From the NCBI RefSeq assembly GCF_044324785.1, contig NZ_CP172127.1: a DNA stretch of 64,000 bases; one strand, 5' to 3'. The notes below the pieces were generated by a model that was not told where the DNA came from, did not search any database, and saw nothing but the letters and a program-made list of their open reading frames with translations. Positions within the stretch are counted from its first letter, which is position 1. Each line of letters begins with the position of its first letter. This document shows positions 1 through 64,000 of this stretch, piece by piece. A program made the position numbers and the translations under genes. Source of the DNA: Escherichia coli. GTDB taxonomy: Bacteria > Pseudomonadota > Gammaproteobacteria > Enterobacterales > Enterobacteriaceae.

Positions 1-133
1 TGCCGGTTCCCGCGTCAGCGAAGCCAGAATCCCGGCGCTTCGCGAGCGGGCCAATGGCCTGTTATTGCAAGGGCAGTGGCTGGATGCCTCCATTCAACTC
101 ACTGGTGCGTTGGGCGGGGGTTACAAACGCTGA
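1..133 (+). CDS. mdtQ: 3' end of an outer-membrane efflux (OMF-type) protein gene, partial (starts before window)
   Basis: Open frame from window edge to TGA at 131-133; C-terminal residues ...LTGALGGGYKR; position upstream of yohF matches recalled E. coli synteny. Confidence 0.4.
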   Translation, partial: AGSRVSEARIPALRERANGLLLQGQWLDASIQLTGALGGGYKR

Positions 134-185
134 TGATATGCGCCTTCTATACTTAACGTTTATTCAGCGTTAAGTGGAGAACTCG

Positions 186-947
186 ATGGCACAGGTTGCG
201 ATTATTACCGCCTCCGATTCGGGGATCGGCAAAGAGTGCGCGTTATTACTGGCGCAGCAGGGGTTTGATATTGGTATTACCTGGCACTCAGATGAAGAAG
301 GGGCAAAAGATACCGCGCGTGAGGTAGTTAGCCACGGCGTACGTGCGGAGATCGTGCAACTGGATCTCGGCAATCTACCAGAAGGTGCGCAGGCGCTGGA
401 GAAACTGATTCAACGGCTGGGGCGTATTGATGTGCTGGTGAATAATGCGGGTGCAATGACCAAAGCGCCGTTTCTTGATATGGCTTTTGATGAGTGGCGC
501 AAGATTTTTACCGTTGATGTCGACGGTGCATTCTTATGCTCGCAAATTGCGGCCCGCCAGATGGTGAAACAAGGGCAGGGCGGTCGCATCATCAACATTA
601 CGTCGGTACATGAACATACGCCGCTGCCGGATGCCAGCGCCTACACAGCCGCTAAACATGCGCTCGGCGGGTTAACCAAAGCGATGGCGCTGGAGCTGGT
701 CAGGCATAAGATTTTGGTGAATGCGGTTGCACCTGGGGCGATCGCCACGCCAATGAACGGCATGGATGATGGCGACGTGAAGCCCGGCGCGGAGCCTTCG
801 ATTCCTCTGAGGCGTTTTGGCGCAACGCATGAGATTGCCAGCCTGGTAGCGTGGCTGTGCTCAGAGGGCGCAAATTACACCACCGGGCAGTCGTTGATAG
901 TGGATGGCGGCTTTATGTTGGCGAATCCGCAGTTCAACCCAGAATAG
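186..947 (+). CDS. yohF: Short-chain dehydrogenase/reductase family oxidoreductase
   Basis: ORF with ATG at 186 preceded by GGAGA (176-180); N-terminal glycine-rich Rossmann motif (ITASDSGIGKE); 253 aa, matches recalled YohF. Confidence 0.85.
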   Translation: MAQVAIITASDSGIGKECALLLAQQGFDIGITWHSDEEGAKDTAREVVSHGVRAEIVQLDLGNLPEGAQALEKLIQRLGRIDVLVNNAGAMTKAPFLDMAFDEWRKIFTVDVDGAFLCSQIAARQMVKQGQGGRIINITSVHEHTPLPDASAYTAAKHALGGLTKAMALELVRHKILVNAVAPGAIATPMNGMDDGDVKPGAEPSIPLRRFGATHEIASLVAWLCSEGANYTTGQSLIVDGGFMLANPQFNPE

Positions 948-980
948 CGCAGTGAGGTGCGTGGTTATTTCAATGGGTTA

Positions 981-1054
981 GGCCAGATAAGACACGCCAG
1001 CGTCGCATCAGGCATGGAACACTCGGTGCCGGATGTGGCGTGAATGCTTATCTG
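981..1054. repeat. REP/BIME-type palindromic repeats (two inverted REP units)
   Basis: ggccagataagacacgccagcgtcgcatcaggca and tgccggatgtggcgtgaatgcttatctg resemble enterobacterial REP consensus, in the intergenic gap between convergent yohF and yohD. Confidence 0.6.
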
Positions 1055-1065
1055 TGGCAACTGCT

Positions 1066-1644
1066 TTACGCTTGATTATCCGGCTTTTTCTTCCCGCGCC
1101 GTTTCAGCCACCAGCGCACGCCTACCACCAGAACCACGACCAGAATCAACCAGACCCAGTGCTTCAAATGCTGGTCGAGATTGTGCAACCATGGCGCAAT
1201 CACCTGACCACCAGCGTAACCGATAGTGGTAAAAATCAACGCCCAGGCAAATGCGCCGAGGATATTCAGTGGCAGAAAGATTTTCGGCGGCAGCTGGCTG
1301 GCACCAATCAGCGTCGGGCCAATCACCCGAAAGCCATACATAAAACGCGTACCAATGACAAACAGATACGGATGGCGCTGGATAAGTTTCTGCGCCCGCT
1401 CAATTTTATCCTGATGTTTCGAGAAACGGCGTAACAGCTTGCCGCCAAACCGCCGCCCGCACAGATAGAGCACCTGGTCGCCAATCATGCCGCCAAGCGC
1501 CACAGAAAGTACCACCAGCGGGAACTTTAATAGCCCCTGATGTGCCGCAACGCCTCCCAGCAAAGTCACGGTTTCACCTTCCGCCAGGCTACCGATCACC
1601 AGCGCGGCATAACCATATTGTGAGATGAGTGTATTGAGATCCAT
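1066..1644 (-). CDS. yohD: DedA/SNARE-associated family inner membrane protein
   Basis: ORF on minus strand; start chosen at internal ATG (1644) giving 192 aa (MDLNTLISQYGY...), hydrophobic membrane protein; track ORF begins 36 nt upstream. Confidence 0.8.
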   Translation of the reverse strand: MDLNTLISQYGYAALVIGSLAEGETVTLLGGVAAHQGLLKFPLVVLSVALGGMIGDQVLYLCGRRFGGKLLRRFSKHQDKIERAQKLIQRHPYLFVIGTRFMYGFRVIGPTLIGASQLPPKIFLPLNILGAFAWALIFTTIGYAGGQVIAPWLHNLDQHLKHWVWLILVVVLVVGVRWWLKRRGKKKPDNQA

Positions 1645-1813
1645 AGGCCAGTCTGTCTCCCTTTGGTTGCCTGTAAGCATACACCCTGTGAATCATTCAC
1701 GCTGAAAAAGGACGTACATCAGACGGTGCAAATTACATGGGCGAACAAAAAATAATCACAAGCTGGCTTATACTTGAACTGTCAGGTTCATGAACTCACA
1801 ACAAGGGGGCGGT

Positions 1814-2401
1814 ATGAGCCATGTCTGGGGACTGTTTTCCCATCCCGATCGTGAAATGCAGGTGATTAATCGCGAAAACGAAACGATTTCTCACCATTAC
1901 ACCCACCACGTTTTGCTGATGGCGGCGATTCCGGTGATTTGCGCCTTCATTGGCACCACACAAATTGGCTGGAATTTTGGCGATGGCACTATCCTGAAGT
2001 TATCCTGGTTTACCGGACTGGCGCTGGCTGTCTTGTTTTATGGCGTTATGCTGGCTGGGGTCGCGGTGATGGGGCGGGTCATCTGGTGGATGGCGCGCAA
2101 TTATCCGCAACGTCCATCACTTGCGCACTGCATGGTCTTCGCGGGCTACGTTGCAACTCCGCTGTTTTTAAGCGGTCTGGTGGCGCTTTATCCGCTGGTC
2201 TGGTTGTGTGCGCTGGTCGGCACGGTGGCGCTGTTTTACACCGGCTACCTGCTTTACCTCGGTATTCCGAGCTTCCTGAATATCAACAAAGAGGAAGGCC
2301 TTAGCTTCTCCAGTTCGACGTTGGCGATAGGCGTGCTGGTGCTGGAAGTGCTGCTCGCCCTTACCGTTATACTATGGGGTTACGGTTATCGTTTGTTCTA
2401 G
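1814..2401 (+). CDS. yohC: Yip1-family inner membrane protein
   Basis: ATG at 1814 follows AAGGGGG; 195 aa polytopic membrane protein (MSHVWGLFSHPDRE...). Confidence 0.8.
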   Translation: MSHVWGLFSHPDREMQVINRENETISHHYTHHVLLMAAIPVICAFIGTTQIGWNFGDGTILKLSWFTGLALAVLFYGVMLAGVAVMGRVIWWMARNYPQRPSLAHCMVFAGYVATPLFLSGLVALYPLVWLCALVGTVALFYTGYLLYLGIPSFLNINKEEGLSFSSSTLAIGVLVLEVLLALTVILWGYGYRLF

Positions 2402-2574
2402 AAAGTTCTTTTGTGTTGCATTGCTGGCGTAAATGTCAGCAATGCAGCATTTCCTCACGATTCTCCTTTGACGATCGCACTTTTTGCTCGTTATGATGGC
2501 GTCGCTAGCCTCAGTAAATCCTTACTCCGGCGGTGCGCAACCTGTGCGCGTGAACCACTATCTGAATGCTCATC

Positions 2575-3507
2575 ATGCCGAAATTTCGAGTTTCTTTATT
2601 TAGCCTGGCCCTGATGCTGGCTGTGCCTTTTGCACCGCAGGCCGTTGCGAAAACGGCAGCCGCTACCACCGCTTCACAGCCGGAAATTGCCTCCGGTAGC
2701 GCGATGATTGTTGATCTGAATACCAACAAAGTGATCTATTCGAACCACCCGGATCTGGTGCGTCCGATTGCGTCTATCAGCAAATTAATGACCGCGATGG
2801 TCGTGCTGGATGCGCGACTGCCGCTGGATGAAAAACTAAAAGTGGATATCAGCCAGACGCCGGAGATGAAAGGGGTCTATTCGCGCGTACGACTGAATAG
2901 CGAAATCAGCCGTAAAGATATGCTGTTGCTGGCGCTGATGTCTTCAGAAAACCGCGCGGCGGCAAGCCTTGCGCACCATTATCCCGGTGGTTACAAAGCC
3001 TTTATTAAGGCGATGAATGCGAAAGCGAAATCGCTCGGAATGAACAACACGCGCTTTGTTGAACCGACCGGATTGTCGGTGCATAACGTTTCAACCGCCC
3101 GTGACTTAACCAAACTGCTCATTGCCAGCAAACAATATCCGTTGATCGGGCAGTTAAGTACTACCCGGGAAGATATGGCAACCTTCTCTAACCCGACGTA
3201 TACGCTGCCGTTCCGCAATACTAATCATCTGGTGTATCGCGATAACTGGAATATCCAGCTAACCAAAACCGGCTTTACCAATGCGGCGGGCCATTGTCTG
3301 GTGATGCGTACGGTTATCAATAATAAACCGGTGGCGCTGGTAGTGATGGATGCGTTTGGCAAATATACCCATTTTGCCGATGCCAGCCGCCTGCGTACCT
3401 GGATTGAGACCGGTAAAGTGATGCCTGTTCCGGCAGCAGCGTTGAGCTATAAAAAACAAAAAGCCGCCCAGATGGCGGCGGCGGGGCAGACGGCGCAGAA
3501 CGATTAA
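2575..3507 (+). CDS. pbpG: D-alanyl-D-alanine endopeptidase (penicillin-binding protein 7)
   Basis: 310 aa with signal peptide ([25 protein letters not shown]), SxxK active-site context ([10 protein letters not shown]), SxN (SEN), KTG (KTGFT). Confidence 0.9.
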
Positions 3508-3518
3508 GTGAAGTACGG

Positions 3519-3541
3519 ATGGCGATACTCTGCCATCCGTA
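3519..3541. terminator. Bidirectional hairpin between convergent pbpG and dld
   Basis: Inverted repeat ggatggcgatactctgccatcc immediately after the pbpG stop and before the dld stop, followed by T-rich tract. Confidence 0.55.
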
Positions 3542-3545
3542 ATTT

Positions 3546-5261
3546 TTACTCCACTTCCTGCCAGTTTTTCCGCTTACTGGTTTTACCGATCCCCGGATTC
3601 ATACTGTTGGTCGGATCGTTCTCGCGATAAAACTTCTGCAACGTCTCCGGTGCTTTATACAAATGACCGACGTTATGCTCGGCAGGGTATTGCGCGCCGC
3701 GCTGCTGTAGCAGTTCCAGCATCTGTTCTTTCAACGCATGCACATCCACGCCTTTTTTAACGATGTAATCCTGATGGAAGACATAGCACATAAAATGGCC
3801 GTAATAGAGCTTGTGCACCAGTTGGCTGTCGATCTCCGGCGGTAAATGCTCATACCACTCGGTGTCGTTACGCCGCAGAGCGATATCCAGTGCCAGAATG
3901 TCTTCGACTTCATCGGAATGCACCGCCTGATAACGAATTGCTGCGCCCGCAGCGGCGAAACGGTGTAAAAACGCTTTGCTACCTTCCTCCGGCGTACAGA
4001 CAAAGAAATCGCCTTCGGCCTGTTTGAAATAATCCACCAGCCACGATTTGGCTTCACCGACGCCATCGCCCGCCATTTTTAACAGCAGATGATGTTCGTA
4101 TTTATCGCGCCAGTTTTTCATGCGCGGCGGTAAATGGCTGGGGAACAGGTGACCGAATTTTTGCATCGCACGGTCGGTAAAATGCGGACGGAAGAATTTC
4201 ACTTTCTCCAGCATCGCATCGGTGCGCCCCTTGAGATTAAAGAAGAACGGCATCTTGTCGGTGCCTAACTTATCAATCATCAGGAAGGTGTCTTTGCCGT
4301 ATTTTTCCGCAATATCGTAGATATCCCGGTGCATATATTCCCCGGCAACCGGCAGATTTTCGAAATTAGCCAGAATATGACGGCGGATTTCTGTCAGTAC
4401 TTCCGGCTGGTTGGTGCCGATATAAAACACCTGCTGATTTTTTTCCGCTTCGAAGGTATCAAGACGTACCGCAAAGACGGCCAGCTTCCCGGCGCAACCA
4501 GAAGATTCAAATAACCGATCCGGATCGGCGTTATAACGTGCGGGCGTGTCGGCTTCAATATCACGAACGCGGTGGACATAGTCATAATCGTGGGCGTGAC
4601 GACCATCGTGGCGCACATCGTCATCTTTGATGCGATCGTCATCCAGCTTGCTAAGGATCTGCTCCGGCGTTTCGCCCAGATCAATCCCCAGATGGTTCAC
4701 CAGCGTCAGTTTGCCGTCTTCATTTATACGCGCGAATAACGACATTTCGGTATACGCCGGGCCACGCTGCACCAGCGAGCCGCCGGAGTTGTTACAAATA
4801 CCGCCGATGACCGATGCGCCTATACACGATGATCCAATCACCGAGTGCGGTTCGCGTCCCAGCGGTTTGAGGGCTTTTTCCAGCGAATAAAGCGTGGTGC
4901 CCGGGTAGGCCAGCACCTGTTCGCCCTTGCCGAGAACGTGCAGCTTGTCGAGACGCAGGGTGCTGATGATCACGATATCGCGATCATAGTCGTTACCGTT
5001 TGGCGTCGATCCTTCGGTCAGGCCTGTATTGGCAGCCTGCATCAGAATAATTTTGTCGGCGGTGACGCAGGCTTTCAGCACCCGCCACAATTCCAGTAGT
5101 GAGCCAGGGAAAACGACAGCCAGCGCGTCGCCCTGACCAGAACGGAAGCCCTTGCGATAGCGGGCCGTTTTTGCGGGATCGGTGAGCAGGTGTGAATGAC
5201 CGACCAGACGGGCAAGTTCATTCAAAAAGGCTTTATTATCAGTTGTTGTCATGGAAGACAT
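3546..5261 (-). CDS. dld: FAD-dependent D-lactate dehydrogenase (membrane-associated)
   Basis: 571 aa from MSSMTTTDNKAFLNELARLVGHSHLL...; strong recollection of E. coli Dld sequence and length. Confidence 0.9.
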   Translation of the reverse strand: MSSMTTTDNKAFLNELARLVGHSHLLTDPAKTARYRKGFRSGQGDALAVVFPGSLLELWRVLKACVTADKIILMQAANTGLTEGSTPNGNDYDRDIVIISTLRLDKLHVLGKGEQVLAYPGTTLYSLEKALKPLGREPHSVIGSSCIGASVIGGICNNSGGSLVQRGPAYTEMSLFARINEDGKLTLVNHLGIDLGETPEQILSKLDDDRIKDDDVRHDGRHAHDYDYVHRVRDIEADTPARYNADPDRLFESSGCAGKLAVFAVRLDTFEAEKNQQVFYIGTNQPEVLTEIRRHILANFENLPVAGEYMHRDIYDIAEKYGKDTFLMIDKLGTDKMPFFFNLKGRTDAMLEKVKFFRPHFTDRAMQKFGHLFPSHLPPRMKNWRDKYEHHLLLKMAGDGVGEAKSWLVDYFKQAEGDFFVCTPEEGSKAFLHRFAAAGAAIRYQAVHSDEVEDILALDIALRRNDTEWYEHLPPEIDSQLVHKLYYGHFMCYVFHQDYIVKKGVDVHALKEQMLELLQQRGAQYPAEHNVGHLYKAPETLQKFYRENDPTNSMNPGIGKTSKRKNWQEVE

Positions 5262-5456
5262 TTTCCACTCCTTGTGGTGGCGAAAAAATATCACAAACTA
5301 GAATAGCGCCTTGTATGACAATTCAGCGAGTGAATATTTTGAAAATTCAGACAATAAACTGAGCATTCTTTTTCTCTCTCCACCATGCTTATGGCAAACT
5401 ACGGTTTTTGCACCATTTTCGCTGCCACGTCGGGCAACAAAGGAAGAAAAATCCAT

Positions 5457-7754
5457 ATGAAATGGCTATGTTCAGTAGGAATCGCGGTGAGTCTGGCCCT
5501 GCAGCCAGCACTGGCGGATGATTTATTCGGTAACCATCCATTAACGCCTGAAGCGCGGGATGCGTTCGTCACCGAACTGCTTAAGAAAATGACAGTTGAT
5601 GAGAAAATTGGTCAGCTGCGCTTAATCAGCGTCGGCCCGGATAACCCGAAAGAGGCGATCCGCGAGATGATCAAAGACGGTCAGGTTGGGGCGATTTTCA
5701 ACACCGTAACCCGTCAGGATATCCGCGCCATGCAGGATCAGGTGATGGAATTAAGCCGCCTGAAAATTCCTCTTTTCTTTGCTTACGACGTGCTGCACGG
5801 TCAGCGCACGGTGTTCCCGATTAGCCTCGGTCTGGCCTCGTCTTTTAACCTCGATGCGGTGAAAACGGTCGGACGTGTCTCTGCTTATGAAGCGGCAGAT
5901 GATGGCCTGAATATGACCTGGGCACCAATGGTCGATGTTTCGCGCGATCCGCGCTGGGGACGTGCTTCCGAAGGTTTTGGCGAAGATACGTATCTCACCT
6001 CAATAATGGGTAAAACCATGGTGGAAGCGATGCAGGGTAAAAGCCCGGCAGATCGCTACTCAGTGATGACCAGCGTCAAACACTTTGCCGCTTACGGCGC
6101 GGTAGAAGGCGGTAAAGAGTACAACACCGTCGATATGAGTCCGCAGCGCCTGTTTAATGATTATATGCCGCCGTACAAAGCGGGGCTGGACGCAGGCAGC
6201 GGCGCGGTGATGGTGGCGCTGAACTCGCTGAACGGCACGCCAGCCACCTCCGACTCCTGGCTGCTGAAAGATGTTCTGCGCGACCAGTGGGGCTTTAAAG
6301 GCATCACCGTTTCCGATCACGGCGCAATCAAAGAGCTGATTAAACATGGCACGGCGGCAGACCCGGAAGATGCGGTGCGCGTGGCGCTGAAATCCGGCAT
6401 CAACATGAGTATGAGCGACGAGTATTACTCGAAGTATCTGCCTGGGTTGATCAAATCCGGCAAAGTGACGATGGCAGAGCTGGACGACGCTGCCCGCCAT
6501 GTACTGAACGTTAAATATGATATGGGGTTGTTTAACGACCCATACAGCCATTTGGGGCCGAAAGAGTCTGACCCGGTTGACACCAATGCCGAAAGCCGCT
6601 TGCACCGCAAAGAAGCACGTGAAGTGGCGCGTGAAAGCCTGGTGTTGCTGAAAAACCGTCTCGAAACGCTGCCGCTGAAAAAATCTGCAACCATTGCGGT
6701 GGTTGGCCCGCTGGCAGACAGCAAGCGTGACGTGATGGGTAGCTGGTCCGCAGCCGGTGTCGCCGATCAATCTGTTACTGTGCTAACAGGGATTAAAAAT
6801 GCCGTCGGTGAAAACGGTAAAGTGCTGTATGCCAAAGGGGCGAACGTTACCAGTGACAAAGGCATTATCGATTTCCTGAATCAGTATGAAGAAGCGGTCA
6901 AAGTCGATCCGCGTTCGCCGCAAGAGATGATTGATGAAGCGGTGCAGACCGCGAAACAATCTGATGTGGTGGTGGCTGTGGTCGGTGAAGCTCAGGGGAT
7001 GGCGCACGAGGCTTCCAGCCGTACCGATATTACTATTCCGCAAAGCCAACGTGACTTGATTGCGGCGCTGAAAGCCACTGGTAAACCGCTGGTTCTGGTG
7101 CTGATGAATGGGCGTCCGCTGGCGCTGGTGAAAGAAGATCAGCAGGCTGATGCGATTCTGGAAACCTGGTTTGCGGGTACGGAAGGGGGTAATGCGATTG
7201 CCGATGTATTGTTTGGCGATTACAACCCGTCCGGCAAGCTGCCGATGTCCTTCCCGCGTTCTGTCGGGCAGATCCCGGTGTACTACAGTCATCTGAATAC
7301 CGGTCGCCCGTATAATGCCGACAAGCCGAACAAATACACTTCGCGTTATTTTGATGAAGCTAACGGGGCGCTTTATCCGTTCGGCTATGGTCTGAGCTAT
7401 ACCACTTTCACCGTCTCTGATGTGAAACTTTCTGCGCCGACCATGAAGCGTGACGGCAAAGTGACCGCCAGCGTGCAGGTGACGAACACCGGTAAGCGCG
7501 AAGGGGCGACGGTAGTGCAGATGTACCTGCAGGATGTGACGGCTTCTATGAGTCGCCCGGTGAAACAACTGAAAGGTTTTGAGAAAATCACCCTGAAACC
7601 GGGCGAAACTCAGACCGTCAGCTTCCCGATTGATATCGAGGCGCTGAAGTTCTGGAATCAACAGATGAAATATGACGCCGAGCCTGGCAAGTTCAATGTC
7701 TTTATCGGCACTGATTCCGCACGCGTTAAGAAAGGCGAGTTTGAGTTGCTGTAA
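5457..7754 (+). CDS. bglX: Periplasmic beta-glucosidase (glycoside hydrolase family 3)
   Basis: 765 aa with signal peptide MKWLCSVGIAVSLALQPALA; ATG at 5457 preceded by AAAGGAAG; GH3 two-domain architecture. Confidence 0.9.
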   Translation: MKWLCSVGIAVSLALQPALADDLFGNHPLTPEARDAFVTELLKKMTVDEKIGQLRLISVGPDNPKEAIREMIKDGQVGAIFNTVTRQDIRAMQDQVMELSRLKIPLFFAYDVLHGQRTVFPISLGLASSFNLDAVKTVGRVSAYEAADDGLNMTWAPMVDVSRDPRWGRASEGFGEDTYLTSIMGKTMVEAMQGKSPADRYSVMTSVKHFAAYGAVEGGKEYNTVDMSPQRLFNDYMPPYKAGLDAGSGAVMVALNSLNGTPATSDSWLLKDVLRDQWGFKGITVSDHGAIKELIKHGTAADPEDAVRVALKSGINMSMSDEYYSKYLPGLIKSGKVTMAELDDAARHVLNVKYDMGLFNDPYSHLGPKESDPVDTNAESRLHRKEAREVARESLVLLKNRLETLPLKKSATIAVVGPLADSKRDVMGSWSAAGVADQSVTVLTGIKNAVGENGKVLYAKGANVTSDKGIIDFLNQYEEAVKVDPRSPQEMIDEAVQTAKQSDVVVAVVGEAQGMAHEASSRTDITIPQSQRDLIAALKATGKPLVLVLMNGRPLALVKEDQQADAILETWFAGTEGGNAIADVLFGDYNPSGKLPMSFPRSVGQIPVYYSHLNTGRPYNADKPNKYTSRYFDEANGALYPFGYGLSYTTFTVSDVKLSAPTMKRDGKVTASVQVTNTGKREGATVVQMYLQDVTASMSRPVKQLKGFEKITLKPGETQTVSFPIDIEALKFWNQQMKYDAEPGKFNVFIGTDSARVKKGEFELL

Positions 7755-7763
7755 TGCTTTAGT

Positions 7764-7786
7764 AAGGGCGCGACGTCTGCGCCCTT
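7764..7786 (+). terminator. Hairpin after bglX
   Basis: aagggcgcgacgtctgcgccctt inverted repeat 10 nt after bglX stop; U-tract weak. Confidence 0.4.
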
Positions 7787-7902
7787 TAAGTATTTATCTG
7801 ATTCTGCAACTGAATCCGCCCAGACAGGCTAACCCTGTCATTATCAACTATGCTTTTCTCTTAATTCGCTGAAAACAACAGTAAAAGAATGAGGAAAGCA
7901 TC

Positions 7903-8820
7903 ATGCCACTCTCAAAGCTCTGGGCAGGTTCATTGGTTTTGTTGGCAGCCGTGAGCCTGCCGCTACAGGCGGCTTCCCCCGTTAAGGTCGGTTCAAAAAT
8001 CGATACCGAAGGCGCGCTGCTCGGCAACATTATTTTGCAAGTGCTGGAAAGCCACGGCGTACCAACGGTCAATAAAGTGCAACTTGGAACGACTCCTGTG
8101 GTGCGCGGGGCGATCACTTCCGGTGAACTGGATATCTATCCGGAATATACCGGCAATGGGGCGTTCTTCTTTAAAGATGAAAACGATGCTGCGTGGAAAA
8201 ATGCCGGGCAAGGCTACGAGAAAGTCAAAAAGCTCGATGCAGAGCAAAACAAGTTAATCTGGCTGACGCCTGCGCCTGCAAATAACACCTGGACCATCGC
8301 CGTGCGTCAGGATGTGGCAGAGAAAAACAAACTCACTTCGCTTGCTGACCTGAGTCGTTATCTGAAAGACGGTGGCACCTTCAAACTGGCTGCCTCAGCA
8401 GAATTTATTGAACGCGCCGATGCGTTACCCGCGTTTGAAAAAGCCTATGGCTTTAAGCTCGGTCAGGATCAGTTGCTGTCACTGGCTGGTGGCGATACGG
8501 CAGTGACGATCAAAGCCGCTGCTCAGCAAACCTCTGGCGTTAATGCCGCAATGGCTTACGGTACCGACGGTCCGGTCGCGGCGCTGGGGCTGCAAACTTT
8601 AAGCGATCCGCAAGGCGTGCAACCTATCTACGCGCCTGCACCAGTGGTGCGTGAGTCGGTGTTGAAGGAGTATCCGCAAATGGCACAGTGGCTACAGCCA
8701 GTCTTCGCCAGCCTCGATGAAAAAACATTGCAGCAACTGAATGCCAGCATTGCTGTGGAAGGACTGTATGCCAAAAAAGTGGCTGCCGACTACCTGAAAC
8801 AAAAAGGGTGGACGAAGTAA
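7903..8820 (+). CDS. osmF: Periplasmic glycine betaine/osmoprotectant-binding protein of ABC transporter
   Basis: 305 aa with signal peptide (MPLSKLWAGSLVLLAAVSLPLQA); first gene of a four-gene ABC transporter cluster. Confidence 0.85.
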   Translation: MPLSKLWAGSLVLLAAVSLPLQAASPVKVGSKIDTEGALLGNIILQVLESHGVPTVNKVQLGTTPVVRGAITSGELDIYPEYTGNGAFFFKDENDAAWKNAGQGYEKVKKLDAEQNKLIWLTPAPANNTWTIAVRQDVAEKNKLTSLADLSRYLKDGGTFKLAASAEFIERADALPAFEKAYGFKLGQDQLLSLAGGDTAVTIKAAAQQTSGVNAAMAYGTDGPVAALGLQTLSDPQGVQPIYAPAPVVRESVLKEYPQMAQWLQPVFASLDEKTLQQLNASIAVEGLYAKKVAADYLKQKGWTK

Positions 8821-8826
8821 TTTCCC

Positions 8827-9984
8827 GTGACTTATTTCCGTATTAATCCTGTTCTGGCGCTGCTGCTGTTGCTGACGGCAATCGCAGCGGCGCTGCCGTT
8901 TATCAGTTACGCGCCTAATCGTTTAGTTTCGGGTGAGGGGCGTCATCTCTGGCAGCTGTGGCCGCAAACGATCTGGATGCTGGTGGGCGTTGGTTGCGCC
9001 TGGATGACAGCCTGTTTTATTCCCGCTAAAAAAGGCAGCATTTTTGCACTCATTCTGGCGCAATTCGTCTTCGTATTGCTGGTGTGGGGAGCAGGAAAGG
9101 CGGCGACACAACTGGCACAAAATGGCAGTGCGCTGGCGCGTACCAGCCTCGGCAGTGGTTTCTGGCTGGCTGCGGCGCTGGCATTGCTGGCCTGTAGCGA
9201 TGCCATCCGCCGAATCTCCACGCATCCGCTGTGGCGCTGGTTGTTGCATATGCAGATTGCCATCATTCCGCTGTGGTTGCTGTACTCCGGCACGCTTAAC
9301 GATCTCTCGCTAATGAAAGAATACGCCAACCGTCAGGATGTGTTTGACGACGCGCTGGCACAACATCTGACGTTGCTGTTTGGTGCGGTGCTGCCTGCGT
9401 TAGTGATTGGTGTGCCGTTGGGCATCTGGTGCTACTTTTCCACCGCGCGGCAGGGGGCGATTTTTTCTCTGCTCAATGTCATTCAGACCGTGCCTTCGGT
9501 GGCGCTCTTTGGCCTGTTGATTGCGCCGCTTGCCTCGCTGGTTACGGCCTTTCCGTGGCTGGGTAAGCTCGGCATAGCAGGAACCGGAATGACACCCGCA
9601 CTGATTGCGCTGGTGCTCTATGCCTTGCTGCCGCTGGTGCGCGGCGTGGTAGTCGGCTTGAACCAGATCCCGCGCGATGTGCTGGAGAGCGCCAGAGCGA
9701 TGGGCATGAGCGGGGCGCAGCGATTCCTGCATGTTCAGTTACCGCTGGCGTTACCGGTATTTCTGCGTAGCCTGCGGGTAGTGATGGTGCAAACCGTCGG
9801 CATGGCGGTGATTGCGGCGTTAATCGGTGCAGGCGGTTTTGGGGCGCTGGTTTTCCAGGGGCTGCTAAGCAGCGCCATTGATTTAGTATTGCTGGGGGTG
9901 ATCCCGGTAATTGTTCTGGCGGTGCTGATCGATGCGCTGTTCGATTTGCTTATCGCACTGCTGAAGGTGAAACGTAATGATTGA
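8827..9984 (+). CDS. yehY: ABC transporter permease (osmoprotectant uptake)
   Basis: 385 aa polytopic membrane protein, GTG start 6 nt after osmF stop; overlaps yehX start. Confidence 0.8.
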
Positions 9985-10903
9985 ATTTAGCCATGTCAGC
10001 AAACTGTTCGGCGCACAAAAAGCCGTTAACGATCTCAATCTCAATTTTCAGGAAGGGAGTTTTTCGGTGCTGATTGGTACATCAGGCTCCGGTAAATCCA
10101 CCACTCTGAAAATGATTAACCGCCTGGTGGAGCATGACAGTGGCGTGATCCGCTTTGCCGGAGAAGAAATTCGCTCGCTGCCAGTGCTGGAGTTGCGCCG
10201 CCGGATGGGCTATGCCATTCAATCTATTGGCCTGTTTCCCCACTGGAGCGTGGCGCAAAATATTGCCACCGTGCCGCAATTACAAAAATGGTCACGGGCG
10301 CGGATCGACGATCGTATCGACGAATTAATGGCGCTACTGGGGTTGGAGCCAAATTTGCGTGAGCGTTATCCGCATCAGCTTTCCGGTGGTCAGCAGCAAC
10401 GTGTGGGAGTGGCGCGCGCACTGGCTGCCGATCCGCAAGTCTTACTGATGGATGAACCTTTTGGCGCACTGGACCCGGTAACGCGCGGCGCGTTGCAACA
10501 AGAGATGACGCGCATTCACCGTTTGCTGGGGCGCACTATTGTGCTGGTCACTCATGATATTGATGAGGCGCTACGGCTGGCAGAACATCTGGTATTGATG
10601 GATCACGGTGAAGTGGTGCAGCAGGGCAATCCGCTGACGATGCTGACTCGTCCGGCGAATGATTTTGTCCGCCAGTTTTTTGGGCATAGTGAACTGGGTG
10701 TCCGCCTGCTTTCGTTACGTAGTGTGGCGGATTACGTGCGTCGCGAAGAACGGGCAGAAGGTGAGGCACTGGCAGAAGAGATGACGCTACGCGATGCGCT
10801 CTCCCTGTTTGTCGCGCGGGGATGCGAGGTGCTGCCGGTGGTGAACACGCAGGGCCAGCCTTGCGGCACGCTGCATTTTCAGGATCTACTGGTGGAGGCG
10901 TAA
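9977..10903 (+). CDS. yehX: ABC transporter ATP-binding protein with C-terminal CBS-like region
   Basis: Walker [13 protein letters not shown] signature LSGGQQQRV, Walker [12 protein letters not shown]. Confidence 0.9.
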
Positions 10904-10907
10904 GCGT

Positions 10908-11639
10908 ATGAAGATGTTGCGCGATCCGCTGTTCTGGCTCATTGCTTTGTTTGTGGCACTGATTTTCTGGCTGCCTTACAGCCAGCCGCTGTTTGCTGCC
11001 TTGTTCCCACAACTGCCACGACCCGTTTATCAGCAGGAAAGCTTTGCAGCTCTGGCACTGGCTCATTTCTGGCTGGTGGGAATTTCGAGTTTGTTTGCGG
11101 TGATCATTGGCACTGGTGCAGGAATTATTGTTACTCGCCCGTGGGGCGCGGAATTTCGCCCACTGGTGGAAACTATTGCCGCCGTTGGGCAGACTTTTCC
11201 GCCCGTCGCGGTGCTGGCGATTGCCGTTCCGGTGATTGGGTTTGGTCTGCAACCCGCGATTATCGCCTTGATCCTTTACGGTGTGCTGCCCGTCCTACAG
11301 GCGACACTTGCCGGGCTGGGAGCGATTGATGCCAGCGTGACAGAAGTTGCGAAAGGTATGGGAATGAGTCGAGGTCAGCGACTGCGTAAGGTCGAGCTAC
11401 CGCTGGCGGCTCCGGTGATTCTGGCGGGCGTGCGAACTTCGGTGATTATCAACATTGGTACGGCGACGATCGCCTCAACGGTAGGGGCCAGCACGCTGGG
11501 TATGCCCATCATCATCGGGCTTAGCGGATTTAATACCGCGTATGTGATCCAGGGGGCGTTACTGGTGGCACTGGCGGCGATCATTGCAGACCGCCTGTTT
11601 GAAAGGCTGGTGCAGGCGCTTAGCCAGCACGCAAAATAA
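10908..11639 (+). CDS. yehW: ABC transporter permease (osmoprotectant uptake)
   Basis: 243 aa membrane protein starting 4 nt after yehX stop. Confidence 0.85.
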
Positions 11640-11727
11640 AGGTATAACCTGCGAGCATGACGCCACCAATTCCGCCTAACGCCATAAACAGGAACAGGGC
11701 GATGACCCCAATTTTAGCTATGCGCAT
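11620..11727 (-). CDS. yohO: Small hydrophobic membrane peptide (35 aa)
   Basis: Hand-translated: [35 protein letters not shown]; ATG at 11727 preceded by AAGGAGTG; below ORF-track size cutoff; 3' end overlaps yehW 3' end by 20 nt (convergent). Confidence 0.6.
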
Positions 11728-11786
11728 AATGCACTCCTTATGTTAACGAAAGGATTGTACAGTAAAGCGCATTTGTTAACGAATCA

Positions 11787-12518
11787 TTAAATGCCGAGTG
11801 GGAAAATATCATGGCCTTGTTCCTGCCAACTGGTAAGTTGCTGCTGTTGGGCAGAGGTTCGATTTTCACCGCACCACACCAGCAATGTACGGCCTTCGAA
11901 CAGTTCAGGGCGTAGTTGATTGAGCGAGTGGGCGAGGACATCAATGCGCCATCCTTGTTGACTGGCAATCCAGCCCTCCAGCCACAGACGGGTGGTATCC
12001 TGAATATTCCAGCCAACTACCAGCGCATCTTTACCCTGTTTTTTACGCGCCGAAGCCAGACAAATGGCGATGTAGTTGATCAGTACGCCGTCGAGGATCG
12101 CCAGCAGCGCCTGGAGAGTCGGTTGTTGGCACTGAAGTCGTCGGCGCAGAGGAATAAACAGATGTGTGGTGAGCGTCTGGGCGGGGTAATCCTGACCGCG
12201 CTCTTTGATCCACGTTCGCAGGCTATGCAGATTGCCGCTTTGCAGGTAAGTCAGTAATGTTTCTTGCTGATCGCGCCAGCCGTTCTGCACATCAACATTT
12301 TCATTACTGAGCAGCATTTTAACTTTGCTAACCTGCACGCCGTTGTCGATCCAGCGTTTGATCTCGCGGATCCGGTCAATATCGGCATCATTGAACAGCC
12401 GATGACCGCCGTCTGTCCGTTGCGGTTTCAGCAATCCGTAACGCCTCTGCCACGCGCGTAACGTGACAGGGTTAATATCACAAAGCAACGCCACTTCACC
12501 AATTGTGTAAAGCGCCAT
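11787..12518 (-). CDS. mlrA: MerR-family transcriptional regulator (curli/csgD activator)
   Basis: 243 aa; N-terminal MerR HTH (YTIGEVALLCDINPVTLRAWQRRYGLLKPQRTDGGHRLF). Confidence 0.85.
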   Translation of the reverse strand: MALYTIGEVALLCDINPVTLRAWQRRYGLLKPQRTDGGHRLFNDADIDRIREIKRWIDNGVQVSKVKMLLSNENVDVQNGWRDQQETLLTYLQSGNLHSLRTWIKERGQDYPAQTLTTHLFIPLRRRLQCQQPTLQALLAILDGVLINYIAICLASARKKQGKDALVVGWNIQDTTRLWLEGWIASQQGWRIDVLAHSLNQLRPELFEGRTLLVWCGENRTSAQQQQLTSWQEQGHDIFPLGI

Positions 12519-12739
12519 CGTCTCACCCTTGCTCGCGAGGTCCCGGTTTAACTTTAGACGCAGTTTTGCGAACCAGGTAGTTTTGCCCGTTTTTTGTGCA
12601 TCTATAGGGTGATTTTATTTTTGCCAGGCGATTTTGAGTGATCGTACTCACGAATTCTCATTTTTCTGCAAGAGTTCAAAGAAAGTTAAACGCAGGCAAT
12701 GTATGTTACGCGTTTTAAAGGGAAGTGTGGTTTGCGGGT

Positions 12740-14425
12740 ATGTACGATTTTAATCTGGTGTTGCTGCTGCTTCAGCAGATGTGCGTTTTTTTAGTCATTG
12801 CGTGGTTAATGAGTAAAACGCCATTATTCATACCGTTAATGCAGGTCACGGTTCGTCTGCCGCATAAATTTCTCTGCTACATCGTCTTTTCCATCTTCTG
12901 CATCATGGGCACCTGGTTTGGGTTGCACATTGACGATTCTATTGCCAATACCCGTGCGATAGGCGCGGTAATGGGCGGCTTGCTCGGCGGTCCGGTCGTC
13001 GGTGGGCTGGTTGGTCTGACCGGCGGGTTACATCGATATTCGATGGGGGGCATGACCGCGCTAAGTTGCATGATCTCGACCATCGTTGAAGGATTGCTCG
13101 GCGGCCTGGTACACAGCATCCTGATTCGTCGCGGGCGCACTGATAAAGTCTTTAACCCCATTACCGCCGGTGCCGTCACGTTCGTCGCTGAAATGGTGCA
13201 AATGTTGATCATCCTGGCGATCGCCCGACCTTATGAAGATGCGGTGCGTCTGGTGAGTAATATTGCTGCGCCAATGATGGTCACCAATACCGTCGGCGCG
13301 GCGCTGTTTATGCGTATATTGCTCGATAAACGCGCGATGTTTGAAAAATACACTTCGGCTTTTTCTGCTACTGCGCTGAAAGTGGCTGCCTCGACGGAAG
13401 GCATTTTGCGCCAGGGGTTTAACGAAGTGAACAGCATGAAAGTGGCACAGGTGCTGTATCAGGAGCTGGATATTGGTGCAGTCGCGATTACCGATCGAGA
13501 GAAATTGCTGGCCTTTACCGGAATTGGTGACGACCACCATTTACCCGGCAAACCGATTTCTTCGACTTATACCTTAAAAGCAATTGAAACCGGTGAAGTG
13601 GTCTACGCTGATGGCAACGAAGTACCTTATCGTTGCTCTTTGCATCCGCAATGCAAACTGGGGTCGACGCTGGTAATTCCGTTGCGTGGCGAAAATCAGC
13701 GGGTGATGGGCACCATCAAATTGTATGAAGCCAAAAACCGTTTATTCAGTTCAATCAACCGCACGTTGGGTGAGGGGATTGCGCAACTGCTTTCGGCGCA
13801 GATCCTCGCCGGGCAATATGAGCGGCAAAAAGCGATGCTCACCCAGTCAGAGATCAAACTGCTTCACGCTCAGGTGAACCCCCATTTTTTGTTTAATGCG
13901 CTTAACACCATTAAAGCGGTGATCCGTCGCGACAGCGAACAGGCCAGCCAGCTGGTGCAGTATCTTTCCACTTTTTTCCGCAAAAACTTAAAGCGGCCTT
14001 CGGAGTTTGTTACTCTCGCCGACGAAATTGAACATGTGAACGCTTATCTGCAAATTGAAAAGGCGCGCTTCCAGTCGCGGTTGCAGGTCAACATTGCTAT
14101 TCCGCAAGAATTATCCCAGCAGCAATTGCCCGCGTTTACCCTGCAACCGATAGTGGAAAACGCTATTAAACATGGGACATCACAACTGCTCGATACAGGG
14201 CGAGTGGCAATCAGCGCCCGACGTGAGGGGCAACATTTGATGCTGGAGATCGAAGACAATGCCGGTTTGTATCAACCGGTAACCAATGCCAGTGGGCTGG
14301 GGATGAATCTGGTGGATAAGCGTTTACGTGAACGGTTTGGCGATGACTATGGGATAAGCGTCGCCTGTGAGCCTGATAGTTACACCCGAATAACGTTACG
14401 ACTACCATGGAGGGACGAGGCATGA
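12740..14425 (+). CDS. btsS: LytS-type sensor histidine kinase (pyruvate-responsive two-component sensor)
   Basis: 561 aa from [14 protein letters not shown]...; N-terminal multi-TM 5TM-Lyt region, GAF-like middle, C-terminal His-kinase/ATPase motifs. Confidence 0.85.
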
Positions 14426-15141
14426 TTAAAGTCTTAATTGTCGATGATGAACCGTTAGCACGGGAGAACCTGCGCGTATTTTTGCAGGAGCAGAGCGATA
14501 TTGAAATCGTTGGTGAGTGTTCAAACGCCGTGGAAGGGATCGGCGCGGTGCATAAACTGCGCCCGGATGTGCTGTTTCTTGATATCCAGATGCCGCGCAT
14601 CAGTGGTCTGGAAATGGTGGGAATGCTCGACCCGGAACATCGTCCGTATATCGTTTTTCTCACCGCGTTTGATGAATACGCCATTAAAGCCTTTGAAGAA
14701 CATGCCTTTGATTATCTGCTGAAGCCAATTGATGAAGCGCGACTGGAGAAAACGCTGGCGCGATTGCGTCTGGAGCGCAGCAAGCAGGATGTTTCGCTGT
14801 TACCGGAAAATCAACAGGCGCTGAAATTTATCCCTTGTACGGGGCATAGTCGGATTTATTTGCTGCAAATGAAAGATGTAGCATTTGTCAGCAGTCGGAT
14901 GAGCGGTGTCTACGTTACCAGTCACGAAGGGAAAGAGGGCTTTACCGAACTGACATTACGTACCCTGGAGAGTCGTACACCACTACTACGCTGCCATCGT
15001 CAGTATCTGGTTAACCTCGCGCATTTACAGGAGATTCGTCTGGAAGATAACGGTCAGGCCGAGTTGATTTTGCGTAATGGCTTAACCGTGCCGGTCAGCC
15101 GTCGTTATCTGAAAAGCTTAAAAGAGGCGATTGGCCTGTAA
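14422..15141 (+). CDS. btsR: LytTR-family response regulator
   Basis: 239 aa; receiver domain ([17 protein letters not shown]...D at LFLDIQMP) and C-terminal LytTR DNA-binding region; ATGA overlap with btsS stop. Confidence 0.85.
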
Positions 15142-15187
15142 AAGACTGCTAAAATGGCTTTTTGCCTCATCAACACCTGAAGGCCTC

Positions 15188-15658
15188 ATGCTAAGTAACG
15201 ATATTCTGCGCAGCGTGCGCTACATTTTGAAAGCCAATAATAATGACCTGGTGCGTATTCTGGCGCTGGGTAATGTCGAAGCCACCGCGGAACAGATCGC
15301 CGTCTGGCTACGTAAAGAAGACGAAGAGGGTTTTCAGCGTTGTCCGGACATTGTTTTGTCTTCCTTCCTCAATGGCCTAATTTATGAAAAACGCGGCAAG
15401 GATGAGTCTGCTCCGGCACTGGAGCCGGAACGTCGCATTAATAACAACATCGTGCTGAAAAAATTACGCATCGCGTTTTCGCTGAAAACCGATGACATTC
15501 TGGCGATCCTCACCGAACAGCAGTTCCGCGTTTCGATGCCGGAAATTACGGCGATGATGCGTGCACCGGATCATAAAAACTTCCGCGAATGCGGCGATCA
15601 ATTTTTACGTTATTTTCTGCGTGGACTGGCAGCGCGCCAGCATGTGAAGAAAAGCTAA
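15188..15658 (+). CDS. yehS: Conserved protein of unknown function (DUF1456-like)
   Basis: 156 aa from MLSNDILRSVRYILKANNN...; internally repeated ~70-aa halves. Confidence 0.75.
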   Translation: MLSNDILRSVRYILKANNNDLVRILALGNVEATAEQIAVWLRKEDEEGFQRCPDIVLSSFLNGLIYEKRGKDESAPALEPERRINNNIVLKKLRIAFSLKTDDILAILTEQQFRVSMPEITAMMRAPDHKNFRECGDQFLRYFLRGLAARQHVKKS

Positions 15659-15667
15659 GACGGGTAT

Positions 15668-15692
15668 GGCGGCCATGCGGAACATGGCCGCC
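15668..15692. terminator. Bidirectional hairpin between convergent yehS and yehR
   Basis: Perfect 10-bp stem ggcggccatg / catggccgcc with 5-nt loop. Confidence 0.55.
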
Positions 15693-15698
15693 GACAGA

Positions 15699-16160
15699 TT
15701 ATTTCACTTCTTTAAAACCAGCGGCTTTCATCACCAGTTCCATTTGCGCCATAGTGATACCTTTTTTGGCATCTTCAGCAGAAACGTTGATTCCTGAAAT
15801 ACCCTGCAGGGCTTTAAAATCCACTTTTTCCATATCGATAGTCACGTTTTCCTGCGCGTAGGTATCGGTATAGGTTAATTTTTCTTCAACACCCGCGATG
15901 TTTTTGTATTTGGCGCTTAACGGCTCAAGTGTCTTGGCAGCGTCTTCTTTGGTGGTTGCACCAATGGAGGCAAATTGAATTTTGGTTTCAGAAGATTGCT
16001 TAAGCACCTTGTCACCTTTGTAGACATAGGTAATGGCAATTTCAGTACCGTTCAGATTGGCGCTGAATTTTTTCGATTCTTCTTTGTCACCGCAGCCAGC
16101 AAGAGAGAAAACCAGAACAGATGCAACAACGAGGGAAAACAGCTTATTGAAAGCCTTCAT
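15699..16160 (-). CDS. yehR: Lipoprotein of unknown function
   Basis: 153 aa; lipobox LAGC in signal peptide (MKAFNKLFSLVVASVLVFSLAGC). Confidence 0.8.
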   Translation of the reverse strand: MKAFNKLFSLVVASVLVFSLAGCGDKEESKKFSANLNGTEIAITYVYKGDKVLKQSSETKIQFASIGATTKEDAAKTLEPLSAKYKNIAGVEEKLTYTDTYAQENVTIDMEKVDFKALQGISGINVSAEDAKKGITMAQMELVMKAAGFKEVK

Positions 16161-16284
16161 GTAAAACTCCATTTTATTTAATCAAGGAACTGGTGACTCT
16201 CACCAGGGGCTATATAGGATATGCCTAATACTGTGGCGTGAGCAGTCCGGAACTGGAGTAGAACTCTTAGTAAAAAGCACTATT

Positions 16285-18285
16285 TCATCCTTGTTGCTGA
16301 AGCATGGGGAATAATTGTTCGCAAAGTAAAACACCGTTATTCATTGCTTCTACCCGTGCCTCGCTTTCTGTATTACGAAATTGTGCCAACACATGTGCCA
16401 GCCGATAAAAACCCACCGCGGAGAGGTCATTCGCCAGCAACTCTGCCTGACCAATAGCACTCTGTTCCTGATAGCGCCAGCCGTTATGGAGCAGTTGAAT
16501 AAGTAACGCCTGGCAGCGCATCAGCAACTGATGAGCGGTAGACGGCACAGGCAAAACGCTGGCAGAAGGTAGCGGTGCCACAGGCGCAGTTTCTGCGTCC
16601 AGCGCCCAGGCGCGAGTTTTTGTCATCATCACCCGTGGTTCCAGTGTCAATTGCCCCTCTACAAAGCTGACAAAGCCAGAAACCAGACTCACGGGGTCGT
16701 CTGTTTGTTGCAAAAGCGCCGCCATGCGTTCAACGGCAAAAGGAGAACAGGCAGATGCCGGAAGGGATAACGTCAGCACATTATCTTCCCCTTCGCCGCT
16801 AATGACCTGCGCATCCAGTGTCTGGCGGCTGCTATCCCAACCAAGCGAAATACACTCCGCTACCGGCAGAATAAATAAGTTATCGACCTGGTTGAGTGGT
16901 CGTATGCAGGCGGGGGGACGCTGGCGTAAATATTCCCGCAAAGCCACAATGCCCGGCTGGCGCAACGGCGCACTCAACATTTGCCAGGCGTCTGGCGACA
17001 GTGGAACAACACTACTCAAGCGGTTGCGGGTAGCTAACAGCAGCTCGCCATCGGCACTGCGTTTTGCTGCTTGTGAAACAATTTGCCCACCCGCCAGTGC
17101 GCCAGCCTGAAAACTAAACAGCCGACGCGTCGCTGCCGGTGAGTTTTCCTGTTCGCTTCTCGGCCAACTACGCGAAAGGTGCAAAATACTGCCGGTGTCG
17201 GGATCGGTAAACCAGATGCGTAAACCATACTGCTCAATATCCTGCCAGCAACGCATACCTAAAGACACCAGCCGCAGATGATCAAGCTTTGCTTCTCCGG
17301 CAATGCCAGCGCCAACGACCGTGCGCCACGGCATGGGAGGAACTTCACCAACACTGTCGCGCCGGGCCATCTCTTGTGCACAATTTAATCGATTGTTTAA
17401 TGCCGCAAGCTGACATAAGCATTCTCCGGCATGATAGTGGCTGGCGCGGGCGTGGAAGGCATCAACGCTGGCGCGCAGTTGCCGTAGCGATTCACTCACC
17501 CAGCGCCAGTTGCAGCGTTCCGCCGCTTGCTGCGCGCGGCTGAAAGCAGCCTCGTAATGAATAAGCGGCTGGCTGATGCCGCCAAGCCATAACGCCTGGC
17601 TTAATTGCTGAACATATTGACGACACGCGTCGCCCTCATCGTTGGCAAACGGATCGTCAGATGATGTGACGTGTTCGCTGCGCATCTGCCAGATTAAATG
17701 AGTAAATTCCGCTTGCTGCGCTTTGGCCTGGGCAAAGGCCTGTACTGCCAGTACGACATGTTCGCAAAGTGTGCCGTCAATACAATCACAGCGTGCGAAA
17801 CGAATGCTGCTGCGGGAATAAAAACGTACATCGCTCATCGGTAAGCGGGCAGAGGGAATTTCGCCAGGCGTACAGAACAACTCAATGGTGATGCCTTTAG
17901 CGACCAGTGTCTGTGCGCGTTTGCGGGTGGCATCGGGCAGGGTAGCCAGTTCTTCCAGCCAGATTGCCGGATCCCACTCTTCTTCTTTTTCCGTAGGCTG
18001 GGTGGTGGCGCAAAGTCGCTGATAACTTAAAACCAGCATCACGCGATGGCGGCACATGCCGCTGGCCCCGCAGCTGCATTGAGCCTCTTTCAGTGCCTGA
18101 CCGTTCGCCAGCTGGGTGCGGACACCGTCACTGAAGGTGGCGATTAAAGCGCCGTTCTCATGGCTGATTTCCGGGACGTTGCCATTTTCCAGTTCTTTAA
18201 GGCTGCGCTTAACAAAACCGGCATTGCTTAACGCCGTCAAAGCTTGTGGTGTCAGTTCTAATAATTCCGGCCGTAGTGAATTCAT
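16285..18285 (-). CDS. yehQ: SWIM zinc-finger domain protein, function unknown
   Basis: 666-aa ORF; two CxCx(n)CxH motifs (CSCGASGMCRH, CDCIDGTLCEH); ATG overlaps yehP stop (ATGA); precise start not certain. Confidence 0.75.
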   Translation of the reverse strand: MNSLRPELLELTPQALTALSNAGFVKRSLKELENGNVPEISHENGALIATFSDGVRTQLANGQALKEAQCSCGASGMCRHRVMLVLSYQRLCATTQPTEKEEEWDPAIWLEELATLPDATRKRAQTLVAKGITIELFCTPGEIPSARLPMSDVRFYSRSSIRFARCDCIDGTLCEHVVLAVQAFAQAKAQQAEFTHLIWQMRSEHVTSSDDPFANDEGDACRQYVQQLSQALWLGGISQPLIHYEAAFSRAQQAAERCNWRWVSESLRQLRASVDAFHARASHYHAGECLCQLAALNNRLNCAQEMARRDSVGEVPPMPWRTVVGAGIAGEAKLDHLRLVSLGMRCWQDIEQYGLRIWFTDPDTGSILHLSRSWPRSEQENSPAATRRLFSFQAGALAGGQIVSQAAKRSADGELLLATRNRLSSVVPLSPDAWQMLSAPLRQPGIVALREYLRQRPPACIRPLNQVDNLFILPVAECISLGWDSSRQTLDAQVISGEGEDNVLTLSLPASACSPFAVERMAALLQQTDDPVSLVSGFVSFVEGQLTLEPRVMMTKTRAWALDAETAPVAPLPSASVLPVPSTAHQLLMRCQALLIQLLHNGWRYQEQSAIGQAELLANDLSAVGFYRLAHVLAQFRNTESEARVEAMNNGVLLCEQLFPMLQQQG

Positions 18286-19418
18286 GACTGAAGATTCTCC
18301 GCAAGCCAGGTCGCCAGTTCGCCCGGCGTCATGGCGGCTATTTGTGCGCCGACATTAACCAGCGCCTGGGCCGTATCGTGGTCATAGCAAGGTGTTGCGG
18401 TGCTATCGAGCGCCGCCAGTCCCAGCACTTTGACGCCGCTCTGGACACACGTTTTCACCTGATGCGTCAGCAATGATGATGAACCCCCTTCATAGAAATC
18501 GCTCACGAGGATAATGACGCTTTTCGCTGGTTGTTCAATAAGTTGCCGACCATACTCCACGGCACTGGCGATATTGGTCCCGCCGCCCAGTTGTACTTTC
18601 ATTAATAACTCTACTGGATCAGCAACGTCTGCCGTGAGATCAACGACGCTGGTGTCAAACGCCACCAGATGGGTACGAATGCCGGGTAACTGCCATAAAC
18701 AGGCCGCCATCACCGCAGAGTGGATCACCGAATCGACCATCGATCCGCTTTGATCAACCAGTAAGACCAGTTGCCATTGTTCGCTTTGGCGTTTAATGCG
18801 GCTGTTAAAGCGGGGGGATTCGATATACAACTTGCCGTGTTGCGGGTGCCAGTGTTGCAGGTTGGCGCGCAGAGTACTTTTGAAATCAAAGTTTCGCGCC
18901 AGTGGAATAAATGAGCGGCGACGGCGATCGCGGACACCAGAAAAAGCCTGGCGAACTTCCTTTGCCAGTCGCGCCATAATTTCTTCAACAACCTGGCGCA
19001 CTATCCGGCGGGCGGCAGCCAGCACTTCGGGATTCATCAGATGTTTGGTGTGCAAAACGGCGCGTAGCAGGCTTTCAGAAGGCTGCATACGTTCCAGCAC
19101 GTCGAGATTCGTCACCACATCTTCAATGCCGTAGCGCAGTACGGCATCGCTTTCCAGCCGCTCGATCACCTGTTGCGGAAACAGCGTGTGAATACTGTTG
19201 ATCCACTCAGGGGTGGTGAGATTTGAGTCACCTAATCCACCGGAGCGTTCACCACGCTGGAGCCGTTCAGGATCGCGCCCATACAGCCACTCCAGCGCGT
19301 GGTCTATCTGCCGGGCATTGTCATCCAGCCCACAAAGGGTCGTTTCTGCCGCTTCGCCAAGAATTAATCGCCAGCGTTGTAGCTCACGGGTGGTCAGAAG
19401 ATCGTTCAGTTCAGACAT
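18282..19418 (-). CDS. yehP: von Willebrand factor A (VWA) domain protein with MIDAS motif, function unknown
   Basis: 378 aa from MSELNDLLTTRELQRW...; MIDAS-like DQSGS in LLVDQSGSMVDSV; start overlaps yehM stop; track ORF extends upstream into yehM. Confidence 0.8.
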   Translation of the reverse strand: MSELNDLLTTRELQRWRLILGEAAETTLCGLDDNARQIDHALEWLYGRDPERLQRGERSGGLGDSNLTTPEWINSIHTLFPQQVIERLESDAVLRYGIEDVVTNLDVLERMQPSESLLRAVLHTKHLMNPEVLAAARRIVRQVVEEIMARLAKEVRQAFSGVRDRRRRSFIPLARNFDFKSTLRANLQHWHPQHGKLYIESPRFNSRIKRQSEQWQLVLLVDQSGSMVDSVIHSAVMAACLWQLPGIRTHLVAFDTSVVDLTADVADPVELLMKVQLGGGTNIASAVEYGRQLIEQPAKSVIILVSDFYEGGSSSLLTHQVKTCVQSGVKVLGLAALDSTATPCYDHDTAQALVNVGAQIAAMTPGELATWLAENLQS

Positions 19419-21690
19419 GGAAAACTCCCCAGTGTTGCAGCGATGCCAGTGCCTGCTGTTCGAGTTGTTGATGATGTGCAATGGCTTGCGGTGGACAATG
19501 CAACGGCATTTGCAGCGCTGAAACGGGAAGCTGTGCGAGCTGGTAATGCTCAAGCACCTGATGCGCCAGCGTCCCGCGTTCCCGTGGTGGTAGCCAGGCC
19601 ATCGCCGCACGTAAATCGGGCAGGGCGTTAATAAAATCGTCGTCACTCAGTTGATTTAAATGACTACTGAAACCGGCGATAAATGCCGGCTGACAGGCCA
19701 GTTGATGGCGGGCCAGCGCCAGCAAACCGTGCAGTGCCTCGCCGGATTGTGCCGGGGATAATTGCGCCAGCATCGTCAGCGCCGCTTCGGCACTGGCGTT
19801 GGGATGTTCCAGACGCATCAGTGCGCCAAGAGCCGCGCCGCGATCCAGCGCCGGGGCATGAATCGCCTGACTGCGGCGCTCCAGTAAGGCTACCGCCGCA
19901 GAAAGAGAAACGCCGGGTAAATTAACGCCGCTATGTAGATCGCGCAGGATATGGCAAAGCGCCTGCCAGCTATGCAGGTGAGCGTGAAACTCCTTTTCCT
20001 CCGGTCTGCCGTTGGATTCACACAGCCAGAGTGTGCGATCGATAGCCGCGCATAACGTCGTCTGTAATATCTGCGCGCCTTGCATACCGCTAATTTCATC
20101 CAGCCGCCATAAGGCGTATAGCACTTCCAGCGCCTGGCCCATTTCGGCAAACTGATTTTCCTGGGCGATTAATAATGTAAGTTGCTCCAGTAATTGTTGA
20201 CTGAAGGACGCCAGACCCGCTAACGCCGCCTGGCTAAGACATGTGGTGATACTGCCGATTCCACCCGCGTCCAGCATATCGGCTTCTAATTTATTGCGTG
20301 CGGCTTCCTGGAGTGTGGCACCAAAGCAGGCGGCCTCAATTAATGCCGCATGTTGGCTAAGCGGGCGGGTTAATTTCCAGCGTTCTTCACCGTTGCCTGC
20401 AAGTGTCAGTGTGCTTCCCTGCTGGCGTACAATCCCTGGGATCTCCAGTATTGCCAGCCGATGTAACACCTGACTTTGCGCTAGTCTATTGGGGTTAAAG
20501 CGATTTAAGGTAAGCTCCGCCGGAAGAGAGATTGCGGTACGTTCCAGTTCGCAGGTGACATCTTTTGGCAGAGGCGGTTGTGGCGTAGAAGGGGCAAGTT
20601 TACCGAATCCGTCACCCGCTAATGTGTCTATCAACGTTAGCAGAATCGGATCGGTATCGGGATGAATAACGCCGCGATAGCTCCACGGCAACGGCGCGTT
20701 CAAGGCTTCTTTAATCAGCGAGCCTGCTATGGCATCCAGCCAGTCAGTGCGTAACGGTAGTATATGACCGCGCAACTGTGCCAGCGCCATCGCATGCAGA
20801 TGAGCGGCAGCCATATCCGCTGTTGAAGCAGGCAAGTGGTGCTGGCGCAAACGGGTAAGAACCGTTTTCAGCAGTTGTTCACCTGCCTGCTGCAAGCCCC
20901 ACCGCCAGCACCAGTTTTGCCAGACCGGGGCAGGCATTCCTGAAAGGTATCCTGCCAGCACATCAAGGCGCTTTTCACTGTATGGCGTGAGATAGCAACC
21001 TGTAACGGCATCATCCAGTGAGAGCAATTCTGGCGTGTTAATTTCTTGCGGGCATTCGCGCCACATTTTTGCCAGTGCCGGAGCGTGCCAGCCTCCGCAG
21101 ACGACTAATACGTCGCCATTATTTTGCTGCATCGCCCATCCAATCCAGCGGGCCATAAAGGCTTCGCGCTGACGATTGAGTGCATCGCCGGAGGCGTCGC
21201 CCCGCAGTTGTACAAAATAGTGCGCCAGTGCAGAGGGTAATATAGTTTGCTGGCTTTCATCTTCGAACAAGTGATCCCACAGGGTGTCGCTGTTATCCAT
21301 GCGGGTGGCACGCAGCAGCAAGGTCTGGCTTTCCTCTTGCGTATCAGGCGAATTGTCCTCTTCTTCACTCTGTGCCCAGCAAGGCAAATCGATGAAGTAA
21401 GTTTGTGCCTGAATACGACGTGCGGCTTGTAGCGCCTGCCACTCCGGCGAAAATTCAGCAAATGGCGTCCAGGCACCACGCCCGGGGGCCGCACCGTCCT
21501 GATACTGGCAATAACTGTAAATAGCTACCGGAAGCTGGTGGGCTAACAACAGTTCGTCTACCCGGTCATTAAAATCAGCCGGGCCTTCAATCAACACGTA
21601 TCGTGGCCGCTGGCTTTCGATTAACGATTTCACCAGCCGGGCGCAGGCCGGACTATGATGCCGGATGCCGACAATTAACGGCTCGCTCAT
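19411..21690 (-). CDS. yehM: Large protein of unknown function (759 aa)
   Basis: ATG at 21690 preceded by GAGGAAAG, 10 nt after yehL stop; Leu/Ala/Gln-rich, no motif I can assign. Confidence 0.75.
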   Translation of the reverse strand: MSEPLIVGIRHHSPACARLVKSLIESQRPRYVLIEGPADFNDRVDELLLAHQLPVAIYSYCQYQDGAAPGRGAWTPFAEFSPEWQALQAARRIQAQTYFIDLPCWAQSEEEDNSPDTQEESQTLLLRATRMDNSDTLWDHLFEDESQQTILPSALAHYFVQLRGDASGDALNRQREAFMARWIGWAMQQNNGDVLVVCGGWHAPALAKMWRECPQEINTPELLSLDDAVTGCYLTPYSEKRLDVLAGYLSGMPAPVWQNWCWRWGLQQAGEQLLKTVLTRLRQHHLPASTADMAAAHLHAMALAQLRGHILPLRTDWLDAIAGSLIKEALNAPLPWSYRGVIHPDTDPILLTLIDTLAGDGFGKLAPSTPQPPLPKDVTCELERTAISLPAELTLNRFNPNRLAQSQVLHRLAILEIPGIVRQQGSTLTLAGNGEERWKLTRPLSQHAALIEAACFGATLQEAARNKLEADMLDAGGIGSITTCLSQAALAGLASFSQQLLEQLTLLIAQENQFAEMGQALEVLYALWRLDEISGMQGAQILQTTLCAAIDRTLWLCESNGRPEEKEFHAHLHSWQALCHILRDLHSGVNLPGVSLSAAVALLERRSQAIHAPALDRGAALGALMRLEHPNASAEAALTMLAQLSPAQSGEALHGLLALARHQLACQPAFIAGFSSHLNQLSDDDFINALPDLRAAMAWLPPRERGTLAHQVLEHYQLAQLPVSALQMPLHCPPQAIAHHQQLEQQALASLQHWGVFHV

Positions 21691-21700
21691 GCATCTTTCC

Positions 21701-22789
21701 TCACGGCAGGCGGTGGCGAGCTTGATAATAAGCCTGCCAGTGAGCTTCTTTATGTGTAGCGACACGTTGTTCGAAGTAACGGCGCAGACGTGCGCGATCT
21801 TCTTCGTTATCTTTGACGATGGTTCCGGCAATACAGTCCACCAGGTCGGCTGGCTCCCCCGCGCGATTCGCTAAAAACCAGGCGCGGACGCCCACAGCGT
21901 GGGCCACGTTCACGGCTTCAGCGGTGGACATAATCGCTGTCAGTGTATCCATTGACGTTTTCTTTTCGCCGTTGGCACGCAGATCGCGGAAGGTGCGTAC
22001 CAGTAACTCCAGTACCGCGTCAGGCACTTTATGCGGAATACCGCTATGGGCCAACAAACGCGCCGAAGCACTGGCGACCAGTTCCAGCTCCTGGGCGAAA
22101 TCCATAATCGGAAAGACAGTTTCAAAATCGAAGCGACGCTTTAGCGCAGCACTCATTTCATTGACGCCGCGATCGCGGGTATTGGCAGTGGCAATAATAT
22201 TAAAGCCTTCCCGCGCATAGAGCTGACTGGCTTCACCAGTGAGTTCCGGCACCGTCATTACCCTGTCAGAAAGCATACCTAACAGACAGTCTTGTACTTC
22301 CAGCGGTGTACGCGTTATCTCTTCAAAACGGACAATTTTGCCGTCGCGCATTCCCTGGTAAAGCGGGGCAGGGACCAGCGCTTCCGTTGACGGACCATGG
22401 TTGATAAGCAGGGCGTAGTTCCAGCCATACTTGATTTGATCTTCGGTGGTAGATGCGCCGCCCTGGATGGTTAACCCGGCATCGCCGCTAATAGCGGTTG
22501 CCAGTAATTCAGACAGGAGAGATTTTGCGGTGCCAGGTTCCCCCACCAACATCAAACCGCGCCCGGTAGCGAGAGTGACTAACATGCGTTCGACAGCGGA
22601 GGGACTGATCACGACTTTACGGCTAATATTTTGCGCTTCGTCGCCAAGGATAAAAGCACGGGCCGCAGGCAAACTTAACTGCCAACCTGGCGGGCAAGGT
22701 GCGTTATCATTTTGTTTTAATTTTGCCAGTTCATCGGCGTATAACACAGCGGCAGGCGGACGCTGCAGATGTTTATTCTGCGGTGACAT
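21701..22789 (-). CDS. yehL: AAA+ ATPase (MoxR/CbbQ-like, AAA_5-type), function unknown
   Basis: 362 aa from MSPQNKHLQRP...; Walker A GEPGTAKS; Walker-B-like hhhFEEITR. Confidence 0.8.
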   Translation of the reverse strand: MSPQNKHLQRPPAAVLYADELAKLKQNDNAPCPPGWQLSLPAARAFILGDEAQNISRKVVISPSAVERMLVTLATGRGLMLVGEPGTAKSLLSELLATAISGDAGLTIQGGASTTEDQIKYGWNYALLINHGPSTEALVPAPLYQGMRDGKIVRFEEITRTPLEVQDCLLGMLSDRVMTVPELTGEASQLYAREGFNIIATANTRDRGVNEMSAALKRRFDFETVFPIMDFAQELELVASASARLLAHSGIPHKVPDAVLELLVRTFRDLRANGEKKTSMDTLTAIMSTAEAVNVAHAVGVRAWFLANRAGEPADLVDCIAGTIVKDNEEDRARLRRYFEQRVATHKEAHWQAYYQARHRLP

Positions 22790-22900
22790 ATATTCATCCC
22801 TGAAATGTATTAATGAAATAAACGATATTTTACGCGCAATAAATGTTTGGCGCATTAGTTGTTTGAGCGAAAAATATCTGGAAAGCAGATCACAGTAAAT

Positions 22901-22981
22901 AAAAAAACCTGCTGGTGAGGCAGGTTCTTTTATTTACTACAGTGACGCTAACTTGCTGATTGTGCAACATTTCGTACCAAC
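22901..22981 (-). ncRNA. orzO: OrzO-like antitoxin sRNA, copy 1 (~81 nt, boundaries inferred)
   Basis: Minus-strand TATAAT (22993-22988) 17 bp from palindromic TTGCAA (23011-23016); intrinsic terminator on minus strand (stem cctgc/gcagg 22908-22924 followed by U7 at 22907-22901); 5' 18 nt (22964-22981) complementary to zor 5'UTR 23132-23149 with one G-U. Confidence 0.5.
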
Positions 22982-23010
22982 GAATAAATTATAACCATAT
23001 CCACACTCCA

Positions 23011-23038
23011 TTGCAATTCAGTGAATGAGATTTATAAT
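23011..23038 (+). promoter_or_regulatory. Sigma70-type promoter of toxin mRNA, copy 1 (TTGCAA-16-TATAAT); the palindromic -35 is shared with the divergent sRNA promoter
   Basis: TTGCAA 23011-23016, TATAAT 23033-23038; predicted TSS ~23045 giving ~175-nt 5'UTR. Confidence 0.55.
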
Positions 23039-23219
23039 CCTGCCCGTTGGGAGGTTGTGCCGGATCGGACCAATTTTAAGTCCTGGCTACCGGACGGGTG
23101 GTGCCGCAGGCGGTGCCCTGATCCGGAGAGCAACGTTTCGTACCAACATACGTAAACCAGTATCGACAGGCAGTGTAAGGGTAAGGTGCTGGTGTTGCGC
23201 TCCTTAATAAGGAGAGCGG

Positions 23220-23309
23220 ATGGACACGCTGACACAAAAGTTAACCGTGCTCATTGCTATACTGGAGCTATTAGTGGCTCTGTTACGGTTGATTGATTTG
23301 TTGAAGTAA
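23220..23309 (+). CDS. zorO: ZorO-like type I toxin, 29-aa hydrophobic peptide (copy 1)
   Basis: MDTLTQKLTVLIAILELLVALLRLIDLLK; AAGGAGA SD 7 nt upstream; TisB-like amphipathic helix; below ORF-track cutoff; which copy is zorO vs zorP not resolved. Confidence 0.7.
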   Translation: MDTLTQKLTVLIAILELLVALLRLIDLLK

Positions 23310-23330
23310 CGGGCAAATTGAAACGCATCT

Positions 23331-23354
23331 AAGGGGGAAAACCGCTTCCCCCTT
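23331..23354 (+). terminator. Hairpin terminator after toxin ORF copy 1
   Basis: aagggggaa-aaccgc-ttccccctt perfect 9-bp stem. Confidence 0.5.
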
Positions 23355-23508
23355 TAATAAAATGATTACTGTTTTTATTAATTCATCATATAACTCATTT
23401 TTATTTATAAATTCATCGATTTTATATTCAACGTACCATTTGACCGGGATGTGAATATTTATGGTGGGCTATTGGCAAAAAATATCTGGAAAGTAGATCG
23501 CAGAAAAT

Positions 23509-23589
23509 AAAAAAACCTGCTGGTGAGGCAGGTTCTTTTATTTACTACTTTGATGTTAAGTTACTGATAGTGCAACATGGCATCTCAAC
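23509..23589 (-). ncRNA. OrzP/OrzO-like antitoxin sRNA, copy 2 (boundaries inferred)
   Basis: Same architecture shifted by 608 bp; 5' pairing region differs from copy 1 at several positions and matches its own cis toxin UTR better. Confidence 0.45.
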
Positions 23590-23618
23590 GAACGAATTAT
23601 AACCACCTCTGGACAGTG

Positions 23619-23646
23619 TTGCAATTAAGATAATGAGATTTATAAT
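23619..23646 (+). promoter_or_regulatory. Sigma70-type promoter of toxin mRNA, copy 2 (TTGCAA-16-TATAAT)
   Basis: TTGCAA 23619-23624, TATAAT 23641-23646. Confidence 0.5.
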
Positions 23647-23827
23647 CCTGACTGTTGGGAAGTTGCGCCGGATCGAACCCATTTCAAGTCCTGGCTACCG
23701 GACGGGTGGTGCCGCAGGTAGTGCTCTGATCCGGAGTGCAACATGGCGACTCAACAAACGTAAACCAGTGTCGACAGGCAGTGTAAGGGTAAGGTGCTGG
23801 TGTTGCGCTCCTTAATAAGGAGAGCGG

Positions 23828-23917
23828 ATGGACACGCTGACACAAAAGTTAACCGTGCTCATTGCTGTACTGGAGCTATTAGTGGCTCTGTTACGGTTGA
23901 TTGATTTGTTGAAGTAA
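23828..23917 (+). CDS. ZorO/ZorP-like type I toxin, 29-aa peptide (copy 2)
   Basis: MDTLTQKLTVLIAVLELLVALLRLIDLLK (I14V relative to copy 1); same SD. Confidence 0.7.
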   Translation: MDTLTQKLTVLIAVLELLVALLRLIDLLK

Positions 23918-23936
23918 CGGGCAAATTGAAACGCAT

Positions 23937-24344
23937 CTAAGGGGGAATACCGTTTCCCCCTTTAATAAAGCTATACTCGTCATACTTCAAGTTGCATGTG
24001 CTGCGACTTGAATTATCTAGAGTATATAATTCTATTTGTTGGTTGAATATATTCTGTAGTTCACAATTAAAAATTACTATTACAGGTTCAGGTGATTCGC
24101 CTCGTAATTTTTGCTCATCAATAAACTCATCTCTTATATAAATCAACGCATCATTTATTAGCGGGTCGACATCTTCTCGATCACGTTGATGAAATGTTGG
24201 ACGTAGCCGGAATCGCTCCAGCCGGTAGACGGAGCCTGTAAATAATTCAGAGCGTTTATGGATCTCAAGCCTGAAGGAAAACGGCTCTTCAGGTACAGGG
24301 GCCTCATAGTCGTAAATAGTGACCAGCTCTTTTTGCACGATCAT
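23937..24344 (-). CDS. yehK: Small protein of unknown function
   Basis: 135-aa ORF (MIVQKELVTIYDYEAPVPEEPFSF...) 60 nt downstream of yehI; C-terminal codons lie in the terminator hairpin. Confidence 0.6.
   Translation of the reverse strand: MIVQKELVTIYDYEAPVPEEPFSFRLEIHKRSELFTGSVYRLERFRLRPTFHQRDREDVDPLINDALIYIRDEFIDEQKLRGESPEPVIVIFNCELQNIFNQQIELYTLDNSSRSTCNLKYDEYSFIKGGNGIPP
23939..23962. terminator. Hairpin after toxin copy 2, abutting the yehK stop codon (convergent)
   Basis: aagggggaa-taccgt-ttccccctt; yehK stop at 23937-23939 on the opposite strand. Confidence 0.5.
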
Positions 24345-24404
24345 CGCTTTTCCCGGTGGCAGGTCGTGTTAATAACGGGCAGTCGCATCACTGCCCGCTG
24401 TGTT

Positions 24405-27400
24405 TTAATGGAAAATAACGTCGGGTGCGCTTAACGCTTCACTCAAATCAAACACATCAAGTTCGGCAAAAGTGACAGATTTATTCTCGCGGTATACATG
24501 AAGAGAACGGAAGCTCATTAGCGCTTTGCTATCAACATTGTAGTGGTTAAAACCGGATGAAAACTTAAGGACCAGCCGGTACTCGCCCAGGTCATAGACA
24601 AATGCGTTCTCATAGCCTGACTCCCAGCCTTTGTATCGCATTCCCATAAGTTGCCCAACGGTAGCAGATTTACCTTCCCAGCGATTCAAACTATTACTGG
24701 CTGACTCGTCAGGCGTGAGCAGCACTGTGCGCCGTGCCAATTGGCGAAAAGGCGGCATAATTTCGTAATCGGCAAAAAGCTGTGCAAACTCACTGCGCAT
24801 TTCTGCTGCCATTTCTAACGGGTGGGCAATGCCAATCAGAGCATCGGCAGGCAGGTCAATGGGCTCATCTTGCTCATTGCAGAACTCCCCCTCAGCGGCC
24901 ACACGAAAGGCGTTGAGTAAACGACGCGGTTCATTTGCCGGATAAACACCCCATATTAATCGCTGAGTAACCAGACGGGTAAAGGGATGATTAACAAACA
25001 GAGAATGAAAATCTGCCAGCGACCAGCGTCGGGTGGTGCGCAGGGCAGTTTCAAGACGCGGGAGCAGGTTTTTGCTCACCTGAGTGGCATCTTTTTTTAG
25101 CCCTTTTAGTCGGGCCAGTGCCTCGGGTGCTTTCAGTTGATCGTCATCGGCGCGCAACCGGGGAACGCTTTTCTGGCGAACGTTTTGCTGATCAAAGATA
25201 ACCGGGTTAAGGTTTTCATCGAAGCGAACGGTAAATTGCCGTGGACCAAAATCAAAAATCAACGCCTGCGGATCATCAAGACCCAGTGTTGGGACTAATC
25301 TGTCCGCTAACTGTTCCTGGCTTAGCCCGCGATTTTCTGCGACCACCTGAAGAAATTCCGCCGCGTTATCACGTAAGGGGCGGGATTTCGCCCGTTGCGA
25401 TATATGATGCAGCTGTATCAGTGCCATATCATTATTCATCTGAGTAAGGATGTTCAGGCCGCTGACGGCACGGGCAGATTTGCCTTCCTGTGGCCAGGCA
25501 AGGATCTGTGTCGTCAGATCCCGTGCCGTGCTTTCGTCGCCAAAGAGACTTAACGCCAGAAATGCCCAGTTGTCTTTTGCGGGAGCACCAGCTTGTTGCC
25601 ACGCGGTGAAAAGATCCCAGGCAAAAGCTGCCAGCGTTTGCGGCTGGCAGAAAGTTTTCAGTTGTTCCAGTCCGCTATAAAAACGTCCGCCCTGGGTAAA
25701 GCACAGCATTTCGCCGATAATTTCCAGAGCGTCATCGGTAACAGGCTGATTATTAGTGATAAGGCGCGGCCTGGACCACATTGCCGGCTGCCAGAAATCA
25801 GGGGCTTTTGGAATGCGTGTCGGGTAAATCTCTATTGGACTCTGTTTAAGTAATTGCTCCAGGGCAGGCCATACATCTTTACGCTGCCAGCGGTTTGCCA
25901 CGGTTTGCAGTAACTCGCCATGTCCCTGTTCGTAAAGTAAACGCAGGGCAAGTAATGCAGCTTCGCTATTATCGCTGGATTTGGTGAAGACAAGAGGGAT
26001 AAGTGCAGTAGCCGTATGTTCCGGCCAATGTAAAATCCACTGGCGAGCCAGATCACGCTGCGCCGCGAAACGTCGCCAGACGCGGGCAACGGGCAGTGCC
26101 AGTTCGGTTGCGCCGAAATTTAAAATTAACGGAAATGTTTCTTTTGGACGATGTGAAAAAGCCAACAGCAGACCTGGTAGAGCATCCAATCCGAAGATAC
26201 TGAGAAAATAGTCCTCACCCGCAGACAGATGCTTTTTCTCATTGATACGTAGCCAGAAAGTCAAAGCCATCTCACGCGGCAACTGCGCCAATAAATACTG
26301 GTTCCAGATACTCTTTTCCCGACGATAGCGTGAGTAGCTGTCATTTTCCCATATGTTAATTAACACTTCTACGTGACCGCTGCGAAGCGCCTGTTCTGCT
26401 AATTGAGCTTCCGGGGAGCTCCAGCCATTCATGATCTCTTCAACCCGCCCTGGGTAGTAATGCCACTGAACAATGAGTGAATTGCGTGCAGCATCCAGTT
26501 TTCCGGGGAGTATATAATTCAAAAACAGCCATACATCATCTCCAAAACCCAGCTCCTGTAGTACAACTCGTCCACTTTTATGTTCCATGCGTTCCGCAAG
26601 AGATTCCGTGCTGAAATAACGGGCAGACTCAGTGGCGGCAAGCCTCTCTCGTTCGCCCGGTTGCCAGTAAACTTGCGGCGTTAATTCGAACGGTGCCAAA
26701 TCAAGACGTGGAACTGTCATTTTTTTCTTACTACGCCACGGTGGTGAAACGAGGATTTCAGGCATTTGGCTGTTATCGGTGCTATCAATAACCGTTTTGG
26801 GCGGTGCCGATAAATAACTATTCAGCACTGCCTGGGCTTGAGTACTTAACCACGGCATCACCTCTTCTGCCAGTTGTGGCTGCGATGCCATCAGCGTTTG
26901 TAACAGCGTACGCCAGAATTCATCACGTGCTTTTTGCTGTGCAGGCAGCTTTTTGTCTTCGATGATTGGATAACCTGGGCGGGCTGGTGGTTCTTTTAAC
27001 GCCAGCAGTTCTGCCAGTGCGGTGAGTGTCGCATGGGGGAAGTTTTTACTGTATTTAGCCACACGTTGCAGGCTGGGTTTGTTTTTATCAGCAACTAACA
27101 GCAAGGTGCGGATGACTTGCGGATGGTTAATTTGTACCAGCAGACTGCCGCAATCTTCTTTATGAGCATACATTGCCAGGCGCGGAACGGCTGCCAGTCC
27201 TTGTTCGCGCAAAAGGGAGGCGCAGGCCGCGTAGCCGAAGCGGTTTTCTTGTGACATGTAGCTGGCTTCGCGATCGCTAAATACGTCCAGGCCCCAGTAT
27301 CGTTCGAGTTTTTTTACCGCTCTGGGGTCATTAGCAACAACTTTTAACCACTCCTTAGAATGAAAATGAGTCCGCGGGCATTCAAGGCCTACCAACTCAT

Positions 27401-28037
27401 TGGCGATTTCTGGTTTTTCCGGGAGGAGCAGCGCAATAAAAGGGCGGCGAACTTTGGTTATTCCTGGCAGTGCGGCAATGAGTTTGTCGGCGCAACGCTG
27501 CCAGCTGCTTTCCTCTGCCAGAGAGAGATGCTTACGCAGTCGGAGATCGAATTCGTTATAGGTTTCTGAGCGATAACCATAGCCATAATCCTCGTTCTGA
27601 TACTGCAATGTCACTAGCAGAGGATCACTCTCATAACACCGTGCAATAAACTGGCGTGCAATCACCACCTCAGTCGCATATTCCAGTCCCTCTTGTTGGA
27701 CGATTTCGTCGAGCAACTGTTGGCTATCATTTTGCGCGATACAGGTTAGCGCCGCCATTGTCCGGGCCGGAACTGAGGGTTTGTGTTCTCCGATCAAGTT
27801 GATGGCCTGCGTAATGGCCGACTGCCACTCCAGTGAAAAATTTTCATAACGCCAGACAATGTTTTTTTTCTTCTCAGCTTTTTGTAGCAATTCATCACCC
27901 AGTGTCTGGATGAGGCTTTCAGTGATAACAGGCACCGGTTCGCCCGGCCAACTGCGATGGCTGAGCGGCGTTTTGCCTTTTTTATATTTCAGTTCCACTT
28001 GGGCGTTATCCGCCAGCCACGGTAATTCCTTGTCCAT
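24405..28037 (-). CDS. yehI: Large DUF4132-type protein of unknown function (1210 aa), paralog of molR
   Basis: Long blocks alignable with molR product (e.g. RLRKHLSLAEESSWQRCADKLIAALPG... and FTAWQQAGAPAKDNWAFLAL...DFGPRQFTVRFDE); start 9 nt after molR stop. Confidence 0.8.
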   Translation of the reverse strand: MDKELPWLADNAQVELKYKKGKTPLSHRSWPGEPVPVITESLIQTLGDELLQKAEKKKNIVWRYENFSLEWQSAITQAINLIGEHKPSVPARTMAALTCIAQNDSQQLLDEIVQQEGLEYATEVVIARQFIARCYESDPLLVTLQYQNEDYGYGYRSETYNEFDLRLRKHLSLAEESSWQRCADKLIAALPGITKVRRPFIALLLPEKPEIANELVGLECPRTHFHSKEWLKVVANDPRAVKKLERYWGLDVFSDREASYMSQENRFGYAACASLLREQGLAAVPRLAMYAHKEDCGSLLVQINHPQVIRTLLLVADKNKPSLQRVAKYSKNFPHATLTALAELLALKEPPARPGYPIIEDKKLPAQQKARDEFWRTLLQTLMASQPQLAEEVMPWLSTQAQAVLNSYLSAPPKTVIDSTDNSQMPEILVSPPWRSKKKMTVPRLDLAPFELTPQVYWQPGERERLAATESARYFSTESLAERMEHKSGRVVLQELGFGDDVWLFLNYILPGKLDAARNSLIVQWHYYPGRVEEIMNGWSSPEAQLAEQALRSGHVEVLINIWENDSYSRYRREKSIWNQYLLAQLPREMALTFWLRINEKKHLSAGEDYFLSIFGLDALPGLLLAFSHRPKETFPLILNFGATELALPVARVWRRFAAQRDLARQWILHWPEHTATALIPLVFTKSSDNSEAALLALRLLYEQGHGELLQTVANRWQRKDVWPALEQLLKQSPIEIYPTRIPKAPDFWQPAMWSRPRLITNNQPVTDDALEIIGEMLCFTQGGRFYSGLEQLKTFCQPQTLAAFAWDLFTAWQQAGAPAKDNWAFLALSLFGDESTARDLTTQILAWPQEGKSARAVSGLNILTQMNNDMALIQLHHISQRAKSRPLRDNAAEFLQVVAENRGLSQEQLADRLVPTLGLDDPQALIFDFGPRQFTVRFDENLNPVIFDQQNVRQKSVPRLRADDDQLKAPEALARLKGLKKDATQVSKNLLPRLETALRTTRRWSLADFHSLFVNHPFTRLVTQRLIWGVYPANEPRRLLNAFRVAAEGEFCNEQDEPIDLPADALIGIAHPLEMAAEMRSEFAQLFADYEIMPPFRQLARRTVLLTPDESASNSLNRWEGKSATVGQLMGMRYKGWESGYENAFVYDLGEYRLVLKFSSGFNHYNVDSKALMSFRSLHVYRENKSVTFAELDVFDLSEALSAPDVIFH

Positions 28038-28046
28038 GCTCTTTCC

Positions 28047-31000
28047 TTATTCAAACAGGGCTTCAATATCGTTAATTAGCTCGCTGGCGGTGATGGCATC
28101 GAGTACGGAGAACTGCGCTTCCTGTGTTGAATTACTCCCCCAGCCATAGCTTTCTGCTTTGCCTTCCCATAGCCACAGCTTGCTTAAGAGTTGCTCGGCA
28201 CTGAGTTCGGCTGGCGACATGCCGACCGCAAAACCTTCATCGATTTCCATGATTAACGACCAGCGGCCCAGAGGTTTGATCATCCAGCCGATCCAGCCTC
28301 CATCCTGCGGGGTGCCCTTTATCCAGCCTTTATTCGCCAGCCCCATGACCCGACCGCTCGGGCATTTTCTGCCTGCCCAGTGGGTCAGTTCGCTGGCGTT
28401 GCGCTCGGCTTCTGTCAGGGCGTAACTGTTACGGTCAAGCTGACGGAACGGTGGTAGCAGTTCATAGTCGGCAAAAAGCTGACCAAAGGCGGCAGCATCC
28501 GTTGGTGATATTTCCAGAACGTGAGGAATGCCGATAGAGATATCGCCTTCCGGCAGGGTGAAAAGATCATCGTCAGCGGTGCTGTAGCTGTTATCTTCCG
28601 CCACGCGAAAGCAAGCCAGTAGCTCGTTTTCGGTGCTATAAACGCCCCAAATCAGACGGCGGGTTAAGTGACGAACCAGCGGATGCTCAACCAGGAAGAG
28701 CTGGAAGTTTTCCGGCGACCAGCGGCGGCGCAGGCACATGGCGGATTCCAGCCTTGCTACCTGCTGGGCGGCGATGGTACGCGCATCTTTTTTCAGCAAT
28801 TTGTAGCGGTTAACAGCATCGTTCGCCTGTGATTCATCATCGCTTTTGTTTGGTTTGGGTAAATCTTTCAGGCGGCTGCCGGAAGCGTCACGCACAAACG
28901 GTTTTAAGGTTTCATCAAAGCTGACGGTGAACTGGCGTGGGCCGAAATCCAGCAGCAACGAACCGTTATCATCCAGACCGAGATTCGGTGCTAACCGATC
29001 TTCAAGCTCCGCCACCGTGAGCTCGCGGCTTTCGGCAATGTCGGCAATTTTCTCTTTCGCCCGCTCCTGTAATGCTTTGAATTTCAGTTTCTGGGCGATG
29101 CCGTTAAGCTGCATCAGGGCGATATCACTACCGATAGCAGCGAGAATATCCAACCCAACGGTGGCGCGTTTATGCTGAGATTCGCCAGGCCAGGCGCGGA
29201 TTAATGGCGTCAGTTTGCGGGCGGTGTCATCGTTGCCGAGAACACCTAACGCAATGAACGCCCAGCTTTCTTTCGATGGCGCGCCCGCAGTCAGCCAGGC
29301 GGTAAACAGATCCCAGGCAAATTCAGCCAGAGAGTCAGAGGTACAGGCATCTTTCACCTGCAATAATCCCGGATACAGAGCCTCTTCCAGAGGGAAGCGG
29401 AGCATTTCACCGAGGTGGAGGAGGGCGTTATCTGGCAGTGATTGGGCGTTTGCTTTTAATACCGGGCGCGTCCAGAGCGATGGCTGATAAAAGGCCGGAA
29501 GAGTGGGGATTTTTGTCGGGTGATTATCTAAGGCATCGAGCGCAAGCAGAGCGTTCACCGCATCTGTTACTTCCGGCTGGTTATAACGCCGGGCGATTTC
29601 TTGCAGTAATAGCTGATGACCGTTTTCGGTAAGCATACGCAAGGCAGCGCGGGCGTTATCCTGTGCTTCACCGGCTTTGCCGAGCGCCGAAGGTAGCAGG
29701 CCGGTAATGGCGTGTTCCGGGTATTTCAGCAGCCAGGTGCGGGCGTCTTGTCGTAGGGTTTTGAGTTTGTTGAAGGCGCGGGCGATCAGTGGCGCTAATT
29801 CGATAGCCGCAAAATATTGTGCTACAGGCAGAGCTTCTTGTGGATAGCGTGAAAAGGAGTGAATAAAACCCTGTAACCCAGCGAGTTGCAGGTGTGTCAT
29901 GACAAACTCGACACCGACGTGTGGCTCTTTACTAAGGACATTCCACGCCTGCGCTGTTTTTTCGATAGGCAGGGCGGCTAACATGTAAAGCTGCCATTCC
30001 CGTTGATAGGAGTGCCAGAAGGTTTTAAATTCGCTGATCAGCGCAGAATAATCTCCCCTCTGCCAGAGTTCTACAACAGCATCAGACGCTTTCATAGAGT
30101 GGCCATTATTCCAGCGATTGAAACCCAGACGTGTCAGGTAGTTCTGAATATCCTCTTTTTGGCCGATGTCTATTTGATGTGCGTGCCAGCGATGCCTTGC
30201 ATGAATCTCTTTTTCTGCCGTCTCGGTCAATGTGCAGCATGACTCCAGCGGTAATGGCGTTAAATCCAATACCGGCATTACAGATTTTTTCTTTTTCGAA
30301 AGCCAGGGCGGTGAGACTAATACGGCAGGCAGCATATCGGCGCTGGCATGGTTTGAGGGCTGTGTCAGTTGTTGCTGGCATGATTTCAGTACGGCAACTG
30401 CGGGTGTTGAGAGCCAGGGAGTGACCTGTTCTGCTAGTGCCGGTTGCGAGATAAGCATCGTCATCAGCATAATGCGCCAACTATTCTCTTCTTTTTGCGC
30501 AAGAAGTTCCGCCAGTGCAGCCAGTGCTGCGTGTGGGAACGCAGCGCAAGCCTTAGTCATTCGTTCATGGCAGCGTTTAGTTTTGCCAGACACACGTATA
30601 AGTAGCATTAATGCTTGTGGGTGATTGATCTCTTCGAGAATACTTCCACAAAGATCAGCATAAGCATAGGGGGCGAAGCGAGCGATTCCGGCAATCCCTT
30701 GCTCCTGCAAAACGGTGACATTCCAGATGCAACCATGGTAATAGTCATTAAAAAGGTCGTACGCGCAATAAGATTCCAGTGCTTTGAGCAAGGAAGATTC
30801 TTGAACAACAAGTTTCAGCCATTCAACAGTTTGGACATTTTTCTGCTTCAGTAACTGTCGTGCGACTTCTTCTGCAATCTCCGGGCGTTCCGGTAGCATT
30901 AGCGCTACCATCGGTTGTTGAACGGGAGGAATATCAGGCAAAGCTGTAATGAATTTATCTACACAGCGTTGCCACAAAGTTTCTTCTGCTAGAGCCAAAT

Positions 31001-31796
31001 GCTTACGCAGTCGAACGTCAAAGGGGGTAACACAATGTGCGTGGTTTAATAATGGCTGAAAAGTAATGTGTATGCTTGTTCTGTGATAAGTGCAATCGAA
31101 CGAGATATATTGCATGGCAATAAACATATCCACGGCAAATTCTAGTCCGTAGACATAGACAATTTCATCCATGAGTTCAGGGCATTCGCCCCAGAATTTA
31201 CGCGAAACCAGACCAACCTGTACAGCCAACGCAGCAGGAGAAAGTGGACCATTAGCGAGAGCTTCATTGATATTCTGCTGCCAGTTAGCAGAACATGCAC
31301 TGAAATCGTATGTTGTTAATTTTCCTGATAGATTATGAATATCCTGACCTAAATTCATAAGGAGGCTGTCTTGTGGTTCGCTTACAGCATCCCCAGGAAA
31401 ACGTCGGGAAGGTAAGGCCTCCTGAGACTTTTTCTCCGATAGATGGATAGTGGAATCATCTGTAAGCCACGGGCATGGTGTCTCAGCAGGTTCAGCAACC
31501 ATACTTTGGTCAAATACGACAGTGGTTTCTGCCACGCCAGTTGTATCTACTTCGATCGTTTCTATTTTGATTGCGGGTTGGGATGGCGAAGATAATTCTT
31601 CCACATATCCCTTCTTCACCTTCTCCGCAATCAGCTTCAGTTCCGCTTTTTCCGCAGCCGCAGTATCAGCAAAGCTTTTTACCTGACTTTGCCCTTTGGT
31701 GCCAACTTTTCCCCAACTGATATGCAACTCGTTTCCCTGTTGCTCAACCGCCCAGAATTTATGTGATTTTTCGCCCTGAAAGATAAAGTGTCTCAT
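28047..31796 (-). CDS. molR: Large WGR-domain + DUF4132-type protein (1249 aa), intact
   Basis: N-terminal WGR-like motif (FQGEKSHKFWAVEQQGNELHISWGKVGTKGQ); C-terminal paralogy with yehI; continuous ORF. Confidence 0.8.
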   Translation of the reverse strand: MRHFIFQGEKSHKFWAVEQQGNELHISWGKVGTKGQSQVKSFADTAAAEKAELKLIAEKVKKGYVEELSSPSQPAIKIETIEVDTTGVAETTVVFDQSMVAEPAETPCPWLTDDSTIHLSEKKSQEALPSRRFPGDAVSEPQDSLLMNLGQDIHNLSGKLTTYDFSACSANWQQNINEALANGPLSPAALAVQVGLVSRKFWGECPELMDEIVYVYGLEFAVDMFIAMQYISFDCTYHRTSIHITFQPLLNHAHCVTPFDVRLRKHLALAEETLWQRCVDKFITALPDIPPVQQPMVALMLPERPEIAEEVARQLLKQKNVQTVEWLKLVVQESSLLKALESYCAYDLFNDYYHGCIWNVTVLQEQGIAGIARFAPYAYADLCGSILEEINHPQALMLLIRVSGKTKRCHERMTKACAAFPHAALAALAELLAQKEENSWRIMLMTMLISQPALAEQVTPWLSTPAVAVLKSCQQQLTQPSNHASADMLPAVLVSPPWLSKKKKSVMPVLDLTPLPLESCCTLTETAEKEIHARHRWHAHQIDIGQKEDIQNYLTRLGFNRWNNGHSMKASDAVVELWQRGDYSALISEFKTFWHSYQREWQLYMLAALPIEKTAQAWNVLSKEPHVGVEFVMTHLQLAGLQGFIHSFSRYPQEALPVAQYFAAIELAPLIARAFNKLKTLRQDARTWLLKYPEHAITGLLPSALGKAGEAQDNARAALRMLTENGHQLLLQEIARRYNQPEVTDAVNALLALDALDNHPTKIPTLPAFYQPSLWTRPVLKANAQSLPDNALLHLGEMLRFPLEEALYPGLLQVKDACTSDSLAEFAWDLFTAWLTAGAPSKESWAFIALGVLGNDDTARKLTPLIRAWPGESQHKRATVGLDILAAIGSDIALMQLNGIAQKLKFKALQERAKEKIADIAESRELTVAELEDRLAPNLGLDDNGSLLLDFGPRQFTVSFDETLKPFVRDASGSRLKDLPKPNKSDDESQANDAVNRYKLLKKDARTIAAQQVARLESAMCLRRRWSPENFQLFLVEHPLVRHLTRRLIWGVYSTENELLACFRVAEDNSYSTADDDLFTLPEGDISIGIPHVLEISPTDAAAFGQLFADYELLPPFRQLDRNSYALTEAERNASELTHWAGRKCPSGRVMGLANKGWIKGTPQDGGWIGWMIKPLGRWSLIMEIDEGFAVGMSPAELSAEQLLSKLWLWEGKAESYGWGSNSTQEAQFSVLDAITASELINDIEALFE

Positions 31797-31902
31797 TCTG
31801 CATCCCTGTAATTTTATCCAGTTGAATGCTGATGCTACCAGTATTTATGCGGGTTAGAGAGAGACAAAATCGCAAGAAAACAACTTTAGGAATTTATAAA
31901 GA

Positions 31903-31926
31903 AAAGGCGCTGTCGATGCAGCGCCT
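31903..31926 (-). terminator. Rho-independent terminator after metG
   Basis: aaggcgctgtcgatgcagcgcctt hairpin 10 nt below metG stop, followed on minus strand by T-rich tract. Confidence 0.6.
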
Positions 31927-31936
31927 TGAAGGGGGA

Positions 31937-33970
31937 TTATTTCACCTGATGACCCGGTTTAGCACCGGCATCCGGGCTTAGCAGGAAAATATCTTTCCCG
32001 CCAGGACCGGCAGCCATCACCATGCCTTCAGAGATACCGAAGCGCATTTTACGTGGTGCCAGGTTAGCCACCATAATGGTGTGACGACCAATCAGTGCCT
32101 GCGGATCCGGGTAGGCAGAACGAATGCCGGAGAAGACATTGCGTTTTTCACCGCCGAGATCCAGCGTCAGGCGCAGCAGTTTGTCAGAACCTTCAACAAA
32201 CTCTGCGTTTTCAATCAGCGCCACGCGCAGGTCAACTTTAGCAAAGTCGTCAAAGGTGATGGTTTCCTGAATCGGATCATCTGCCAGTGGGCCAGTAACT
32301 GGCGCGGCAGCTGCTTTCACTTCTTCTTTAGACGCTTCCACCAGTGCTTCAACCTGCTTCATATCGATGCGGTTATACAGCGCTTTGAACGGATTCACTT
32401 TGTGGCCCAGCAGCGGTTGCTGGATACCATCCCAGGTCAGTTCCGTATTGAGGAATGCTTCTGCGCGCTCGGTCAGTTTCGGCAGTACCGGCTTCAGGTA
32501 AGTCATCAGCACGCGGAACAGGTTGATGCCCATCGAGCAAATTGCCTGCAGGTCGGCATCGCAGCCTTCCTGTTTCGCCACCACCCACGGAGCCTGTTCA
32601 TCGACATAGCGGTTAGCCAGATCAGCCAGCGCCATGATTTCGCGGATCGCTTTACCAAATTCGCGGCTTTCCCATGCTTCACCAATCACTTCGGCGGCAT
32701 CAGTGAAGGTTTTGTACAGTTGAGGGTCAGCCAGTTCGCTTGCCAGCACGCCGTCAAAACGCTTGTTGATAAAGCCAGCGTTACGGGATGCCAGGTTAAC
32801 CACTTTATTCACGATATCGGCATTCACACGCTGAACGAAATCTTCCAGGTTGAGATCGATATCATCAATGCGCGAAGAGAGTTTCGCAGTGTAGTAGTAA
32901 CGCAGGCTGTCGGCGTCAAAATGATTCAGCCAGGTGCTGGCTTTAATAAAGGTACCGCGAGACTTAGACATCTTCGCGCCGTTCACCGTCACATAGCCAT
33001 GAACAAATAGGTTGGTCGGCTTGCGGAAGTTGCTGCCTTCCAGCATGGCAGGCCAGAACAGGCTGTGGAAGTAAACGATATCTTTACCGATGAAGTGGTA
33101 CAGCTCGGCGGTGGAATCTTTCTTCCAGTATTCATCGAAGCTGGTGGTGTCGCCGCGTTTGTCGCACAGATTCTTGAAGGAACCCATGTAGCCAATCGGC
33201 GCATCCAGCCAGACGTAGAAATATTTGCCCGGTGCGTTCGGAATTTCAAAACCGAAGTACGGCGCATCGCGGGAGATATCCCACTGTTGCAGGCCAGATT
33301 CAAACCACTCCTGCATTTTGTTTGCCACTTGCTCCTGCAACGCGCCGCTGCGGGTCCATGCCTGCAGCATTTCGCTGAAAGAGGGCAGATCAAAGAAGAA
33401 GTGTTCAGAATCACGCATTACCGGCGTAGCACCAGAAACCACCGATTTCGGCTCGATCAATTCAGTCGGGCTGTAGGTCGCGCCGCAGACTTCGCAGTTA
33501 TCGCCGTATTGATCCGGGGATTTACATTTCGGGCAGGTGCCTTTCACAAAACGGTCCGGCAGGAACATGCCTTTTTCCGGATCGTACAGCTGAGAAATAG
33601 TGCGGTTTTTAATAAAACCGTTTTCTTTCAGGCGAGAGTAGATAAGTTCTGACAACTGGCGGTTCTCTTCGCTGTGCGTCGAGTGATAGTTGTCATAGCT
33701 GATGTTAAAGCCTGCGAAATCAGTCTGATGCTCCTGACTCATTTCGCCAATCATCTGCTCCGGGGTGATACCAAGCTGCTGAGCTTTCAGCATGATCGGT
33801 GTACCGTGGGCATCGTCGGCGCAGATGAAGTTGACCTCGTGGCCGCGCATTCGCTGGTAACGGACCCAGACATCAGCCTGGATGTGCTCCAGCATATGGC
33901 CGAGGTGGATTGAGCCGTTAGCGTACGGCAGTGCGCACGTCACCAGAATTTTCTTCGCGACTTGAGTCAT
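31937..33970 (-). CDS. metG: Methionyl-tRNA synthetase
   Basis: 677 aa from [29 protein letters not shown] (HxGH class I motif), KMSKS present, zinc knuckle CPKC...CEVC. Confidence 0.95.
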
Positions 33971-34101
33971 AGTAGGCATTACTTCTTAATAGTGAAAAGG
34001 GGTTAGATAGTACCAAATGGGAAAATGTTAAGTAAGTACTTCTCTATATTCTTCAGGTAAACTATCAGCTGATGGTTTATCTATACAAAAAAGGAGTCGG
34101 G

Positions 34102-35211
34102 ATGAACGAACAATCCCAGGCCAAATCACCAGAAGCCTTGCGCGCAATGGTCGCCGGGACACTGGCCAATTTTCAGCACCCAACCCTGAAGCATAACCTC
34201 ACCACGCTGAAAGCGTTGCACCATGTCGCCTGGATGGACGACACGTTGCATGTGGAACTGGTTATGCCATTCGTCTGGCATAGCGCTTTCGAAGAGTTAA
34301 AAGAGCAATGTAGCGCCGAACTGCTGCGCATCACCGGGGCGAAAGCTATCGACTGGAAACTGTCGCACAATATCGCCACCTTAAAACGCGTGAAGAATCA
34401 GCCGGGAATTAACGGCGTGAAGAACATCATTGCGGTCAGCTCCGGTAAAGGCGGCGTGGGTAAATCCTCCACGGCGGTAAACCTGGCGCTGGCACTGGCG
34501 GCGGAAGGGGCGAAAGTCGGCATTCTGGATGCCGATATCTACGGCCCATCAATCCCCACCATGCTGGGCGCAGAAAATCAGCGTCCAACTTCGCCGGACG
34601 GTACCCATATGGCACCGATTATGTCTCATGGACTGGCAACCAATTCAATTGGTTATCTGGTCACTGACGACAATGCGATGGTGTGGCGTGGTCCGATGGC
34701 GAGCAAGGCGTTAATGCAGATGTTGCAGGAAACCTTGTGGCCGGATCTCGACTATCTGGTGCTTGATATGCCGCCAGGTACCGGTGACATTCAATTGACA
34801 CTGGCACAAAACATTCCAGTAACTGGTGCGGTAGTGGTCACCACCCCACAAGACATTGCGTTGATCGATGCGAAAAAAGGCATTGTGATGTTCGAGAAAG
34901 TCGAGGTTCCGGTGCTCGGTATTGTCGAGAACATGAGTGTGCACATTTGCAGTAACTGTGGTCACCATGAACCAATTTTCGGTACCGGTGGTGCAGAGAA
35001 ACTGGCCGAGAAATACCACACGCAGTTGCTGGGGCAGATGCCGTTACACATCTCCTTACGTGAAGATCTCGATAAAGGCACGCCAACGGTTATCAGCCGT
35101 CCGGAGAGCGAATTTACCGCTATCTACCGCCAGCTGGCTGACCGCGTTGCAGCCCAGCTTTATTGGCAGGGAGAAGTCATTCCTGGCGAGATTTCCTTCC
35201 GCGCGGTCTGA
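34102..35211 (+). CDS. apbC: Mrp/NBP35-family Fe-S cluster carrier ATPase
   Basis: 369 aa from MNEQSQAKSPEAL...; P-loop GKGGVGKSS; CxxC (CSNCGHH). Confidence 0.9.
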   Translation: MNEQSQAKSPEALRAMVAGTLANFQHPTLKHNLTTLKALHHVAWMDDTLHVELVMPFVWHSAFEELKEQCSAELLRITGAKAIDWKLSHNIATLKRVKNQPGINGVKNIIAVSSGKGGVGKSSTAVNLALALAAEGAKVGILDADIYGPSIPTMLGAENQRPTSPDGTHMAPIMSHGLATNSIGYLVTDDNAMVWRGPMASKALMQMLQETLWPDLDYLVLDMPPGTGDIQLTLAQNIPVTGAVVVTTPQDIALIDAKKGIVMFEKVEVPVLGIVENMSVHICSNCGHHEPIFGTGGAEKLAEKYHTQLLGQMPLHISLREDLDKGTPTVISRPESEFTAIYRQLADRVAAQLYWQGEVIPGEISFRAV

Positions 35212-35240
35212 CGCGTATTAACCTTTTTGGTTGTTTTTCA

Positions 35241-35281
35241 TACACCGCAGAGATGTTACATTGATGCGGTGTATTTGTTTT
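35241..35281 (+). terminator. Rho-independent terminator after apbC
   Basis: acaccgca...tgcggtgt 8-bp stem followed by atttgttttt. Confidence 0.6.
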
Positions 35282-35473
35282 TGCCGCATTAATGAACACT
35301 TATTTAATGCTGCGAATATTCTGCGGACCTTCGTCCGAAACTCTATAAAGTCGATTGATCGTACAGGCAATGCTTCATTATCATCCTTCGTGGCTGTGTA
35401 GTGGATGTACAGCTATAGTTTGTTATGCACTCATTCTATCCAGGCATAACCTTTACTACAGGGATAACGTTCA

Positions 35474-35755
35474 ATGAATAAGTACTGGCTGTCAGGAATT
35501 ATTTTTCTTGCCTATGGAATGGCTTCTCCCGCGTTCTCTTCACAGACTGCCACATTAACGATTAATGGCAGGATCAGTCCCCCAACATGCAGTATGGCTA
35601 TGGTTAATGGTCAACCTCAACAGCATTGTGGTCAGTTAACGTATGATGTTGATACCCGTCATCAGGTTTCTTCGCCAGTCAAAGGTGTAACGACAGAAGT
35701 GGTTGTTGCAGGTAGCGATAGCAAACGTCGAATCGTGTTAAATCGCTACGATTAA
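35474..35755 (+). CDS. yehE: Small secreted protein of unknown function
   Basis: 93 aa with signal peptide (MNKYWLSGIIFLAYGMASPAFS). Confidence 0.7.
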   Translation: MNKYWLSGIIFLAYGMASPAFSSQTATLTINGRISPPTCSMAMVNGQPQQHCGQLTYDVDTRHQVSSPVKGVTTEVVVAGSDSKRRIVLNRYD

Positions 35756-36050
35756 TTTGCCACCCTGGTTTTTTAATCGGATTTAGAAAGCTGAAATCAT
35801 TCGTGTGAATGATTTCAGCTTTTTTATTGATAGCAATAATGCCATTTACAAAAATCTGCATTAATTAATAGATGTGATAAATATTTAATATGCTTAAGTA
35901 TTTGTTGTATTTATATTGCAATAGTTAATTTGTTTTAAATCAATAAAACAATATGTTTACATTGCGGCAACTTTTTTGATGTGAGAAATTTGTTTCCAAG
36001 AGATACAGACTCTTAACAACCAAAAAATAAATTTTATTAAGGAACATATT

Positions 36051-36593
36051 ATGAAACGTTCAATTATTGCTGCCGCTGTCTTTTCTTCTTTTTTTATGAG
36101 CGCCGGGGTATTTGCCGCAGACGTTGATACCGGAACATTAACCATTAAAGGAAATATTGCAGAATCTCCGTGTAAATTCGAAGCGGGTGGCGATTCAGTA
36201 AGTATTAATATGCCAACTGTACCAACCACTGTCTTTGAAGGTAAAGCTAAATACTCGACCTATGATGATGCAGTCGGTGTAACCAGCAGCATGTTAAAAA
36301 TTAGCTGTCCGAAAGAAGTTGCTGGTGTAAAACTCTCGTTGATTACCAACGATAAAATAACCGGAAACGATAAGGCGATAGCCAGTAGCAACGATACCGT
36401 GGGGTACTATCTCTATTTAGGTGATAACAGCGATGTCCTGGATGTTTCTGCACCTTTTAATATTGAGAGTTATAAAACAGCGGAAGGTCAATATGCTATT
36501 CCGTTTAAAGCAAAATACCTGAAGCTGACAGATAATTCAGTGCAATCAGGTGATGTGTTATCTTCTCTGGTTATGCGTGTGGCGCAGGATTAA
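36051..36593 (+). CDS. yehD: Fimbrial major subunit (chaperone-usher pilin)
   Basis: 180 aa, signal peptide, pilin-like Cys pair, C-terminal beta-strand; AAGGAA SD. Confidence 0.85.
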   Translation: MKRSIIAAAVFSSFFMSAGVFAADVDTGTLTIKGNIAESPCKFEAGGDSVSINMPTVPTTVFEGKAKYSTYDDAVGVTSSMLKISCPKEVAGVKLSLITNDKITGNDKAIASSNDTVGYYLYLGDNSDVLDVSAPFNIESYKTAEGQYAIPFKAKYLKLTDNSVQSGDVLSSLVMRVAQD

Positions 36594-36629
36594 TAAATAA
36601 AACTTCAAGTTTCTCCAGGTAATAAACAT

Positions 36630-36660
36630 GGCCGCTATCCCCATGGCGGCCTTTTAATTT
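36630..36660 (+). terminator. Intra-operon hairpin after pilin gene
   Basis: ggccgc-tatccccatg-gcggcc followed by ttttaattt. Confidence 0.55.
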
Positions 36661-36673
36661 AAGAGGCATTAAG

Positions 36674-37348
36674 ATGAAAGGATTATTTGCTTTACTCATT
36701 TCTTCTATGGTCCTTCCTGCACATGCCGGTATTGTTATCTACGGGACGCGTATTATTTACCCGGCAGAAAATAAAGAAGTGATGGTGCAGTTGATGAATC
36801 AGGGAAACCGTTCTTCGCTGCTGCAGGCGTGGATTGATGATGGTGATACGTCGTTACCACCAGAAAAAATTCAGGTTCCTTTCATGTTAACGCCACCAGT
36901 GGCAAAAATAGGGGCAAATTCCGGGCAGCAAGTAAAAATCAAAATTATGCCGAATAAACTGCCCACTAATAAAGAGAGCATTTTTTATCTGAATGTTCTG
37001 GATATTCCACCAAATAGTCCAGAGCAAGAGGGCAAGAATGCACTGAAATTTGCAATGCAAAACAGAATCAAATTGTTTTACCGGCCTGCGGGTATTGCAC
37101 CGGTAAATAAAGCGACATTTAAAAAATTACTGGTAAATCGCAGTGGCAATGGATTGGTGATAAAAAATGACTCAGCAAATTGGGTGACGATTTCGGATGT
37201 CAAAGCTAATAATGTCAAAGTCAATTATGAAACTATTATGATTGCCCCCTTAGAAAGTCAGAGTATTAATGTCAAAAGTAATAATGCGAATAACTGGTAT
37301 CTGACCATTATCGATGACCATGGCAACTATATTAGTGACAAAATTTAA
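36674..37348 (+). CDS. yehC: Periplasmic fimbrial chaperone (PapD-like)
   Basis: 224 aa; signal peptide; AAGAGG SD at 36661-36666. Confidence 0.85.
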   Translation: MKGLFALLISSMVLPAHAGIVIYGTRIIYPAENKEVMVQLMNQGNRSSLLQAWIDDGDTSLPPEKIQVPFMLTPPVAKIGANSGQQVKIKIMPNKLPTNKESIFYLNVLDIPPNSPEQEGKNALKFAMQNRIKLFYRPAGIAPVNKATFKKLLVNRSGNGLVIKNDSANWVTISDVKANNVKVNYETIMIAPLESQSINVKSNNANNWYLTIIDDHGNYISDKI

Positions 37349-37363
37349 TTGCAGGAGCTGCCT

Positions 37364-39844
37364 ATGTTGAGAATGACCCCACTTGCATCAGCAATCTTAG
37401 CGTTATTGCTCGGCATTGAAGCTTATGCAGCTGAAGAAACCTTTGATACCCATTTTATGATAGGTGGAATGAAAGACCAGCAGGTTGTAAATATTCGTCT
37501 TGATGATAATCAACCCTTGCCGGGGCAGTATGACATCGATATTTATGTCAATAAGCAATGGCGCGGGAAATATGAGATTATTGTTAAAGACAACCCGCAA
37601 GAAACATGTTTATCAAGGGAAATTATCAAGCGGTTAGGCATTAATACCGATAACTTTGCCAGCGGTAAGCAATGTTTAACATTTGAGCAACTTGTTCAGG
37701 GTGGGAGCTATACCTGGGATATCGGAGTTTTTCGTCTCGATTTCAGTGTCCCGCAGGCGTGGGTGGAAGAACTGGAAAGTGGCTATGTTCCACCGGAAAA
37801 CTGGGAGCGGGGTATTAATGCGTTTTATACCTCTTATTATGTGAGTCAGTATTACAGCGACTATAAAGCGTCGGGTAATAGCAAGAGTACATATGTACGT
37901 TTTAACAGCGGGTTAAACTTACTGGGGTGGCAACTGCATTCTGATGCCAGTTTCAGTAAAACAAATAGCAATCCAGGGGTGTGGAAAAGCAATACCCTGT
38001 ATCTGGAACGTGGATTTGCCCAACTTCTCGGCACGCTTCGCGTGGGTGATATGTACACATCAAGCGATATTTTTGATTCTGTTCGCTTCAGCGGTGTGCG
38101 GTTGTTTCGTGATATGCAGATGTTGCCTAACTCGAAACAAAATTTTACTCCACGGGTGCAGGGGATTGCTCAGAGTAACGCGCTGGTAACTATTGAACAG
38201 AATGGTTTTGTGGTTTATCAGAAAGAGGTTCCTCCTGGCCCGTTTGCGATTACAGATTTGCAGTTGGCCGGGGGGGGAGCGGATCTTGATGTCAGCGTGA
38301 AAGAGGCGGACGGTTCGGTAACCACCTATCTGGTGCCTTATGCAGCGGTGCCAAATATGCTGCAACCCGGCGTGTCGAAATATGATTTTGCGGCGGGTCG
38401 TAGCCATATTGAAGGGGCGAGCAAACAAAGTGATTTTGTTCAGGCGGGTTATCAGTATGGTTTTAATAACTTATTGACGCTGTATGGCGGATCGATGGTC
38501 GCGAATAATTATTACGCGTTCACTTTGGGGACTGGCTGGAATACACGCATTGGTGCCATTTCCGTCGATGCCACGAAGTCGCATAGTAAACAAGACAACG
38601 GCGATGTGTTTGACGGGCAAAGTTATCAAATTGCCTACAACAAATTTGTGAGCCAAACGTCGACGCGTTTTGGTCTGGCGGCCTGGCGTTATTCGTCGCG
38701 TGATTACCGGACATTTAATGATCACGTTTGGGCAAACAATAAAGATAATTATCGCCGTGATGAAAACGATGTCTATGACATTGCCGATTATTACCAGAAC
38801 GATTTTGGCCGTAAAAATAGCTTCTCTGCCAATATGAGCCAGTCATTGCCAGAAGGCTGGGGTTCTGTGTCCTTAAGTACGTTATGGCGAGATTACTGGG
38901 GGCGTAGCGGCAGCAGTAAGGATTATCAGTTGAGTTATTCCAACAACCTGCGACGGATAAGCTATACCCTCGCGGCAAGCCAGGCTTATGACGAGAATCA
39001 TCATGAAGAGAAACGTTTTAATATTTTTATATCGATTCCCTTTGATTGGGGGGATGACGTTACGACGCCTCGTCGGCAAATATATATGTCTAACTCAACG
39101 ACGTTTGATGATCAGGGGGTTGCCTCAAATAATACGGGATTATCGGGAACCGTTGGAAGCCGGGATCAATTTAACTATGGGGTCAACCTGAGTCATCAGC
39201 ATCAGGGAAATGAAACGACAGCTGGAGCGAATTTAACCTGGAACGCGCCGGTGGCAACGGTGAATGGCAGTTATAGTCAGTCGAGTACTTATCGACAGGC
39301 TGGAGCCAGTGTTTCAGGGGGCATTGTCGCTTGGTCGGGTGGCGTTAATCTGGCGAACCGTCTTTCCGAAACGTTTGCTGTGATGAATGCGCCAGGAATT
39401 AAAGATGCTTATGTCAATGGGCAAAAATATCGCACAACAAACCGTAATGGAGTGGTGGTATACGACGGAATGACACCTTATCGGGAAAATCACCTGATGC
39501 TGGATGTGTCGCAAAGCGATAGCGAAGCAGAATTACGTGGCAACCGGAAAATTGCCGCCCCTTATCGCGGCGCGGTTGTACTGGTTAATTTTGATACCGA
39601 TCAGCGCAAGCCCTGGTTTATAAAAGCATTAAGAACGGATGGGCAACCATTAACGTTTGGTTATGAAGTCAATGATATCCATGGTCATAATATTGGCGTT
39701 GTCGGCCAGGGAAGCCAGTTATTTATTCGCACCAATGAAGTACCGCCATCGGTTAATGTAGCAATTGATAAGCAACAAGGACTTTCATGCACAATCACCT
39801 TCGGTAAAGAGATTGATGAAAGTAGAAATTATATTTGCCAGTAA
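37364..39844 (+). CDS. yehB: Outer membrane fimbrial usher
   Basis: 826 aa from MLRMTPLASAILALLLGIEAYA; ATG at 37364 after GCAGGAG; track ORF starts at upstream TTG. Confidence 0.85.
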   Translation: MLRMTPLASAILALLLGIEAYAAEETFDTHFMIGGMKDQQVVNIRLDDNQPLPGQYDIDIYVNKQWRGKYEIIVKDNPQETCLSREIIKRLGINTDNFASGKQCLTFEQLVQGGSYTWDIGVFRLDFSVPQAWVEELESGYVPPENWERGINAFYTSYYVSQYYSDYKASGNSKSTYVRFNSGLNLLGWQLHSDASFSKTNSNPGVWKSNTLYLERGFAQLLGTLRVGDMYTSSDIFDSVRFSGVRLFRDMQMLPNSKQNFTPRVQGIAQSNALVTIEQNGFVVYQKEVPPGPFAITDLQLAGGGADLDVSVKEADGSVTTYLVPYAAVPNMLQPGVSKYDFAAGRSHIEGASKQSDFVQAGYQYGFNNLLTLYGGSMVANNYYAFTLGTGWNTRIGAISVDATKSHSKQDNGDVFDGQSYQIAYNKFVSQTSTRFGLAAWRYSSRDYRTFNDHVWANNKDNYRRDENDVYDIADYYQNDFGRKNSFSANMSQSLPEGWGSVSLSTLWRDYWGRSGSSKDYQLSYSNNLRRISYTLAASQAYDENHHEEKRFNIFISIPFDWGDDVTTPRRQIYMSNSTTFDDQGVASNNTGLSGTVGSRDQFNYGVNLSHQHQGNETTAGANLTWNAPVATVNGSYSQSSTYRQAGASVSGGIVAWSGGVNLANRLSETFAVMNAPGIKDAYVNGQKYRTTNRNGVVVYDGMTPYRENHLMLDVSQSDSEAELRGNRKIAAPYRGAVVLVNFDTDQRKPWFIKALRTDGQPLTFGYEVNDIHGHNIGVVGQGSQLFIRTNEVPPSVNVAIDKQQGLSCTITFGKEIDESRNYICQ

Positions 39845-39859
39845 TAGTCAGGTGGTTCT

Positions 39860-40894
39860 ATGAAAATTCGCATAATGCTATTTATATTAATGATGATGGT
39901 TATGCCTGTGAGCTATGCGGCATGTTATAGTGAGTTATCTGTTCAGCACAATTTGGTTGTTCAGGGGGATTTTGCACTTAGTCAAACACAAATAGCGACA
40001 TATGAGCATAATTTTAATGATTCGTCATGCGTGAGTACAAATACTATCACCCCTATGAGCCCATCGGATATTATTGTTGGACTTTATAACGATACCATTA
40101 AATTAAATTTACATTTTGAATGGACCAATAAAAACAACATCACGTTGTCAAATAATCAGACCAGTTTCACCAGTGGTTATTCGGTAACGGTGACACCTGC
40201 GGCCAGTAATGCAAAAGTGAATGTTTCTGCGGGGGGCGGCGGTTCAGTGATGATTAATGGTGTTGCGACATTATCCAGTGCTTCATCATCGACACGCGGG
40301 AGTGCTGCAATACAATTTTTACTGTGTTTATTCGGTGGCAAGTCATGGGATGCATGTGTAAATAGCTACAGAAATGCATTGGCACAAAATGCAGGTGTCT
40401 ATTCCTTTAATCTGACATTGTCATACAACCCGATAACCACAACCTGCAAACCGGACGATTTATTAATTACTTTAGAGAGTATTCCCGTTTCACAATTACC
40501 AGCCACAGGTAACAAAGCAACAATAAATAGTAACAAAGGGGATATTGTTCTGCGTTGTAAAAACTTATTAGGTCAACAAAATCAAACATCACGGAAAATG
40601 CAGGTGTATTTATCAAGTTCTGACTTGTTAAACAACAGCAACACGATACTTAAAGGTGCAAAAGATAATGGCGTAGGATTTGTTCTTGAAAGTAATGGTT
40701 CGTCAGTCACACTTTTAAATATCACTGACAGCAGTAAAGGATACACAAATTTAAAAGAAATTGCGGCGAAGTCAAAACTTACAGATACAACGGTTTCAAT
40801 TCCGATAACAGCCAGTTACTACGTCTACGATACAAACAAAGTTAAATCTGGCGCACTGGAGGCAACCGCATTAATCAACGTGAAATACGACTAA
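39860..40894 (+). CDS. yehA: Fimbrial tip adhesin-like subunit
   Basis: 344 aa, signal peptide, Ser/Thr/Asn-rich two-domain fimbrial-like protein. Confidence 0.8.
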   Translation: MKIRIMLFILMMMVMPVSYAACYSELSVQHNLVVQGDFALSQTQIATYEHNFNDSSCVSTNTITPMSPSDIIVGLYNDTIKLNLHFEWTNKNNITLSNNQTSFTSGYSVTVTPAASNAKVNVSAGGGGSVMINGVATLSSASSSTRGSAAIQFLLCLFGGKSWDACVNSYRNALAQNAGVYSFNLTLSYNPITTTCKPDDLLITLESIPVSQLPATGNKATINSNKGDIVLRCKNLLGQQNQTSRKMQVYLSSSDLLNNSNTILKGAKDNGVGFVLESNGSSVTLLNITDSSKGYTNLKEIAAKSKLTDTTVSIPITASYYVYDTNKVKSGALEATALINVKYD

Positions 40895-40950
40895 TAACAA
40901 GCAAGACGAGCAAGTGGCTAATAATAAAAAATAATAAGGTGTCTGCATTT

Positions 40951-40977
40951 CCCCCTCATGATGAGGGGGCTTTTCTT
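40951..40977 (+). terminator. Rho-independent terminator after yehA
   Basis: ccccctcat-g-atgaggggg followed by cttttctt. Confidence 0.7.
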
Positions 40978-41314
40978 AGCGATGATAAAAAATCTCACCG
41001 TCGTAGGCTTTAATGATTTTACCGTCGGTGTCGCTGATCAACACGTATGCGCCACCCATATAGGTCCAGTGCGTTCCGGCATCAGGCGCGGGCAGATTAC
41101 GTAACTGCCACTGCTTAATGTTGTACTCATCGGTGCGGTACATCTCTGGGACGGTATCGCCTGGTTTGAAATGCTTAAAGTCAGCAATGAAACTGCTTAA
41201 CTCATACTTAGAAATTCCCGAGGTATTGGTCGAACCCGCGGTGGCTGGTGCGGCCCAGGCGGCACTGGTAACCAGCAAAAGCACACCCAGCAACATCTTA
41301 TTTTTAATGGTCAT
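40976..41314 (-). CDS. rcnB: Periplasmic nickel/cobalt homeostasis protein
   Basis: 112 aa from MTIKNKMLLGVLLLVTSAAWA; track ORF extends 180 nt upstream. Confidence 0.8.
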   Translation of the reverse strand: MTIKNKMLLGVLLLVTSAAWAAPATAGSTNTSGISKYELSSFIADFKHFKPGDTVPEMYRTDEYNIKQWQLRNLPAPDAGTHWTYMGGAYVLISDTDGKIIKAYDGEIFYHR

Positions 41315-41532
41315 AAACTCTCCACTTTGGGGATCTGTAATATCAGTCGCATATCTTTCCTGCCATACAATATAACTGACAAGCGATATTTTGTTAGTGA
41401 TCCCATGATTTCGTAAAAAGTGTAAATGAAAGGATGCCCTAAAAGCATCCTTAGCGAGCAGAGAGTCAGCGGAAATAGCTGATTTAAGAATCATCCTGGG
41501 CTGAAGATAACATGCAAGCCTAAAGGATTGAG

Positions 41533-42354
41533 TTATCGCATTATGCCCATAAAGCCATGCACACCCATATACACACCAACTAAGCCAATCAACAGACTGG
41601 AAAAATAGGGGGCGCGTTTAGCGAGAGTGTTAAATCCGCTCCAACGTTTTGCGACCTGCTGAACGCTGATTGCTGCGCCAACGCCTACGGTGACCAGCGT
41701 TAACGCCAGGCCGATGCTGAAACTGACGACCAGTGTTGCGCCCAGTGTCAGGGCTTTCAACTGAATGCAAATCAACAGCACGGTAATTGCTGCCGGGCAG
41801 GGGATAAGGCCACCGGTTAAGCCAAATAACAAAATTTGCCAGTTGGTGACCTCTCTACCATCAAAGCGTCGTTTAATGTCATTGGCATGGGCTCGTGCAT
41901 GAGCATCCTGATACTCCCCATGTTCGTGATGGTGATGATGTCCATGGTCGTGGTGATCTTCGTGATCGTGATGATGCTCATGATCATGCCCGTGCATATT
42001 CTCCAGCCAGTTGCGTTCGCCGCGCCAGGTACGCCAGAACATCCAGAACGCGGTGCCAATAATGATCACCGCGGAAATCAACTGGAGCCACGGTTCCGCC
42101 GACTGCGCAGTAAAGCGTTTGCTGATCACCATCCCGCCAAAGGCAATCAACCAGACCACTGCGGTATGCGAAATGGTTGCTGCCAGTCCGAGCATCACCG
42201 CCTGTTTAATGGTGCCTTTGATGGCGATGATAAACGCCGCCATCATCGTTTTTGAGTGCCCTGGTTCCAGGCCATGAAGCGCACCAAGTAAGATGGCGCT
42301 GGGGATGAAGAACCAGGCGTTTCCTTGCTGAAGAAGAGTGGTAAATTCGGTCAT
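41533..42354 (-). CDS. rcnA: Nickel/cobalt efflux permease with histidine-rich loop
   Basis: 273 aa membrane protein; HGHDHEHHHDHEDHHDHGHHHHHEHGEYQDAHARAH loop. Confidence 0.9.
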   Translation of the reverse strand: MTEFTTLLQQGNAWFFIPSAILLGALHGLEPGHSKTMMAAFIIAIKGTIKQAVMLGLAATISHTAVVWLIAFGGMVISKRFTAQSAEPWLQLISAVIIIGTAFWMFWRTWRGERNWLENMHGHDHEHHHDHEDHHDHGHHHHHEHGEYQDAHARAHANDIKRRFDGREVTNWQILLFGLTGGLIPCPAAITVLLICIQLKALTLGATLVVSFSIGLALTLVTVGVGAAISVQQVAKRWSGFNTLAKRAPYFSSLLIGLVGVYMGVHGFMGIMR

Positions 42355-42390
42355 GATAATAATTCTTAGTATTAATTCGGCAATCCGATT

Positions 42391-42425
42391 CTACTCCCCC
42401 CCAGTACCTGATACTACCCCCCAGT
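42391..42425. promoter_or_regulatory. Two RcnR operator sites in rcnR-rcnA divergent intergenic region
   Basis: tactcccccccagta (42391-42405) and tactacccccagta-type site (42411-42425): TACT-G/C6-N-AGTA inverted repeats. Confidence 0.75.
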
Positions 42426-42474
42426 AGATTAATAGTGCTATGATTTTTCATGTTCTTGTTAACCAGGTGTTGCC

Positions 42475-42747
42475 ATGTCTCATACCATCCGTGATAAACA
42501 GAAACTGAAAGCGCGTGCCAGTAAGATTCAGGGCCAGGTCGTGGCGCTCAAGAAAATGCTCGACGAGCCGCACGAATGCGCTGCAGTTTTACAACAGATT
42601 GCTGCTATCCGTGGCGCGGTAAACGGTCTGATGCGGGAAGTGATTAAAGGTCATCTGACGGAACACATCGTTCACCAGGGGGATGAGCTAAAACGTGAAG
42701 AAGATCTGGATGTCGTTCTGAAGGTGCTGGATTCTTATATCAAATAA
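42475..42747 (+). CDS. rcnR: Ni/Co-responsive transcriptional repressor (CsoR/RcnR family)
   Basis: 90 aa ([42 protein letters not shown]...). Confidence 0.9.
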
Positions 42748-42844
42748 TTTATTAACGCGATTGTAAAACTGCGGTTTTTACTCGTTTACAACGCGTGCGC
42801 TGGACATTACCATCCTCCTCTGCGATTTATCATCGCAACCAAAC

Positions 42845-42969
42845 GACTCGGGGTGCCCTTCTGCGTGAAGGCTGAGAAATACCCGTATCACCTGATCTGG
42901 ATAATGCCAGCGTAGGGAAGTCACGGACCACCAGGTCATTGCTTCTTCACGTTATGGCAGGAGCAAACT
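42845..42969 (+). promoter_or_regulatory. TPP (THI-box) riboswitch in thiM leader
   Basis: ggggtgcccttctgcgtgaaggctgagaaatacccgtatcacctgatctggataatgccagcgtagggaagtc matches the classic thiM aptamer including CUGAGA. Confidence 0.9.
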
Positions 42970-43758
42970 ATGCAAGTCGACCTGCTGAGTTCCGCGCAAT
43001 CTGCGCACGCGTTACACCTTTTTCACCAACATTCCCCTCTTGTGCACTGCATGACCAACGATGTGGTGCAAACCTTTACTGCCAATACCTTGCTGGCGCT
43101 CGGTGCATCGCCAGCGATGGTTATCGAAACCGAAGAGGCCAGTCAGTTTGCGGCTATCGCCAGTGCGTTGCTGATTAACGTTGGCACGCTGACGCAGCCA
43201 CGCGCACAGGCGATGCGTGCCGCCGTTGAACAGGCAAAACGCTCTCAAACACCCTGGACGCTTGATCCAGTAGCGGTTGGTGCACTCGACTATCGCCGCC
43301 GTTTTTGTCTGGAACTTCTGTCTCATAAGCCAACCGCCATACGTGGTAATGCTTCGGAAATCATGGCATTAGCTGGCATTGCTAATGGCGGACGGGGAGT
43401 GGATACCACTGACGCCGCAGCTAATGCGATACCCGCTGCACAAACACTGGCACGGGAAACTGGCGCAATCGTCGTGGTCACAGGCGAGGTGGATTATGTT
43501 ACCGATGGTCGTCGCACCGTTGTCATTCACGGTGGCGATCCGCTAATGACCAAAGTGGTAGGAACTGGCTGTGCATTATCGGCGGTTGTCGCTGCCTGTT
43601 GTACGCTACCAGGCGATACGCTGGAAAATATCGCATCTGCCTGTCACTGGATGAAACAAGCCGGAGAACGCGCAGTCGCCAGTAGCGAGGGGCCAGGCAG
43701 TTTTGTTCCACATTTCCTTGATGCGCTCTGGCAATTGACGCCGGAGGTGCAGGCATGA
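42970..43758 (+). CDS. thiM: Hydroxyethylthiazole kinase
   Basis: 262 aa ([30 protein letters not shown]...). Confidence 0.9.
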
Positions 43759-44555
43759 AACGAATTAACGCTCTGACGATTGCCGGTACTGATCCGAGTG
43801 GTGGTGCGGGGATTCAGGCCGATCTTAAAACCTTCTCGGCACTTGGCGCTTATGGTTGCTCAGTGATTACTGCACTGGTGGCGCAAAATACCCGTGGCGT
43901 ACAGTCGGTGTATCGCATTGAGCCTGATTTTGTCGCCGCCCAGCTCGATTCGGTGTTCAGCGATGTGCGAATCGACACCACTAAAATCGGTATGTTGGCG
44001 GAAACCGATATTGTTGAAGCGGTGGCAGAACGGTTGCAACGTTATCAGATCCAAAACGTGGTACTCGACACCGTTATGCTGGCAAAAAGCGGCGACCCAC
44101 TGCTTTCACCTTCGGCAGTTGCCACGCTACGCAGTCGATTATTGCCACAGGTTTCATTAATAACGCCAAACTTGCCCGAAGCAGCCGCCTTGCTCGACGC
44201 GCCACACGCGCGCACCGAACAGGAAATGCTGGAACAAGGGCGATCGCTGTTGGCGATGGGCTGTGGAGCAGTGCTAATGAAAGGTGGTCATCTGGATGAT
44301 GAGCAAAGCCCGGACTGGCTGTTTACCCGCGAGGGTGAACAACGGTTTACCGCACCGCGCATTATGACCCAAAACACCCACGGCACTGGTTGTACACTCT
44401 CTGCGGCGTTGGCTGCACTACGCCCGCGCCATACAAACTGGGCTGACACCGTACAGGAGGCAAAAAGCTGGCTTTCATCGGCGTTAGCCCAGGCCGACAC
44501 GCTGGAAGTTGGTCACGGTATTGGTCCGGTTCACCACTTCCACGCGTGGTGGTGA
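43755..44555 (+). CDS. thiD: Hydroxymethylpyrimidine / phosphomethylpyrimidine kinase
   Basis: 266 aa ([27 protein letters not shown]...); ATGA overlap with thiM. Confidence 0.9.
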
Positions 44556-44619
44556 GCACCTTACTATAGCTGCTTTGGTTATTGTCAGTCTTTGGCGCTG
44601 ACATTCAGGGATGAAACCA

Positions 44620-45438
44620 ATGCAGCTTAGAATCACCAGTCGAAAAAAATTCACCGCTTTATTATGCGCTCTTGGGCTAATTTCCATCGTTGCAATTTAT
44701 CCGCGTCAGACGGTGAATTTTTTCTACTCGACAGCAATTCAGATTAAAGACTACATCCACTTCTACGGTTATCGCCCGGTTAAATCTTTCGCTATTCGCA
44801 TTCCTGCCAGTTACACCATTCATGGTATTGATGTTTCACGCTGGCAGGAGCGAATCGACTGGCAGCGTGTGGCAAAAATGCGCGATAACGGTATTCGCTT
44901 GCAGTTTGCCTTTATCAAGGCGACGGAAGGCGAAAAGCTGGTGGACCCCTATTTTTCGCGTAACTGGCAACTAAGCCGCGAAAATGGCCTGCTGCGCGGG
45001 GCGTATCATTATTTCTCCCCGTCGGTATCCGCTTCAGTTCAGGCGCGATTATTTCTGCAAACGGTGGATTTTGCCCACGGCGATCTCCCTGCCGTGCTGG
45101 ACGTAGAAGAACGGGGAAAATTATCGGCAAAAGAATTACGCAAGCGGGTAAGTCAGTGGCTAAAAATGGTCGAAAAACGCACGGGAAAAAAGCCGATTAT
45201 TTACTCAGGAGCCGTTTTTTATCACACCAATCTGGCGGGCTATTTCAATGAATATCCGTGGTGGGTGGCTCACTACTATCAACGTCGTCCGGACAATGAC
45301 GGCATGGCCTGGCGCTTCTGGCAGCATTCCGACCGTGGACAGGTAGATGGCATTAATGGTCCGGTGGATTTTAATGTGTTTAATGGCACGGTGGAGGAGT
45401 TGCAGGCATTCGTTGATGGGATTAAAGAAACGCCTTAA
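44620..45438 (+). CDS. yegX: Glycoside hydrolase family 25 (lysozyme-like) protein
   Basis: 272 aa from MQLRITSRKKF...; GH25 signature region GIDVSRWQ...DWQRV...FIKATEG; start among two close ATGs uncertain. Confidence 0.75.
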   Translation: MQLRITSRKKFTALLCALGLISIVAIYPRQTVNFFYSTAIQIKDYIHFYGYRPVKSFAIRIPASYTIHGIDVSRWQERIDWQRVAKMRDNGIRLQFAFIKATEGEKLVDPYFSRNWQLSRENGLLRGAYHYFSPSVSASVQARLFLQTVDFAHGDLPAVLDVEERGKLSAKELRKRVSQWLKMVEKRTGKKPIIYSGAVFYHTNLAGYFNEYPWWVAHYYQRRPDNDGMAWRFWQHSDRGQVDGINGPVDFNVFNGTVEELQAFVDGIKETP

Positions 45439-45489
45439 ATAAGAAGCGGTGATATACTCCCACCAGACTCCCTGGCAGGAAAAAGACAA

Positions 45490-46236
45490 ATGGAACAAGC
45501 GCATACCCAGCTGATTGCCCAACTGAACGAGCGTATTTTAGCGGCGGATAACACGCCGCTTTATATTAAGTTTGCCGAAACGGTAAAAAATGCCGTGCGC
45601 AGCGGGGTGCTGGAGCATGGCAATATTTTGCCCGGTGAGCGTGATTTAAGTCAGTTAACCGGCGTTTCGCGCATTACGGTGCGCAAGGCGATGCAGGCGC
45701 TGGAAGAAGAGGGCGTGGTGACGCGTTCGCGTGGTTACGGCACGCAGATCAACAACATCTTCGAATACTCGTTGAAAGAAGCGCGAGGTTTCTCTCAGCA
45801 GGTGGTATTGCGCGGGAAAAAGCCCGATACGCTATGGGTTAACAAGCGTGTCGTGAAATGTCCCGAAGAAGTCGCGCAGCAGCTAGCGGTCGAAGCAGGA
45901 AGTAATGTCTTTTTGCTTAAGCGTATTCGCTATGTCGATGAAGAAGCGGTATCAATTGAGGAATCGTGGGTTCCTGCGCATTTAATTCATGATGTTGATG
46001 CCATCGGAATTTCTCTTTATGACTACTTCCGCAGCCAGCACATTTACCCACAACGTACGCGTTCCCGCGTTAGCGCCCGGATGCCGGATGCCGAGTTTCA
46101 GTCACATATTCAGTTAGATAGCAAAATACCGGTGCTGGTGATCAAGCAAGTGGCGCTTGACCAACAGCAACGGCCTATTGAGTACAGCATCAGCCACTGT
46201 CGCAGCGATCTATACGTTTTTGTGTGCGAGGAGTAG
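45490..46236 (+). CDS. yegW: GntR-family (HutC-subfamily) transcriptional regulator
   Basis: 248 aa; N-terminal wHTH (LPGERDLSQLTGVSRITVRKAMQALEEEGVV) and UTRA-like C-terminus. Confidence 0.85.
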   Translation: MEQAHTQLIAQLNERILAADNTPLYIKFAETVKNAVRSGVLEHGNILPGERDLSQLTGVSRITVRKAMQALEEEGVVTRSRGYGTQINNIFEYSLKEARGFSQQVVLRGKKPDTLWVNKRVVKCPEEVAQQLAVEAGSNVFLLKRIRYVDEEAVSIEESWVPAHLIHDVDAIGISLYDYFRSQHIYPQRTRSRVSARMPDAEFQSHIQLDSKIPVLVIKQVALDQQQRPIEYSISHCRSDLYVFVCEE

Positions 46237-47175
46237 TTCCTCGCGCGTTGGCGCACAATCACCGCCCCGATGCCCGACAACCCACGACGCCACTGCATTG
46301 CCCAGTAATACGGCATCCGCCAGTGGCAGACCAGAGGCTAGCCCGGCAAGTACGCCACCTGCATGACTGTCGCCCGCCCCAATGGTGTCTACAACTTGCG
46401 TTGGAAATGCCGGAATGCAGCCAGAAGCGTCGTTGCTGAAATACCATGCGCCCTCTTTATCGAGACGAATGATCAACGGCGCGGCAAATTTCTCCTGCCA
46501 TTGCTTGCCAAGTGTTGTTATCTCTGCGGATAAAGCAAAACGTTCGGCGGCAATCTCAGCCTCCTGACGATTGAGTGATACTAAAGGTCGACAGGCCATG
46601 ATCCGCGCCAGCAATGCATCCGGGATATCGCCAATACGTGGGCCAAAATCGATAAACGGCGTCACGTCTTGCAGCTCTTCCAGCCATTCCACTAACAATT
46701 CGCCGCAGGGCGAGGCCAGTTGATAACCTGAAAAATAGAGCAGGCTGCCAGGCACAACGGCTAATCGCGCCAGCCACTGGCGATTCCACTGATTTTCCAC
46801 GCCGCTGAACGACATAAAAGTGCGTTCGCCATCCGGCTCAACCAGCGCCAGACACCAGCCGTTATCACCTTCGGCGTTATCGATCAGGCTGATTAAGCCC
46901 TCTTTTGCCATCCGGTTGCGAATAATCTCCGCCCACACCCCCTGACCGAGCGGCAAGGCGTTACCCGCTTCGATGCCGAGGCGCTTTAACGCCACGGCAA
47001 TATTCAGTGCGCAGCCGCCAACGTTAACGCTCTGCTGTTTCAGTTCGATATCGCACCCACGCCAGGGGAGGGCATAAGCGTCGGCGATCACATCAATGAC
47101 CGCCGCGCCAATCACCATAACTGGCTGACGCGTGGTTAATTCAGGCAGCAGCGTGTGTAATCGAGCGCCGCTCAT
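46210..47175 (-). CDS. yegV: PfkB/ribokinase-family sugar kinase
   Basis: 321 aa; GAGD motif (DTIGAGDSHAGG); 3' end overlaps yegW 3' end by 27 nt (convergent). Confidence 0.8.
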   Translation of the reverse strand: MSGARLHTLLPELTTRQPVMVIGAAVIDVIADAYALPWRGCDIELKQQSVNVGGCALNIAVALKRLGIEAGNALPLGQGVWAEIIRNRMAKEGLISLIDNAEGDNGWCLALVEPDGERTFMSFSGVENQWNRQWLARLAVVPGSLLYFSGYQLASPCGELLVEWLEELQDVTPFIDFGPRIGDIPDALLARIMACRPLVSLNRQEAEIAAERFALSAEITTLGKQWQEKFAAPLIIRLDKEGAWYFSNDASGCIPAFPTQVVDTIGAGDSHAGGVLAGLASGLPLADAVLLGNAVASWVVGHRGGDCAPTREELLLAHKNV

Positions 47176-48176
47176 ACCGCCTCCCGTTGTTGACGATATT
47201 TCGCCAGCGCCGTGGCATAGCGGTTGAAATCAAGCTGATTTACCGCATCCAGTTCCGTCTTTAACGCAGGATCGATTGCGTTAACGCCATGCAACGCGCC
47301 GCAAATTGCCGTCGCCATAGCACCGATGGTGTCTGTGTCGCCGCCAAGGTTAGCGCACAGGACGGCGCAACGGTTCGGGTCGGTTTGTGCCAGTTCAACC
47401 AGCGCAATGGCGCACGGAACGGACTCAATAGTGCTGGTACCTGCGCCAACGACCTGGTAAAGCTGTTCGCTGGCGGATTCGGTGCCGTCGGCATTGCGCA
47501 CAATTTTCAGCGCAATCTCCAGGCGCGCCGCCAGTGAGGCGCTGAAGGTGGTGATGCGTTTTTGCTGTGCATGTCGCGCAATCGAGGGTAGAGAATCAAC
47601 AATCGCTGACCAGCTTTCTCCGTCAATGGCACGGGAAATCGCCCATGCGATGACTACCGCCCCCGCAACCGCCAGATCGGATTTATGTGTCGGGCTGGAG
47701 GCCAGCGCCACATCATCAATAAAGGAATCAACATCACGCGCCGGAAGCAAACAACCTAATGGCGAGACGCGCATCGCTGCGCCGTTGGTCACGCCGTTAT
47801 TTTCCAGTTCAGCAACGGGTTTACCGTCGCGAATGGCGTTAAGCGCAATCTTCGAGGTCGGACCTAGTACGTTTTTGTTAAAGGCGTCGAAACGCAGCGC
47901 CCAGTCGAGAATATTACGCCCAATCAGATCTGGATCGATCTTGCCTTCACGTTCCAGTAACGCATCCGCCAGACACAGCGCCATCGAGGTATCGTCGGTG
48001 AATTCGGCGCGGTTAAAATAACAGGCTGCGTTATTCTCCTTTGGTCCAGGCAGAAAACGATCAATCCAGCCAAAGTGTGCTTTAACGCGGCTGCGTGGCC
48101 AAAGCTCGGAGGGCATCCCCATCGCATCCCCTAACGCCTGCCCATAAAGAGCACCGAGAATACGTTCTGTTTTCAT
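47172..48176 (-). CDS. yegU: ADP-ribosylglycohydrolase-family protein
   Basis: 334 aa; 4-nt overlaps with yegT and yegV. Confidence 0.8.
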   Translation of the reverse strand: MKTERILGALYGQALGDAMGMPSELWPRSRVKAHFGWIDRFLPGPKENNAACYFNRAEFTDDTSMALCLADALLEREGKIDPDLIGRNILDWALRFDAFNKNVLGPTSKIALNAIRDGKPVAELENNGVTNGAAMRVSPLGCLLPARDVDSFIDDVALASSPTHKSDLAVAGAVVIAWAISRAIDGESWSAIVDSLPSIARHAQQKRITTFSASLAARLEIALKIVRNADGTESASEQLYQVVGAGTSTIESVPCAIALVELAQTDPNRCAVLCANLGGDTDTIGAMATAICGALHGVNAIDPALKTELDAVNQLDFNRYATALAKYRQQREAV

Positions 48177-49450
48177 TTAACTTCCCCTTGTGTCAACGCA
48201 ATATCGCGATCATCGACCTTGATAGCCGTAATTTCGTTGTCGGATTCGCGGAAAAAAATCATGAACAGCACGGCGATAATGGCAATCATCACCGCGCCGA
48301 AAGTCCACATCCCGGACCAGTTGAAAGTCAGTCCGTTTACCGGTTCCTGATAAGCGAACATCTTTTCCATCATCACACCGCCAAGACGATAGCCGAGCAA
48401 ACTGCCGAAGCCCTGGCAGCAGAGCGTGATCAGCCCCTGCGCGGCGGTACGCATATGCACGGGGGCTTTTTTATCGACATAGATGTAAGCGGTAACGTAG
48501 TAAAAATCGTAACTTACGCCGTGCAGCAAAATGCCGAGGAACAATAACGCGTAGGTGAAATATTCATCCGCACTACCGTAAATAAAGAAGCCATAGCGGA
48601 TCGCAGCGGTGACCAGACCAAGTAATAATACCTTTTTGATACCAAAGCGTTTGGTAAAAAACGGCAATGCCAGCATAAAGAAGATTTCAGAGAACTGGCC
48701 GAGCGTCATCCAGCCGGTGGCGTTTTTCATGCCGACTTCTGTCAGATAACCGTTGGCAAAGATGTAATAGAACGCCAGTGGCATCGCAAACAGGAATGAA
48801 CAGAAGAAAAAGACGAGGAAGTTTTTATCGCGCAGCAGGATCAGCGCATCCAGGCCGAGCATGACTTTAATGTCCATTTTGCCGGTGCTTTTTGGCGGCG
48901 TGTCGGGCAGGAAAAACGCAAACACAGCGAGCAGAGCAGAACTTCCGGCGGTAATCAGCAGCGGGATGTTAGTCGGTGAGATATCGGCATACCCCAGCAT
49001 TTGCGGCAAAAATCCACATGCCAGACCGGAGGCAATCCAGCCGATAGTGCCCATCACACGAATGCGTGGGAAATCACGCTCAACATCCGGCACGTTGGCA
49101 AAAGCGATACTGTTAGTCAGCGCAATGGTCGGCATATAGGTTAGCGAGTAGGCCAGCAGTAACGGGAAGAACCCGGCAAAAGTGGTCTGTTGCGCAGCGA
49201 AATACATCAGCGCCGCACCAGCGAACATCAATACCGCCAGCACTTTCTGCGCCGAGAAAAAGCGGTCAGTGATGGAGCCAACCAGAATTGGCGACAGGAT
49301 CGCCGCAATGGCGGTACAGGCATACGACCAGCCAATTTCTCCGGCACTAAAACCGCTTTTACTTAACCACAACCACAATGGCACAAACCACGCGCCCCAG
49401 ATAAACCATTCAACAAACATCATGAACGACAGCTTTGCTGTTGTTTTCAT
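48173..49450 (-). CDS. yegT: MFS nucleoside:H+ symporter-family transporter
   Basis: 425 aa, 12-TM-like hydrophobicity. Confidence 0.8.
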   Translation of the reverse strand: MKTTAKLSFMMFVEWFIWGAWFVPLWLWLSKSGFSAGEIGWSYACTAIAAILSPILVGSITDRFFSAQKVLAVLMFAGAALMYFAAQQTTFAGFFPLLLAYSLTYMPTIALTNSIAFANVPDVERDFPRIRVMGTIGWIASGLACGFLPQMLGYADISPTNIPLLITAGSSALLAVFAFFLPDTPPKSTGKMDIKVMLGLDALILLRDKNFLVFFFCSFLFAMPLAFYYIFANGYLTEVGMKNATGWMTLGQFSEIFFMLALPFFTKRFGIKKVLLLGLVTAAIRYGFFIYGSADEYFTYALLFLGILLHGVSYDFYYVTAYIYVDKKAPVHMRTAAQGLITLCCQGFGSLLGYRLGGVMMEKMFAYQEPVNGLTFNWSGMWTFGAVMIAIIAVLFMIFFRESDNEITAIKVDDRDIALTQGEVK

Positions 49451-49706
49451 CTTTTAATTCCTTCATGACAGGTAATGTAAGGTACGCTATGACAATACCA
49501 CTTAATAATACCTTTTAAATACCTTTGCGGTGAAAACTTGACCGTGCTAACATTTTTTTTGATGAATCGAGCCAACAGAAAACGCTGAAAAAACATCCAA
49601 AAGATGGAAAAACTCGCCCGTAACGACCAGGATTATGATTGCCCGCAAAAGGCGGGCCAGGACAATCCATAGCCGATATCCAATCGGAATTTACGGGAGC
49701 ATAGTA

Positions 49707-50759
49707 ATGACAGATATTGCGCAGTTGCTTGGCAAAGACGCCGACAACCTTTTACAGCACCGTTGTATGACTATTCCTTCTGACCAGCTTTATCTCCCCG
49801 GACATGACTACGTAGACCGCGTGATGATTGACAATAATCGCCCGCCTGCGGTGTTACGTAATATGCAGACGTTGTACAACACCGGGCGTCTGGCTGGCAC
49901 AGGATATCTTTCTATTCTGCCCGTTGACCAGGGCGTTGAGCACTCTGCCGGAGCTTCATTTGCCGCTAACCCGCTCTACTTTGACCCGAAAAACATTGTT
50001 GAACTGGCGATCGAAGCGGGCTGTAACTGTGTGGCGTCAACTTACGGCGTGCTGGCATCGGTATCGCGGCGTTACGCGCATCGCATTCCATTCCTCGTCA
50101 AACTTAATCACAACGAGACGCTAAGTTACCCGAACACCTACGATCAAACGCTGTATGCCAGCGTGGAGCAGGCGTTTAACATGGGCGCGGTGGCAGTTGG
50201 TGCGACTATCTATTTTGGCTCGGAAGAGTCACGACGCCAGATTGAAGAAATTTCTGCGGCTTTTGAACGTGCGCACGAGCTGGGCATGGTGACAGTGCTG
50301 TGGGCCTATTTGCGTAACTCCGCCTTTAAGAAAGATGGCGTTGATTACCATGTTTCCGCCGACCTGACCGGTCAGGCGAACCATCTGGCGGCAACCATAG
50401 GTGCAGATATCGTCAAACAAAAAATGGCGGAAAATAACGGCGGCTATAAAGCGATTAATTACGGTTATACCGACGATCGAGTCTACAGCAAACTGACCAG
50501 TGAAAACCCGATTGACCTGGTGCGTTATCAGTTAGCTAACTGCTATATGGGCCGGGCCGGGTTGATAAACTCCGGCGGTGCTGCAGGCGGTGAAACTGAC
50601 CTCAGCGATGCAGTGCGTACTGCGGTTATCAACAAACGCGCAGGCGGAATGGGGCTGATTCTTGGACGTAAGGCGTTTAAGAAATCGATGGCTGACGGCG
50701 TGAAACTGATTAACGCCGTACAGGACGTTTATCTCGATAGTAAAATTACTATCGCCTGA
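49707..50759 (+). CDS. fbaB: Class I fructose-bisphosphate aldolase
   Basis: 350 aa from [38 protein letters not shown]...; ATG at 49707 after GGGAGC. Confidence 0.9.
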
Positions 50760-50797
50760 TGCGCCTCATACGAACAGCACCACCCCGTAGGACGGAA

Positions 50798-50821
50798 AAG
50801 GCGTTTACGTTGCATCCGGCA
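50798..50821. repeat. REP-like element downstream of fbaB
   Basis: aaggcgtttacgttgcatccggca resembles REP consensus. Confidence 0.5.
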
Positions 50822-50843
50822 TAAAAACACGCGCACTTCGTTA

Positions 50844-50871
50844 CGGCTTCCCCCGGGAGGCCGTTTTTTTT
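50844..50871 (+). terminator. Rho-independent terminator after fbaB
   Basis: cggcttcc-cccg-ggaggccg stem followed by T8. Confidence 0.65.
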
Positions 50872-50889
50872 GCCTGTCATTCTGATTAA

Positions 50890-53131
<2,242 letters not shown>

Positions 53132-53552
53132 GGACGGTATATGACTAACCTGTTTGTTCGTAGCGGAATTTCTTTTGTCGATCGTAGCGAAGTTTTAACC
53201 CATATCGGTAATGAGATGCTCGCGAAAGGTGTGGTTCATGATACCTGGCCACAGGCATTAATTACCAGAGAAGCAGAATTCCCTACCGGGATAATGCTTG
53301 AGCAGCACGCCATTGCAATACCGCATTGTGAGGCGATTCATGCTAAGTCGTCAGCCATTTATCTGTTAAGGCCAACAAATAAAGTTCATTTTCAGCAAGC
53401 GGATGATGATAACGACGTGGCGGTATCGTTGGTTATTGCGTTGATTGTGGAAAATCCGCAGCAGCAATTGAAACTTTTACGCTGTTTATTTGGCAAGTTA
53501 CAACAGCCCGATATCGTCGAGACACTAATCACTCTTCCTGAAACCCAGTTAA

Positions 53553-54747
<1,195 letters not shown>

Positions 54748-54822
54748 TTAAAGGAATACTTCACAAAGTATGTTTTAGATTCAGACGAATAAATCCCTCT
54801 GTAACAATAAAAAGGACTATTT

Positions 54823-55107
54823 ATGAAACGCAAAATTATTGTCGCTTGCGGAGGCGCGGTTGCGACCTCTACGATGGCGGCGGAAGAAATTAAAGAGTTG
54901 TGTCAGAGTCATAATATTCCTGTTGAATTAATCCAGTGTCGGGTTAATGAAATAGAAACCTATATGGATGGCGTGCATTTGATATGCACCACTGCCAGGG
55001 TGGATCGTAGTTTTGGCAATATTCCGTTAGTTCACGGCATGCCTTTTGTTTCTGGTGTCGGTATCGAAGCATTACAAAATAAAATTCTGACTATCTTACA
55101 GGGGTGA
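54823..55107 (+). CDS. gatB: Galactitol PTS EIIB
   Basis: 94 aa ([22 protein letters not shown]...), active-site Cys in VACGG. Confidence 0.9.
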
Positions 55108-55110
55108 CCT

Positions 55111-56466
55111 ATGTTTTCAGAAGTCATGCGTTATATTCTCGACCTCGGCCCTACGGTGATGCTGCCGATTGTCATCATTATTTTTTCTAAAATATTAGGC
55201 ATGAAGGCAGGCGATTGCTTTAAAGCAGGTCTGCATATCGGGATTGGCTTTGTTGGCATTGGCCTTGTGATTGGCTTAATGCTGGATTCCATTGGCCCGG
55301 CGGCGAAAGCGATGGCGGAAAATTTTGACCTGAATCTGCATGTGGTCGATGTCGGCTGGCCGGGCTCTTCACCCATGACTTGGGCGTCGCAAATTGCGCT
55401 GGTGGCGATTCCGATTGCGATTCTGGTTAACGTGGCGATGTTACTGACCCGTATGACGCGGGTGGTAAATGTTGATATCTGGAATATCTGGCATATGACC
55501 TTCACCGGCGCGTTGCTGCATCTGGCAACCGGTTCATGGATGATAGGGATGGCGGGTGTGGTAATTCACGCGGCGTTTGTTTATAAGCTCGGCGACTGGT
55601 TTGCCCGCGATACCCGAAATTTCTTTGAGCTGGAAGGCATTGCTATTCCGCACGGTACGTCGGCGTATATGGGGCCGATTGCGGTGCTGGTCGATGCTAT
55701 CATCGAGAAAATCCCAGGCGTTAACCGAATTAAATTTAGCGCCGATGATATTCAGCGCAAATTTGGCCCTTTTGGCGAACCGGTCACCGTGGGTTTTGTG
55801 ATGGGGCTGATTATCGGCATCCTTGCGGGTTACGATGTCAAAGGTGTATTGCAGCTGGCGGTAAAAACGGCGGCAGTTATGCTGCTGATGCCACGGGTGA
55901 TTAAACCCATCATGGATGGTTTAACGCCCATCGCTAAGCAGGCCCGTAGTCGTTTACAGGCGAAGTTCGGCGGTCAGGAGTTCCTGATTGGCCTTGATCC
56001 GGCGTTGCTGCTGGGGCATACGGCGGTGGTATCGGCAAGCCTGATTTTTATCCCGCTCACCATTTTAATTGCTGTTTGTGTTCCGGGTAATCAGGTACTG
56101 CCGTTTGGCGACCTTGCCACCATCGGTTTCTTTGTGGCGATGGCGGTCGCCGTGCATCGTGGAAATCTGTTCCGCACCTTAATCTCGGGTGTCATCATTA
56201 TGAGCATCACCCTGTGGGTCGCGACGCAAACTATTGGTTTGCACACCCAACTGGCGGCTAACGCTGGGGCGTTAAAAGCCGGAGGTATGGTGGCATCAAT
56301 GGATCAGGGCGGTTCTCCCATTACCTGGTTACTGATTCAGGTTTTCTCCCCGCAAAATATTCCCGGTTTCATTATTATCGGTGCCATTTATCTTACCGGT
56401 ATTTTCATGACCTGGCGTAGAGCGCGCGGCTTTATTAAACAAGAGAAAGCCGTTCTCGCAGAATAA
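55111..56466 (+). CDS. gatC: Galactitol PTS EIIC permease
   Basis: 451 aa polytopic membrane protein. Confidence 0.9.
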   Translation: MFSEVMRYILDLGPTVMLPIVIIIFSKILGMKAGDCFKAGLHIGIGFVGIGLVIGLMLDSIGPAAKAMAENFDLNLHVVDVGWPGSSPMTWASQIALVAIPIAILVNVAMLLTRMTRVVNVDIWNIWHMTFTGALLHLATGSWMIGMAGVVIHAAFVYKLGDWFARDTRNFFELEGIAIPHGTSAYMGPIAVLVDAIIEKIPGVNRIKFSADDIQRKFGPFGEPVTVGFVMGLIIGILAGYDVKGVLQLAVKTAAVMLLMPRVIKPIMDGLTPIAKQARSRLQAKFGGQEFLIGLDPALLLGHTAVVSASLIFIPLTILIAVCVPGNQVLPFGDLATIGFFVAMAVAVHRGNLFRTLISGVIIMSITLWVATQTIGLHTQLAANAGALKAGGMVASMDQGGSPITWLLIQVFSPQNIPGFIIIGAIYLTGIFMTWRRARGFIKQEKAVLAE

Positions 56467-56513
56467 TTTTTACCTGAGGGGGAGTTTATCCCCCTTAATA
56501 ATCAGGAGTTTTT

Positions 56514-57554
56514 ATGAAATCAGTGGTGAATGATACTGATGGTATCGTGCGCGTTGCCCAACGAGTCATTCCTGAAATTAAACATCAGGATGAGGTGCGG
56601 GTAAAAATTGCCAGCTCGGGATTATGTGGTTCCGATTTACCCAGGATATTTAAAAATGGTGCACATTATTATCCAATAACGTTAGGCCATGAATTTAGCG
56701 GCTATATTGATGCGGTGGGATCCGGTGTTGATGATTTACACCCTGGCGATGCGGTTGCCTGTGTGCCGTTATTACCCTGTTTTACTTGTCCAGAGTGTTT
56801 GAAAGGGTTTTATTCCCAGTGCGCAAAATATGATTTTATTGGCTCGCGGCGTGATGGTGGATTTGCTGAATATATTGTCGTTAACCGAAAAAATGTCTTT
56901 GCTCTACCCACGGATATGCCTATTGAGGATGGGGCTTTTATTGAGCCGATTACCGTTGGCCTGCATGCTTTTCATTTAGCGCAAGGTTGTGAGAATAAAA
57001 ACGTTATTATTATTGGTGCCGGAACCATTGGCTTGCTGGCTATTCAGTGCGCTGTCGCGCTGGGAGCAAAGAGTGTGACGGCGATCGACATTAGCTCAGA
57101 AAAACTGGCACTGGCAAAATCTTTCGGTGCGATGCAAACATTTAACAGCCTTGAAATGAGCGCGCCGCAAATGCAGGGCGTTTTACGCGAGTTGCGCTTT
57201 AATCAGCTTATCCTCGAGACGGCTGGCGTCCCGCAAACCGTCGAACTGGCGGTAGAGATTGCCGGGCCTCATGCCCAGCTGGCGCTGGTGGGTACGTTGC
57301 ATCAGGATTTGCATTTAACATCGGCAACGTTTGGCAAAATATTACGTAAAGAGCTGACGGTTATCGGCAGCTGGATGAACTACTCCAGCCCTTGGCCGGG
57401 GCAGGAGTGGGAAACGGCGAGCCGGTTGCTGACAGAACGTAAGTTAAGCCTGGAGCCATTAATCGCTCACCGTGGAAGCTTTGAAAGCTTCGCCCAGGCG
57501 GTGCGTGACATCGCTCGTAATGCTATGCCGGGCAAAGTGTTGCTTATTCCCTGA
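56514..57554 (+). CDS. gatD: Galactitol-1-phosphate 5-dehydrogenase (Zn-dependent MDR family)
   Basis: 346 aa; zinc ligands C...H (GLCGSDL...GHEFSG), Rossmann GAGTIG. Confidence 0.9.
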   Translation: MKSVVNDTDGIVRVAQRVIPEIKHQDEVRVKIASSGLCGSDLPRIFKNGAHYYPITLGHEFSGYIDAVGSGVDDLHPGDAVACVPLLPCFTCPECLKGFYSQCAKYDFIGSRRDGGFAEYIVVNRKNVFALPTDMPIEDGAFIEPITVGLHAFHLAQGCENKNVIIIGAGTIGLLAIQCAVALGAKSVTAIDISSEKLALAKSFGAMQTFNSLEMSAPQMQGVLRELRFNQLILETAGVPQTVELAVEIAGPHAQLALVGTLHQDLHLTSATFGKILRKELTVIGSWMNYSSPWPGQEWETASRLLTERKLSLEPLIAHRGSFESFAQAVRDIARNAMPGKVLLIP

Positions 57555-57559
57555 AACCG

Positions 57560-57582
57560 CGGGCCAGCGTGATGCTGGCCCG
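57560..57582 (+). terminator. Hairpin after gatD
   Basis: cgggccagc-gtgat-gctggcccg perfect 9-bp stem; U-tract poor. Confidence 0.4.
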
Positions 57583-57659
57583 GTATTGTGCAAAACAGAT
57601 CATTCACCAATGGTCCCCCTTCGTTTACACTAGCCACAATTGAATATGGGTAAATGACG

Positions 57660-58433
57660 ATGAATTCATTCGAGCGAAGGAATAAGATCATCCAATTAGT
57701 GAATGAACAGGGAACCGTGCTTGTTCAGGATCTGGCGGGAGTATTTGCTGCCTCGGAAGCGACAATCCGTGCCGATTTGCGCTTTCTCGAACAAAAAGGC
57801 GTGGTTACGCGCTTTCATGGCGGTGCGGCGAAAATAATGTCCGGTAATAGTGAAACCGAGACCCAGGAAGTCGGGTTTAAAGAGCGATTTCAGCTCGCCA
57901 GCGCGCCGAAAAACAGAATAGCGCAGGCGGCAGTCAAAATGATCCACGAAGGGATGACCGTTATTCTCGACAGCGGAAGTACGACAATGCTTATCGCCGA
58001 AGGATTAATGACCGCCAAAAATATCACGGTGATTACCAACAGTCTCCCGGCGGCGTTTGCCCTTTCCGAAAATAAAGACATTACTCTGGTCGTCTGTGGT
58101 GGCACGGTCCGCCATAAAACGCGCTCGATGCATGGTTCCATTGCCGAGCGTTCATTGCAGGATATTAATGCCGATTTAATGTTTGTCGGTGCTGATGGTA
58201 TTGATGCGGTTAATGGTATTACGACCTTTAATGAAGGTTATTCTATTAGCGGTGCGATGGTCACAGCCGCTAATAAAGTGATTGCCGTTCTCGATTCATC
58301 GAAATTTAACCGTCGCGGTTTTAATCAGGTACTGCCAATCGAAAAAATTGACATTATTATTACCGATGATGCTGTGTCAGAGGTGGATAAACTGGCATTG
58401 CAGAAGACACGGGTAAAATTAATTACGGTGTAG
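57660..58433 (+). CDS. gatR: DeoR-family repressor of the gat operon, uninterrupted
   Basis: 257 aa from MNSFERRNKIIQLVNEQGTVLVQDLAGVFAASEATIRADLRFLEQKG (DeoR HTH) with C-terminal sugar-phosphate-binding domain. Confidence 0.85.
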   Translation: MNSFERRNKIIQLVNEQGTVLVQDLAGVFAASEATIRADLRFLEQKGVVTRFHGGAAKIMSGNSETETQEVGFKERFQLASAPKNRIAQAAVKMIHEGMTVILDSGSTTMLIAEGLMTAKNITVITNSLPAAFALSENKDITLVVCGGTVRHKTRSMHGSIAERSLQDINADLMFVGADGIDAVNGITTFNEGYSISGAMVTAANKVIAVLDSSKFNRRGFNQVLPIEKIDIIITDDAVSEVDKLALQKTRVKLITV

Positions 58434-58444
58434 TATTGTTCTGT

Positions 58445-58478
58445 ATGCCGGATAAGGTGTTTACACCGCATCCGGCAT
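58445..58478. repeat. REP element
   Basis: gccggataaggtgtttacaccgcatccggca, canonical REP-like palindrome. Confidence 0.65.
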
Positions 58479-58514
58479 TACGGATTCTCCCTGGTTCAAG
58501 AGAGAATAGTTTGA

Positions 58515-59414
58515 TTAACGCAATAATGGACAATCTGGTGGTAATCGACAACGCAACGCCGCCGGAAGTATTTCAATATGAAAGTTTTGTCCGCTCAACG
58601 GTTCGCCATCAAGATTAAAAGTGATTTCGTGTGGGGCTTGTATATCAAACCACGACGAAGCGCCTTCGATAATATTCGGGTTATCTTCGTCAGATTTTAA
58701 GGTTGATACGAGAGCCGGAAGAATTTCATCGCCGGTAAAAATGCGCAGTTGCAGCAAGCCATCGTTAATTAACGCGTTCGGGCACAATTGTTGACCGCCA
58801 CCGGCCTGACGCCCGTTACCAATACCAATGACCAGGGCGTCACCTTGCCAGTGAAAGTTTTCACCGCGGATCTCACAACGGTCCGGTTGCAGAGTATCCA
58901 TGCGCATTAAGCCATGAATGATGTAAGAGACGCCACCCAGCGCGGCTTTTAATTTTTCCGGCGTTTCTGTGGTAATACGCGTCCCAAACCCGCCTGTCGC
59001 CATATTAATAAAACAGGTTTGTTTGTTGACCTGCGCCATATCTATCGCAATGGCGTTACCGGCAATTGCCAGTTTCAGCGCCTTATCCAGTGCCTCAGGA
59101 ATCCCTACACTGGTGGCAAAATCATTGGCGGTTCCTAATGGTAAAATTCCCAGCGCGGGTATGTCATCCCCCTCACACTGAATCAACGCCGTAGAAACTT
59201 CATTAATGGTGCCATCGCCACCACCGGCAATCACCGTTGCGACGCCCAACTTCCGGGCCTCCTCTACATATCGTGCGGCATCGCCTTTCTCCCAGGTGAC
59301 CCGCACATGGATCGTCATTCCTTCCTCACGCAACAGCATAATTGCTTCGCGCAAGGGTAGATTGTCAGTACTTTTGCCATTAAGAATCAGTAAGCTGGCG
59401 GGAAATTCTGCCAT
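58515..59414 (-). CDS. yegS: Lipid kinase (diacylglycerol kinase catalytic-domain family)
   Basis: 299 aa; GGDGT motif ([13 protein letters not shown]). Confidence 0.9.
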
Positions 59415-59828
59415 GATCGTATGTGCCTTTATGATTGGTCTGTAGATAGTGTAGAGCAGAAAAGAAAAGGTGGAGTCAGAACAGGATGAAAGTCGGAGGA
59501 TAAAAAGTCAGTTCAAGTATGGAGGATTCAGTGGTTACCACCAGGAGCTTGCAATGGGGACAGTGAATGTTAACGGTAGCCACCGGTAAATTTCAAAAAA
59601 GAGCATATACCTAATATTCAATTAAACAGTGGCATCTTCACTATCTTATTCTAAATATATTAAAGCCCTCATGGGGGTACCTGGGCAGGGCTTCATGTTT
59701 GTAATTCCTACTTATGTAGGAAATGTTGTACAGAACATTTATTATAATCCTATTCAATTATAATAATCATGCCGTTATTATATTTAAACACCAGAGCGTG
59801 TCGTTGGTATTTAATGGGGGAAGGTAAG

Positions 59829-60146
59829 ATGAAAAAGATAGCTGCTATATCATTAATTAGTGTTTTTCTTATGTCTGGGTGTGCTGTACATAATGATGAG
59901 ACAAGTATCGGTAAATTTGGTCTTGCATATAAAAGTAATATTCAGCGTAAACTCGATAACCAATACTACACCGAAGCCGAAGCTTCTTTAGCCAGGGGCA
60001 GAATATCTGGTGCAGAAAATATAGTAAAAAATGATGCAGCCCATTTCTGTGTTACTCAGGGCAAAAAAATGCAGATAGTTGACCTGAAGACAGAAGGTGC
60101 AGGATTACATGGCGTCGCTCGTCTGACATTCAAATGTGGAGAGTGA
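59829..60146 (+). CDS. yegR: Small lipoprotein-like protein of unknown function
   Basis: 105 aa from MKKIAAISLISVFLMSGC (lipobox); ATG at 59829 after GGGGGAAGG. Confidence 0.75.
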   Translation: MKKIAAISLISVFLMSGCAVHNDETSIGKFGLAYKSNIQRKLDNQYYTEAEASLARGRISGAENIVKNDAAHFCVTQGKKMQIVDLKTEGAGLHGVARLTFKCGE

Positions 60147-60316
60147 GAATATTTTTTGGTAAGCGTCAAACATGCGCGTTCTGGCTGTGCGTAACCGGAA
60201 CCTGTGCGAGCACGATGCCGTTACGTGAAAGGCATCGTGCTATGAAGGGAGATTCTATCGATGTGGTCAATGGAAGACGGTCACCTGGGATCAATCCGTC
60301 TCTATGGTTTATGTAT

Positions 60317-60343
60317 AAAAAATAAGCCCGTGTAAGGGAGATT
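60317..60343. other. Candidate P2-type attachment-site core (attL) at chromosome-prophage junction
   Basis: aaaaaataagcccgtgtaagggagatt, 80 bp beyond the 3' end of the integrase gene; matches my recollection of the 27-bp P2 att core. Confidence 0.5.
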
Positions 60344-60422
60344 TAGGGTGTCACCAGTAGGGGCTTTCAACGGTACAATGCGGGTTTGAGCGGCATAAAT
60401 TACCACTGAAAGCCCTTAAACG

Positions 60423-61436
60423 TTACTCTACTGTGGACACTGTGTGGACACTCTCGGCTTCAGTACCACCTCTTAGCGGATTAAGAGAAATGGCGTCCTG
60501 AAGGTACTCTGGCGCAAAATGAGCGTAAACCATAGTTTGCTCAATCCGCGTGTGACCTAGTATCCGTTGTAGCGTGATAATACTTCCTCCATTAATCATG
60601 AAATGAGTGGCAAAGCTGTGCCTTAGTGCATGTGTGGCTTGCCCCGTTGGCAAATCCGGTTTTATTGCTTTCATTGTTCGTCTGAAGCGAGGGTAATCAG
60701 CATCAGGGAATAAAAAACCTCGTTTGTTATCCGCGATCATTTTGGCAACAGCCTCTGAGATCGGGACGGTGCGTGGTTTGTTTGTTTTCGTTTTAACAAA
60801 CGTGACGCGGTTATGGATGATATTTTCTGCTTTCAAACGAGCTGCTTCTCCCCAACGTGCTCCTGTACTCAGGCAAAGAATCGCAATCTTTTTATTGTCG
60901 CCGTCAAGTGCTGCAAGCAGTAAGGCAATTTCTTCCTGTGTGAGATAGCCTGTTTCTGGTTTTTCCTCCTTAAGCCTCTTTGTCCCTCTGATAGGGTGCT
61001 CACCAAAGAATAACTCCGCTTCAATCAGGGCTGTAAACATGCCGCTAATACATGTTAAATCACGATTGATACTCGAAGGTTTAATACCCTGACTTCTTCG
61101 GGTGGCGCAGTACTGGCTGATAAGGGATTTCGTGATTTGAAATGCGCATGGGTCATTCGTTATTTTTGTGAAGATTTCAATTTTTCCAAGATTAGATTTC
61201 CCATGCTCTTCGTGTTTACCCTTTAAATCCCACCAGATCTGTGTCAGTTCCGACAGACGTCGTTTGTCTGTTGGTTTTGATAGCCATTCTTTATTGTGGT
61301 GGTTGTACAACGTGTATTTTTCGAAAGCGACAGCTTCGCTTTTCTTATCAAACTTCCTACGGATGCGTTTTCCGTTACGTCCAGTAGGGCGGATGTCCAC
61401 TTCATATCGACCATCATCGAGTTTTTTGATTGCCAT
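60423..61436 (-). CDS. int: P2-type tyrosine integrase
   Basis: 337 aa; C-terminal catalytic region with R...HxLRH...Y (HALRHSFATHFMINGGSIITLQRILGHTRIEQTMVYAHF). Confidence 0.9.
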   Translation of the reverse strand: MAIKKLDDGRYEVDIRPTGRNGKRIRRKFDKKSEAVAFEKYTLYNHHNKEWLSKPTDKRRLSELTQIWWDLKGKHEEHGKSNLGKIEIFTKITNDPCAFQITKSLISQYCATRRSQGIKPSSINRDLTCISGMFTALIEAELFFGEHPIRGTKRLKEEKPETGYLTQEEIALLLAALDGDNKKIAILCLSTGARWGEAARLKAENIIHNRVTFVKTKTNKPRTVPISEAVAKMIADNKRGFLFPDADYPRFRRTMKAIKPDLPTGQATHALRHSFATHFMINGGSIITLQRILGHTRIEQTMVYAHFAPEYLQDAISLNPLRGGTEAESVHTVSTVE

Positions 61437-61550
61437 CAGAAAACCCTCCGAGTGGTACTTTTTTTGCTACTACTAATCGCTTTTTTCGTGGTGGCTGAAA
61501 TTTAGCCACCAATAGTAGGCACTTGTGATGAATATATTCACGATAAATTG

Positions 61551-61850
61551 TTAACCAGTCTTTTGACCGGAGTGGGGCGACGTTGTTTCGTTTTGCCCAA
61601 AGTGTGCGAGAGCGGGCGCAATTTGCCCGGCTTCTGGAGCTACCTGATCAGTCATGAACCACAAAGTATATTTAGTAAATCTGGGATGTTGTAAGACCTT
61701 CATTATGGCTTCAACTCCAGCGTTTTTTGACCGGCTCTCATAGCTCGAAAGTGAGCTGTAGGCTACACCAGTTAATTCACTGAATTCTTTACGGTTTAAC
61801 CTTTCAGATTCACGGATTAGCTTCAACTTCTCCGAAACGTCTATTGACAT
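61551..61850 (-). CDS. C: P2-type immunity repressor C
   Basis: 99 aa from internal ATG at 61850 (MSIDVSEKLKLIRESERLNRKEFSELTGVAYSS..., HTH), preceded by GGAGT; track ORF starts 72 nt upstream. Confidence 0.8.
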   Translation of the reverse strand: MSIDVSEKLKLIRESERLNRKEFSELTGVAYSSLSSYESRSKNAGVEAIMKVLQHPRFTKYTLWFMTDQVAPEAGQIAPALAHFGQNETTSPHSGQKTG

Positions 61851-61928
61851 AATTACTCCGATTGCGTAATTTCTTGCTGATAGTGTGAAATGTTGTGCTT
61901 CTGGAGTTATCCTTTTAGGCAATAATTA

Positions 61929-61946
61929 GCCATTAGGAGCCATTAG
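61929..61946. promoter_or_regulatory. Direct 8-bp repeats in the prophage lysis/lysogeny switch region (candidate repressor operator half-sites)
   Basis: gccattag at 61929-61936 and 61939-61946, 10-bp periodicity, between C and cox starts. Confidence 0.4.
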
Positions 61947-61971
61947 AAGCACTAAGGGAGAATCGTAGCAG

Positions 61972-62247
61972 ATGAATAGACAGCTTGTAAGCGTGACTGA
62001 TGCCGTGCCTTATCAGGAGTTTGCAAAACTCATTGGTAAAACTCCAAGAGCTGTAAGGGGCATGATTGAGAAAGGGAAATTACCAGTTATTGAGATTACT
62101 GACCCTCAGTCAGTATCGGGGCGTGCTGGTGAATATTGGGTATACCTTCCGGCATGGAATAACGGACTAAAACTGGCTTATGAAAGCCGTCCTAAAGAGA
62201 TTCGTGACGGCTGGTTGATGTGGTTAGGTCTCGGTGAACCACGTTAA
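61972..62247 (+). CDS. cox: P2 Cox-like excisionase/repressor of Pc
   Basis: 91 aa; position divergent from C. Confidence 0.8.
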   Translation: MNRQLVSVTDAVPYQEFAKLIGKTPRAVRGMIEKGKLPVIEITDPQSVSGRAGEYWVYLPAWNNGLKLAYESRPKEIRDGWLMWLGLGEPR

Positions 62248-62428
62248 GGAGAACCGTATGAATGAGCCTCGTTGTATTGCTCAGTTATTGCGTAACGAAA
62301 GCCCCAGGGCGATTGACTTCACCATCACCCACGGTAAGGGGCATAAGGGAATCATTATCCGCACCAAAAAACAGAGTCCGTTAAAAAAGGCTCTGACCTT
62401 TCTGAAAAGCCGGAGGGTATGGAAATGA
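62234..62428 (+). CDS. P2 orf78-like small protein
   Basis: Short ORF between cox and B in the same orientation; start uncertain. Confidence 0.5.
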   Translation: MNHVKENRMNEPRCIAQLLRNESPRAIDFTITHGKGHKGIIIRTKKQSPLKKALTFLKSRRVWK

Positions 62429-62925
62429 CAGTGATGACGCTCAATCTCGTTGAAAAACAACCAGTAACTATGCGCCGGATAATTGGTAAGCATCTTGCCG
62501 TCCCTCGCTGGCAGGAGACATGTGATTATTATAATCAGATGATGGAGCGCGAACGGCTAACGGTTTGCTTCCATGCGCAGTTAAAACAGCGTCACGCAAC
62601 GATGCGTTTTGAAGAAATGAACGACGTCGAACGTGAACGACTGGTATGTGCAATTGATGAATTGCGTGGGGCATTCTCAAAACGCCGTCAGGTTGGCGCA
62701 AGTGAATATGCATATATTAGTTTTTTAACAGTCAGTCAGCGTCGTACTTTATTTATGCATGCCGGATTGACTGAAAAAGAATTCAACCAGCCATACTGGC
62801 GAATTAATGATGAATCATGTTACTGGCGTGATGCTTTATTCCGTGCATTACGTGAATTATTCAGCCTGTTTGAGTATGCACCGACAATTCTGACGTCGGT
62901 AAAACCAGAGCAATATCTGCATTAA
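62425..62925 (+). CDS. B: P2 B-like replication protein (helicase loader)
   Basis: 166 aa from MTVMTLNLVEKQPV...; position after cox/orf78. Confidence 0.75.
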   Translation: MTVMTLNLVEKQPVTMRRIIGKHLAVPRWQETCDYYNQMMERERLTVCFHAQLKQRHATMRFEEMNDVERERLVCAIDELRGAFSKRRQVGASEYAYISFLTVSQRRTLFMHAGLTEKEFNQPYWRINDESCYWRDALFRALRELFSLFEYAPTILTSVKPEQYLH

Positions 62926-62988
62926 GTAATTAACCAGAGTTTTTAACGCACTTAATTGTGCGGGGCTTCTTTTTGCCTGGAGAAAGTC

Positions 62989-63213
62989 ATGCATACAGTT
63001 TCTGAAAATCAGTGCGGTAAATACGCATTACTGCTGCAACAGGCCAGAACCGAAGCACAGGCCGACGCAGCGACGCGCTTTTCTTCTCATCTTGACGCCA
63101 TGATTCGCCACATCACAAAGGCGGAGTTATCCCGCGTGGAGATAGTCGAGCTGCTCAGTCAGGAGTCGGAAAAATTTCACAATATCGGATTGTCTCGTGG
63201 GGAGGTGCTTTGA
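62989..63213 (+). CDS. P2 orf80-like protein
   Basis: ATG at 62989 after GGAGAAAG; 74 aa. Confidence 0.55.
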
Positions 63214-63515
63214 TGTCCTGTTCTCGTTCAATTGTATTACTGAATAACGCCTTAAAAATCGCCGTTATGGAAAATGGCGATTTGTCTCTTATTCAACTTG
63301 GTCTTGATAAAGAAAAGCGCGACATAACTGAATCTGTTATCGCGATTTATCAGAGCGAATTAAACCTCCTGTCTGATGTGATCAATTTACTTGTGAAACG
63401 CGCTGTATTTCACAAGCAAATTTCCTCAGTGGATGAACTGACAAAATTAACGACAGAACTCGCCAGCTATTGCGCTGATGAATTTAAGAAACTGAACGAC
63501 AAAAGGAACTGGTAA
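63210..63515 (+). CDS. P2 orf81-like protein
   Basis: 101 aa, ATGA overlap with previous ORF. Confidence 0.55.
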
Positions 63516-63739
63516 TGCCGGACAACGTAGATTTCATTCAGGAACAACAGGCTGAATTACTGGAGCGCCAGATTAACGCGGCAAGGGTAAAACATTGCTG
63601 TGCTTCTGCGCTGGTTTGCGAAGAGTGTGATGCGCCAATACCTGCTGCCCGTCGTGCGGCTTATCCGTCAGCCACGCGTTGTGTTTCCTGCCAGTCAGTC
63701 TTTGAAGCAAAAAACAAGCATTACCGGAGAATGGCATGA
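63515..63739 (+). CDS. P2 orf82-like DksA/TraR-type C4 zinc-finger protein
   Basis: 74 aa with CxxC...CxxC (CEECDAPIPAARRAAYPSATRCVSCQ). Confidence 0.65.
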   Translation: MPDNVDFIQEQQAELLERQINAARVKHCCASALVCEECDAPIPAARRAAYPSATRCVSCQSVFEAKNKHYRRMA

Positions 63740-64000
63740 GTATTCGTATCGAAATTGGCGAACGTTATGTCGTTACCAGTGACAGCTTTCAGTTTATTCT
63801 CCACGAGAAAAAGAGAGCGGAAAGCGGTAAAAACGCCGGCCAGGAATGGCTGGCGGTGGTTGGTTATTACCCGAAATTAAGCCAGCTCGTTTCCGGCATG
63901 ATGCATCACGATATTCTGACCGGAAGCGCAAAATCTTTTGCTGATTTAAACGCGCAGGTTGAGCAACTCAGCAAGCGTTGTTCAGAGGCTTTTGGCTCAC
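63736..64000 (+). CDS. P2 orf83-like protein, partial (runs off window)
   Basis: ATG at 63736 (ATGA overlap with previous ORF), open to window end (MSIRIEIGERYVVTSDSFQFILHEKK...). Confidence 0.5.
   Translation, partial: MSIRIEIGERYVVTSDSFQFILHEKKRAESGKNAGQEWLAVVGYYPKLSQLVSGMMHHDILTGSAKSFADLNAQVEQLSKRCSEAFGS

Follow-up and report, generated by a model that had tools for sequence, protein, structure and literature searches.

The small gene yohO at the 3′ end of yehW in Escherichia coli: a conserved membrane microprotein gene with an upstream ArcA box

Introduction

A 35-codon open reading frame (ORF) lies on the minus strand of an Escherichia coli window (the whole 64-kb stretch of DNA that was analysed) and runs into the 3′ end of yehW, and it raises the question of whether such a short frame represents a gene and, if so, what its product might do. 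The first-pass annotation had described it as a yohO-like membrane peptide gene missed by the ORF track. The coding features of the locus are as follows.

11620..11727, minus strand: yohO coding sequence, 35 codons plus TAA, which codes for the single-helix membrane protein YohO (ORF reading, identity to K-12, NF010225 and conservation)
11734..11739, minus strand: Shine-Dalgarno sequence AAGGAG, 6 nt 5′ of the yohO ATG (read from the sequence)
10908..11639, plus strand: yehW, permease of the OsmF-YehYXW ABC transporter, convergent neighbour of yohO (ORF and RefSeq annotation)
11787..12518, minus strand: mlrA, which precedes yohO in the same orientation at a distance of 59 nt (ORF and RefSeq annotation)
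11620..11639, both strands: 20 nt shared by the convergent coding sequences of yohO and yehW and therefore dual-coded (read from the sequence; the same in K-12)

Results

Reading Frame and Start Signals

The frame begins with an ATG at 11727..11725 and ends with a TAA at 11622..11620 on the minus strand of the window. Together with the preceding T, its Shine-Dalgarno sequence (TAAGGAG) matches seven contiguous consensus bases, and the stretch AAGGAGTG, which had been singled out as the Shine-Dalgarno sequence on first reading, corresponds to 11739..11732. The encoded protein is very hydrophobic, with a GRAVY value of 1.58 and a mean Kyte-Doolittle hydropathy of 2.41 in its top 19-residue window (residues 8-26).

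A short ORF alone means little here and could be explained by chance, because 55 frames with 20 aa or more overlap the 3.5-kb stretch around yohO; the combination of features found in yohO is beyond chance. A filter that demanded an ATG with a properly spaced Shine-Dalgarno motif, a length of 25-50 codons and a hydrophobic stretch of 19 residues averaging 2.0 or more returned three matches in the 64-kb window and none in 30 Markov-simulated windows. The other two matches are ZorO toxin genes. The ATG, the near-consensus Shine-Dalgarno sequence and the 35 codons at 11620-11727 were all present as the first-pass annotation had described them, the single predicted transmembrane helix agreed with the hydropathy peak over residues 8-26 as well as with an AlphaFold helix at residues 3-33, and the last 20 nt that had been said to overlap the yehW stop region on the opposite strand amounted to exactly 20 shared nucleotides (11620..11639).

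Identity of the Gene and Published Evidence

It is virtually certain that the ORF is yohO (b4542) itself, which goes beyond the earlier label "yohO-like". The coding sequence is identical at the nucleotide level to that of b4542 in K-12 MG1655 (YP_588460.1, 2215657..2215764) and is itself unchanged within a surrounding 4.6 kb in which 94 positions differ from K-12 (approximately 2%). A 601-nt query around yohO was matched in 5423 of the 5426 complete E. coli genomes, at one place per genome, and the RefSeq feature under the match is "yohO: protein YohO", located between mlrA and yehW. At the protein level, YohO matches the YOHO_ECOLI / UPF0387 cluster exactly and aligns over its full length (residues 1-35 on profile positions 1-35 of 35) to the NCBIfam equivalog NF010225, "protein YohO", with 80.1 bits and E = 8.8e-23, the curated cut-off being 57 bits. 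No Pfam family was found for YohO, the sole match (B12D) being insignificant (E = 0.36). The order and strands of the genes (mlrA and yohO pointing one way, yehW the other) are as in K-12 and other RefSeq genomes. In comparison with YohO b4542 of K-12 (UPF0387; NF010225/PRK13681), the nucleotide sequence, the protein sequence, the position between mlrA and yehW, and the 20-nt overlap are all identical, so that no difference exists at the locus itself, although the window belongs to another E. coli strain.

The database comparison proposed on first reading has therefore turned a "yohO-like" gene into the annotated yohO, with an exact YOHO_ECOLI match and a score above the NF010225 cut-off. The gene is missing only from the length-filtered ORF list and is present in the genome annotation; its absence from the ORF track would follow from a length cut-off near 60 aa. 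What did not survive is the implied novelty of the 35-codon gene, since yohO is already annotated and experimentally supported.

According to the citing literature, this experimental support dates back to 2008. Ribosome profiling support and the tagged membrane protein of Hemm 2008 have been described for K-12 yohO in a citing paper, and the ribosome-occupancy check suggested in the first-pass annotation has accordingly been published, at least as relayed there, for the identical K-12 gene, together with its protein. It was also reported that YohO is detected by top-down mass spectrometry in a 2025 proteomics study (PMC12529367). yohO is a real gene that is translated and belongs to the core genes of E. 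coli and its relatives, and it is already known as such. In the literature searched, in which the primary reports of Hemm 2008 and 2010 and Fontaine 2011 are represented second-hand, no function has been assigned to YohO.

Conservation and Selection

Among 1.84 billion representative proteins, 17 matches to YohO were obtained, all of them YohO-type, and no relatives of any other type were detected; frameshifted or chimeric gene calls among the matches (P0016, P0019, P0026, P0031 and others) were left out of the alignments. A scan of one genome per species revealed YohO relatives in 159 species, and the loci of the best 80 of these 159, comprising Enterobacteriaceae (76 loci) and four Erwinia species, were analysed. 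An intact, ATG-started ORF of 34, 35 or 37 codons is found in all 80 loci of this best-80 set, and each of the alternative frames across yohO contains stops in many species.

The pattern of substitutions is that of a protein-coding gene under purifying selection. In 78 distinct nucleotide sequences, the variable columns at codon positions 1, 2 and 3 number 20, 11 and 30 of 33, respectively. The dN/dS ratio over codons 2-33 is 0.12; it is 0.13 when the yehW overlap is left out (codons 2-28) and 0.05 for residues 16-28, the span with the invariant 11-residue core, in estimates whose synonymous sites are near saturation (dS approximately 1.2). The invariant residues are M1, K5, G19, I20, G22, V23, M24, L25, G27, Y28 and I31, and the N-terminal half of the helix is variable. 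Constraint on YohO is strong and is concentrated on one glycine-rich stretch. The translation signals are preserved as well: the Shine-Dalgarno sequence is AAGGAG or CAGGAG in 74 of the 76 Enterobacteriaceae loci and a one-mismatch variant in the other two, and the spacer to the ATG is 6 nt in 74 of 76. Conservation of the reading frame, which had been named on first reading as a test of the gene, is borne out in the best 80 of the 159 species, where the frame is kept under purifying selection.

Overlap with yehW and Genomic Neighbourhood

The yehW stop codon TAA occupies 11637..11639, and the 20-nt overlap with yohO counts both stop codons. In this stretch, third codon positions of yohO lie opposite second positions of yehW, and third positions of yehW opposite second positions of yohO. 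The gene order, in which mlrA and yohO point the same way, btsS faces away from them and yohO converges on yehW and yehX (btsS <- mlrA -> yohO -> <- yehW <- yehX), is kept across Enterobacteriaceae; mlrA is missing in nine species, and the yohO-yehW overlap is still there. Of the 75 loci with yehW among the best 80 of the 159 species, 73 have yohO adjoining and overlapping it, and these 73 overlaps measure 20 nt for the 35-residue forms, 26 nt for the 37-residue forms and 17 nt for the one 34-residue form.

In the dual-coded stretch, the tail of YohO (ILRAG or IVRGGVG) is nearly fixed and that of YehW is free (LSQHAK, LTRHVK, RHRREQ and others); therefore, yohO is the constrained partner in the overlap. 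In Escherichia sp. MOD1-EC7003 (L005), osmF-yehYXW has been lost save for approximately 70 nt of the 3′ end of yehW, and yohO is intact. In four Erwinia species, the genes on either side of yohO encode a lipoprotein and an MFS transporter, and all of its E. coli neighbours are missing there. The persistence of yohO in L005 without yehW and in Erwinia indicates that the peptide is maintained independently of yehW, which speaks against a role through antisense transcription alone and equally against one as a dedicated transporter subunit.

With regard to transcription, yohO-yehW has been listed among the 165 convergent excludons that recur in 50% or more of the 58 RNA-seq data sets for MG1655 (ExcludonFinder, PMC12288877 Table 1). 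No terminator was found 3′ of yohO, either by a terminator scan or by folding of the 141 nt past the stop codon (z = -1.33), and this fits the reported overlap of its transcript with yehW. A terminator-like site at 11710..11695, inside the yohO coding sequence, is within the number expected by chance. Transcription of yohO would thus run antisense into yehW and may secondarily dampen osmF-yehYXW. With its entry in the excludome of E. coli MG1655 (PMC12288877), yohO-yehW belongs with the convergent excludons, but here the coding sequences themselves overlap, beyond the UTRs, and the overlap is kept across genera with the tail of the small gene constrained.

Promoter and ArcA Box

Three elements were located in the region between mlrA and yohO.

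11773..11790, plus strand: ArcA box ttgttaacgaatcattaa, over the -35 region of the predicted yohO promoter (ChIP tables and weight matrix)
11754..11759, minus strand: predicted -10 hexamer TACAAT of a promoter of yohO's own (conservation at a fixed distance)
11742..11747, minus strand: second GTTAAC element, 3′ of the -10 hexamer and 5′ of the Shine-Dalgarno sequence (NTTAAC at this place in 58 of 76 loci)

A TAnnnT hexamer (TATAAT, TACAAT, TATACT or TAGAAT) occurs at -32..-27 from the ATG in 75 of the 76 Enterobacteriaceae loci, the species that lack mlrA included. A generic promoter scan found no minus-strand promoter at yohO and did not report the -10 hexamer, the -35 match of the predicted promoter being poor in E. 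coli; a plus-strand match of the same scan at 11702..11730 is within the number expected by chance. In an alignment of the upstream region from 17 genera, TTAATG-N3-CATTAAC is followed by a variable spacer, an invariant TAnAnT, GTTAAC, AAGGAG and the ATG, and this arrangement persists without mlrA. As binders of the upstream palindrome, MlrA and Fur were considered and dropped, since by hand comparison the palindrome fitted their consensus sequences poorly; ArcA was confirmed by published ChIP tables.

The ArcA box overlaps the mlrA stop codon (11787..11789) and ends 13 nt 5′ of the -10 hexamer; it therefore covers the -35 region, which is the usual geometry of repression. The same box, ttgttaacgaatcattaa, is given for 'yohO' with 14.2 bits in Table S3 of Park et al. 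2013 (PMC3798270) and matches 11773..11790 exactly. In K-12, the "yohO" region lies under an ArcA ChIP-seq/ChIP-chip peak at the weaker end of the signal, with values of 2.5 and 1.9 (PMC3798270 Table S1). With a weight matrix derived from 114 published boxes other than this one, the E. coli yohO site scores 14.7, and a site at or above the 99th percentile of background windows is present in 70 of the 76 Enterobacteriaceae loci, 44 of the 70 having it at exactly -63..-46 from the ATG. No ArcA site was found by the weight matrix at the four Erwinia yohO loci. The second GTTAAC element lies 33 nt away from GTTAA in the ArcA box; it possibly represents another ArcA half-site or marks where the leader begins.

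In K-12, yohO was listed as a lowly expressed bound operon, at 7.17 log2 in the wild type and 7.77 in the arcA mutant, values too low to call regulation (PMC3798270 Table S8); the rise is in the direction expected for derepression, and the effect is small. In Shigella flexneri, yohO was reported to change by -2.96 log2 (approximately 8-fold) under anaerobic versus aerobic conditions with wild-type arcA, with no FNR-dependent value listed (PMC4229854), and the conserved ArcA box fits this anaerobic repression. A link between yohO and ArcA is absent from the main text of the papers searched and is reported in supplementary tables only. On this combination of binding, conservation and expression evidence, ArcA probably represses yohO. 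The gene would be transcribed from its own sigma-70-type promoter with a leader of approximately 20 nt and would be translated efficiently from the strong Shine-Dalgarno sequence; phosphorylated ArcA is proposed to occlude the promoter at low oxygen, which would make YohO mainly a protein of the aerobic state.

Structure and Possible Mode of Action of YohO

AlphaFold2, supplied with a 50-sequence alignment, predicts YohO as a single helix spanning residues 3-33 (pLDDT 90.6). Neither a sequence search nor a search with the 50-sequence profile found a PDB match. The TMHMM helix of YohO was given as residues 7-29, with a predicted N-in/C-out orientation (PMC10470546 Table S1). In the proposed topology, the protein would insert N-in/C-out, with R2 and K5 on the cytoplasmic side and Y28 at the periplasmic interface, and the invariant small-residue face G18/G19-x-G21/G22-x3-A26-G27-Y28 would sit in the outer-leaflet half of the helix.

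With 35 aa and one transmembrane helix, YohO falls within the size range of the small inner-membrane modulators (at most 50 residues, single helix). Like the small partners in AcrZ-AcrB, MgrB-PhoQ, MgtS-MgtA, CydX/CydH-cytochrome bd and KdpF-KdpABC, it has no more than 50 residues and one transmembrane helix, and it further shares with proteins of the AcrZ, MgrB, MgtS, CydX and KdpF types an inner-membrane location and a helix face that is conserved; its transcription is probably condition-specific, as theirs is. However, YohO has no sequence similarity to AcrZ, MgrB, MgtS, CydX/CydH or KdpF, so that the likeness concerns a possible working mode and not a family; in addition, CydX and KdpF are encoded in an operon with their partner, whereas YohO is in no operon with a candidate partner. 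By analogy with AcrZ, MgrB, MgtS and CydX, the glycine face might pack on a helix of a larger inner-membrane protein and modulate that protein. That YohO is such a partner-binding modulator is put forward tentatively, with a little short of an even chance, and its glycine-rich face fits homo-oligomerisation equally well.

Discussion

Taken as a whole, the explanation preferred here is very probable: yohO is a core gene that encodes a membrane microprotein of one helix, probably repressed by ArcA, with a predicted N-in/C-out insertion, a tentative partner-binding role and a proposed antisense read-through into yehW. Four other explanations were weighed against it. A chance ORF with a fortuitous Shine-Dalgarno-like motif would be no gene at all; the abundance of short frames (55 of at least 20 aa over 3.5 kb) is what such a reading could appeal to, but it is refuted by the conservation of the frame and the published detection of the protein, as well as by selection and annotation, and it is practically out of the question. 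A second reading takes the RNA as the functional product, with transcription of yohO antisense into yehW lowering osmF-yehYXW and the ORF being incidental. The excludon listing in at least 50% of the 58 MG1655 RNA-seq data sets (PMC12288877), the lack of a terminator after yohO in the scans made, and the conservation of the coding overlap in 73 loci are all in keeping with this, yet purifying selection acts outside the overlap (dN/dS 0.13 for codons 2-28), it is the YohO tail and not the YehW tail that is conserved within it, intact yohO occurs without yehW in Escherichia sp. L005 and the four Erwinia species, and the protein itself has been detected in published work, in part as relayed by citing papers. 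A purely RNA-based role is very improbable; an antisense effect of yohO on yehW may exist as a secondary role. YohO could instead be an accessory subunit devoted to the OsmF-YehYXW ABC transporter, like KdpF in KdpFABC, given that yohO overlaps yehW in 73 of 75 yehW-bearing loci and that their adjacency outlasts the loss of mlrA in nine species. This is unlikely, however: the two genes are convergent and not co-transcribed, and the excludon layout predicts mutually exclusive expression; yohO has its own ArcA-bound predicted promoter and remains intact where the operon is deleted (L005) and beside unrelated genes in Erwinia; and a gene order shared inside a single family is only a weak sign that functions are coupled.

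YohO might also act by itself, assembling through a glycine zipper into a homo-oligomer that perturbs the membrane or forms pores and would depolarise or permeabilise the inner membrane in the manner of a type I toxin. The invariant GGxGGxxxAG face would suit this reading, a face of this type resembling glycine-zipper packing motifs. Like the type I toxins (ZorO in the window, as well as Hok, Ldr and TisB), yohO is short, encodes a very hydrophobic product, has a strong Shine-Dalgarno sequence and passes the same filter as zorO; unlike them, it has no described antitoxin sRNA and is a single-copy core gene under purifying selection. The patchy, multi-copy distribution of toxin loci is not seen for yohO, which occupies one place per genome (5423 of 5426 genomes) with synteny fixed across genera. 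In an Rfam scan at gathering thresholds, no antitoxin sRNA family was found over yohO, even though OrzO antitoxins were found elsewhere in the window, at 22.9-23.6 kb. Toxin mRNAs have translationally locked leaders, whereas yohO has a predicted short leader and a strong, exposed Shine-Dalgarno sequence. Several Hok toxins are RseP substrates, but HA-MBP-YohO was not cleaved in the RseP substrate screen (PMC10470546). The ASKA yohO clone induced with IPTG gave a D-alanine release halo in round 1 of a screen (PMC10299036), which would be compatible with permeabilisation, but it was gone from the second round, and the same halo was given by 65 of 392 membrane-protein clones and is therefore unspecific, such halos being attributed in part to lysis or leakage from membrane-protein overexpression (PMC10299036). 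A self-acting homo-oligomer is accordingly improbable.

As for what the partner-binding microprotein might mean for the cell, YohO could be a microprotein of oxygen status: repressed by ArcA and present aerobically, it would dock by its invariant glycine face on a particular inner-membrane complex, and its unterminated transcript would, through antisense interference, tie oxygen status to the expression of osmF-yehYXW. This more specific proposal is doubtful, and neither such an oxygen-status regulatory logic nor a partner of YohO is described in the main text of the papers searched.

More generally, the flagged 35-codon ORF is a true positive of sequence reading and a false negative of length-filtered ORF lists, and YohO joins the many E. 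coli microproteins that are conserved and have no assigned function. Several handles on it are offered by the locus, namely the invariant 11-residue helix face for mutation, the conserved ArcA operator, which predicts aerobic-specific expression, and the upkeep of the peptide independent of the overlapping yehW. What is added here is a quantified cross-genus test of the yohO reading frame, the observation that YohO and not YehW is constrained in the overlap and that yohO persists without yehW, and the cross-genus conservation of an ArcA operator previously found in supplementary tables only. Candidate complexes for the docking of YohO include an aerobic respiratory or transport complex, the neighbouring BtsS sensor and the YehW/YehY permease.

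The ArcA Box and the Predicted Promoter Region of yohO

Two elements upstream of yohO, the gene of a 35-codon membrane protein, lie on either side of its predicted -10 hexamer:

11773..11790, plus strand: ArcA box, sharing bases with the mlrA stop codon (11787..11789)
11742..11747, minus strand: second GTTAAC, downstream of the -10 hexamer and ahead of the Shine-Dalgarno sequence of yohO

Because the box lies over the mlrA stop codon, bound ArcA might in addition hinder mlrA read-through into yohO. In a published table of ArcA-bound, lowly expressed operons, ypdA and yhjX are listed along with yohO (PMC3798270). These two genes come from the sister pyruvate-sensing system of btsSR, which neighbours the yohO region.

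In the Citrobacter freundii group (loci L013-L015, L017-L021, and L024-L027; upstream of position 4001), the ArcA box is located 8 bp nearer the -10 hexamer (-55 versus -63) and has a higher score, reaching 20.9; the promoter geometry of yohO therefore varies between genera. The second GTTAAC and the GTTAA within the ArcA box are 33 nt, or three helical turns, apart, and NTTAAC occupies the place of the second GTTAAC in 58 of the 76 Enterobacteriaceae loci compared.

A segment of 237 nt (11586..11822) that spans yohO, its promoter, and the 3′ end of mlrA has no differences from K-12, whereas the 4.6 kb around it contain 94 mismatches (approximately 2% of positions). The zero divergence of this segment may reflect either chance or local constraint.

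yohO Loci in Other Species

In Escherichia sp. MOD1-EC7003 (L005, 4100..4400 of the locus), the transporter operon osmF-yehYXW has been deleted, leaving approximately 70 nt of the 3′ end of yehW joined to the sequence that precedes a 787-aa ORF, possibly bglX; mlrA and yohO are both intact. In four Erwinia loci (L030, L043, L047, and L082; approximately 3990..4110), a YohO homologue of 34 aa with the C-terminus ...IVRS is encoded with a lipoprotein-like gene on one side and an MFS transporter gene on the other. A -10-like hexamer, TATACT, is present upstream and GTG directly precedes the ATG, while the ArcA box is absent from these four loci and a Shine-Dalgarno sequence is not obvious in them.

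A btsS-mlrA-yohO-yehW region of the enterobacterial type was also found in a record entitled Chryseobacterium sp. 18061 (L079), in which the yohO protein and the 80 nt upstream are identical to those of Citrobacter sp. 18056 (L077). This record probably bears a wrong label or contains contaminating sequence.

Other Elements in the Window

Two tandem copies of the zorO-orzO type I toxin-antitoxin system are present in the window, as well as two other RNA elements matched in Rfam:

23220..23309 and 23828..23917, plus strand: zorO-type ORFs of 29 codons, hydrophobic, with a strong Shine-Dalgarno sequence
22901..22974 and 23509..23582, minus strand: OrzO-P antitoxin RNAs (Rfam, 91.7 and 88.8 bits)
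2490..2570, plus strand: Peptidase-S11 RNA leader motif (RF03039, 73.1 bits)
42839..42935, plus strand: TPP riboswitch (RF00059, 71.2 bits)

The sequence common to both zorO-type ORFs is MDTLTQKLTVLIA[I/V]LELLVALLRLIDLLK. The zorO-orzO locus is not known to occur in K-12.

For btsS (12725..14425, plus strand), the mechanical ORF starting from GTG encodes 566 aa, compared with 1686 nt (561 aa) in RefSeq, a trivial discrepancy of start-codon choice.

Follow-up and report, generated by a model that had tools for sequence, protein, structure and literature searches.

The YehL proteins form one of the seven recognised subfamilies of MoxR AAA+ ATPases (PMC3893208). In the MoxR/VWA pairs RavA-ViaA, CbbQ-CbbO, NorQ-NorD and CoxD-CoxE, as in the yehLMPQ cassette of Escherichia coli, an AAA_5 ATPase whose Walker A and B motifs are intact is found near a VWA protein whose MIDAS is likewise intact, although the cassette differs from these pairs in having no adjacent client enzyme. 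Midasin/Rea1, the eukaryotic remodeller of ribosome assembly, shares with the cassette an AAA_5-type ring, a MIDAS and large helical scaffolds, and its AAA domains are the nearest solved sequences to YehL, but it is a single chain of 5000 aa with six fused AAA domains, whereas the ATPase and the MIDAS of the cassette are separate proteins, and nothing points to a link between the cassette and ribosomes. Similarly, the class I chelatases (CobN-CobS-CobT, BchH-BchI-BchD) combine a large protein of ~140 kDa, an ATPase of the MoxR-like type and a VWA partner; in contrast to them, the MolR model shows no CobN/BchH-like fold, and the cassette has no tetrapyrrole pathway context and contains additional SWIM and TIKI-like components. 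Finally, YehM can be compared with the TIKI/TraB/PrgY/ChaN/erythromycin-esterase superfamily, from which it differs by the lack of any Pfam or solved-member profile match and by its fusion to ~500 aa of helical repeats. To our knowledge, no other MoxR system has DUF5682 TIKI-like, double-SWIM and WGR-solenoid-DUF4132 proteins as obligatory partners, and no description of the cassette turned up in our literature searches on DUF5682, DUF4132 with WGR, yehLMPQ and WGR/SWIM/MoxR/vWA.

In the 64,000-nt stretch of E. coli DNA analysed here (the window), seven intact genes, all on the minus strand, occupy positions 16285-31796:

16285-18285, minus strand: yehQ, an ORF encoding two N-terminal SWIM zinc fingers
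18282-19418, minus strand: yehP, an ORF encoding a VWA protein (VWA_CoxE) with a MIDAS motif
19411-21690, minus strand: yehM, an ORF encoding a DUF5682 protein
21701-22789, minus strand: yehL, an ORF encoding an AAA_5, MoxR-family AAA+ ATPase (YehL subfamily)
22790-23936, no strand: spacer between yehK and yehL with a duplicated type I toxin-antitoxin locus
23937-24344, minus strand: yehK, a small AT-rich ORF (GC 0.40)
24405-28037, minus strand: yehI, encoding DUF4132, a molR paralogue without WGR
28047-31796, minus strand: molR, encoding WGR, a HEAT-like alpha-solenoid and DUF4132
31806-31821, minus strand: LexA-box-like site CTGGATAAAATTACAG, 10 nt upstream of the molR ATG

The ORFs thus lie where the initial annotation had placed its block of seven consecutive minus-strand genes (~15.5 kb), and the Pfam domains of the block (WGR+DUF4132, DUF4132, AAA_5, DUF5682, VWA_CoxE and SWIM) match the WGR/DUF4132, AAA+, VWA and SWIM content that it had described. 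Nevertheless, the minus strand also carries metG and yehR, so that the run exceeds seven genes and is by itself no evidence of a functional block. In near-identical E. coli loci, the RefSeq annotation gives the same names and order, flanked by metG and yehR/yehS, and GCA_037485505.1 carries an identical locus. The yehM-yehP and yehP-yehQ genes overlap. Every gene is under purifying selection (dN/dS 0.03-0.22, with 0.03 for yehL and 0.16 for yehI). The suggestion of an accessory hotspot does not hold, as this is a near-core locus of E. coli: yehLMPQ were covered over at least 80% in 5202 of 5426 complete genomes (~96%). In K-12, molR is a pseudogene and yehQ is inactivated, and a transposon insertion in ST131 is a further case of inactivation.

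The relationship between the DUF4132 genes and yehLMPQ was examined in 80 genome loci found through YehM (~80 species), 76 of which had enough flank to be judged; 253 further YehM-positive loci lie outside this sample. A full-length MolR-type gene adjoins the yehL-M-P-Q homologues in 74 of the 76 informative loci, directly upstream on the same strand in 67, directly downstream of yehQ in five and divergently upstream in two. These loci belong to Gamma-, Beta- and Alphaproteobacteria, Myxococcota and Actinomycetota, that is, at least four phylum-level groups. The median gap between the MolR-type gene and the cassette is 73 nt, with overlaps in some loci, and the genes of most other genera abut or overlap (4-nt overlaps were seen in Streptomyces and one other contig). 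Gene order is also permuted: Sinorhizobium presents AAA-DUF5682-DUF4132-VWA-SWIM, a second order is AAA-WGR/DUF4132-DUF5682-VWA, and a further locus has two DUF4132 genes embedded within the cassette. Each locus holds one to four tandem MolR-type paralogues, and some of these copies have no WGR. In the reciprocal sample, drawn from the best 150 representatives listed, four of the six informative MolR-like representatives were in a cassette context, and some MolR-like proteins had no cassette within 9 kb.

Because the adjacency of the DUF4132 gene is held in nearly all informative loci across distant phyla, permuted orders included, molR/yehI and yehLMPQ very probably constitute one conserved five-component system. 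The initial annotation had left open a choice between one system and two unrelated systems that happen to co-localise; the phylogenetic co-occurrence check that it proposed clearly favours the former. That molR-yehI-yehK and yehLMPQ are no more than neighbours in E. coli could be argued from the 1.1 kb, with a toxin-antitoxin pair and sRNA terminators, that separates the halves here, from their different reported regulators (BglJ-RcsB/LexA versus H-NS) and from their GC contents (0.50 versus 0.55). However, this explanation is very improbable given the adjacency across phyla, the DUF4132 genes found even inside the cassette, and Klebsiella, where the gap is ~78 nt. The independent phyletic distributions expected of unrelated systems were not found; independent transcription units probably do exist in E. 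coli, which does not refute the unity of the system.

The spacer between the halves contains the following elements:

22901-22974, minus strand: OrzO/P sRNA copy 1 (Rfam RF02083)
23220-23309, plus strand: ZorO-type toxin 1, a 29-aa ORF
23509-23582, minus strand: OrzO/P sRNA copy 2 (Rfam RF02083)
23828-23917, plus strand: ZorO-type toxin 2, a 29-aa ORF

The two sRNA matches score 88.8 and 91.7 bits (threshold 60) and the two toxin ORFs share the form MDTLTQKLTVLIA(I/V)LELLVALLRLIDLLK, which bears out the toxin-antitoxin duplication noticed earlier. The zorO-orzO / zorP-orzP type I locus is known from E. coli O157:H7 (PMC3919570), and the present element resembles it in its two sRNAs and tandem 29-aa toxins, with no notable difference. 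This pair is a known element inserted in the yehK-yehL spacer, outside the system. As a separator of two operons it is present here but strain-variable, being absent from K-12, in which 307 nt separate yehK from yehL. Similarly, yehK lies outside the conserved cassette and is restricted to Escherichia (eight matches, all in this genus, with a pseudogene in one of the sampled loci). Its product is longer here than in K-12 (135 versus 105 aa) because the reading frame continues into the repeated hairpin that belongs to the toxin-antitoxin unit.

The OrzO/P terminators point toward yehL, and promoter- and terminator-like sites are present in the spacer. H-NS is reported to repress yehL/M, the AT-rich spacer before yehL being H-NS-bound, and a separate BglJ-RcsB control has been reported for the molR promoter. 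From the sRNA terminators, the H-NS-bound spacer and the BglJ-RcsB control, each half probably has a promoter and regulators of its own in E. coli, where the insertion of yehK and the toxin-antitoxin pair probably split transcription.

MolR is the ancestral-type partner of the cassette. It consists of a WGR domain (residues ~1-100), a HEAT-like alpha-solenoid and DUF4132 (residues 973-1158), and residues ~65-640 (29880-31600 in the window) form a hypervariable allelic module bordered by the conserved WGR and the conserved C-terminal half. YehI has no WGR and its alignment covers MolR positions 106-1243; the two-paralogue arrangement is also found in Klebsiella (two loci). yehI is the product of a molR duplication and the E. 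coli layout is derived.

Across the sample, the conservation of the proteins decreases in the order YehL > YehP > YehM > YehQ ≈ MolR. YehL (PF07728) is 61-89% identical between phyla, and its Walker A (GxPGTAKS), Walker B (FEE), N203 and R218/R219 are invariant in 28 sequences; by these motifs it is a MoxR AAA+ ATPase with intact catalytic residues. In YehP (PF05762/PF13519), the MIDAS is likewise intact and invariant (D222xS224xS226, T249 and D307). YehL and YehP thus likely act as a MoxR-VWA remodeller. According to a fold search, the N-terminal ~250 aa of YehM adopt a TIKI/TraB/ChaN/erythromycin-esterase-like alpha/beta fold, followed by ~500 aa of HEAT-like helical repeats, and G8-x-R10-H11, E35 and G199-G200-x-H202 vary little or not at all. 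The YehM alignment matched only DUF5682 in Pfam, with no TraB profile, and PDB sequence-profile searches with YehM or its N-terminal domain alone retrieved no relatives. A TIKI/TraB/ChaN-like hydrolase fold is nonetheless the fairly probable prediction for this N-terminus, and we believe this assignment to be new. YehQ has SWIM zinc fingers at residues 56-88 and 160-183, followed by a C-terminal region of ~480 aa, and it found no relative in a PDB sequence-profile search.

All characterised MoxR-VWA pairs are maturation or remodelling factors (PMC3893208), raising the idea that YehL-YehP is a maturation chaperone that supplies a client encoded elsewhere with a metal or cofactor, or remodels this client. 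MolR/YehI would then hold the substrate and the ChaN-like domain of YehM would bind the cofactor, which would explain the name "molybdate metabolism regulator". Weak partial NCBIfam matches, of YehP to a cobaltochelatase subunit model and of YehL to GvpN, are in line with this idea, as are the haem-binding protein ChaN among the top fold matches of YehM and the three-part sizes (~1250 aa + AAA_5 + VWA), which recall CobN/S/T. Unlike known MoxR-VWA maturases, however, the cassette has no conserved client beside it in any of 77 loci, nor a conserved sixth gene (the recurrent neighbours, an ABC ATPase, SDR, MFS and rpoH, occur in at most 11 loci each). Moreover, the MolR model gave a HEAT-like solenoid and no CobN/BchH match in the fold search, upon which the idea of a chelatase-like large subunit was dropped; hypervariable alleles and tandem paralogue expansion would be unusual in a maturase, and a maturase role does not account for WGR and SWIM. 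In addition, molR is a pseudogene in the very K-12 strain where the "mol" phenotype was named. We thus regard a maturation chaperone as rather unlikely, even though it is the main competitor of our own reading.

Our best overall explanation, held with moderate confidence, is instead one five-component system plus two Escherichia-specific insertions, working as follows. YehL would form a ring ATPase and, together with the MIDAS of YehP, make up a remodeller of the "split midasin" type, acting on a complex for which MolR/YehI, YehM and YehQ provide the scaffold. MolR would dock onto this machine through its conserved C-terminal half, including DUF4132, while WGR and the hypervariable N-terminal solenoid would sense a signal; the most plausible candidates are a variable protein and nucleic acid that is damaged or foreign. 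The remodelling, powered by ATP, would then switch on or off either the YehM hydrolase or a client bound to the machine. The domains are compatible with the earlier suggestion of a sensor plus an ATP-driven effector. The specific role of this switch in sensing damage or invaders is proposed tentatively, and we doubt it somewhat more than we credit it.

Such a sensing or conflict role is suggested by the hypervariable module of MolR, the one to four tandem paralogues, the conservation gradient, the LexA-like box, the reports on LexA and DdrO, and the repression by H-NS. The CTGGATAAAATTACAG site has one mismatch to CTGT-N8-ACAG, a pattern that by itself is no more frequent in the window than chance predicts. 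An equivalent site is present at this upstream position in Klebsiella (L009) and Intestinirhabdus (L017), and in none of 46 other loci tested. [quoted passage not shown] SOS control as a general feature of the cassette was rejected, LexA boxes being present in only three enteric genera among 49 loci.

vWA-MoxR "ternary" conflict systems have reportedly been proposed from comparative genomics by Kaur et al. in eLife in 2020. Along these lines, the MoxR-VWA pair could serve anti-phage or anti-plasmid defence by activating YehM as an abortive-infection effector. The hypervariability and paralogue expansion of MolR fit this idea, together with a patchy distribution despite 61-64% identity of YehL between E. 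coli and Actinomycetota, H-NS silencing, the frequent inactivation (K-12 molR and yehQ; the ST131 transposon) and the toxin-antitoxin pair next door. Nevertheless, a PADLOC-DB 2.0 search with all seven proteins (E<=0.01) matched no family, the locus is near-core and outside defence islands, and the occurrence of the cassette in phages and plasmids is negligible or confined to megaplasmids. Furthermore, no toxic effector domain (nuclease, TIR, pore or NADase) was recognised in the cassette proteins. Defence in this sense is thus quite unlikely. The fixed position of the locus between housekeeping genes, away from any defence island, also counts against our own overall explanation, as do the negative PADLOC search, the rarity in phages and plasmids, the lack of a recognised effector domain, the separate control of the halves in E. 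coli, the imperfect and narrowly distributed LexA-like box, the MolR copies that lack WGR and the MolR-like proteins with no cassette close by. In PHROGs, full-length and very high-scoring matches were obtained for all yeh proteins; they look like captured E. coli host genes and are no evidence of a phage origin.

The five-component reading turns six function-unknown E. coli genes (~14 kb) into a single testable unit and provides the least understood MoxR subfamily with a predicted hydrolase and a fifth obligatory partner. Work in K-12 has been uninformative, which the inactivation of molR and yehQ in that strain explains. If the cassette senses damage or invaders, ~96% of E. coli would carry a response system of a new, AAA+-driven kind; if it matures a cofactor enzyme, a missing assembly factor would have been identified. 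The furthest extension of the sensing role, which we consider unlikely, is a new class of self-contained surveillance machine in which a split-midasin-like motor would remodel a WGR-solenoid-DUF4132 sensor, the hypervariable module of which would recognise invader proteins or nucleic acid that is damaged or foreign, and thereby switch on a TIKI-like hydrolase in an SOS-linked immune or stress response with no relation to catalogued defence systems. Lastly, the published +1 frameshift cassette in yehP (PMC2790909) is located here at 18545-18560.

The initial annotation had singled out seven consecutive minus-strand genes at 16285-31796, and seven intact ORFs were indeed found there, named by RefSeq in matching loci as molR (an unnamed DUF4132 protein), yehI, yehK, yehL, yehM, yehP and yehQ, between metG and yehR/yehS. 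The shared strand holds, but metG and yehR are likewise on the minus strand.

Genes of the locus and domains matched in Pfam scans
28047-31796, minus: MolR, WGR and DUF4132 (residues 973-1158)
24405-28037, minus: YehI, DUF4132
23937-24344, minus: YehK, no domain matched
22790-23936: zor-orz toxin-antitoxin locus in the yehK-yehL spacer
16285-22789, minus: YehL (AAA_5), YehM (DUF5682), YehP (VWA_CoxE / VWA_2) and YehQ (two SWIM fingers)

Instead of an accessory hotspot, as had been suggested, the locus is near-core in E. coli; its flanking genes btsS, yehS, yehR and apbC share 98-99.8% identity with E. coli genomes, and across the locus a public assembly, GCA_037485505.1, does not differ from the window. 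For YehQ, YehP, YehM, YehI/MolR and YehK, PHROGs families score very highly over the whole protein (e.g., phrog_29006, 31592, 30700, 20839, 36295), most likely because E. coli chromosomal genes were drawn in via over-extended prophage calls.

The initial annotation had left open whether molR/yehI and yehLMPQ are parts of one system or two unrelated ones. YehM homologues were aligned, and a scan of one genome per species (GTDB) confirmed 333 loci; the best 80 were analysed with 10-kb flanks, and in 76 of these the flank was long enough to be judged. Families were called by iterated profile searches with the seven window proteins against every ORF of the 80 loci; an independent Pfam check of the MolR-family calls recovered DUF4132 in 47/47 sequences and WGR in 35/47. 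A MolR-family gene lies directly upstream of yehL on the same strand in 67/76 loci (median gap 73 nt, minimum -7), directly downstream of yehQ on the same strand in 5/76 (Burkholderia), and upstream in divergent orientation in 2/76 (Myxococcota); the two loci without one (2/76) also lack yehP and yehQ. The two gene sets are therefore neighbours in 74 of the 76 judgeable loci (best 80 of 333), their co-occurrence extending to other genera and their order being permuted yet the five genes kept, and molR/yehI and yehLMPQ very probably form one system.

The gene order is AAA-DUF5682-DUF4132-VWA-SWIM in Sinorhizobium and AAA-WGR/DUF4132-DUF5682-VWA-YehQ-like in a metagenome contig; one locus embeds two DUF4132 genes between DUF5682 and VWA, and 4-nt gene overlaps occur in Streptomyces and another contig. 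MolR homology in the cassette loci extends over the full length, beyond the DUF4132 domain, and a WGR-bearing copy is kept in at least 62/74 loci, most others being cut by the contig or locus end. The cassette occurs, among others, in Enterobacterales, Xanthomonadales, Burkholderiales and Neisseriales, on Alphaproteobacterial plasmids, in Myxococcota and in Actinomycetota (Glycomyces, Lentzea, Streptomyces and a metagenome-assembled Propionibacteriaceae genome). No further recurrent gene family was found around it in the analysed loci. Two loci of Betaproteobacteria bacterium MS502 (L059 and L065, about 7900-12400) are degenerate, with yehL and yehM homologues only (yehP, yehQ and DUF4132 genes all missing), and a 289-aa ORF between them weakly matches DNA-damage-inducible protein D (E=4e-6). 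Nine loci of Xanthomonadales and Comamonadaceae (L031, L034, L040, L047, L055, L058, L066, L052 and L062) carry rpoH (sigma-32) close by on the downstream side of the cassette; the synteny may be shared, or a larger block may have been transferred.

Starting instead from the C-terminal half of MolR, a search retrieved 5947 cluster representatives at E<=1e-3, and eight drawn from the best 150 were looked up: four lie within a cassette, two abut a same-strand gene directly after which the contig ends, and two are solitary within 9 kb. Therefore, the link is near-obligate for the cassette; for DUF4132 proteins it is frequent without being exclusive (eight of the best 150 among 5947 representatives). 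Of the MolR-like proteins without a cassette within 9 kb (loci L086, 9001-16155, and L093, 9001-12768), one (1673 aa) is flanked by a ParA/MipZ-like ATPase and a DinG-like helicase, and the other is encoded by an isolated WGR+DUF4132 gene on a Sandaracinaceae contig.

The E. coli layout of the cassette is derived. Most genomes carry one MolR-type gene and some lineages up to four, Escherichia and Klebsiella having two (MolR and the WGR-less YehI). Among the loci searched, yehK (AT-rich, GC 0.40) is restricted to Escherichia, and the three largest MolR-to-YehL gaps of all loci are the Escherichia ones, the Klebsiella gap being about 78 nt. In the yehK-yehL spacer, two matches to the OrzO-P sRNA exceed the Rfam threshold, and two ZorO-type toxin ORFs of 29 aa are present, corresponding to the duplicated type I locus reported for O157:H7 (PMC3919570). 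The toxin-antitoxin duplication noted between the two operons is thus present in the window, but the pair is missing in K-12. The yehK ORF of the window encodes 135 aa, versus 105 aa in K-12, and extends into a G-rich hairpin (GGGGGAAxCGGTxTTCCCCC) that recurs where each zor-orz unit begins (cf. 23330-23350); in strain SCU-102 yehK is a pseudogene.

Two orz sRNA terminators lie within the spacer on the yeh strand, the yehL upstream region is bound by H-NS, with yehL/yehM upregulated in an hns/stpA mutant (PMC3686432), and BglJ-RcsB acts as an activator at the molR promoter, which H-NS does not repress (PMC3950696). Together, these observations make separate transcription of the two halves in E. 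coli likely, which is no argument against their functional unity. The GC of yehK and the spacer (22790-24344) is 0.40-0.43, in agreement with the reported intergenic H-NS binding; that of yehLMPQ is 0.54-0.56, with GC3 not above total GC, which suggests amino-acid-driven GC.

Regarding the individual components, a solved homologue was found for the WGR domain only. In YehL, the Walker A, Walker B, sensor and arginine residues are invariant, identity is 61-89% across phyla, and the closest solved sequence relatives are midasin AAA domains. The MIDAS motif of YehP is invariant. The N-terminal ~250 residues of YehM are predicted, with fair confidence, to adopt a TIKI/TraB/ChaN/Ere hydrolase fold, followed by 500 C-terminal residues of helical repeats. 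G8-x-R10-H11, E35, R175-E176 and G199-G200-x-H202 show little or no variation and resemble the paired GxxH/Glu signature of this superfamily; no sequence profile was found to support the link, so that enzymatic activity is putative. In YehQ, the SWIM fingers precede a C-terminal region to which no domain was assigned, and no solved relative was found. A 16-nt cassette for +1 ribosomal frameshifting, GTGGAGTATGGTCGGC, which has been reported for K-12 yehP and tested there (PMC2790909), recurs without change in the window yehP (18545-18560, minus), where frameshifting would yield a 303-aa YehP without the end of the VWA domain.

All genes compared are under purifying selection, and cross-phylum conservation decreases from YehL through YehP and YehM to YehQ ≈ MolR.

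dN/dS between the window strain and one other E. coli
yehL: 0.03
yehP: 0.10
yehQ: 0.11
yehI: 0.16
yehM: 0.17
molR: 0.22
flanking genes: 0-0.03

Within E. coli, yehLMPQ are 95-99% identical in nearly all genomes and yehI-molR mostly 90-95%, with about 20% unalignable by megablast. This stretch encodes MolR residues about 65-640 (window 29880-31600); there the K-12 allele aligns in one 86.5% patch only, and an Escherichia sp. allele has 38-50% protein identity versus 90-96% in the C-terminal half. The adjacent WGR-coding 5' end and promoter stay conserved. The MolR N-terminal solenoid exists in deeply divergent allele classes within Escherichia, a pattern that looks like cassette-type allelic replacement. 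In K-12 (K-12-type genome L002, 4286-6286 and 15117-18912), molR is frameshifted and yehQ is truncated, with an internal stop; the system probably does not work there, which would account for missing phenotypes in K-12 screens. In some strains yehI is disrupted, and an ST131 sublineage carries a resistance transposon in this region (PMC9334617).

YehL as its own MoxR subfamily (PMC3893208) and the zor-orz locus are already known. Outside subscription journals, no literature was found on DUF5682, the DUF4132/WGR-yehLMPQ link or the TIKI-like fold of YehM, and earlier descriptions of the neighbourhood may exist, for example in the 2006 MoxR classification paper. The analysis establishes a five-gene unit with intact ATPase and MIDAS motifs, predicted folds, purifying selection and a variable MolR module, which belongs among the MoxR-VWA systems. 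The YehL ring and the MIDAS domain of YehP quite likely act together as an ATP-driven remodeller, analogous to RavA-ViaA, CbbQ-CbbO and midasin. MolR-type proteins would be its dedicated partners, docking via their conserved C-terminal half, with recognition supplied by the WGR domain and variable solenoid; YehM could provide a hydrolase output and YehQ nucleic-acid or protein binding. The main rival, a cofactor-maturation chaperone serving an unlinked client, seems unlikely: no conserved client gene was found, the fold of MolR is not that of a chelatase, and the protein is hypervariable.

A damage- or invader-responsive role of the remodeller is a tentative proposal. The cassette may be an uncatalogued defence system; a catalogued one was ruled out, as PADLOC gave no match. 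A LexA-box-like site (CTGGATAAAATTACAG, window 31806-31821) precedes the molR start codon by 10 nt; such a site recurs at this position in locus L009 of Klebsiella grimontii and locus L017 of Intestinirhabdus alba and in 0 of the other 46 loci tested, and the pattern by itself is not above chance within the window. The molR gene has been described as LexA-regulated, and Deinococcus DR2173 (WGR) and DRA0166 (DUF4132) show strong derepression within the radiation-response regulon of DdrO (PMC8533742).

Follow-up and report, generated by a model that had tools for sequence, protein, structure and literature searches.

Genetic organisation of the locus

The interval between yehL and a yehK homologue in the 64,000-nucleotide stretch of Escherichia coli DNA analysed here (the window) carries two tandem cassettes, cassette 1 at 22871-23361 and cassette 2 at 23479-23969, each with a gene for a small RNA (orz) on the minus strand and a divergent gene for a 29-residue peptide (zor) on the plus strand. 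The features are listed below with the evidence on which each was placed; "offset" marks positions carried over from cassette 1 by adding 608 bp, and EAP is the leader segment described as "exposed after processing".

22901-22981, minus strand: predicted orz of cassette 1, 81 nt, O-type, 5' end GUUGGUACGAAAUGUUGC, V1 = GAA (RF02083, 88.8 bits over 22974-22901)
22901-22926, minus strand: intrinsic terminator of cassette-1 orz, hairpin 22926-22906 followed by U7 (22907-22901) (terminator scan, Rfam structure line and fold)
22988-22993, minus strand: predicted -10 of cassette-1 orz, TATAAT (promoter scan; equals the published -10, PMC11264685)
23011-23016, both strands: palindromic -35 TTGCAA common to divergent orz (minus) and zor (plus), cassette 1 (promoter scan)
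23033-23038, plus strand: predicted -10 of cassette-1 zor, TATAAT (promoter scan)
23046-23219, plus strand: 5'UTR of cassette-1 zor, 174 nt (start placed by homology)
23118-23147, plus strand: putative EAP of cassette 1, +73 to +102 (coordinates transferred from PMC5397157)
23125-23130, plus strand: GGAGAG, a standby-like motif inside the cassette-1 EAP (sequence)
23130-23147, plus strand: Orz target of cassette 1, +85 to +102, 73-90 nt upstream of the ATG (complementary to Orz +1 to +18)
23209-23214, plus strand: ribosome-binding site (RBS) AAGGAG of cassette 1, within the local hairpin CUCCUUAAUAAGGAG (sequence)
23220-23309, plus strand: zor ORF of cassette 1, 29 aa, ZorO with V14I, MDTLTQKLTVLIAILELLVALLRLIDLLK (ORF translation)
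23331-23354, plus strand: terminator hairpin of cassette-1 zor, AAGGGGGAAAACCGCTTCCCCCTT, then a short T tract (palindromic arm; sequence)
23362-23478, no strand: AT-rich inter-cassette spacer (27% GC)
23509-23589, minus strand: predicted orz of cassette 2, 81 nt, third type, 5' end GUUGAGAUGCCAUGUUGC, V1 = GCC (RF02083, 91.7 bits over 23582-23509)
23509-23534, minus strand: terminator of cassette-2 orz, hairpin 23534-23514 followed by U7 (23515-23509) (terminator scan)
23596-23646, both strands: divergent promoter block of cassette 2 (promoter scan)
23601-23596, minus strand: predicted -10 of cassette-2 orz, TATAAT (promoter scan)
23619-23624, both strands: shared -35 of cassette 2, TTGCAA (promoter scan)
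23641-23646, plus strand: predicted -10 of cassette-2 zor (promoter scan)
23654-23827, plus strand: 5'UTR of cassette-2 zor, 174 nt (offset)
23726-23755, plus strand: putative EAP of cassette 2 (offset)
23733-23738, plus strand: GGAGTG motif of cassette 2 (offset)
23736-23755, plus strand: Orz target of cassette 2 (offset; pairing with the cognate Orz)
23817-23822, plus strand: RBS AAGGAG of cassette 2 (sequence)
23828-23917, plus strand: zor ORF of cassette 2, 29 aa, equal to ZorO of O157:H7, MDTLTQKLTVLIAVLELLVALLRLIDLLK (ORF translation)
23939-23962, plus strand: terminator hairpin of cassette-2 zor, AAGGGGGAATACCGTTTCCCCCTT (palindromic arm; sequence)

All features named in the initial annotation were recovered, either exactly in place or within a few bases. 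The two 491-bp units that it had described at 608-bp spacing align at 440 of 491 positions (89.6% identity), a repeat far beyond what chance could produce. Identity is unevenly distributed, at 95.5% in the 3' half and terminator of orz, 79.1% in the central 206 bp, and 97.7% across the distal UTR, ORF and terminator. The spacer was kept in every two-copy strain aligned. Placement between yehL and yehK was confirmed by the RefSeq annotation of strain N3 and of O157:H7; the locus is 100% identical to that of E. coli N3 and 92% identical to the yehL-yehK intergenic locus of O157:H7, and it occupies the published zor-orz site between yehI/yehK and yehL (Fozo 2010).

Both cassettes match the Rfam family RF02083 (OrzO-P) over the full model length and well above its gathering score of 60. 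Weaker, sub-threshold Rfam matches (ohsC, STnc370, Thr/Trp leaders) all lay on the Orz terminator hairpin and were dismissed as terminator-driven. The cassette-2 peptide exactly matches ZorO of UniProt, in a cluster named "Small toxic protein ZorO, ZORO_ECO57" that was found on at least 1000 contigs, and the published positions of the promoter, RBS, EAP and pairing site agree base for base with the window. The comparison with O157:H7 proposed in the initial annotation therefore upheld its reading of tandem ZorO/OrzO-like cassettes, and the region is almost certainly a zor-orz type I toxin-antitoxin locus present in two copies, at the usual yehL-yehK site. The family was discovered in 2010 and dissected between 2014 and 2022, and a 2024 survey of more than 2,000 genomes reported a third specificity type as well as variable copy number (PMC11264685). 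The system in the window is already known; its only peculiarity is the pair of specificity types, out of three known, that it carries.

Among the 13 loci retrieved, none has a peptide or a small RNA annotated by PGAP. An NCBIfam scan of both Zor peptides returned no match, so there is no curated family against which to test them, and this lack of a ZorO model accounts for the missing RefSeq annotation.

Orz RNAs and divergent promoters

According to the rule of Wen 2014, the V1 element at Orz positions +9 to +11 reads GAA in OrzO and ACG in OrzP, and the orz +1 was set by placing GAA at +9 to +11. The first 20 nt of the cassette-1 Orz are identical to those of OrzO of O157:H7. The predicted length of 81 nt in both cassettes lies within the published range of approximately 80-85 nt (Fozo 2010). 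The minus-strand unit ending in a hairpin and U7, as initially described, was found in both cassettes, with hairpin arms AACCTGC and GCAGGTT at 22906-22926 and 23514-23534.

The promoter scan assigned the hexamer at 23011-23016 to both strands as a common -35 element, the two spacers being 17 and 16 nt long. The published hexamers for both genes are TTGCAA (-35) and TATAAT (-10) (PMC11264685, Table 3), and the four promoter matches, at homologous positions in the two cassettes, agree with them. The scan found four promoters where 3.3 were expected, a count that is not significant alone; the assignments carry weight because of the identical homologous positions and the agreement with the published hexamers. 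The terminator scan missed the cassette-1 zor hairpin because its T tract is short.

zor leaders and peptides

Start sites, processing and RNA sizes for the window were transferred from strain EDL933. If transcription starts at 23046, AAGGAG falls at +164 to +169 and the UTR is 174 nt long, as reported for zorO; with starts at 23046 and 23654 both leaders conform to the length of about 175 nt given in the initial annotation. The strong Shine-Dalgarno sequence claimed for each 29-codon ORF is also present, AAGGAG lying 5 nt before each ATG. The published delta-28 processing site would put the cassette-1 zor 5' end at 23074.

Structure probing of zorO found the RBS held in a stem (PMC5397157). 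In ViennaRNA the RBS was predicted to be paired in all four folds (unpaired probability 0.06-0.16), the value for cassette 1 being 0.06 in the full-length and delta-28 forms alike. The unpaired probability of the Orz target after delta-28 rose from 0.36 to 0.50 in cassette 1, in agreement with an EAP that opens, and fell from 0.38 to 0.24 in cassette 2, both values being weak evidence in a 312-nt RNA. Owing to this fall, the standby step has no in silico support for the third type.

The Zor peptides have a GRAVY of 1.4 and conserve the charge pattern D2, K7, E16, R23, D26 and K29. The exact cassette-1 peptide occurs on just one further contig. Its V14I change is, judged from the sequence, conservative and within the hydrophobic core, and the peptide retains all six charged residues examined in PMC9860968. 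The peptides had been called TisB-like, which is apt for size, hydrophobicity and gene architecture but not for sequence: BLASTP of ZorO against a hand-entered TisB sequence gave no alignment at E <= 100, and homology to TisB was rejected.

Specificity types

Cassette 1 is of the zorO-orzO type, with V1 = GAA and a matching target. Cassette 2 has V1 = GCC and is neither O nor P. The P-type features, V1 = ACG and Ser3 in Zor (the T3S that marks ZorP; PMC11264685), are absent from both cassettes of the window. The suggested match to the zorO-orzO / zorP-orzP locus of EHEC is right as to family, but the two cassettes are not that pair. Cassette 2 probably belongs to the zorQ/orzQ type, which received its name in 2024, has as its criterion a BLASTN bit score of more than 650 against the reference, and shows A20S as a common peptide variant (PMC11264685); the cassette-2 peptide has Ala20, so the name stays probable.

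Predicted pairing between Orz RNAs and zor leaders

Both 20-nt targets, 23128-23147 in cassette 1 and 23736-23755 in cassette 2, occupy the stretch 73-92 nt upstream of the ATG, compared with 72-92 nt for the published Orz complementarity (Fozo 2010). Cognate pairing involves 19 of 20 positions in each cassette. The cassette-1 target pairs with Orz +1 to +18 at 18/18 positions, including one G-U, and the cassette-2 duplex has one G-U and one mismatch, at Orz +7. The longest paired runs are 13-18 for cognate and at most 9 for non-cognate combinations, which pair at 15-17 of 20 positions, and cognate duplexes have energies of -33 to -39 kcal/mol compared with -23 to -30 kcal/mol for cross-pairs. 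Published work sets the threshold for repression at a minimum of 15 pairs if contiguous and 17 if discontinuous (PMC11264685); with its internal mismatch and a longest run of 13, the cassette-2 duplex reaches this threshold by the discontinuous count only.

The covariation test was built on four distinct sequence types. Compensatory double changes were found at five of the 20 pairs (+5, +6, +9, +10 and +11), 95% of cells were paired compared with 26-40% in slid registers, and none of 500 shuffles reached the observed score. That the Orz 5' end and the zor leader covary in this compensatory way argues that the toxin mRNA is a selected target. The mismatch at Orz +7 is conserved in three of the four types and might be a selected tuning feature.

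A mechanism can be proposed by analogy with the experiments on zorO-orzO of O157:H7, from which transcription, processing, toxicity and repression in the window would follow. Each cassette would be read from back-to-back sigma-70 promoters with one common palindromic -35 hexamer. The rightward promoter would give a zor mRNA whose leader is 174 nt long and whose 29-codon ORF encodes a small, hydrophobic peptide of the inner membrane, which when over-made would depolarise the membrane, deplete ATP and halt growth; the leftward promoter would give the 81-nt Orz RNA. Full-length zor mRNA would be poorly translated because the Shine-Dalgarno is locked in a hairpin, and loss of the first 28 nt would open the EAP (+73 to +102), thought to be a standby site for ribosomes. 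Orz would pair through its first 18-20 nt with the EAP's 3' end, blocking ribosome loading and leading to RNase III cleavage, so that little or no toxin would be made. Toxin action and the RNase III and Hfq results are described in PMC3919570, PMC5397157 and PMC9860968; toxicity on overproduction and rescue by the cognate Orz are demonstrated there only for EDL933 zorO-orzO, in which repression is RNase III-dependent and Hfq-independent (PMC3919570). As the cassettes carry different "addresses" (GAA and GCC), each Orz should silence the toxin mRNA of its own cassette and not that of the other.

In addition to silencing the toxin, or in place of it, the Orz RNAs could act in trans on other mRNAs, and the locus could be kept for that role or for tolerance of aminoglycosides, not as a classical toxin-antitoxin pair. 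MG1655, which has no zor, conserves and expresses an orphan orzP (PMC11264685), and ZorO R23L, although not toxic, still makes for better growth in kanamycin (PMC9860968). Nothing in the window bears on such a role, however, the covariation marks the toxin mRNA as a selected target, and the portions of the zor-orz literature available report no other Orz target; this explanation is unlikely, retaining a small share of the probability.

It is less probable still that the Orz RNAs cross-protect, either one silencing both toxins, and that the duplication is simple redundancy. Positions +1 to +4 and +12 to +20 are common to the Orz 5' ends, and the cross-duplexes in the window reach -23 to -25 kcal/mol, but they pair at only 15-16 of 20 positions with longest runs of 7-9, short of the experimental minimum. 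Moreover, OrzP does not repress zorO although 15 of its nucleotides are complementary (PMC11264685), and V1, the first base of which is critical, is among the variable positions. By the published pairing thresholds the third type would be orthogonal to the others, and silencing of each toxin by its own Orz is the reading preferred here.

Distribution and integrity of the cassettes

At least one full cassette is present in approximately 3,390 of 5,426 complete E. coli genomes, so zor-orz is not specific to EHEC. The cassette-2 type, at 95% identity or more, occurs in approximately 857 of the 5,426. The stated absence of the locus from K-12 is correct for zor, which is lost there, but K-12-type strains retain orzP, both promoters and approximately 30 nt of the zor UTR (PMC11264685). 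This retention indicates that the K-12 state is a deletion, and the cassettes cannot be described as "inserted" between yehL and yehK, which has the polarity wrong.

Such orz-only loci raise the question of whether the cassettes in the window are likewise decaying remnants without an active toxin. zor has been lost in approximately 30% of E. coli genomes (PMC11264685), cassette 1 carries the rare V14I, and RefSeq annotates nothing at the locus. Against this, both cassettes retain their promoters, RBS, 29-codon ORF and terminators intact, along with cognate pairing, V14I is conservative and leaves the six functionally tested residues in place, the central module of cassette 2 recurs in other strains at 100% identity (and in the 857 genomes at 95% or more), and the annotation gap is explained by the lack of an NCBIfam model. 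Decay is therefore very improbable. The last alternative, that the pair is the EHEC duo with zorP by yehL and zorO by yehK, agrees with O157:H7 in position, spacing, copy number and 92% overall identity but is refuted by the V1 sequences and left with next to no probability, as neither cassette has V1 = ACG or T3S, the yehL-side slot is O-type and the yehK-side third module is just 79% identical to the O-type.

Possible exchange of the central module

Within the central ~205 bp of each cassette lie the 5' half of Orz, the promoter block common to both genes and the zor leader as far as the pairing site. Among 12 strains the arrangements P+O, P+Q, O+Q, single P, single O and single Q were found. 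This segment may be an indivisible "address module" moved between two slots by recombination, in which target and seed are never separated; we hold this proposal to be evenly balanced between true and false. The mosaic flanks favour such exchange over end deletion. The O-type module sits on the yehL-side backbone in the window and on the yehK side in O157.

A three-copy P-O-Q array had been a candidate to explain the slot shift by simple deletion. An array of this kind in strain EC9, suggested by three BLAST places, was rejected, as the yehL-yehK gap of approximately 1.15 kb fits two copies.

The address-module and +7-tuning readings are refinements of a known system and are not stated in the portions of the zor-orz literature available. 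As a discovery the locus carries little weight, since zor-orz has already been found, dissected and surveyed. It does show that a type I toxin-antitoxin locus left blank in RefSeq is recognisable from the letters alone, without tools, and it provides a clean natural case of orthogonal RNA "addresses" kept by compensatory change. The idea of an EHEC insertion is also corrected, the locus being widespread.

Comparison with known systems

The closest system is zorO-orzO of EDL933 (Fozo 2010; Wen 2014, 2017), with which cassette 1 shares the promoters, 174-nt leader, RBS, EAP and terminators, together with an identical Orz 5' 20 nt and an identical 20-nt target. The cassette-2 peptide is identical to ZorO, whereas that of cassette 1 differs by V14I. 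The O-type module occupies the yehK-side slot in O157:H7 but the yehL-side slot in the window, where the flanks of cassette 1 resemble those of the O157 zorP cassette. The zorP-orzP system of EDL933 and the orphan orzPmg of MG1655 share family, architecture and chromosomal site with the window, but their P-type module (V1 = ACG, ZorP T3S) is not found there. Like cassette 2, zorQ-orzQ is a common third type apart from O and P (PMC11264685); its typical peptide carries A20S, whereas cassette 2 encodes unmodified ZorO.

In the TisB and ohsC systems the antitoxin RNA is likewise divergent rather than antisense, with short pairing far upstream of a sequestered RBS, and the mRNA is likewise activated by 5' processing with a proposed standby site. 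TisB has no detectable protein similarity to ZorO, however, and the ohsC Rfam model scores 33.6 bits on the window against a threshold of 50. Repression in zor-orz differs in needing RNase III and not Hfq, and the tandem arrangement of several specificities is particular to zor-orz.

Identification of the tandem cassettes

A direct repeat of two units spaced 608 bp apart occupies 22871-23969. A gapped alignment of the units (22871-23361 and 23479-23969) shows 440 of 491 positions alike (89.6%), and this identity is uneven, at 95.5% in the first 67 bp, 79.1% in the central 206 bp (22938-23143 and 23546-23751) and 97.7% in the last 218 bp. Each unit carries a zor toxin ORF with AAGGAG five bases 5' of the ATG and a divergent orz gene for a small-RNA antitoxin, whose terminator hairpin is followed by seven U and yields an 81-nt RNA. 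The initial annotation had described all of these elements accurately.

Features of the two cassettes
23220-23309, plus strand: cassette-1 zor ORF, 29 codons, MDTLTQKLTVLIAILELLVALLRLIDLLK
23828-23917, plus strand: cassette-2 zor ORF, 29 codons, MDTLTQKLTVLIAVLELLVALLRLIDLLK
One per unit, minus strand: orz promoter TATAAT/TTGCAA (promoter scan)
22906-22926, minus strand: cassette-1 orz terminator hairpin
23514-23534, minus strand: cassette-2 orz terminator hairpin

On one side of each Orz terminator hairpin (22901-22935 and 23509-23543) stands an A7 run and on the other a T-rich stretch, so that it looks capable of ending transcripts that arrive from either direction, such as read-through out of the upstream zor cassette.

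The proposal of ZorO/OrzO-like cassettes in tandem between yehL and yehK is borne out. Both units match the Rfam OrzO-P antitoxin family RF02083 over the full model (release 15, gathering score 60), with 88.8 bits at 22974-22901 and 91.7 bits at 23582-23509, both on the minus strand. In cassette 2 the peptide equals, residue for residue, that of the cluster 'Small toxic protein ZorO, ZORO_ECO57', which occurs on at least 1000 contigs. The suggested comparison with O157:H7 gave 92% nucleotide identity over the 1.8-kb region; E. coli N3 matches it at 100%. Both strains have the region between yehL and yehK/yehI, and Fozo et al. 2010 described the EDL933 locus (z3289/z3290) between yehI and yehL. 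The cassette-1 peptide is a V14I variant (codon 14, 23259-23261, GTA to ATA) and is rare, as it was found on one other contig in a collection of about 15 billion proteins. Neither zor peptides nor orz RNAs have RefSeq/PGAP annotation in any of 13 E. coli loci compared, and no NCBIfam model matches ZorO; Rfam has the OrzO-P family and UniProt has ZorO and ZorP entries.

Specificity types and distribution

Wen et al. 2014 define a discriminating region, V1, as positions +9 to +11 of the small RNA, which read GAA in OrzO and ACG in OrzP. The cassette-1 Orz 5' end (GUUGGUACGAAAUGUUGC) has GAA, as in OrzO, and that of cassette 2 (GUUGAGAUGCCAUGUUGC) has GCC, matching neither. The pair is therefore not zorO plus zorP as had been suggested, but an O-type followed by a third type. 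Cassette 2 is probably zorQ/orzQ, and is kept at probable because it does not encode the A20S peptide variant described as typical of zorQ/orzQ in a 2024 survey (PMC11264685). According to the same survey, 42% of genomes have two copies, 25% have one, and about 30%, MG1655 among them, have orz-only loci.

At 95% identity or above, the third-type module is present in 857 of 5,426 complete genomes, the O-type module in 1,254 and the O-then-third-type tandem in at most about 363. The locus is thus widespread across E. coli, and the link to enterohaemorrhagic strains did not hold as a specific one. In the single cassette of E. coli FDAARGOS_1267 the Orz 5' end is a fourth variant (GUUGGGGCGCCAUGUUGC); 19/20 of its positions, counting G-U pairs, pair with the third-type target, and the specificity region is apparently still diversifying.

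Among 16 aligned cassettes the central module (22938-23143) groups by type and the flanks by slot or lineage; in cassette 1 an O-type centre sits between yehL-side flanks, together with a slot-1-like ORF and terminator. Arrangements among 12 strains include P+O, P+Q-like, O+Q-like and single P, O or Q-like. Together these patterns suggest that the central module may be exchanged as a unit, so that seed and target stay together.

Pairing and covariation

Ten of the 12 aligned strains contribute 16 full cassettes to the pairing comparison; the other two are K-12-type and carry orz alone. In each full cassette, 19/20 positions pair between Orz and the cognate zor leader. Non-cognate combinations pair at 15-17/20 positions, or 18/20 with a single variant Orz, and their longest runs are 7-9; PMC11264685 puts the experimental minimum at 15 pairs if contiguous or 17 if discontinuous. 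RNAduplex gave cognate pairs energies of -33, -38 and -39 kcal/mol, and cross-pairs ranged from -23 to -30 kcal/mol. Across the four distinct types, standard pairs fill 95% of cells, against 26-40% in slid registers, and five pairs (+5, +6, +9, +10 and +11) have changes on both sides. No covariation score as high as that observed arose in 500 shuffles, although four sequences are a small sample; on these four, the covariation agrees with the mutational work on V1 as specificity determinant. Orz +7 (22975 / 23583) is mismatched with its target (23136 / 23744) in three of four types (P-type, third type and third-type variant, not O-type), and the positions next to it co-vary through compensatory changes.

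Leader layout and predicted folding

The zorO map of Wen et al. 2017 (PMC5397157) places a 174-nt leader, an RBS at +164 to +169 and, at +73 to +102, a region termed EAP ('exposed after processing'), at whose 3' end OrzO pairs. A start at 23046, seven bases past the -10 (23033-23038), gives a 174-nt leader in cassette 1, puts AAGGAG (23209-23214) exactly on +164 to +169 and the 18-nt Orz-complementary stretch (23130-23147) at +85 to +102. Cassette 2 has the same landmarks shifted by 608, and the Orz targets lie 73-92 nt upstream of the ATG in both. The GGAG(A/T)G motif, conserved inside the EAP (PMC11264685), was found at 23125-23130 and 23733-23738. The -35 TTGCAA (23011-23016 and 23619-23624) is palindromic and was called for both divergent promoters in the promoter scan, so zor and orz use the same six bases.

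Structures were predicted for each cassette as full-length mRNA and as delta-28, which lacks the first 28 nt. The RBS lies within a hairpin (CUCCUUAAUAAGGAG) in every one of the four, with an unpaired probability of 0.06-0.16, and probing of the zorO leader shows it likewise sequestered (PMC5397157). From full-length to delta-28 the target region is predicted to open in cassette 1 (unpaired probability 0.36 to 0.50) but not in cassette 2 (0.38 to 0.24), a mixed result.

The published zor-orz mechanism, carried over by homology, is the best-supported reading. The zor mRNA would be translationally inert before processing, after which Orz would take the standby/EAP site and prompt RNase III cleavage, with Hfq expected to be dispensable (PMC3919570, PMC5397157). 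Over-made ZorO would enter the inner membrane, causing depolarisation and ATP depletion (PMC9860968). The differing seeds would be expected to insulate the two cassettes from one another. Proposed physiological roles involve carbon source and aminoglycoside tolerance (the latter in PMC9860968).

Downstream region

Directly 3' of the cassette-2 zor terminator is an internally deleted ERIC/IRU repeat of about 60 bp (23970-24029), and a sub-threshold Rfam isrH match at 23972-24028 is probably this remnant. ST131 and FDAARGOS_1267 have a full-length ERIC at the same spot, one with an extra insert, whereas K-12-type strains have the right end only and several other strains have none. The yehK homologue (23937-24344, minus strand; 'hypothetical protein' in the RefSeq record of N3) is 135 aa long, against a usual 105 aa. 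The TAA at which it normally ends lies, in O157/K-12, within the right end of the ERIC; here that codon is TCA, so the ORF continues across the remnant until it overlaps the terminator of cassette-2 zor.

Elsewhere in the window, Rfam matches above gathering score were a Peptidase-S11 RNA motif (2490-2570, plus strand, 73.1 bits) and a TPP riboswitch (42839-42935, plus strand, 71.2 bits).

Comparison with known systems

K-12-type strains have kept orzP and both promoters, with about 30 nt of zor leader and then the ERIC right end, so the difference is a deletion there and not the insertion here that had been proposed; 'absent from K-12' is thus right for zor but not for these retained parts. 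In O157:H7 the P-type cassette is on the yehL side and the O-type on the yehK side, so that here the O-type is in the 'wrong' slot and the third type in the other. The description of the peptide as TisB-like stands for size, hydrophobicity and regulatory architecture (PMC5397157) but not for sequence, as BLASTP found no similarity between ZorO and TisB. The identification as zor-orz is correct: this is a known, well-studied system, and the configuration is one of the common ones.

What the first reader, a model, noticed from the sequence alone, without database searches (positions are those of the whole stretch)
22964..23149. Back-to-back promoters sharing a palindromic -35 (TTGCAA) and copy-specific 18-nt sRNA:UTR pairing
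Seen in sequence: TTGCAA (23011-23016) is its own reverse complement and sits 16 bp from a plus-strand TATAAT and 17 bp from a minus-strand TATAAT, so one hexamer can serve both the toxin and antitoxin promoters. The predicted sRNA 5' end (22964-22981, gcaacatttcgtaccaac) is repeated in the toxin UTR (23132-23149, gcaacgtttcgtaccaac), giving 18 nt of pairing with a single G-U. The same arrangement in copy 2 uses a different pairing sequence (gcaacatggcatctcaacgaa vs gcaacatggcgactcaacaaa), implying each antitoxin is matched to its own toxin.
Basis: seen in the sequence. Interest (0 to 1): 0.5.

Follow-up and report, generated by a model that had tools for sequence, protein, structure and literature searches.

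The report
Known zor/orz toxin-antitoxin tandem pair

Summary
The region is the yehL–yehK/yehI intergenic array of zor/orz type I toxin-antitoxin modules (Fozo 2010; Wen 2014, 2017; Shore 2024).

- **Family match.** Both sRNA genes hit Rfam RF02083 (OrzO-P) at 88.8 and 91.7 bits; the gathering score is 60.
- **Geometry.** With the published numbering, the layout fits to the nucleotide in both copies. The 5' UTR is 174 nt, the RBS is at +164..+169, the Orz target is at +85..+102, and Orz is 81 nt.
- **Copy 1.** Its seed and target are identical to those of EDL933 zorO/orzO, the pair that was tested experimentally.
- **Copy 2.** It carries a third common allele, probably the published zorQ/orzQ type. 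It pairs 17/18, with one G·U and one A·A mismatch at Orz +7.
- **Specificity.** Cognate duplexes are predicted at −31 to −34 kcal/mol and cross duplexes at −16 to −24. Five of 18 pairs covary among alleles.
- **Shared −35.** One palindromic TTGCAA is the only good −35 for both perfect −10 boxes. The hexamer and its 17/16-bp spacings did not vary in the 10 distinct cores behind 37 complete copies. One further copy, fetched later from a complete genome, reads CTGCAA. The literature lists TTGCAA for both promoters but does not discuss the sharing.
- **Corrections.** The UTR repeat lies at 23130–23147, not 23132–23149. Matching holds across the array, not always within a module.

The parts
22901..22981 (-). 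orz copy 1: OrzO-type antitoxin sRNA, 81 nt, start at 22981, ending in a U-run after the terminator hairpin (stem 22906-22926)
   Evidence: Rfam RF02083 hit at 22901-22974, 88.8 bits against a gathering score of 60. The start is inferred from the published V1 numbering, +9..+11 = GAA. Terminator-like hairpin (found on the + strand scan, and the palindromic stem also serves the - strand followed by U7).
22964..22981 (-). Orz copy 1 seed, +1..+18: GUUGGUACGAAAUGUUGC
   Evidence: Direct repeat with 23130-23147. Identical to the seed of the EDL933-identical locus L001.
22988..22993 (-). orz copy 1 -10 box (TATAAT on the minus strand)
23011..23016 (.). Palindromic -35 hexamer TTGCAA, 17 bp from the orz -10 and 16 bp from the zor -10
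   Evidence: Did not vary in the 10 distinct promoter cores. One copy fetched later reads CTGCAA. Shore 2024 Table 3 lists it as the -35 for both zor and orz.
23033..23038 (+). zor copy 1 -10 box TATAAT
23046..23219 (+). zor copy 1 5' UTR, 174 nt (start at G23046)
   Evidence: The UTR length and the RBS at +164 match the published zorO values.
23130..23147 (+). Orz target in the zor copy 1 UTR (+85..+102): GCAACGUUUCGUACCAAC. 18/18 paired with the seed, one of them a G·U.
   Evidence: Lies at the 3' end of the published EAP region +73..+102.
23209..23214 (+). zor copy 1 RBS AAGGAG (+164..+169)
   Evidence: Published position.
23220..23309 (+). zor copy 1 ORF, 29 aa: MDTLTQKLTVLIAILELLVALLRLIDLLK (ZorO with V14I)
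23333..23357 (+). GC-rich hairpin GGGGGAA...TTCCCCC followed by TTTAATAA; probable zor copy 1 terminator
   Evidence: Read from the sequence. It would give a transcript of about 310 nt, as published. The terminator scan did not call it.
23509..23589 (-). orz copy 2: third-allele ('X', probably OrzQ) antitoxin sRNA, 81 nt, start at 23589
   Evidence: Rfam RF02083 hit at 23509-23582, 91.7 bits. Geometry.
23572..23589 (-). Orz copy 2 seed, +1..+18: GUUGAGAUGCCAUGUUGC (V1 = GCC)
23596..23601 (-). orz copy 2 -10 box
23619..23624 (.). Palindromic -35 hexamer TTGCAA of copy 2
23641..23646 (+). zor copy 2 -10 box
23654..23827 (+). zor copy 2 5' UTR, 174 nt
23738..23755 (+). Orz target in the zor copy 2 UTR (+85..+102): GCAACAUGGCGACUCAAC. 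17/18 paired with its seed: one G·U at Orz +8 and one A·A mismatch at Orz +7. Complementarity continues to Orz +21.
23817..23822 (+). zor copy 2 RBS AAGGAG
23828..23917 (+). zor copy 2 ORF, 29 aa, identical to EDL933 ZorO

Best explanation
The region holds two tandem zor/orz type I toxin-antitoxin modules in the yehL–yehK/yehI intergenic region of an E. coli chromosome.

In each module, a 51-bp core drives two divergent transcripts whose starts are 65 bp apart. The core is one palindromic -35 (TTGCAA) flanked by two perfect -10 boxes.
- Leftward: an 81-nt Orz sRNA.
- Rightward: a zor mRNA with a 174-nt structured 5' UTR and a 29-aa membrane-toxin ORF.

The first 18 nt of Orz pair with +85..+102 of the zor UTR. 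This is the 3' end of the 'exposed after processing' region, about 70 nt upstream of the sequestered RBS. In the reference strain this pairing blocks translation and triggers RNase III-dependent decay.

The central part of the seed (Orz +5..+11) differs between the two copies, and the targets carry compensating changes. OrzO-type copy 1 is therefore predicted to repress only zor copy 1, and the third-allele Orz only zor copy 2.

Status of the steps:
- Shown here: family membership, geometry, pairing, covariation, and conservation of the promoter elements.
- Shown elsewhere, in EDL933: start sites, toxicity, rescue, seed sufficiency, O-versus-P discrimination and RNase III dependence.
- Inferred: function of the third allele, and actual use of one -35 by both promoters. 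RNA polymerase footprints span about -55 to +20, so shared use would make occupancy of the two promoters mutually exclusive.
For: Family and location:
- Rfam RF02083 OrzO-P hits both sRNA genes above the gathering score.
- The locus lies between yehL and yehK/yehI, as published.
- Both ORFs are 29-aa ZorO sequences.

Geometry and identity to the reference:
- UTR 174 nt, RBS at +164, target at +85..+102, Orz 81 nt. All equal the published values.
- The copy 1 seed and target are identical to those in locus L001. L001 is 100% identical over 1111 nt to EDL933.

Specificity:
- Cognate duplexes are -31.3 kcal/mol (O) and -33.7 (X). Cross duplexes are -23.4 and -15.7, each with 4 mismatches in 18.
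- The published OrzP×zorO pair has 15/18 pairs and fails to repress. The cross pairs in this window have only 14/18.
- The engineered OrzO 6(1)11 represses. This is the natural pattern of copy 2 and of the EDL933 P pair.
- Among 8 distinct seed/target combinations, 5 of 18 pairs show changes on both sides. 91.7% of cells are paired, against 28-45% when the partner is slid. No shuffle out of 500 reached the covariation score.

Promoter:
- In the 10 distinct promoter cores behind 37 complete copies, TTGCAA, both -10 boxes and both spacer lengths did not vary. The orz spacer varies at 13 of 17 positions.
- Shore 2024 reports TTGCAA conserved in 99.4% of 2,439 loci, with the same figure for zor and orz.
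Against: - No transcript data exist for this strain or for the third allele. Its repression is extrapolated from engineered OrzO mutants.
- The copy 2 duplex is weakened by one G·U next to a mismatch.
- Predicted accessibility of the copy 2 target does not rise on removing 28 nt from the 5' end (0.38 falls to 0.26). In copy 1 it rises from 0.34 to 0.56.
- TTGCAA matches the -35 consensus at only 4 of 6 positions, and both -10 boxes are perfect. One or both promoters might therefore depend little on it.
- The count of promoter-like sites in the region is not above shuffles: 4 found against 3.8±2.0.
- Chimeric modules exist in complete genomes. Matching within a module is therefore not obligatory.
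Confidence: 0.9

Rival explanations
1. The -35 hexamer is not functionally shared. One or both promoters rely mainly on their perfect -10 box, or TTGCAA is conserved for another reason such as a regulator site. The palindrome would then have no consequence for coupling toxin and antitoxin transcription.
For: - TTGCAA matches TTGACA at only 4/6, while both -10 boxes are 6/6.
- The sister system shoB/ohsC uses two separate -35 elements about 70 bp apart, so sharing is not needed for this type of module.
- No experiment on the zor/orz -35 appears in the text of the four zor/orz papers I searched for promoter or -35 statements.
Against: - The hexamer and both spacer lengths did not vary in the 10 distinct cores. 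The adjacent orz spacer varies at 13/17 positions.
- It is conserved in 99.4% of 2,439 loci.
- Hexamers shifted by one base score only 2-3/6 (read from the sequence).
- The longer 20-bp palindrome around it exists only in the O allele (alignment). This argues against a conserved dimeric regulator site.
Confidence: 0.2
2. There is no real copy specificity. Both Orz sRNAs repress both zor mRNAs through the shared flanks of the seed (Orz +1..+4 and +12..+18), and the differences in the middle are neutral drift.
For: - The flanks of the seed are identical in all alleles: 9 of 18 pairs never vary.
- Cross duplexes are still predicted at -16 to -24 kcal/mol.
Against: - Published rescue assays show that OrzP (15/18 pairs) cannot repress zorO, and that swapping the 3-nt V1 region transfers specificity.
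- The cross pairs here have 14/18 pairs, with a longest paired run of 7.
- The published rule needs 15 continuous pairs, or 17 discontinuous pairs.
- Five positions changed on both sides, so pairing was maintained.
Confidence: 0.05
3. Copy 2 is a decaying module. Its antitoxin no longer controls its toxin because of the A·A mismatch and the neighbouring G·U.
For: - The duplex is interrupted at Orz +7 and wobbles at +8.
- The predicted target accessibility in the processed mRNA is low, at 0.26.
Against: - The EDL933 P pair has a mismatch at the same position.
- The engineered OrzO 6(1)11 represses zorO.
- Complementarity extends to +21, and the duplex energy (-33.7) is at least that of copy 1.
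- The same 201-nt core is 99% or more identical in 794 of 5,426 complete genomes.
- The ORF, RBS and promoters are intact.
Confidence: 0.05

Closest known systems
zorO/orzO and zorP/orzP of E. coli O157:H7 EDL933 (Fozo 2010; Wen, Won & Fozo 2014; Wen, Harp & Fozo 2017)
   Same: - Same chromosomal site and the same tandem organisation.
- Same 51-bp promoter core, 174-nt UTR, RBS position and target position.
- Same 29-aa toxin and the same Rfam family.
- The copy 1 seed and target are identical to zorO/orzO.
   Different: - Here the O-type module sits next to yehL and is followed by a third allele. In EDL933 the order from yehL is P then O.
- The copy 1 toxin carries V14I.
- Copy 1 has one base change in the zor spacer and one in the UTR.
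zorQ/orzQ, the third locus type of Shore et al. 2024 (mSystems)
   Same: Copy 2 is a third common allele, neither O nor P. It is 99% or more identical in 794 of 5,426 complete genomes. This fits a 'common third locus type'.
   Different: - Identity could not be checked, because the query sequences (their Table S21) are not in the stored supplement.
- The ZorQ protein variant they describe (A20S) is not present here. The copy 2 toxin equals ZorO.
shoB/ohsC of E. coli K-12
   Same: - A divergent sRNA whose 5' end pairs in a long toxin 5' UTR.
- Clear sequence resemblance. The OhsC 5' end is GUUGAGGGUGCAUGCUGCAC and the copy 2 Orz is GUUGAGAUGCCAUGUUGCAC.
- The UTR 3' half and the RBS context align.
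- A weak Rfam ohsC hit on copy 2, at 33.6 bits.
   Different: - Below the Rfam gathering score of 50.
- The published shoB and ohsC promoters have separate -35 elements about 70 bp apart, so there is no shared hexamer.
- Single copy, with a CpxR-regulated intergenic region.
tisB/istR-1 and dinQ/agrB (other divergent type I modules)
   Same: The antitoxin is encoded divergently and pairs through its 5' end with a site far upstream of a sequestered RBS. The mRNA is activated by 5' processing.
   Different: No sequence relationship was tested here. tisB is under LexA control, and pairing there blocks a demonstrated ribosome standby site.
ibs/sib multi-copy type I family
   Same: Several paralogous toxin/sRNA pairs in one genome discriminate cognate from non-cognate partners through short variable recognition regions (cited in Wen 2014).
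   Different: Sib sRNAs are fully antisense to ibs, with two recognition domains. They are not divergent sRNAs with an 18-nt seed.

Membership tests
zor/orz type I toxin-antitoxin (Rfam RF02083 OrzO-P) | sRNA matches the OrzO-P covariance model above the gathering score | tested here: met
   88.8 and 91.7 bits against a gathering score of 60, full-length model matches
zor/orz type I toxin-antitoxin (Rfam RF02083 OrzO-P) | 29-aa hydrophobic Zor ORF preceded by the AAGGAG RBS | tested here: met
   Copy 2 is identical to EDL933 ZorO; copy 1 differs by V14I. The RBS is at +164..+169.
zor/orz type I toxin-antitoxin (Rfam RF02083 OrzO-P) | Location in the yehI-yehL intergenic region | tested here: met
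   Flanking genes are annotated yehL and yehK/yehI in the matching genomes. Published location.
zor/orz type I toxin-antitoxin (Rfam RF02083 OrzO-P) | Divergent promoters with -35 TTGCAA and -10 TATAAT for both genes | tested here: met
   Published elements.
zor/orz type I toxin-antitoxin (Rfam RF02083 OrzO-P) | Orz 5' end complementary to the zor 5' UTR, with at least 15 continuous or 17 discontinuous pairs of 18 | tested here: met
   Copy 1 has 18 continuous pairs (one G·U). Copy 2 has 17/18 (one G·U, one mismatch). Rule.
zor/orz type I toxin-antitoxin (Rfam RF02083 OrzO-P) | Transcription start sites that place the seed and the target inside the two RNAs | not testable with these tools
   Mapped by primer extension in EDL933 only. 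Here they are transferred by sequence identity and the published numbering.
zor/orz type I toxin-antitoxin (Rfam RF02083 OrzO-P) | Toxin overexpression is toxic and is rescued by the cognate Orz in an RNase III-dependent way | not testable with these tools
   Shown for EDL933 zorO/orzO. Untested for the third allele.
shoB/ohsC | sRNA matches the Rfam RF02495 ohsC model above the gathering score | tested here: not met
   33.6 bits against a gathering score of 50, on copy 2 only
Divergently encoded ('unconventional') type I toxin-antitoxin modules | Antitoxin sRNA transcribed divergently, not overlapping the toxin gene, with 18-21 nt of complementarity in a long 5' UTR | tested here: met
   Starts 65 bp apart, and an 18-21 nt seed pairing at +85..+102 of a 174-nt UTR. 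Definition.

The most novel reading that the evidence does not exclude
The single palindromic -35 makes RNA polymerase binding at the toxin and antitoxin promoters mutually exclusive, because the two starts are only 65 bp apart. Each module would then be a built-in competitive switch. Any change in the hexamer, such as the natural CTGCAA variant in strain JNE23-001, would shift the toxin/antitoxin transcription ratio. This coupling is absent from the sister system shoB/ohsC, and the text of the four zor/orz papers I searched for it does not discuss it.
Probability: 0.25. Interest if true: 0.4.

Novelty: already known. Interest (0 to 1): 0.12.

Why it matters
The finding does not open a new question. 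It re-derives, from sequence alone, the published architecture of zor/orz, including the seed/target pairing and the allele specificity that were tested by compensatory mutations in 2014.

Three small points go beyond what I found stated in the papers:
1. One palindromic hexamer is the -35 of both promoters, and shoB/ohsC lacks this arrangement.
2. The second module here is a third seed/target allele whose specificity is untested.
3. In recombinant arrays the toxin's matching antitoxin can belong to a neighbouring module, so matching is maintained across the array.

RefSeq annotation omits both gene types in all 15 genomes inspected. Recognising the locus therefore has some practical value for annotation.

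Tried and rejected
1. **Overlapping -35 elements in shoB/ohsC.** I first thought the K-12 shoB/ohsC locus also had them, because the promoter scan paired TTTACA-16-TAGCAT with the ohsC promoter. I rejected this. The published shoB promoter is GTGACC/TAAAAT, about 70 bp further away.
2. **Confirming that copy 2 is the published zorQ/orzQ.** The query sequences are in a part of the supplement that is not stored. This stays unresolved.
3. **Metagenome scan with a conserved UTR 24-mer.** It gave only 18 loci.
4. **Genome-representative scan with the promoter-core pattern.** It gave a single hit, in Escherichia whittamii. It shows a narrow Escherichia distribution but adds little diversity.
5. **A 20-bp extended palindrome around TTGCAA in copy 1.** I considered it as a possible regulator site and dropped it, because the P and third alleles lack it.
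6. **Literature search for shared -35 elements in divergent promoters.** It returned nothing relevant.
7. **The chimeric metagenome contigs L010 and L018.** They could have been assembly artefacts. No complete genome matches them at 99% or more, but the same seed/target combinations do occur in two complete genomes.

Full report
**What is in the sequence**

- TTGCAA lies at 23011-23016 and is palindromic.
- A plus-strand TATAAT lies at 23033-23038, 16 bp away.
- A minus-strand TATAAT lies at 22993-22988, 17 bp away.
- The same layout recurs 608 bp downstream: TTGCAA at 23619-23624, with -10 boxes at 23641-23646 and 23601-23596.

The promoter scan calls exactly these four promoters in 1.4 kb, each at 10/12. 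The number of promoter-like sites is not above shuffles (4 against 3.8±2.0). The composite ATTATA-N17-TTGCAA-N16-TATAAT occurs only at these two places in 64 kb, and never in 100 shuffles.

GCAACATTTCGTACCAAC is at 22964-22981, and GCAACGTTTCGTACCAAC is at 23130-23147. Only these two sites match with 3 or fewer mismatches in the window, against 0.04 expected. The copy 2 strings are at 23572-23589 and 23738-23755, with two differences.

**What it is**

Both minus-strand segments hit Rfam RF02083, the 'OrzO-P RNA antitoxin family', at 88.8 and 91.7 bits. The gathering score is 60.

Each is followed on the plus strand by a 29-aa ORF:
- copy 1: MDTLTQKLTVLIAILELLVALLRLIDLLK
- copy 2: MDTLTQKLTVLIAVLELLVALLRLIDLLK

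The flanking genes are yehL on one side and a yehK-like gene plus yehI on the other. This is the site where Fozo et al. 2010 found z3289/z3290 in E. coli O157:H7 EDL933. Wen et al. 2014 renamed these zorO/orzO and zorP/orzP.

The window is E. coli. A 12-kb stretch next to the locus is up to 98.6% identical to complete E. coli genomes. The two-module stretch is 99.4% identical to strain A34.

**Transfer of the published map**

Wen 2014 places the variable 'V1' triplet at Orz +9..+11, as GAA in OrzO and ACG in OrzP. Wen 2017 gives a 174-nt zorO UTR, an RBS at +164..+169, and an 'exposed after processing' (EAP) region at +73..+102. OrzO binds the 3' end of that region.

Starting Orz at 22981 gives GUUGGUAC-GAA. 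Starting the P-type sRNA of locus L001 at the equivalent base gives GUUGGAAC-ACG. Starting zor at 23046 gives a UTR of exactly 174 nt, AAGGAG at +164, and the target at +85..+102. The same holds for copy 2, from 23654. The two starts are 65 bp apart in both copies.

L001 is 100% identical over 1111 nt to EDL933. The copy 1 seed and target are identical to its zorO/orzO. The start sites were mapped by primer extension in EDL933.

A small point: the literature calls the O duplex '18 nt perfect complementarity'. In EDL933 and in all 11 complete O-type copies I sampled, Orz +13 forms a G·U.

**Copy specificity**

Copy 2 is neither O nor P. Its seed is GUUGAGAUGCCAUGUUGC (V1 = GCC), and its target is GCAACAUGGCGACUCAAC.

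In-register pairing and RNAduplex energies:

| Orz × zor | Pairs of 18 | Detail | Energy (kcal/mol) |
|---|---|---|---|
| O × O | 18/18 | one G·U | -31.3 |
| X × X | 17/18 | one G·U; A·A mismatch at Orz +7; complementarity continues to +21 | -33.7 |
| P × P (EDL933) | 17/18 | mismatch at the same +7 | -34.0 |
| O × X | 14/18 | longest paired run 7 | -23.4 |
| X × O | 14/18 | longest paired run 7 | -15.7 |

Three published benchmarks bear on this.
- OrzP×zorO has 15/18 pairs, which my count reproduces, and it fails to repress.
- Swapping V1 transfers specificity.
- The engineered OrzO 6(1)11 still represses. The stated rule is 15 continuous or 17 discontinuous pairs.

On this basis both cognate pairs in the window should work, and both cross pairs should not.

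I extracted 37 complete modules from 13 complete E. coli genomes, 12 metagenome contigs, E. whittamii and the window. They give 8 distinct seed/target combinations. On these:
- five of 18 pairs (Orz +5, +6, +9, +10, +11) show changes on both sides;
- 91.7% of cells pair, against 28-45% when the partner is slid by 1-3 columns;
- no shuffle out of 500 reached the observed covariation score.

Only three independent allele classes underlie this result, so it counts alleles rather than many separate events. Shore et al. 2024 reached the same conclusion on 2,439 loci. [quoted passage not shown]

The copy 2 core is 99% or more identical in 794 of 5,426 complete genomes, and the copy 1 core in 1,182. 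Both alleles are therefore common. I could not verify that my third allele is their Q.

**A nuance on 'each antitoxin matched to its own toxin'**

Two metagenome contigs carry chimeric modules: a P seed with an X target in L010, and an X seed with a P target in L018. The crossover lies near the start of the zor UTR.

No complete genome matches those contigs at 99% or more. The same combinations do occur in two complete genomes.
- JNE23-001 has three modules: P-seed/X-target, O/O and X/X.
- SL112 has two modules: P/P and X-seed/P-target.

In both genomes every toxin target still has a matching Orz somewhere in the array. Orz acts in trans. What appears to be maintained is therefore matching within the array, not strictly within a module.

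**The shared -35**

Only one TTGCAA lies between the two starts, and shifted hexamers match the consensus worse (2-3/6). In the 10 distinct 51-bp cores behind the 37 copies, the hexamer, both -10 boxes and both spacer lengths did not vary. The orz spacer varies at 13 of 17 positions and the zor spacer at 6 of 16. My search anchored on the zor -10, so only the conservation of the -35 and of the orz -10 is independent evidence. A copy fetched later, in JNE23-001, reads CTGCAA.

Shore 2024 Table 3 lists '-35 (TTGCAA)' for both Zor and Orz, with identical conservation: 99.4% in full loci and 99.7% in orz-only loci. This is what one shared hexamer would give.

Text searches of four zor/orz papers found no statement about sharing, palindromy or promoter interplay. 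These were the 2014 paper, the 2024 paper, a 2014 review and the 2022 paper. The figures, which box the elements, are not available to me.

Sharing is therefore implicit in the literature and untested. The sister system shoB/ohsC clearly resembles zor/orz in the sRNA 5' end and in the 3' half of the UTR. Its published promoters have separate -35 elements about 70 bp apart. The compact shared-hexamer layout is thus specific to zor/orz.

Two polymerases probably cannot occupy promoters whose starts are 65 bp apart. This follows from the usual -55..+20 footprint. It is an inference, not a result.

**Verdict**

Interest is low.

What remains open:
- whether the palindromic -35 couples the two promoters;
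- the function of the third seed allele;
- whether matching is maintained across the array in recombinant arrays.

Noticed in passing
L033 (E. coli JNE23-001) 1233-2600; L034 (SL112) 625-1700; metagenome contigs L010, L018: These are recombinant zor/orz arrays. Some modules combine the Orz seed of one allele with the zor target of another (P seed/X target; X seed/P target). In both complete genomes the matching Orz is supplied by a neighbouring module. SL112 then has an OrzX with no target.
   Followed up: partly
L033 position about 1864 (module 2 of JNE23-001): A natural variant of the shared -35 reads CTGCAA instead of TTGCAA. It breaks the palindrome and weakens the two promoter readings at different positions.
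   Followed up: no
window 23046-23058 with 23130-23147: In the predicted fold of the full-length copy 1 zor mRNA, its own 5' end (+1..+13, GUUGGGAGGUUGU) pairs with the Orz target (+85..+102), with probability about 0.77. The mRNA and the sRNA both begin GUUGG, so the mRNA 5' end looks like a cis mimic of the antitoxin seed. This fits the published opening of the region after removal of 28 nt. For copy 2 the probability is only 0.18.
   Followed up: partly
window 22975-22981 and 23583-23589: The Rfam RF02083 model starts at Orz +8. The curated family therefore lacks the first 7 nt of the functional seed.
   Followed up: no
L001, L002, L022-L031, L033-L035: RefSeq/PGAP annotates neither the 29-aa zor ORFs nor the orz sRNAs in any of the 15 complete genomes fetched. 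The only feature under the array is a yehK-like 'hypothetical protein'.
   Followed up: no
window 23937-24344 (-): A yehK-like ORF (135 aa as listed; annotated as a 117-aa hypothetical protein in strain A34) converges on zor copy 2. Its stop codon lies about 20 nt beyond the zor stop and next to the zor terminator hairpin.
   Followed up: no
L021 (Escherichia whittamii) 425-1500, reverse strand: The only hit among one-genome-per-species representatives. It has a P-type and an O-type module, and the O module has a 175-nt UTR. The family seems confined to Escherichia and Shigella.
   Followed up: partly
window 42839-42935 (+) and 2490-2570 (+): A TPP riboswitch (71.2 bits) and a Peptidase-S11 RNA motif (73.1 bits) lie elsewhere in the window. 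Both are ordinary for this chromosomal region.
   Followed up: no
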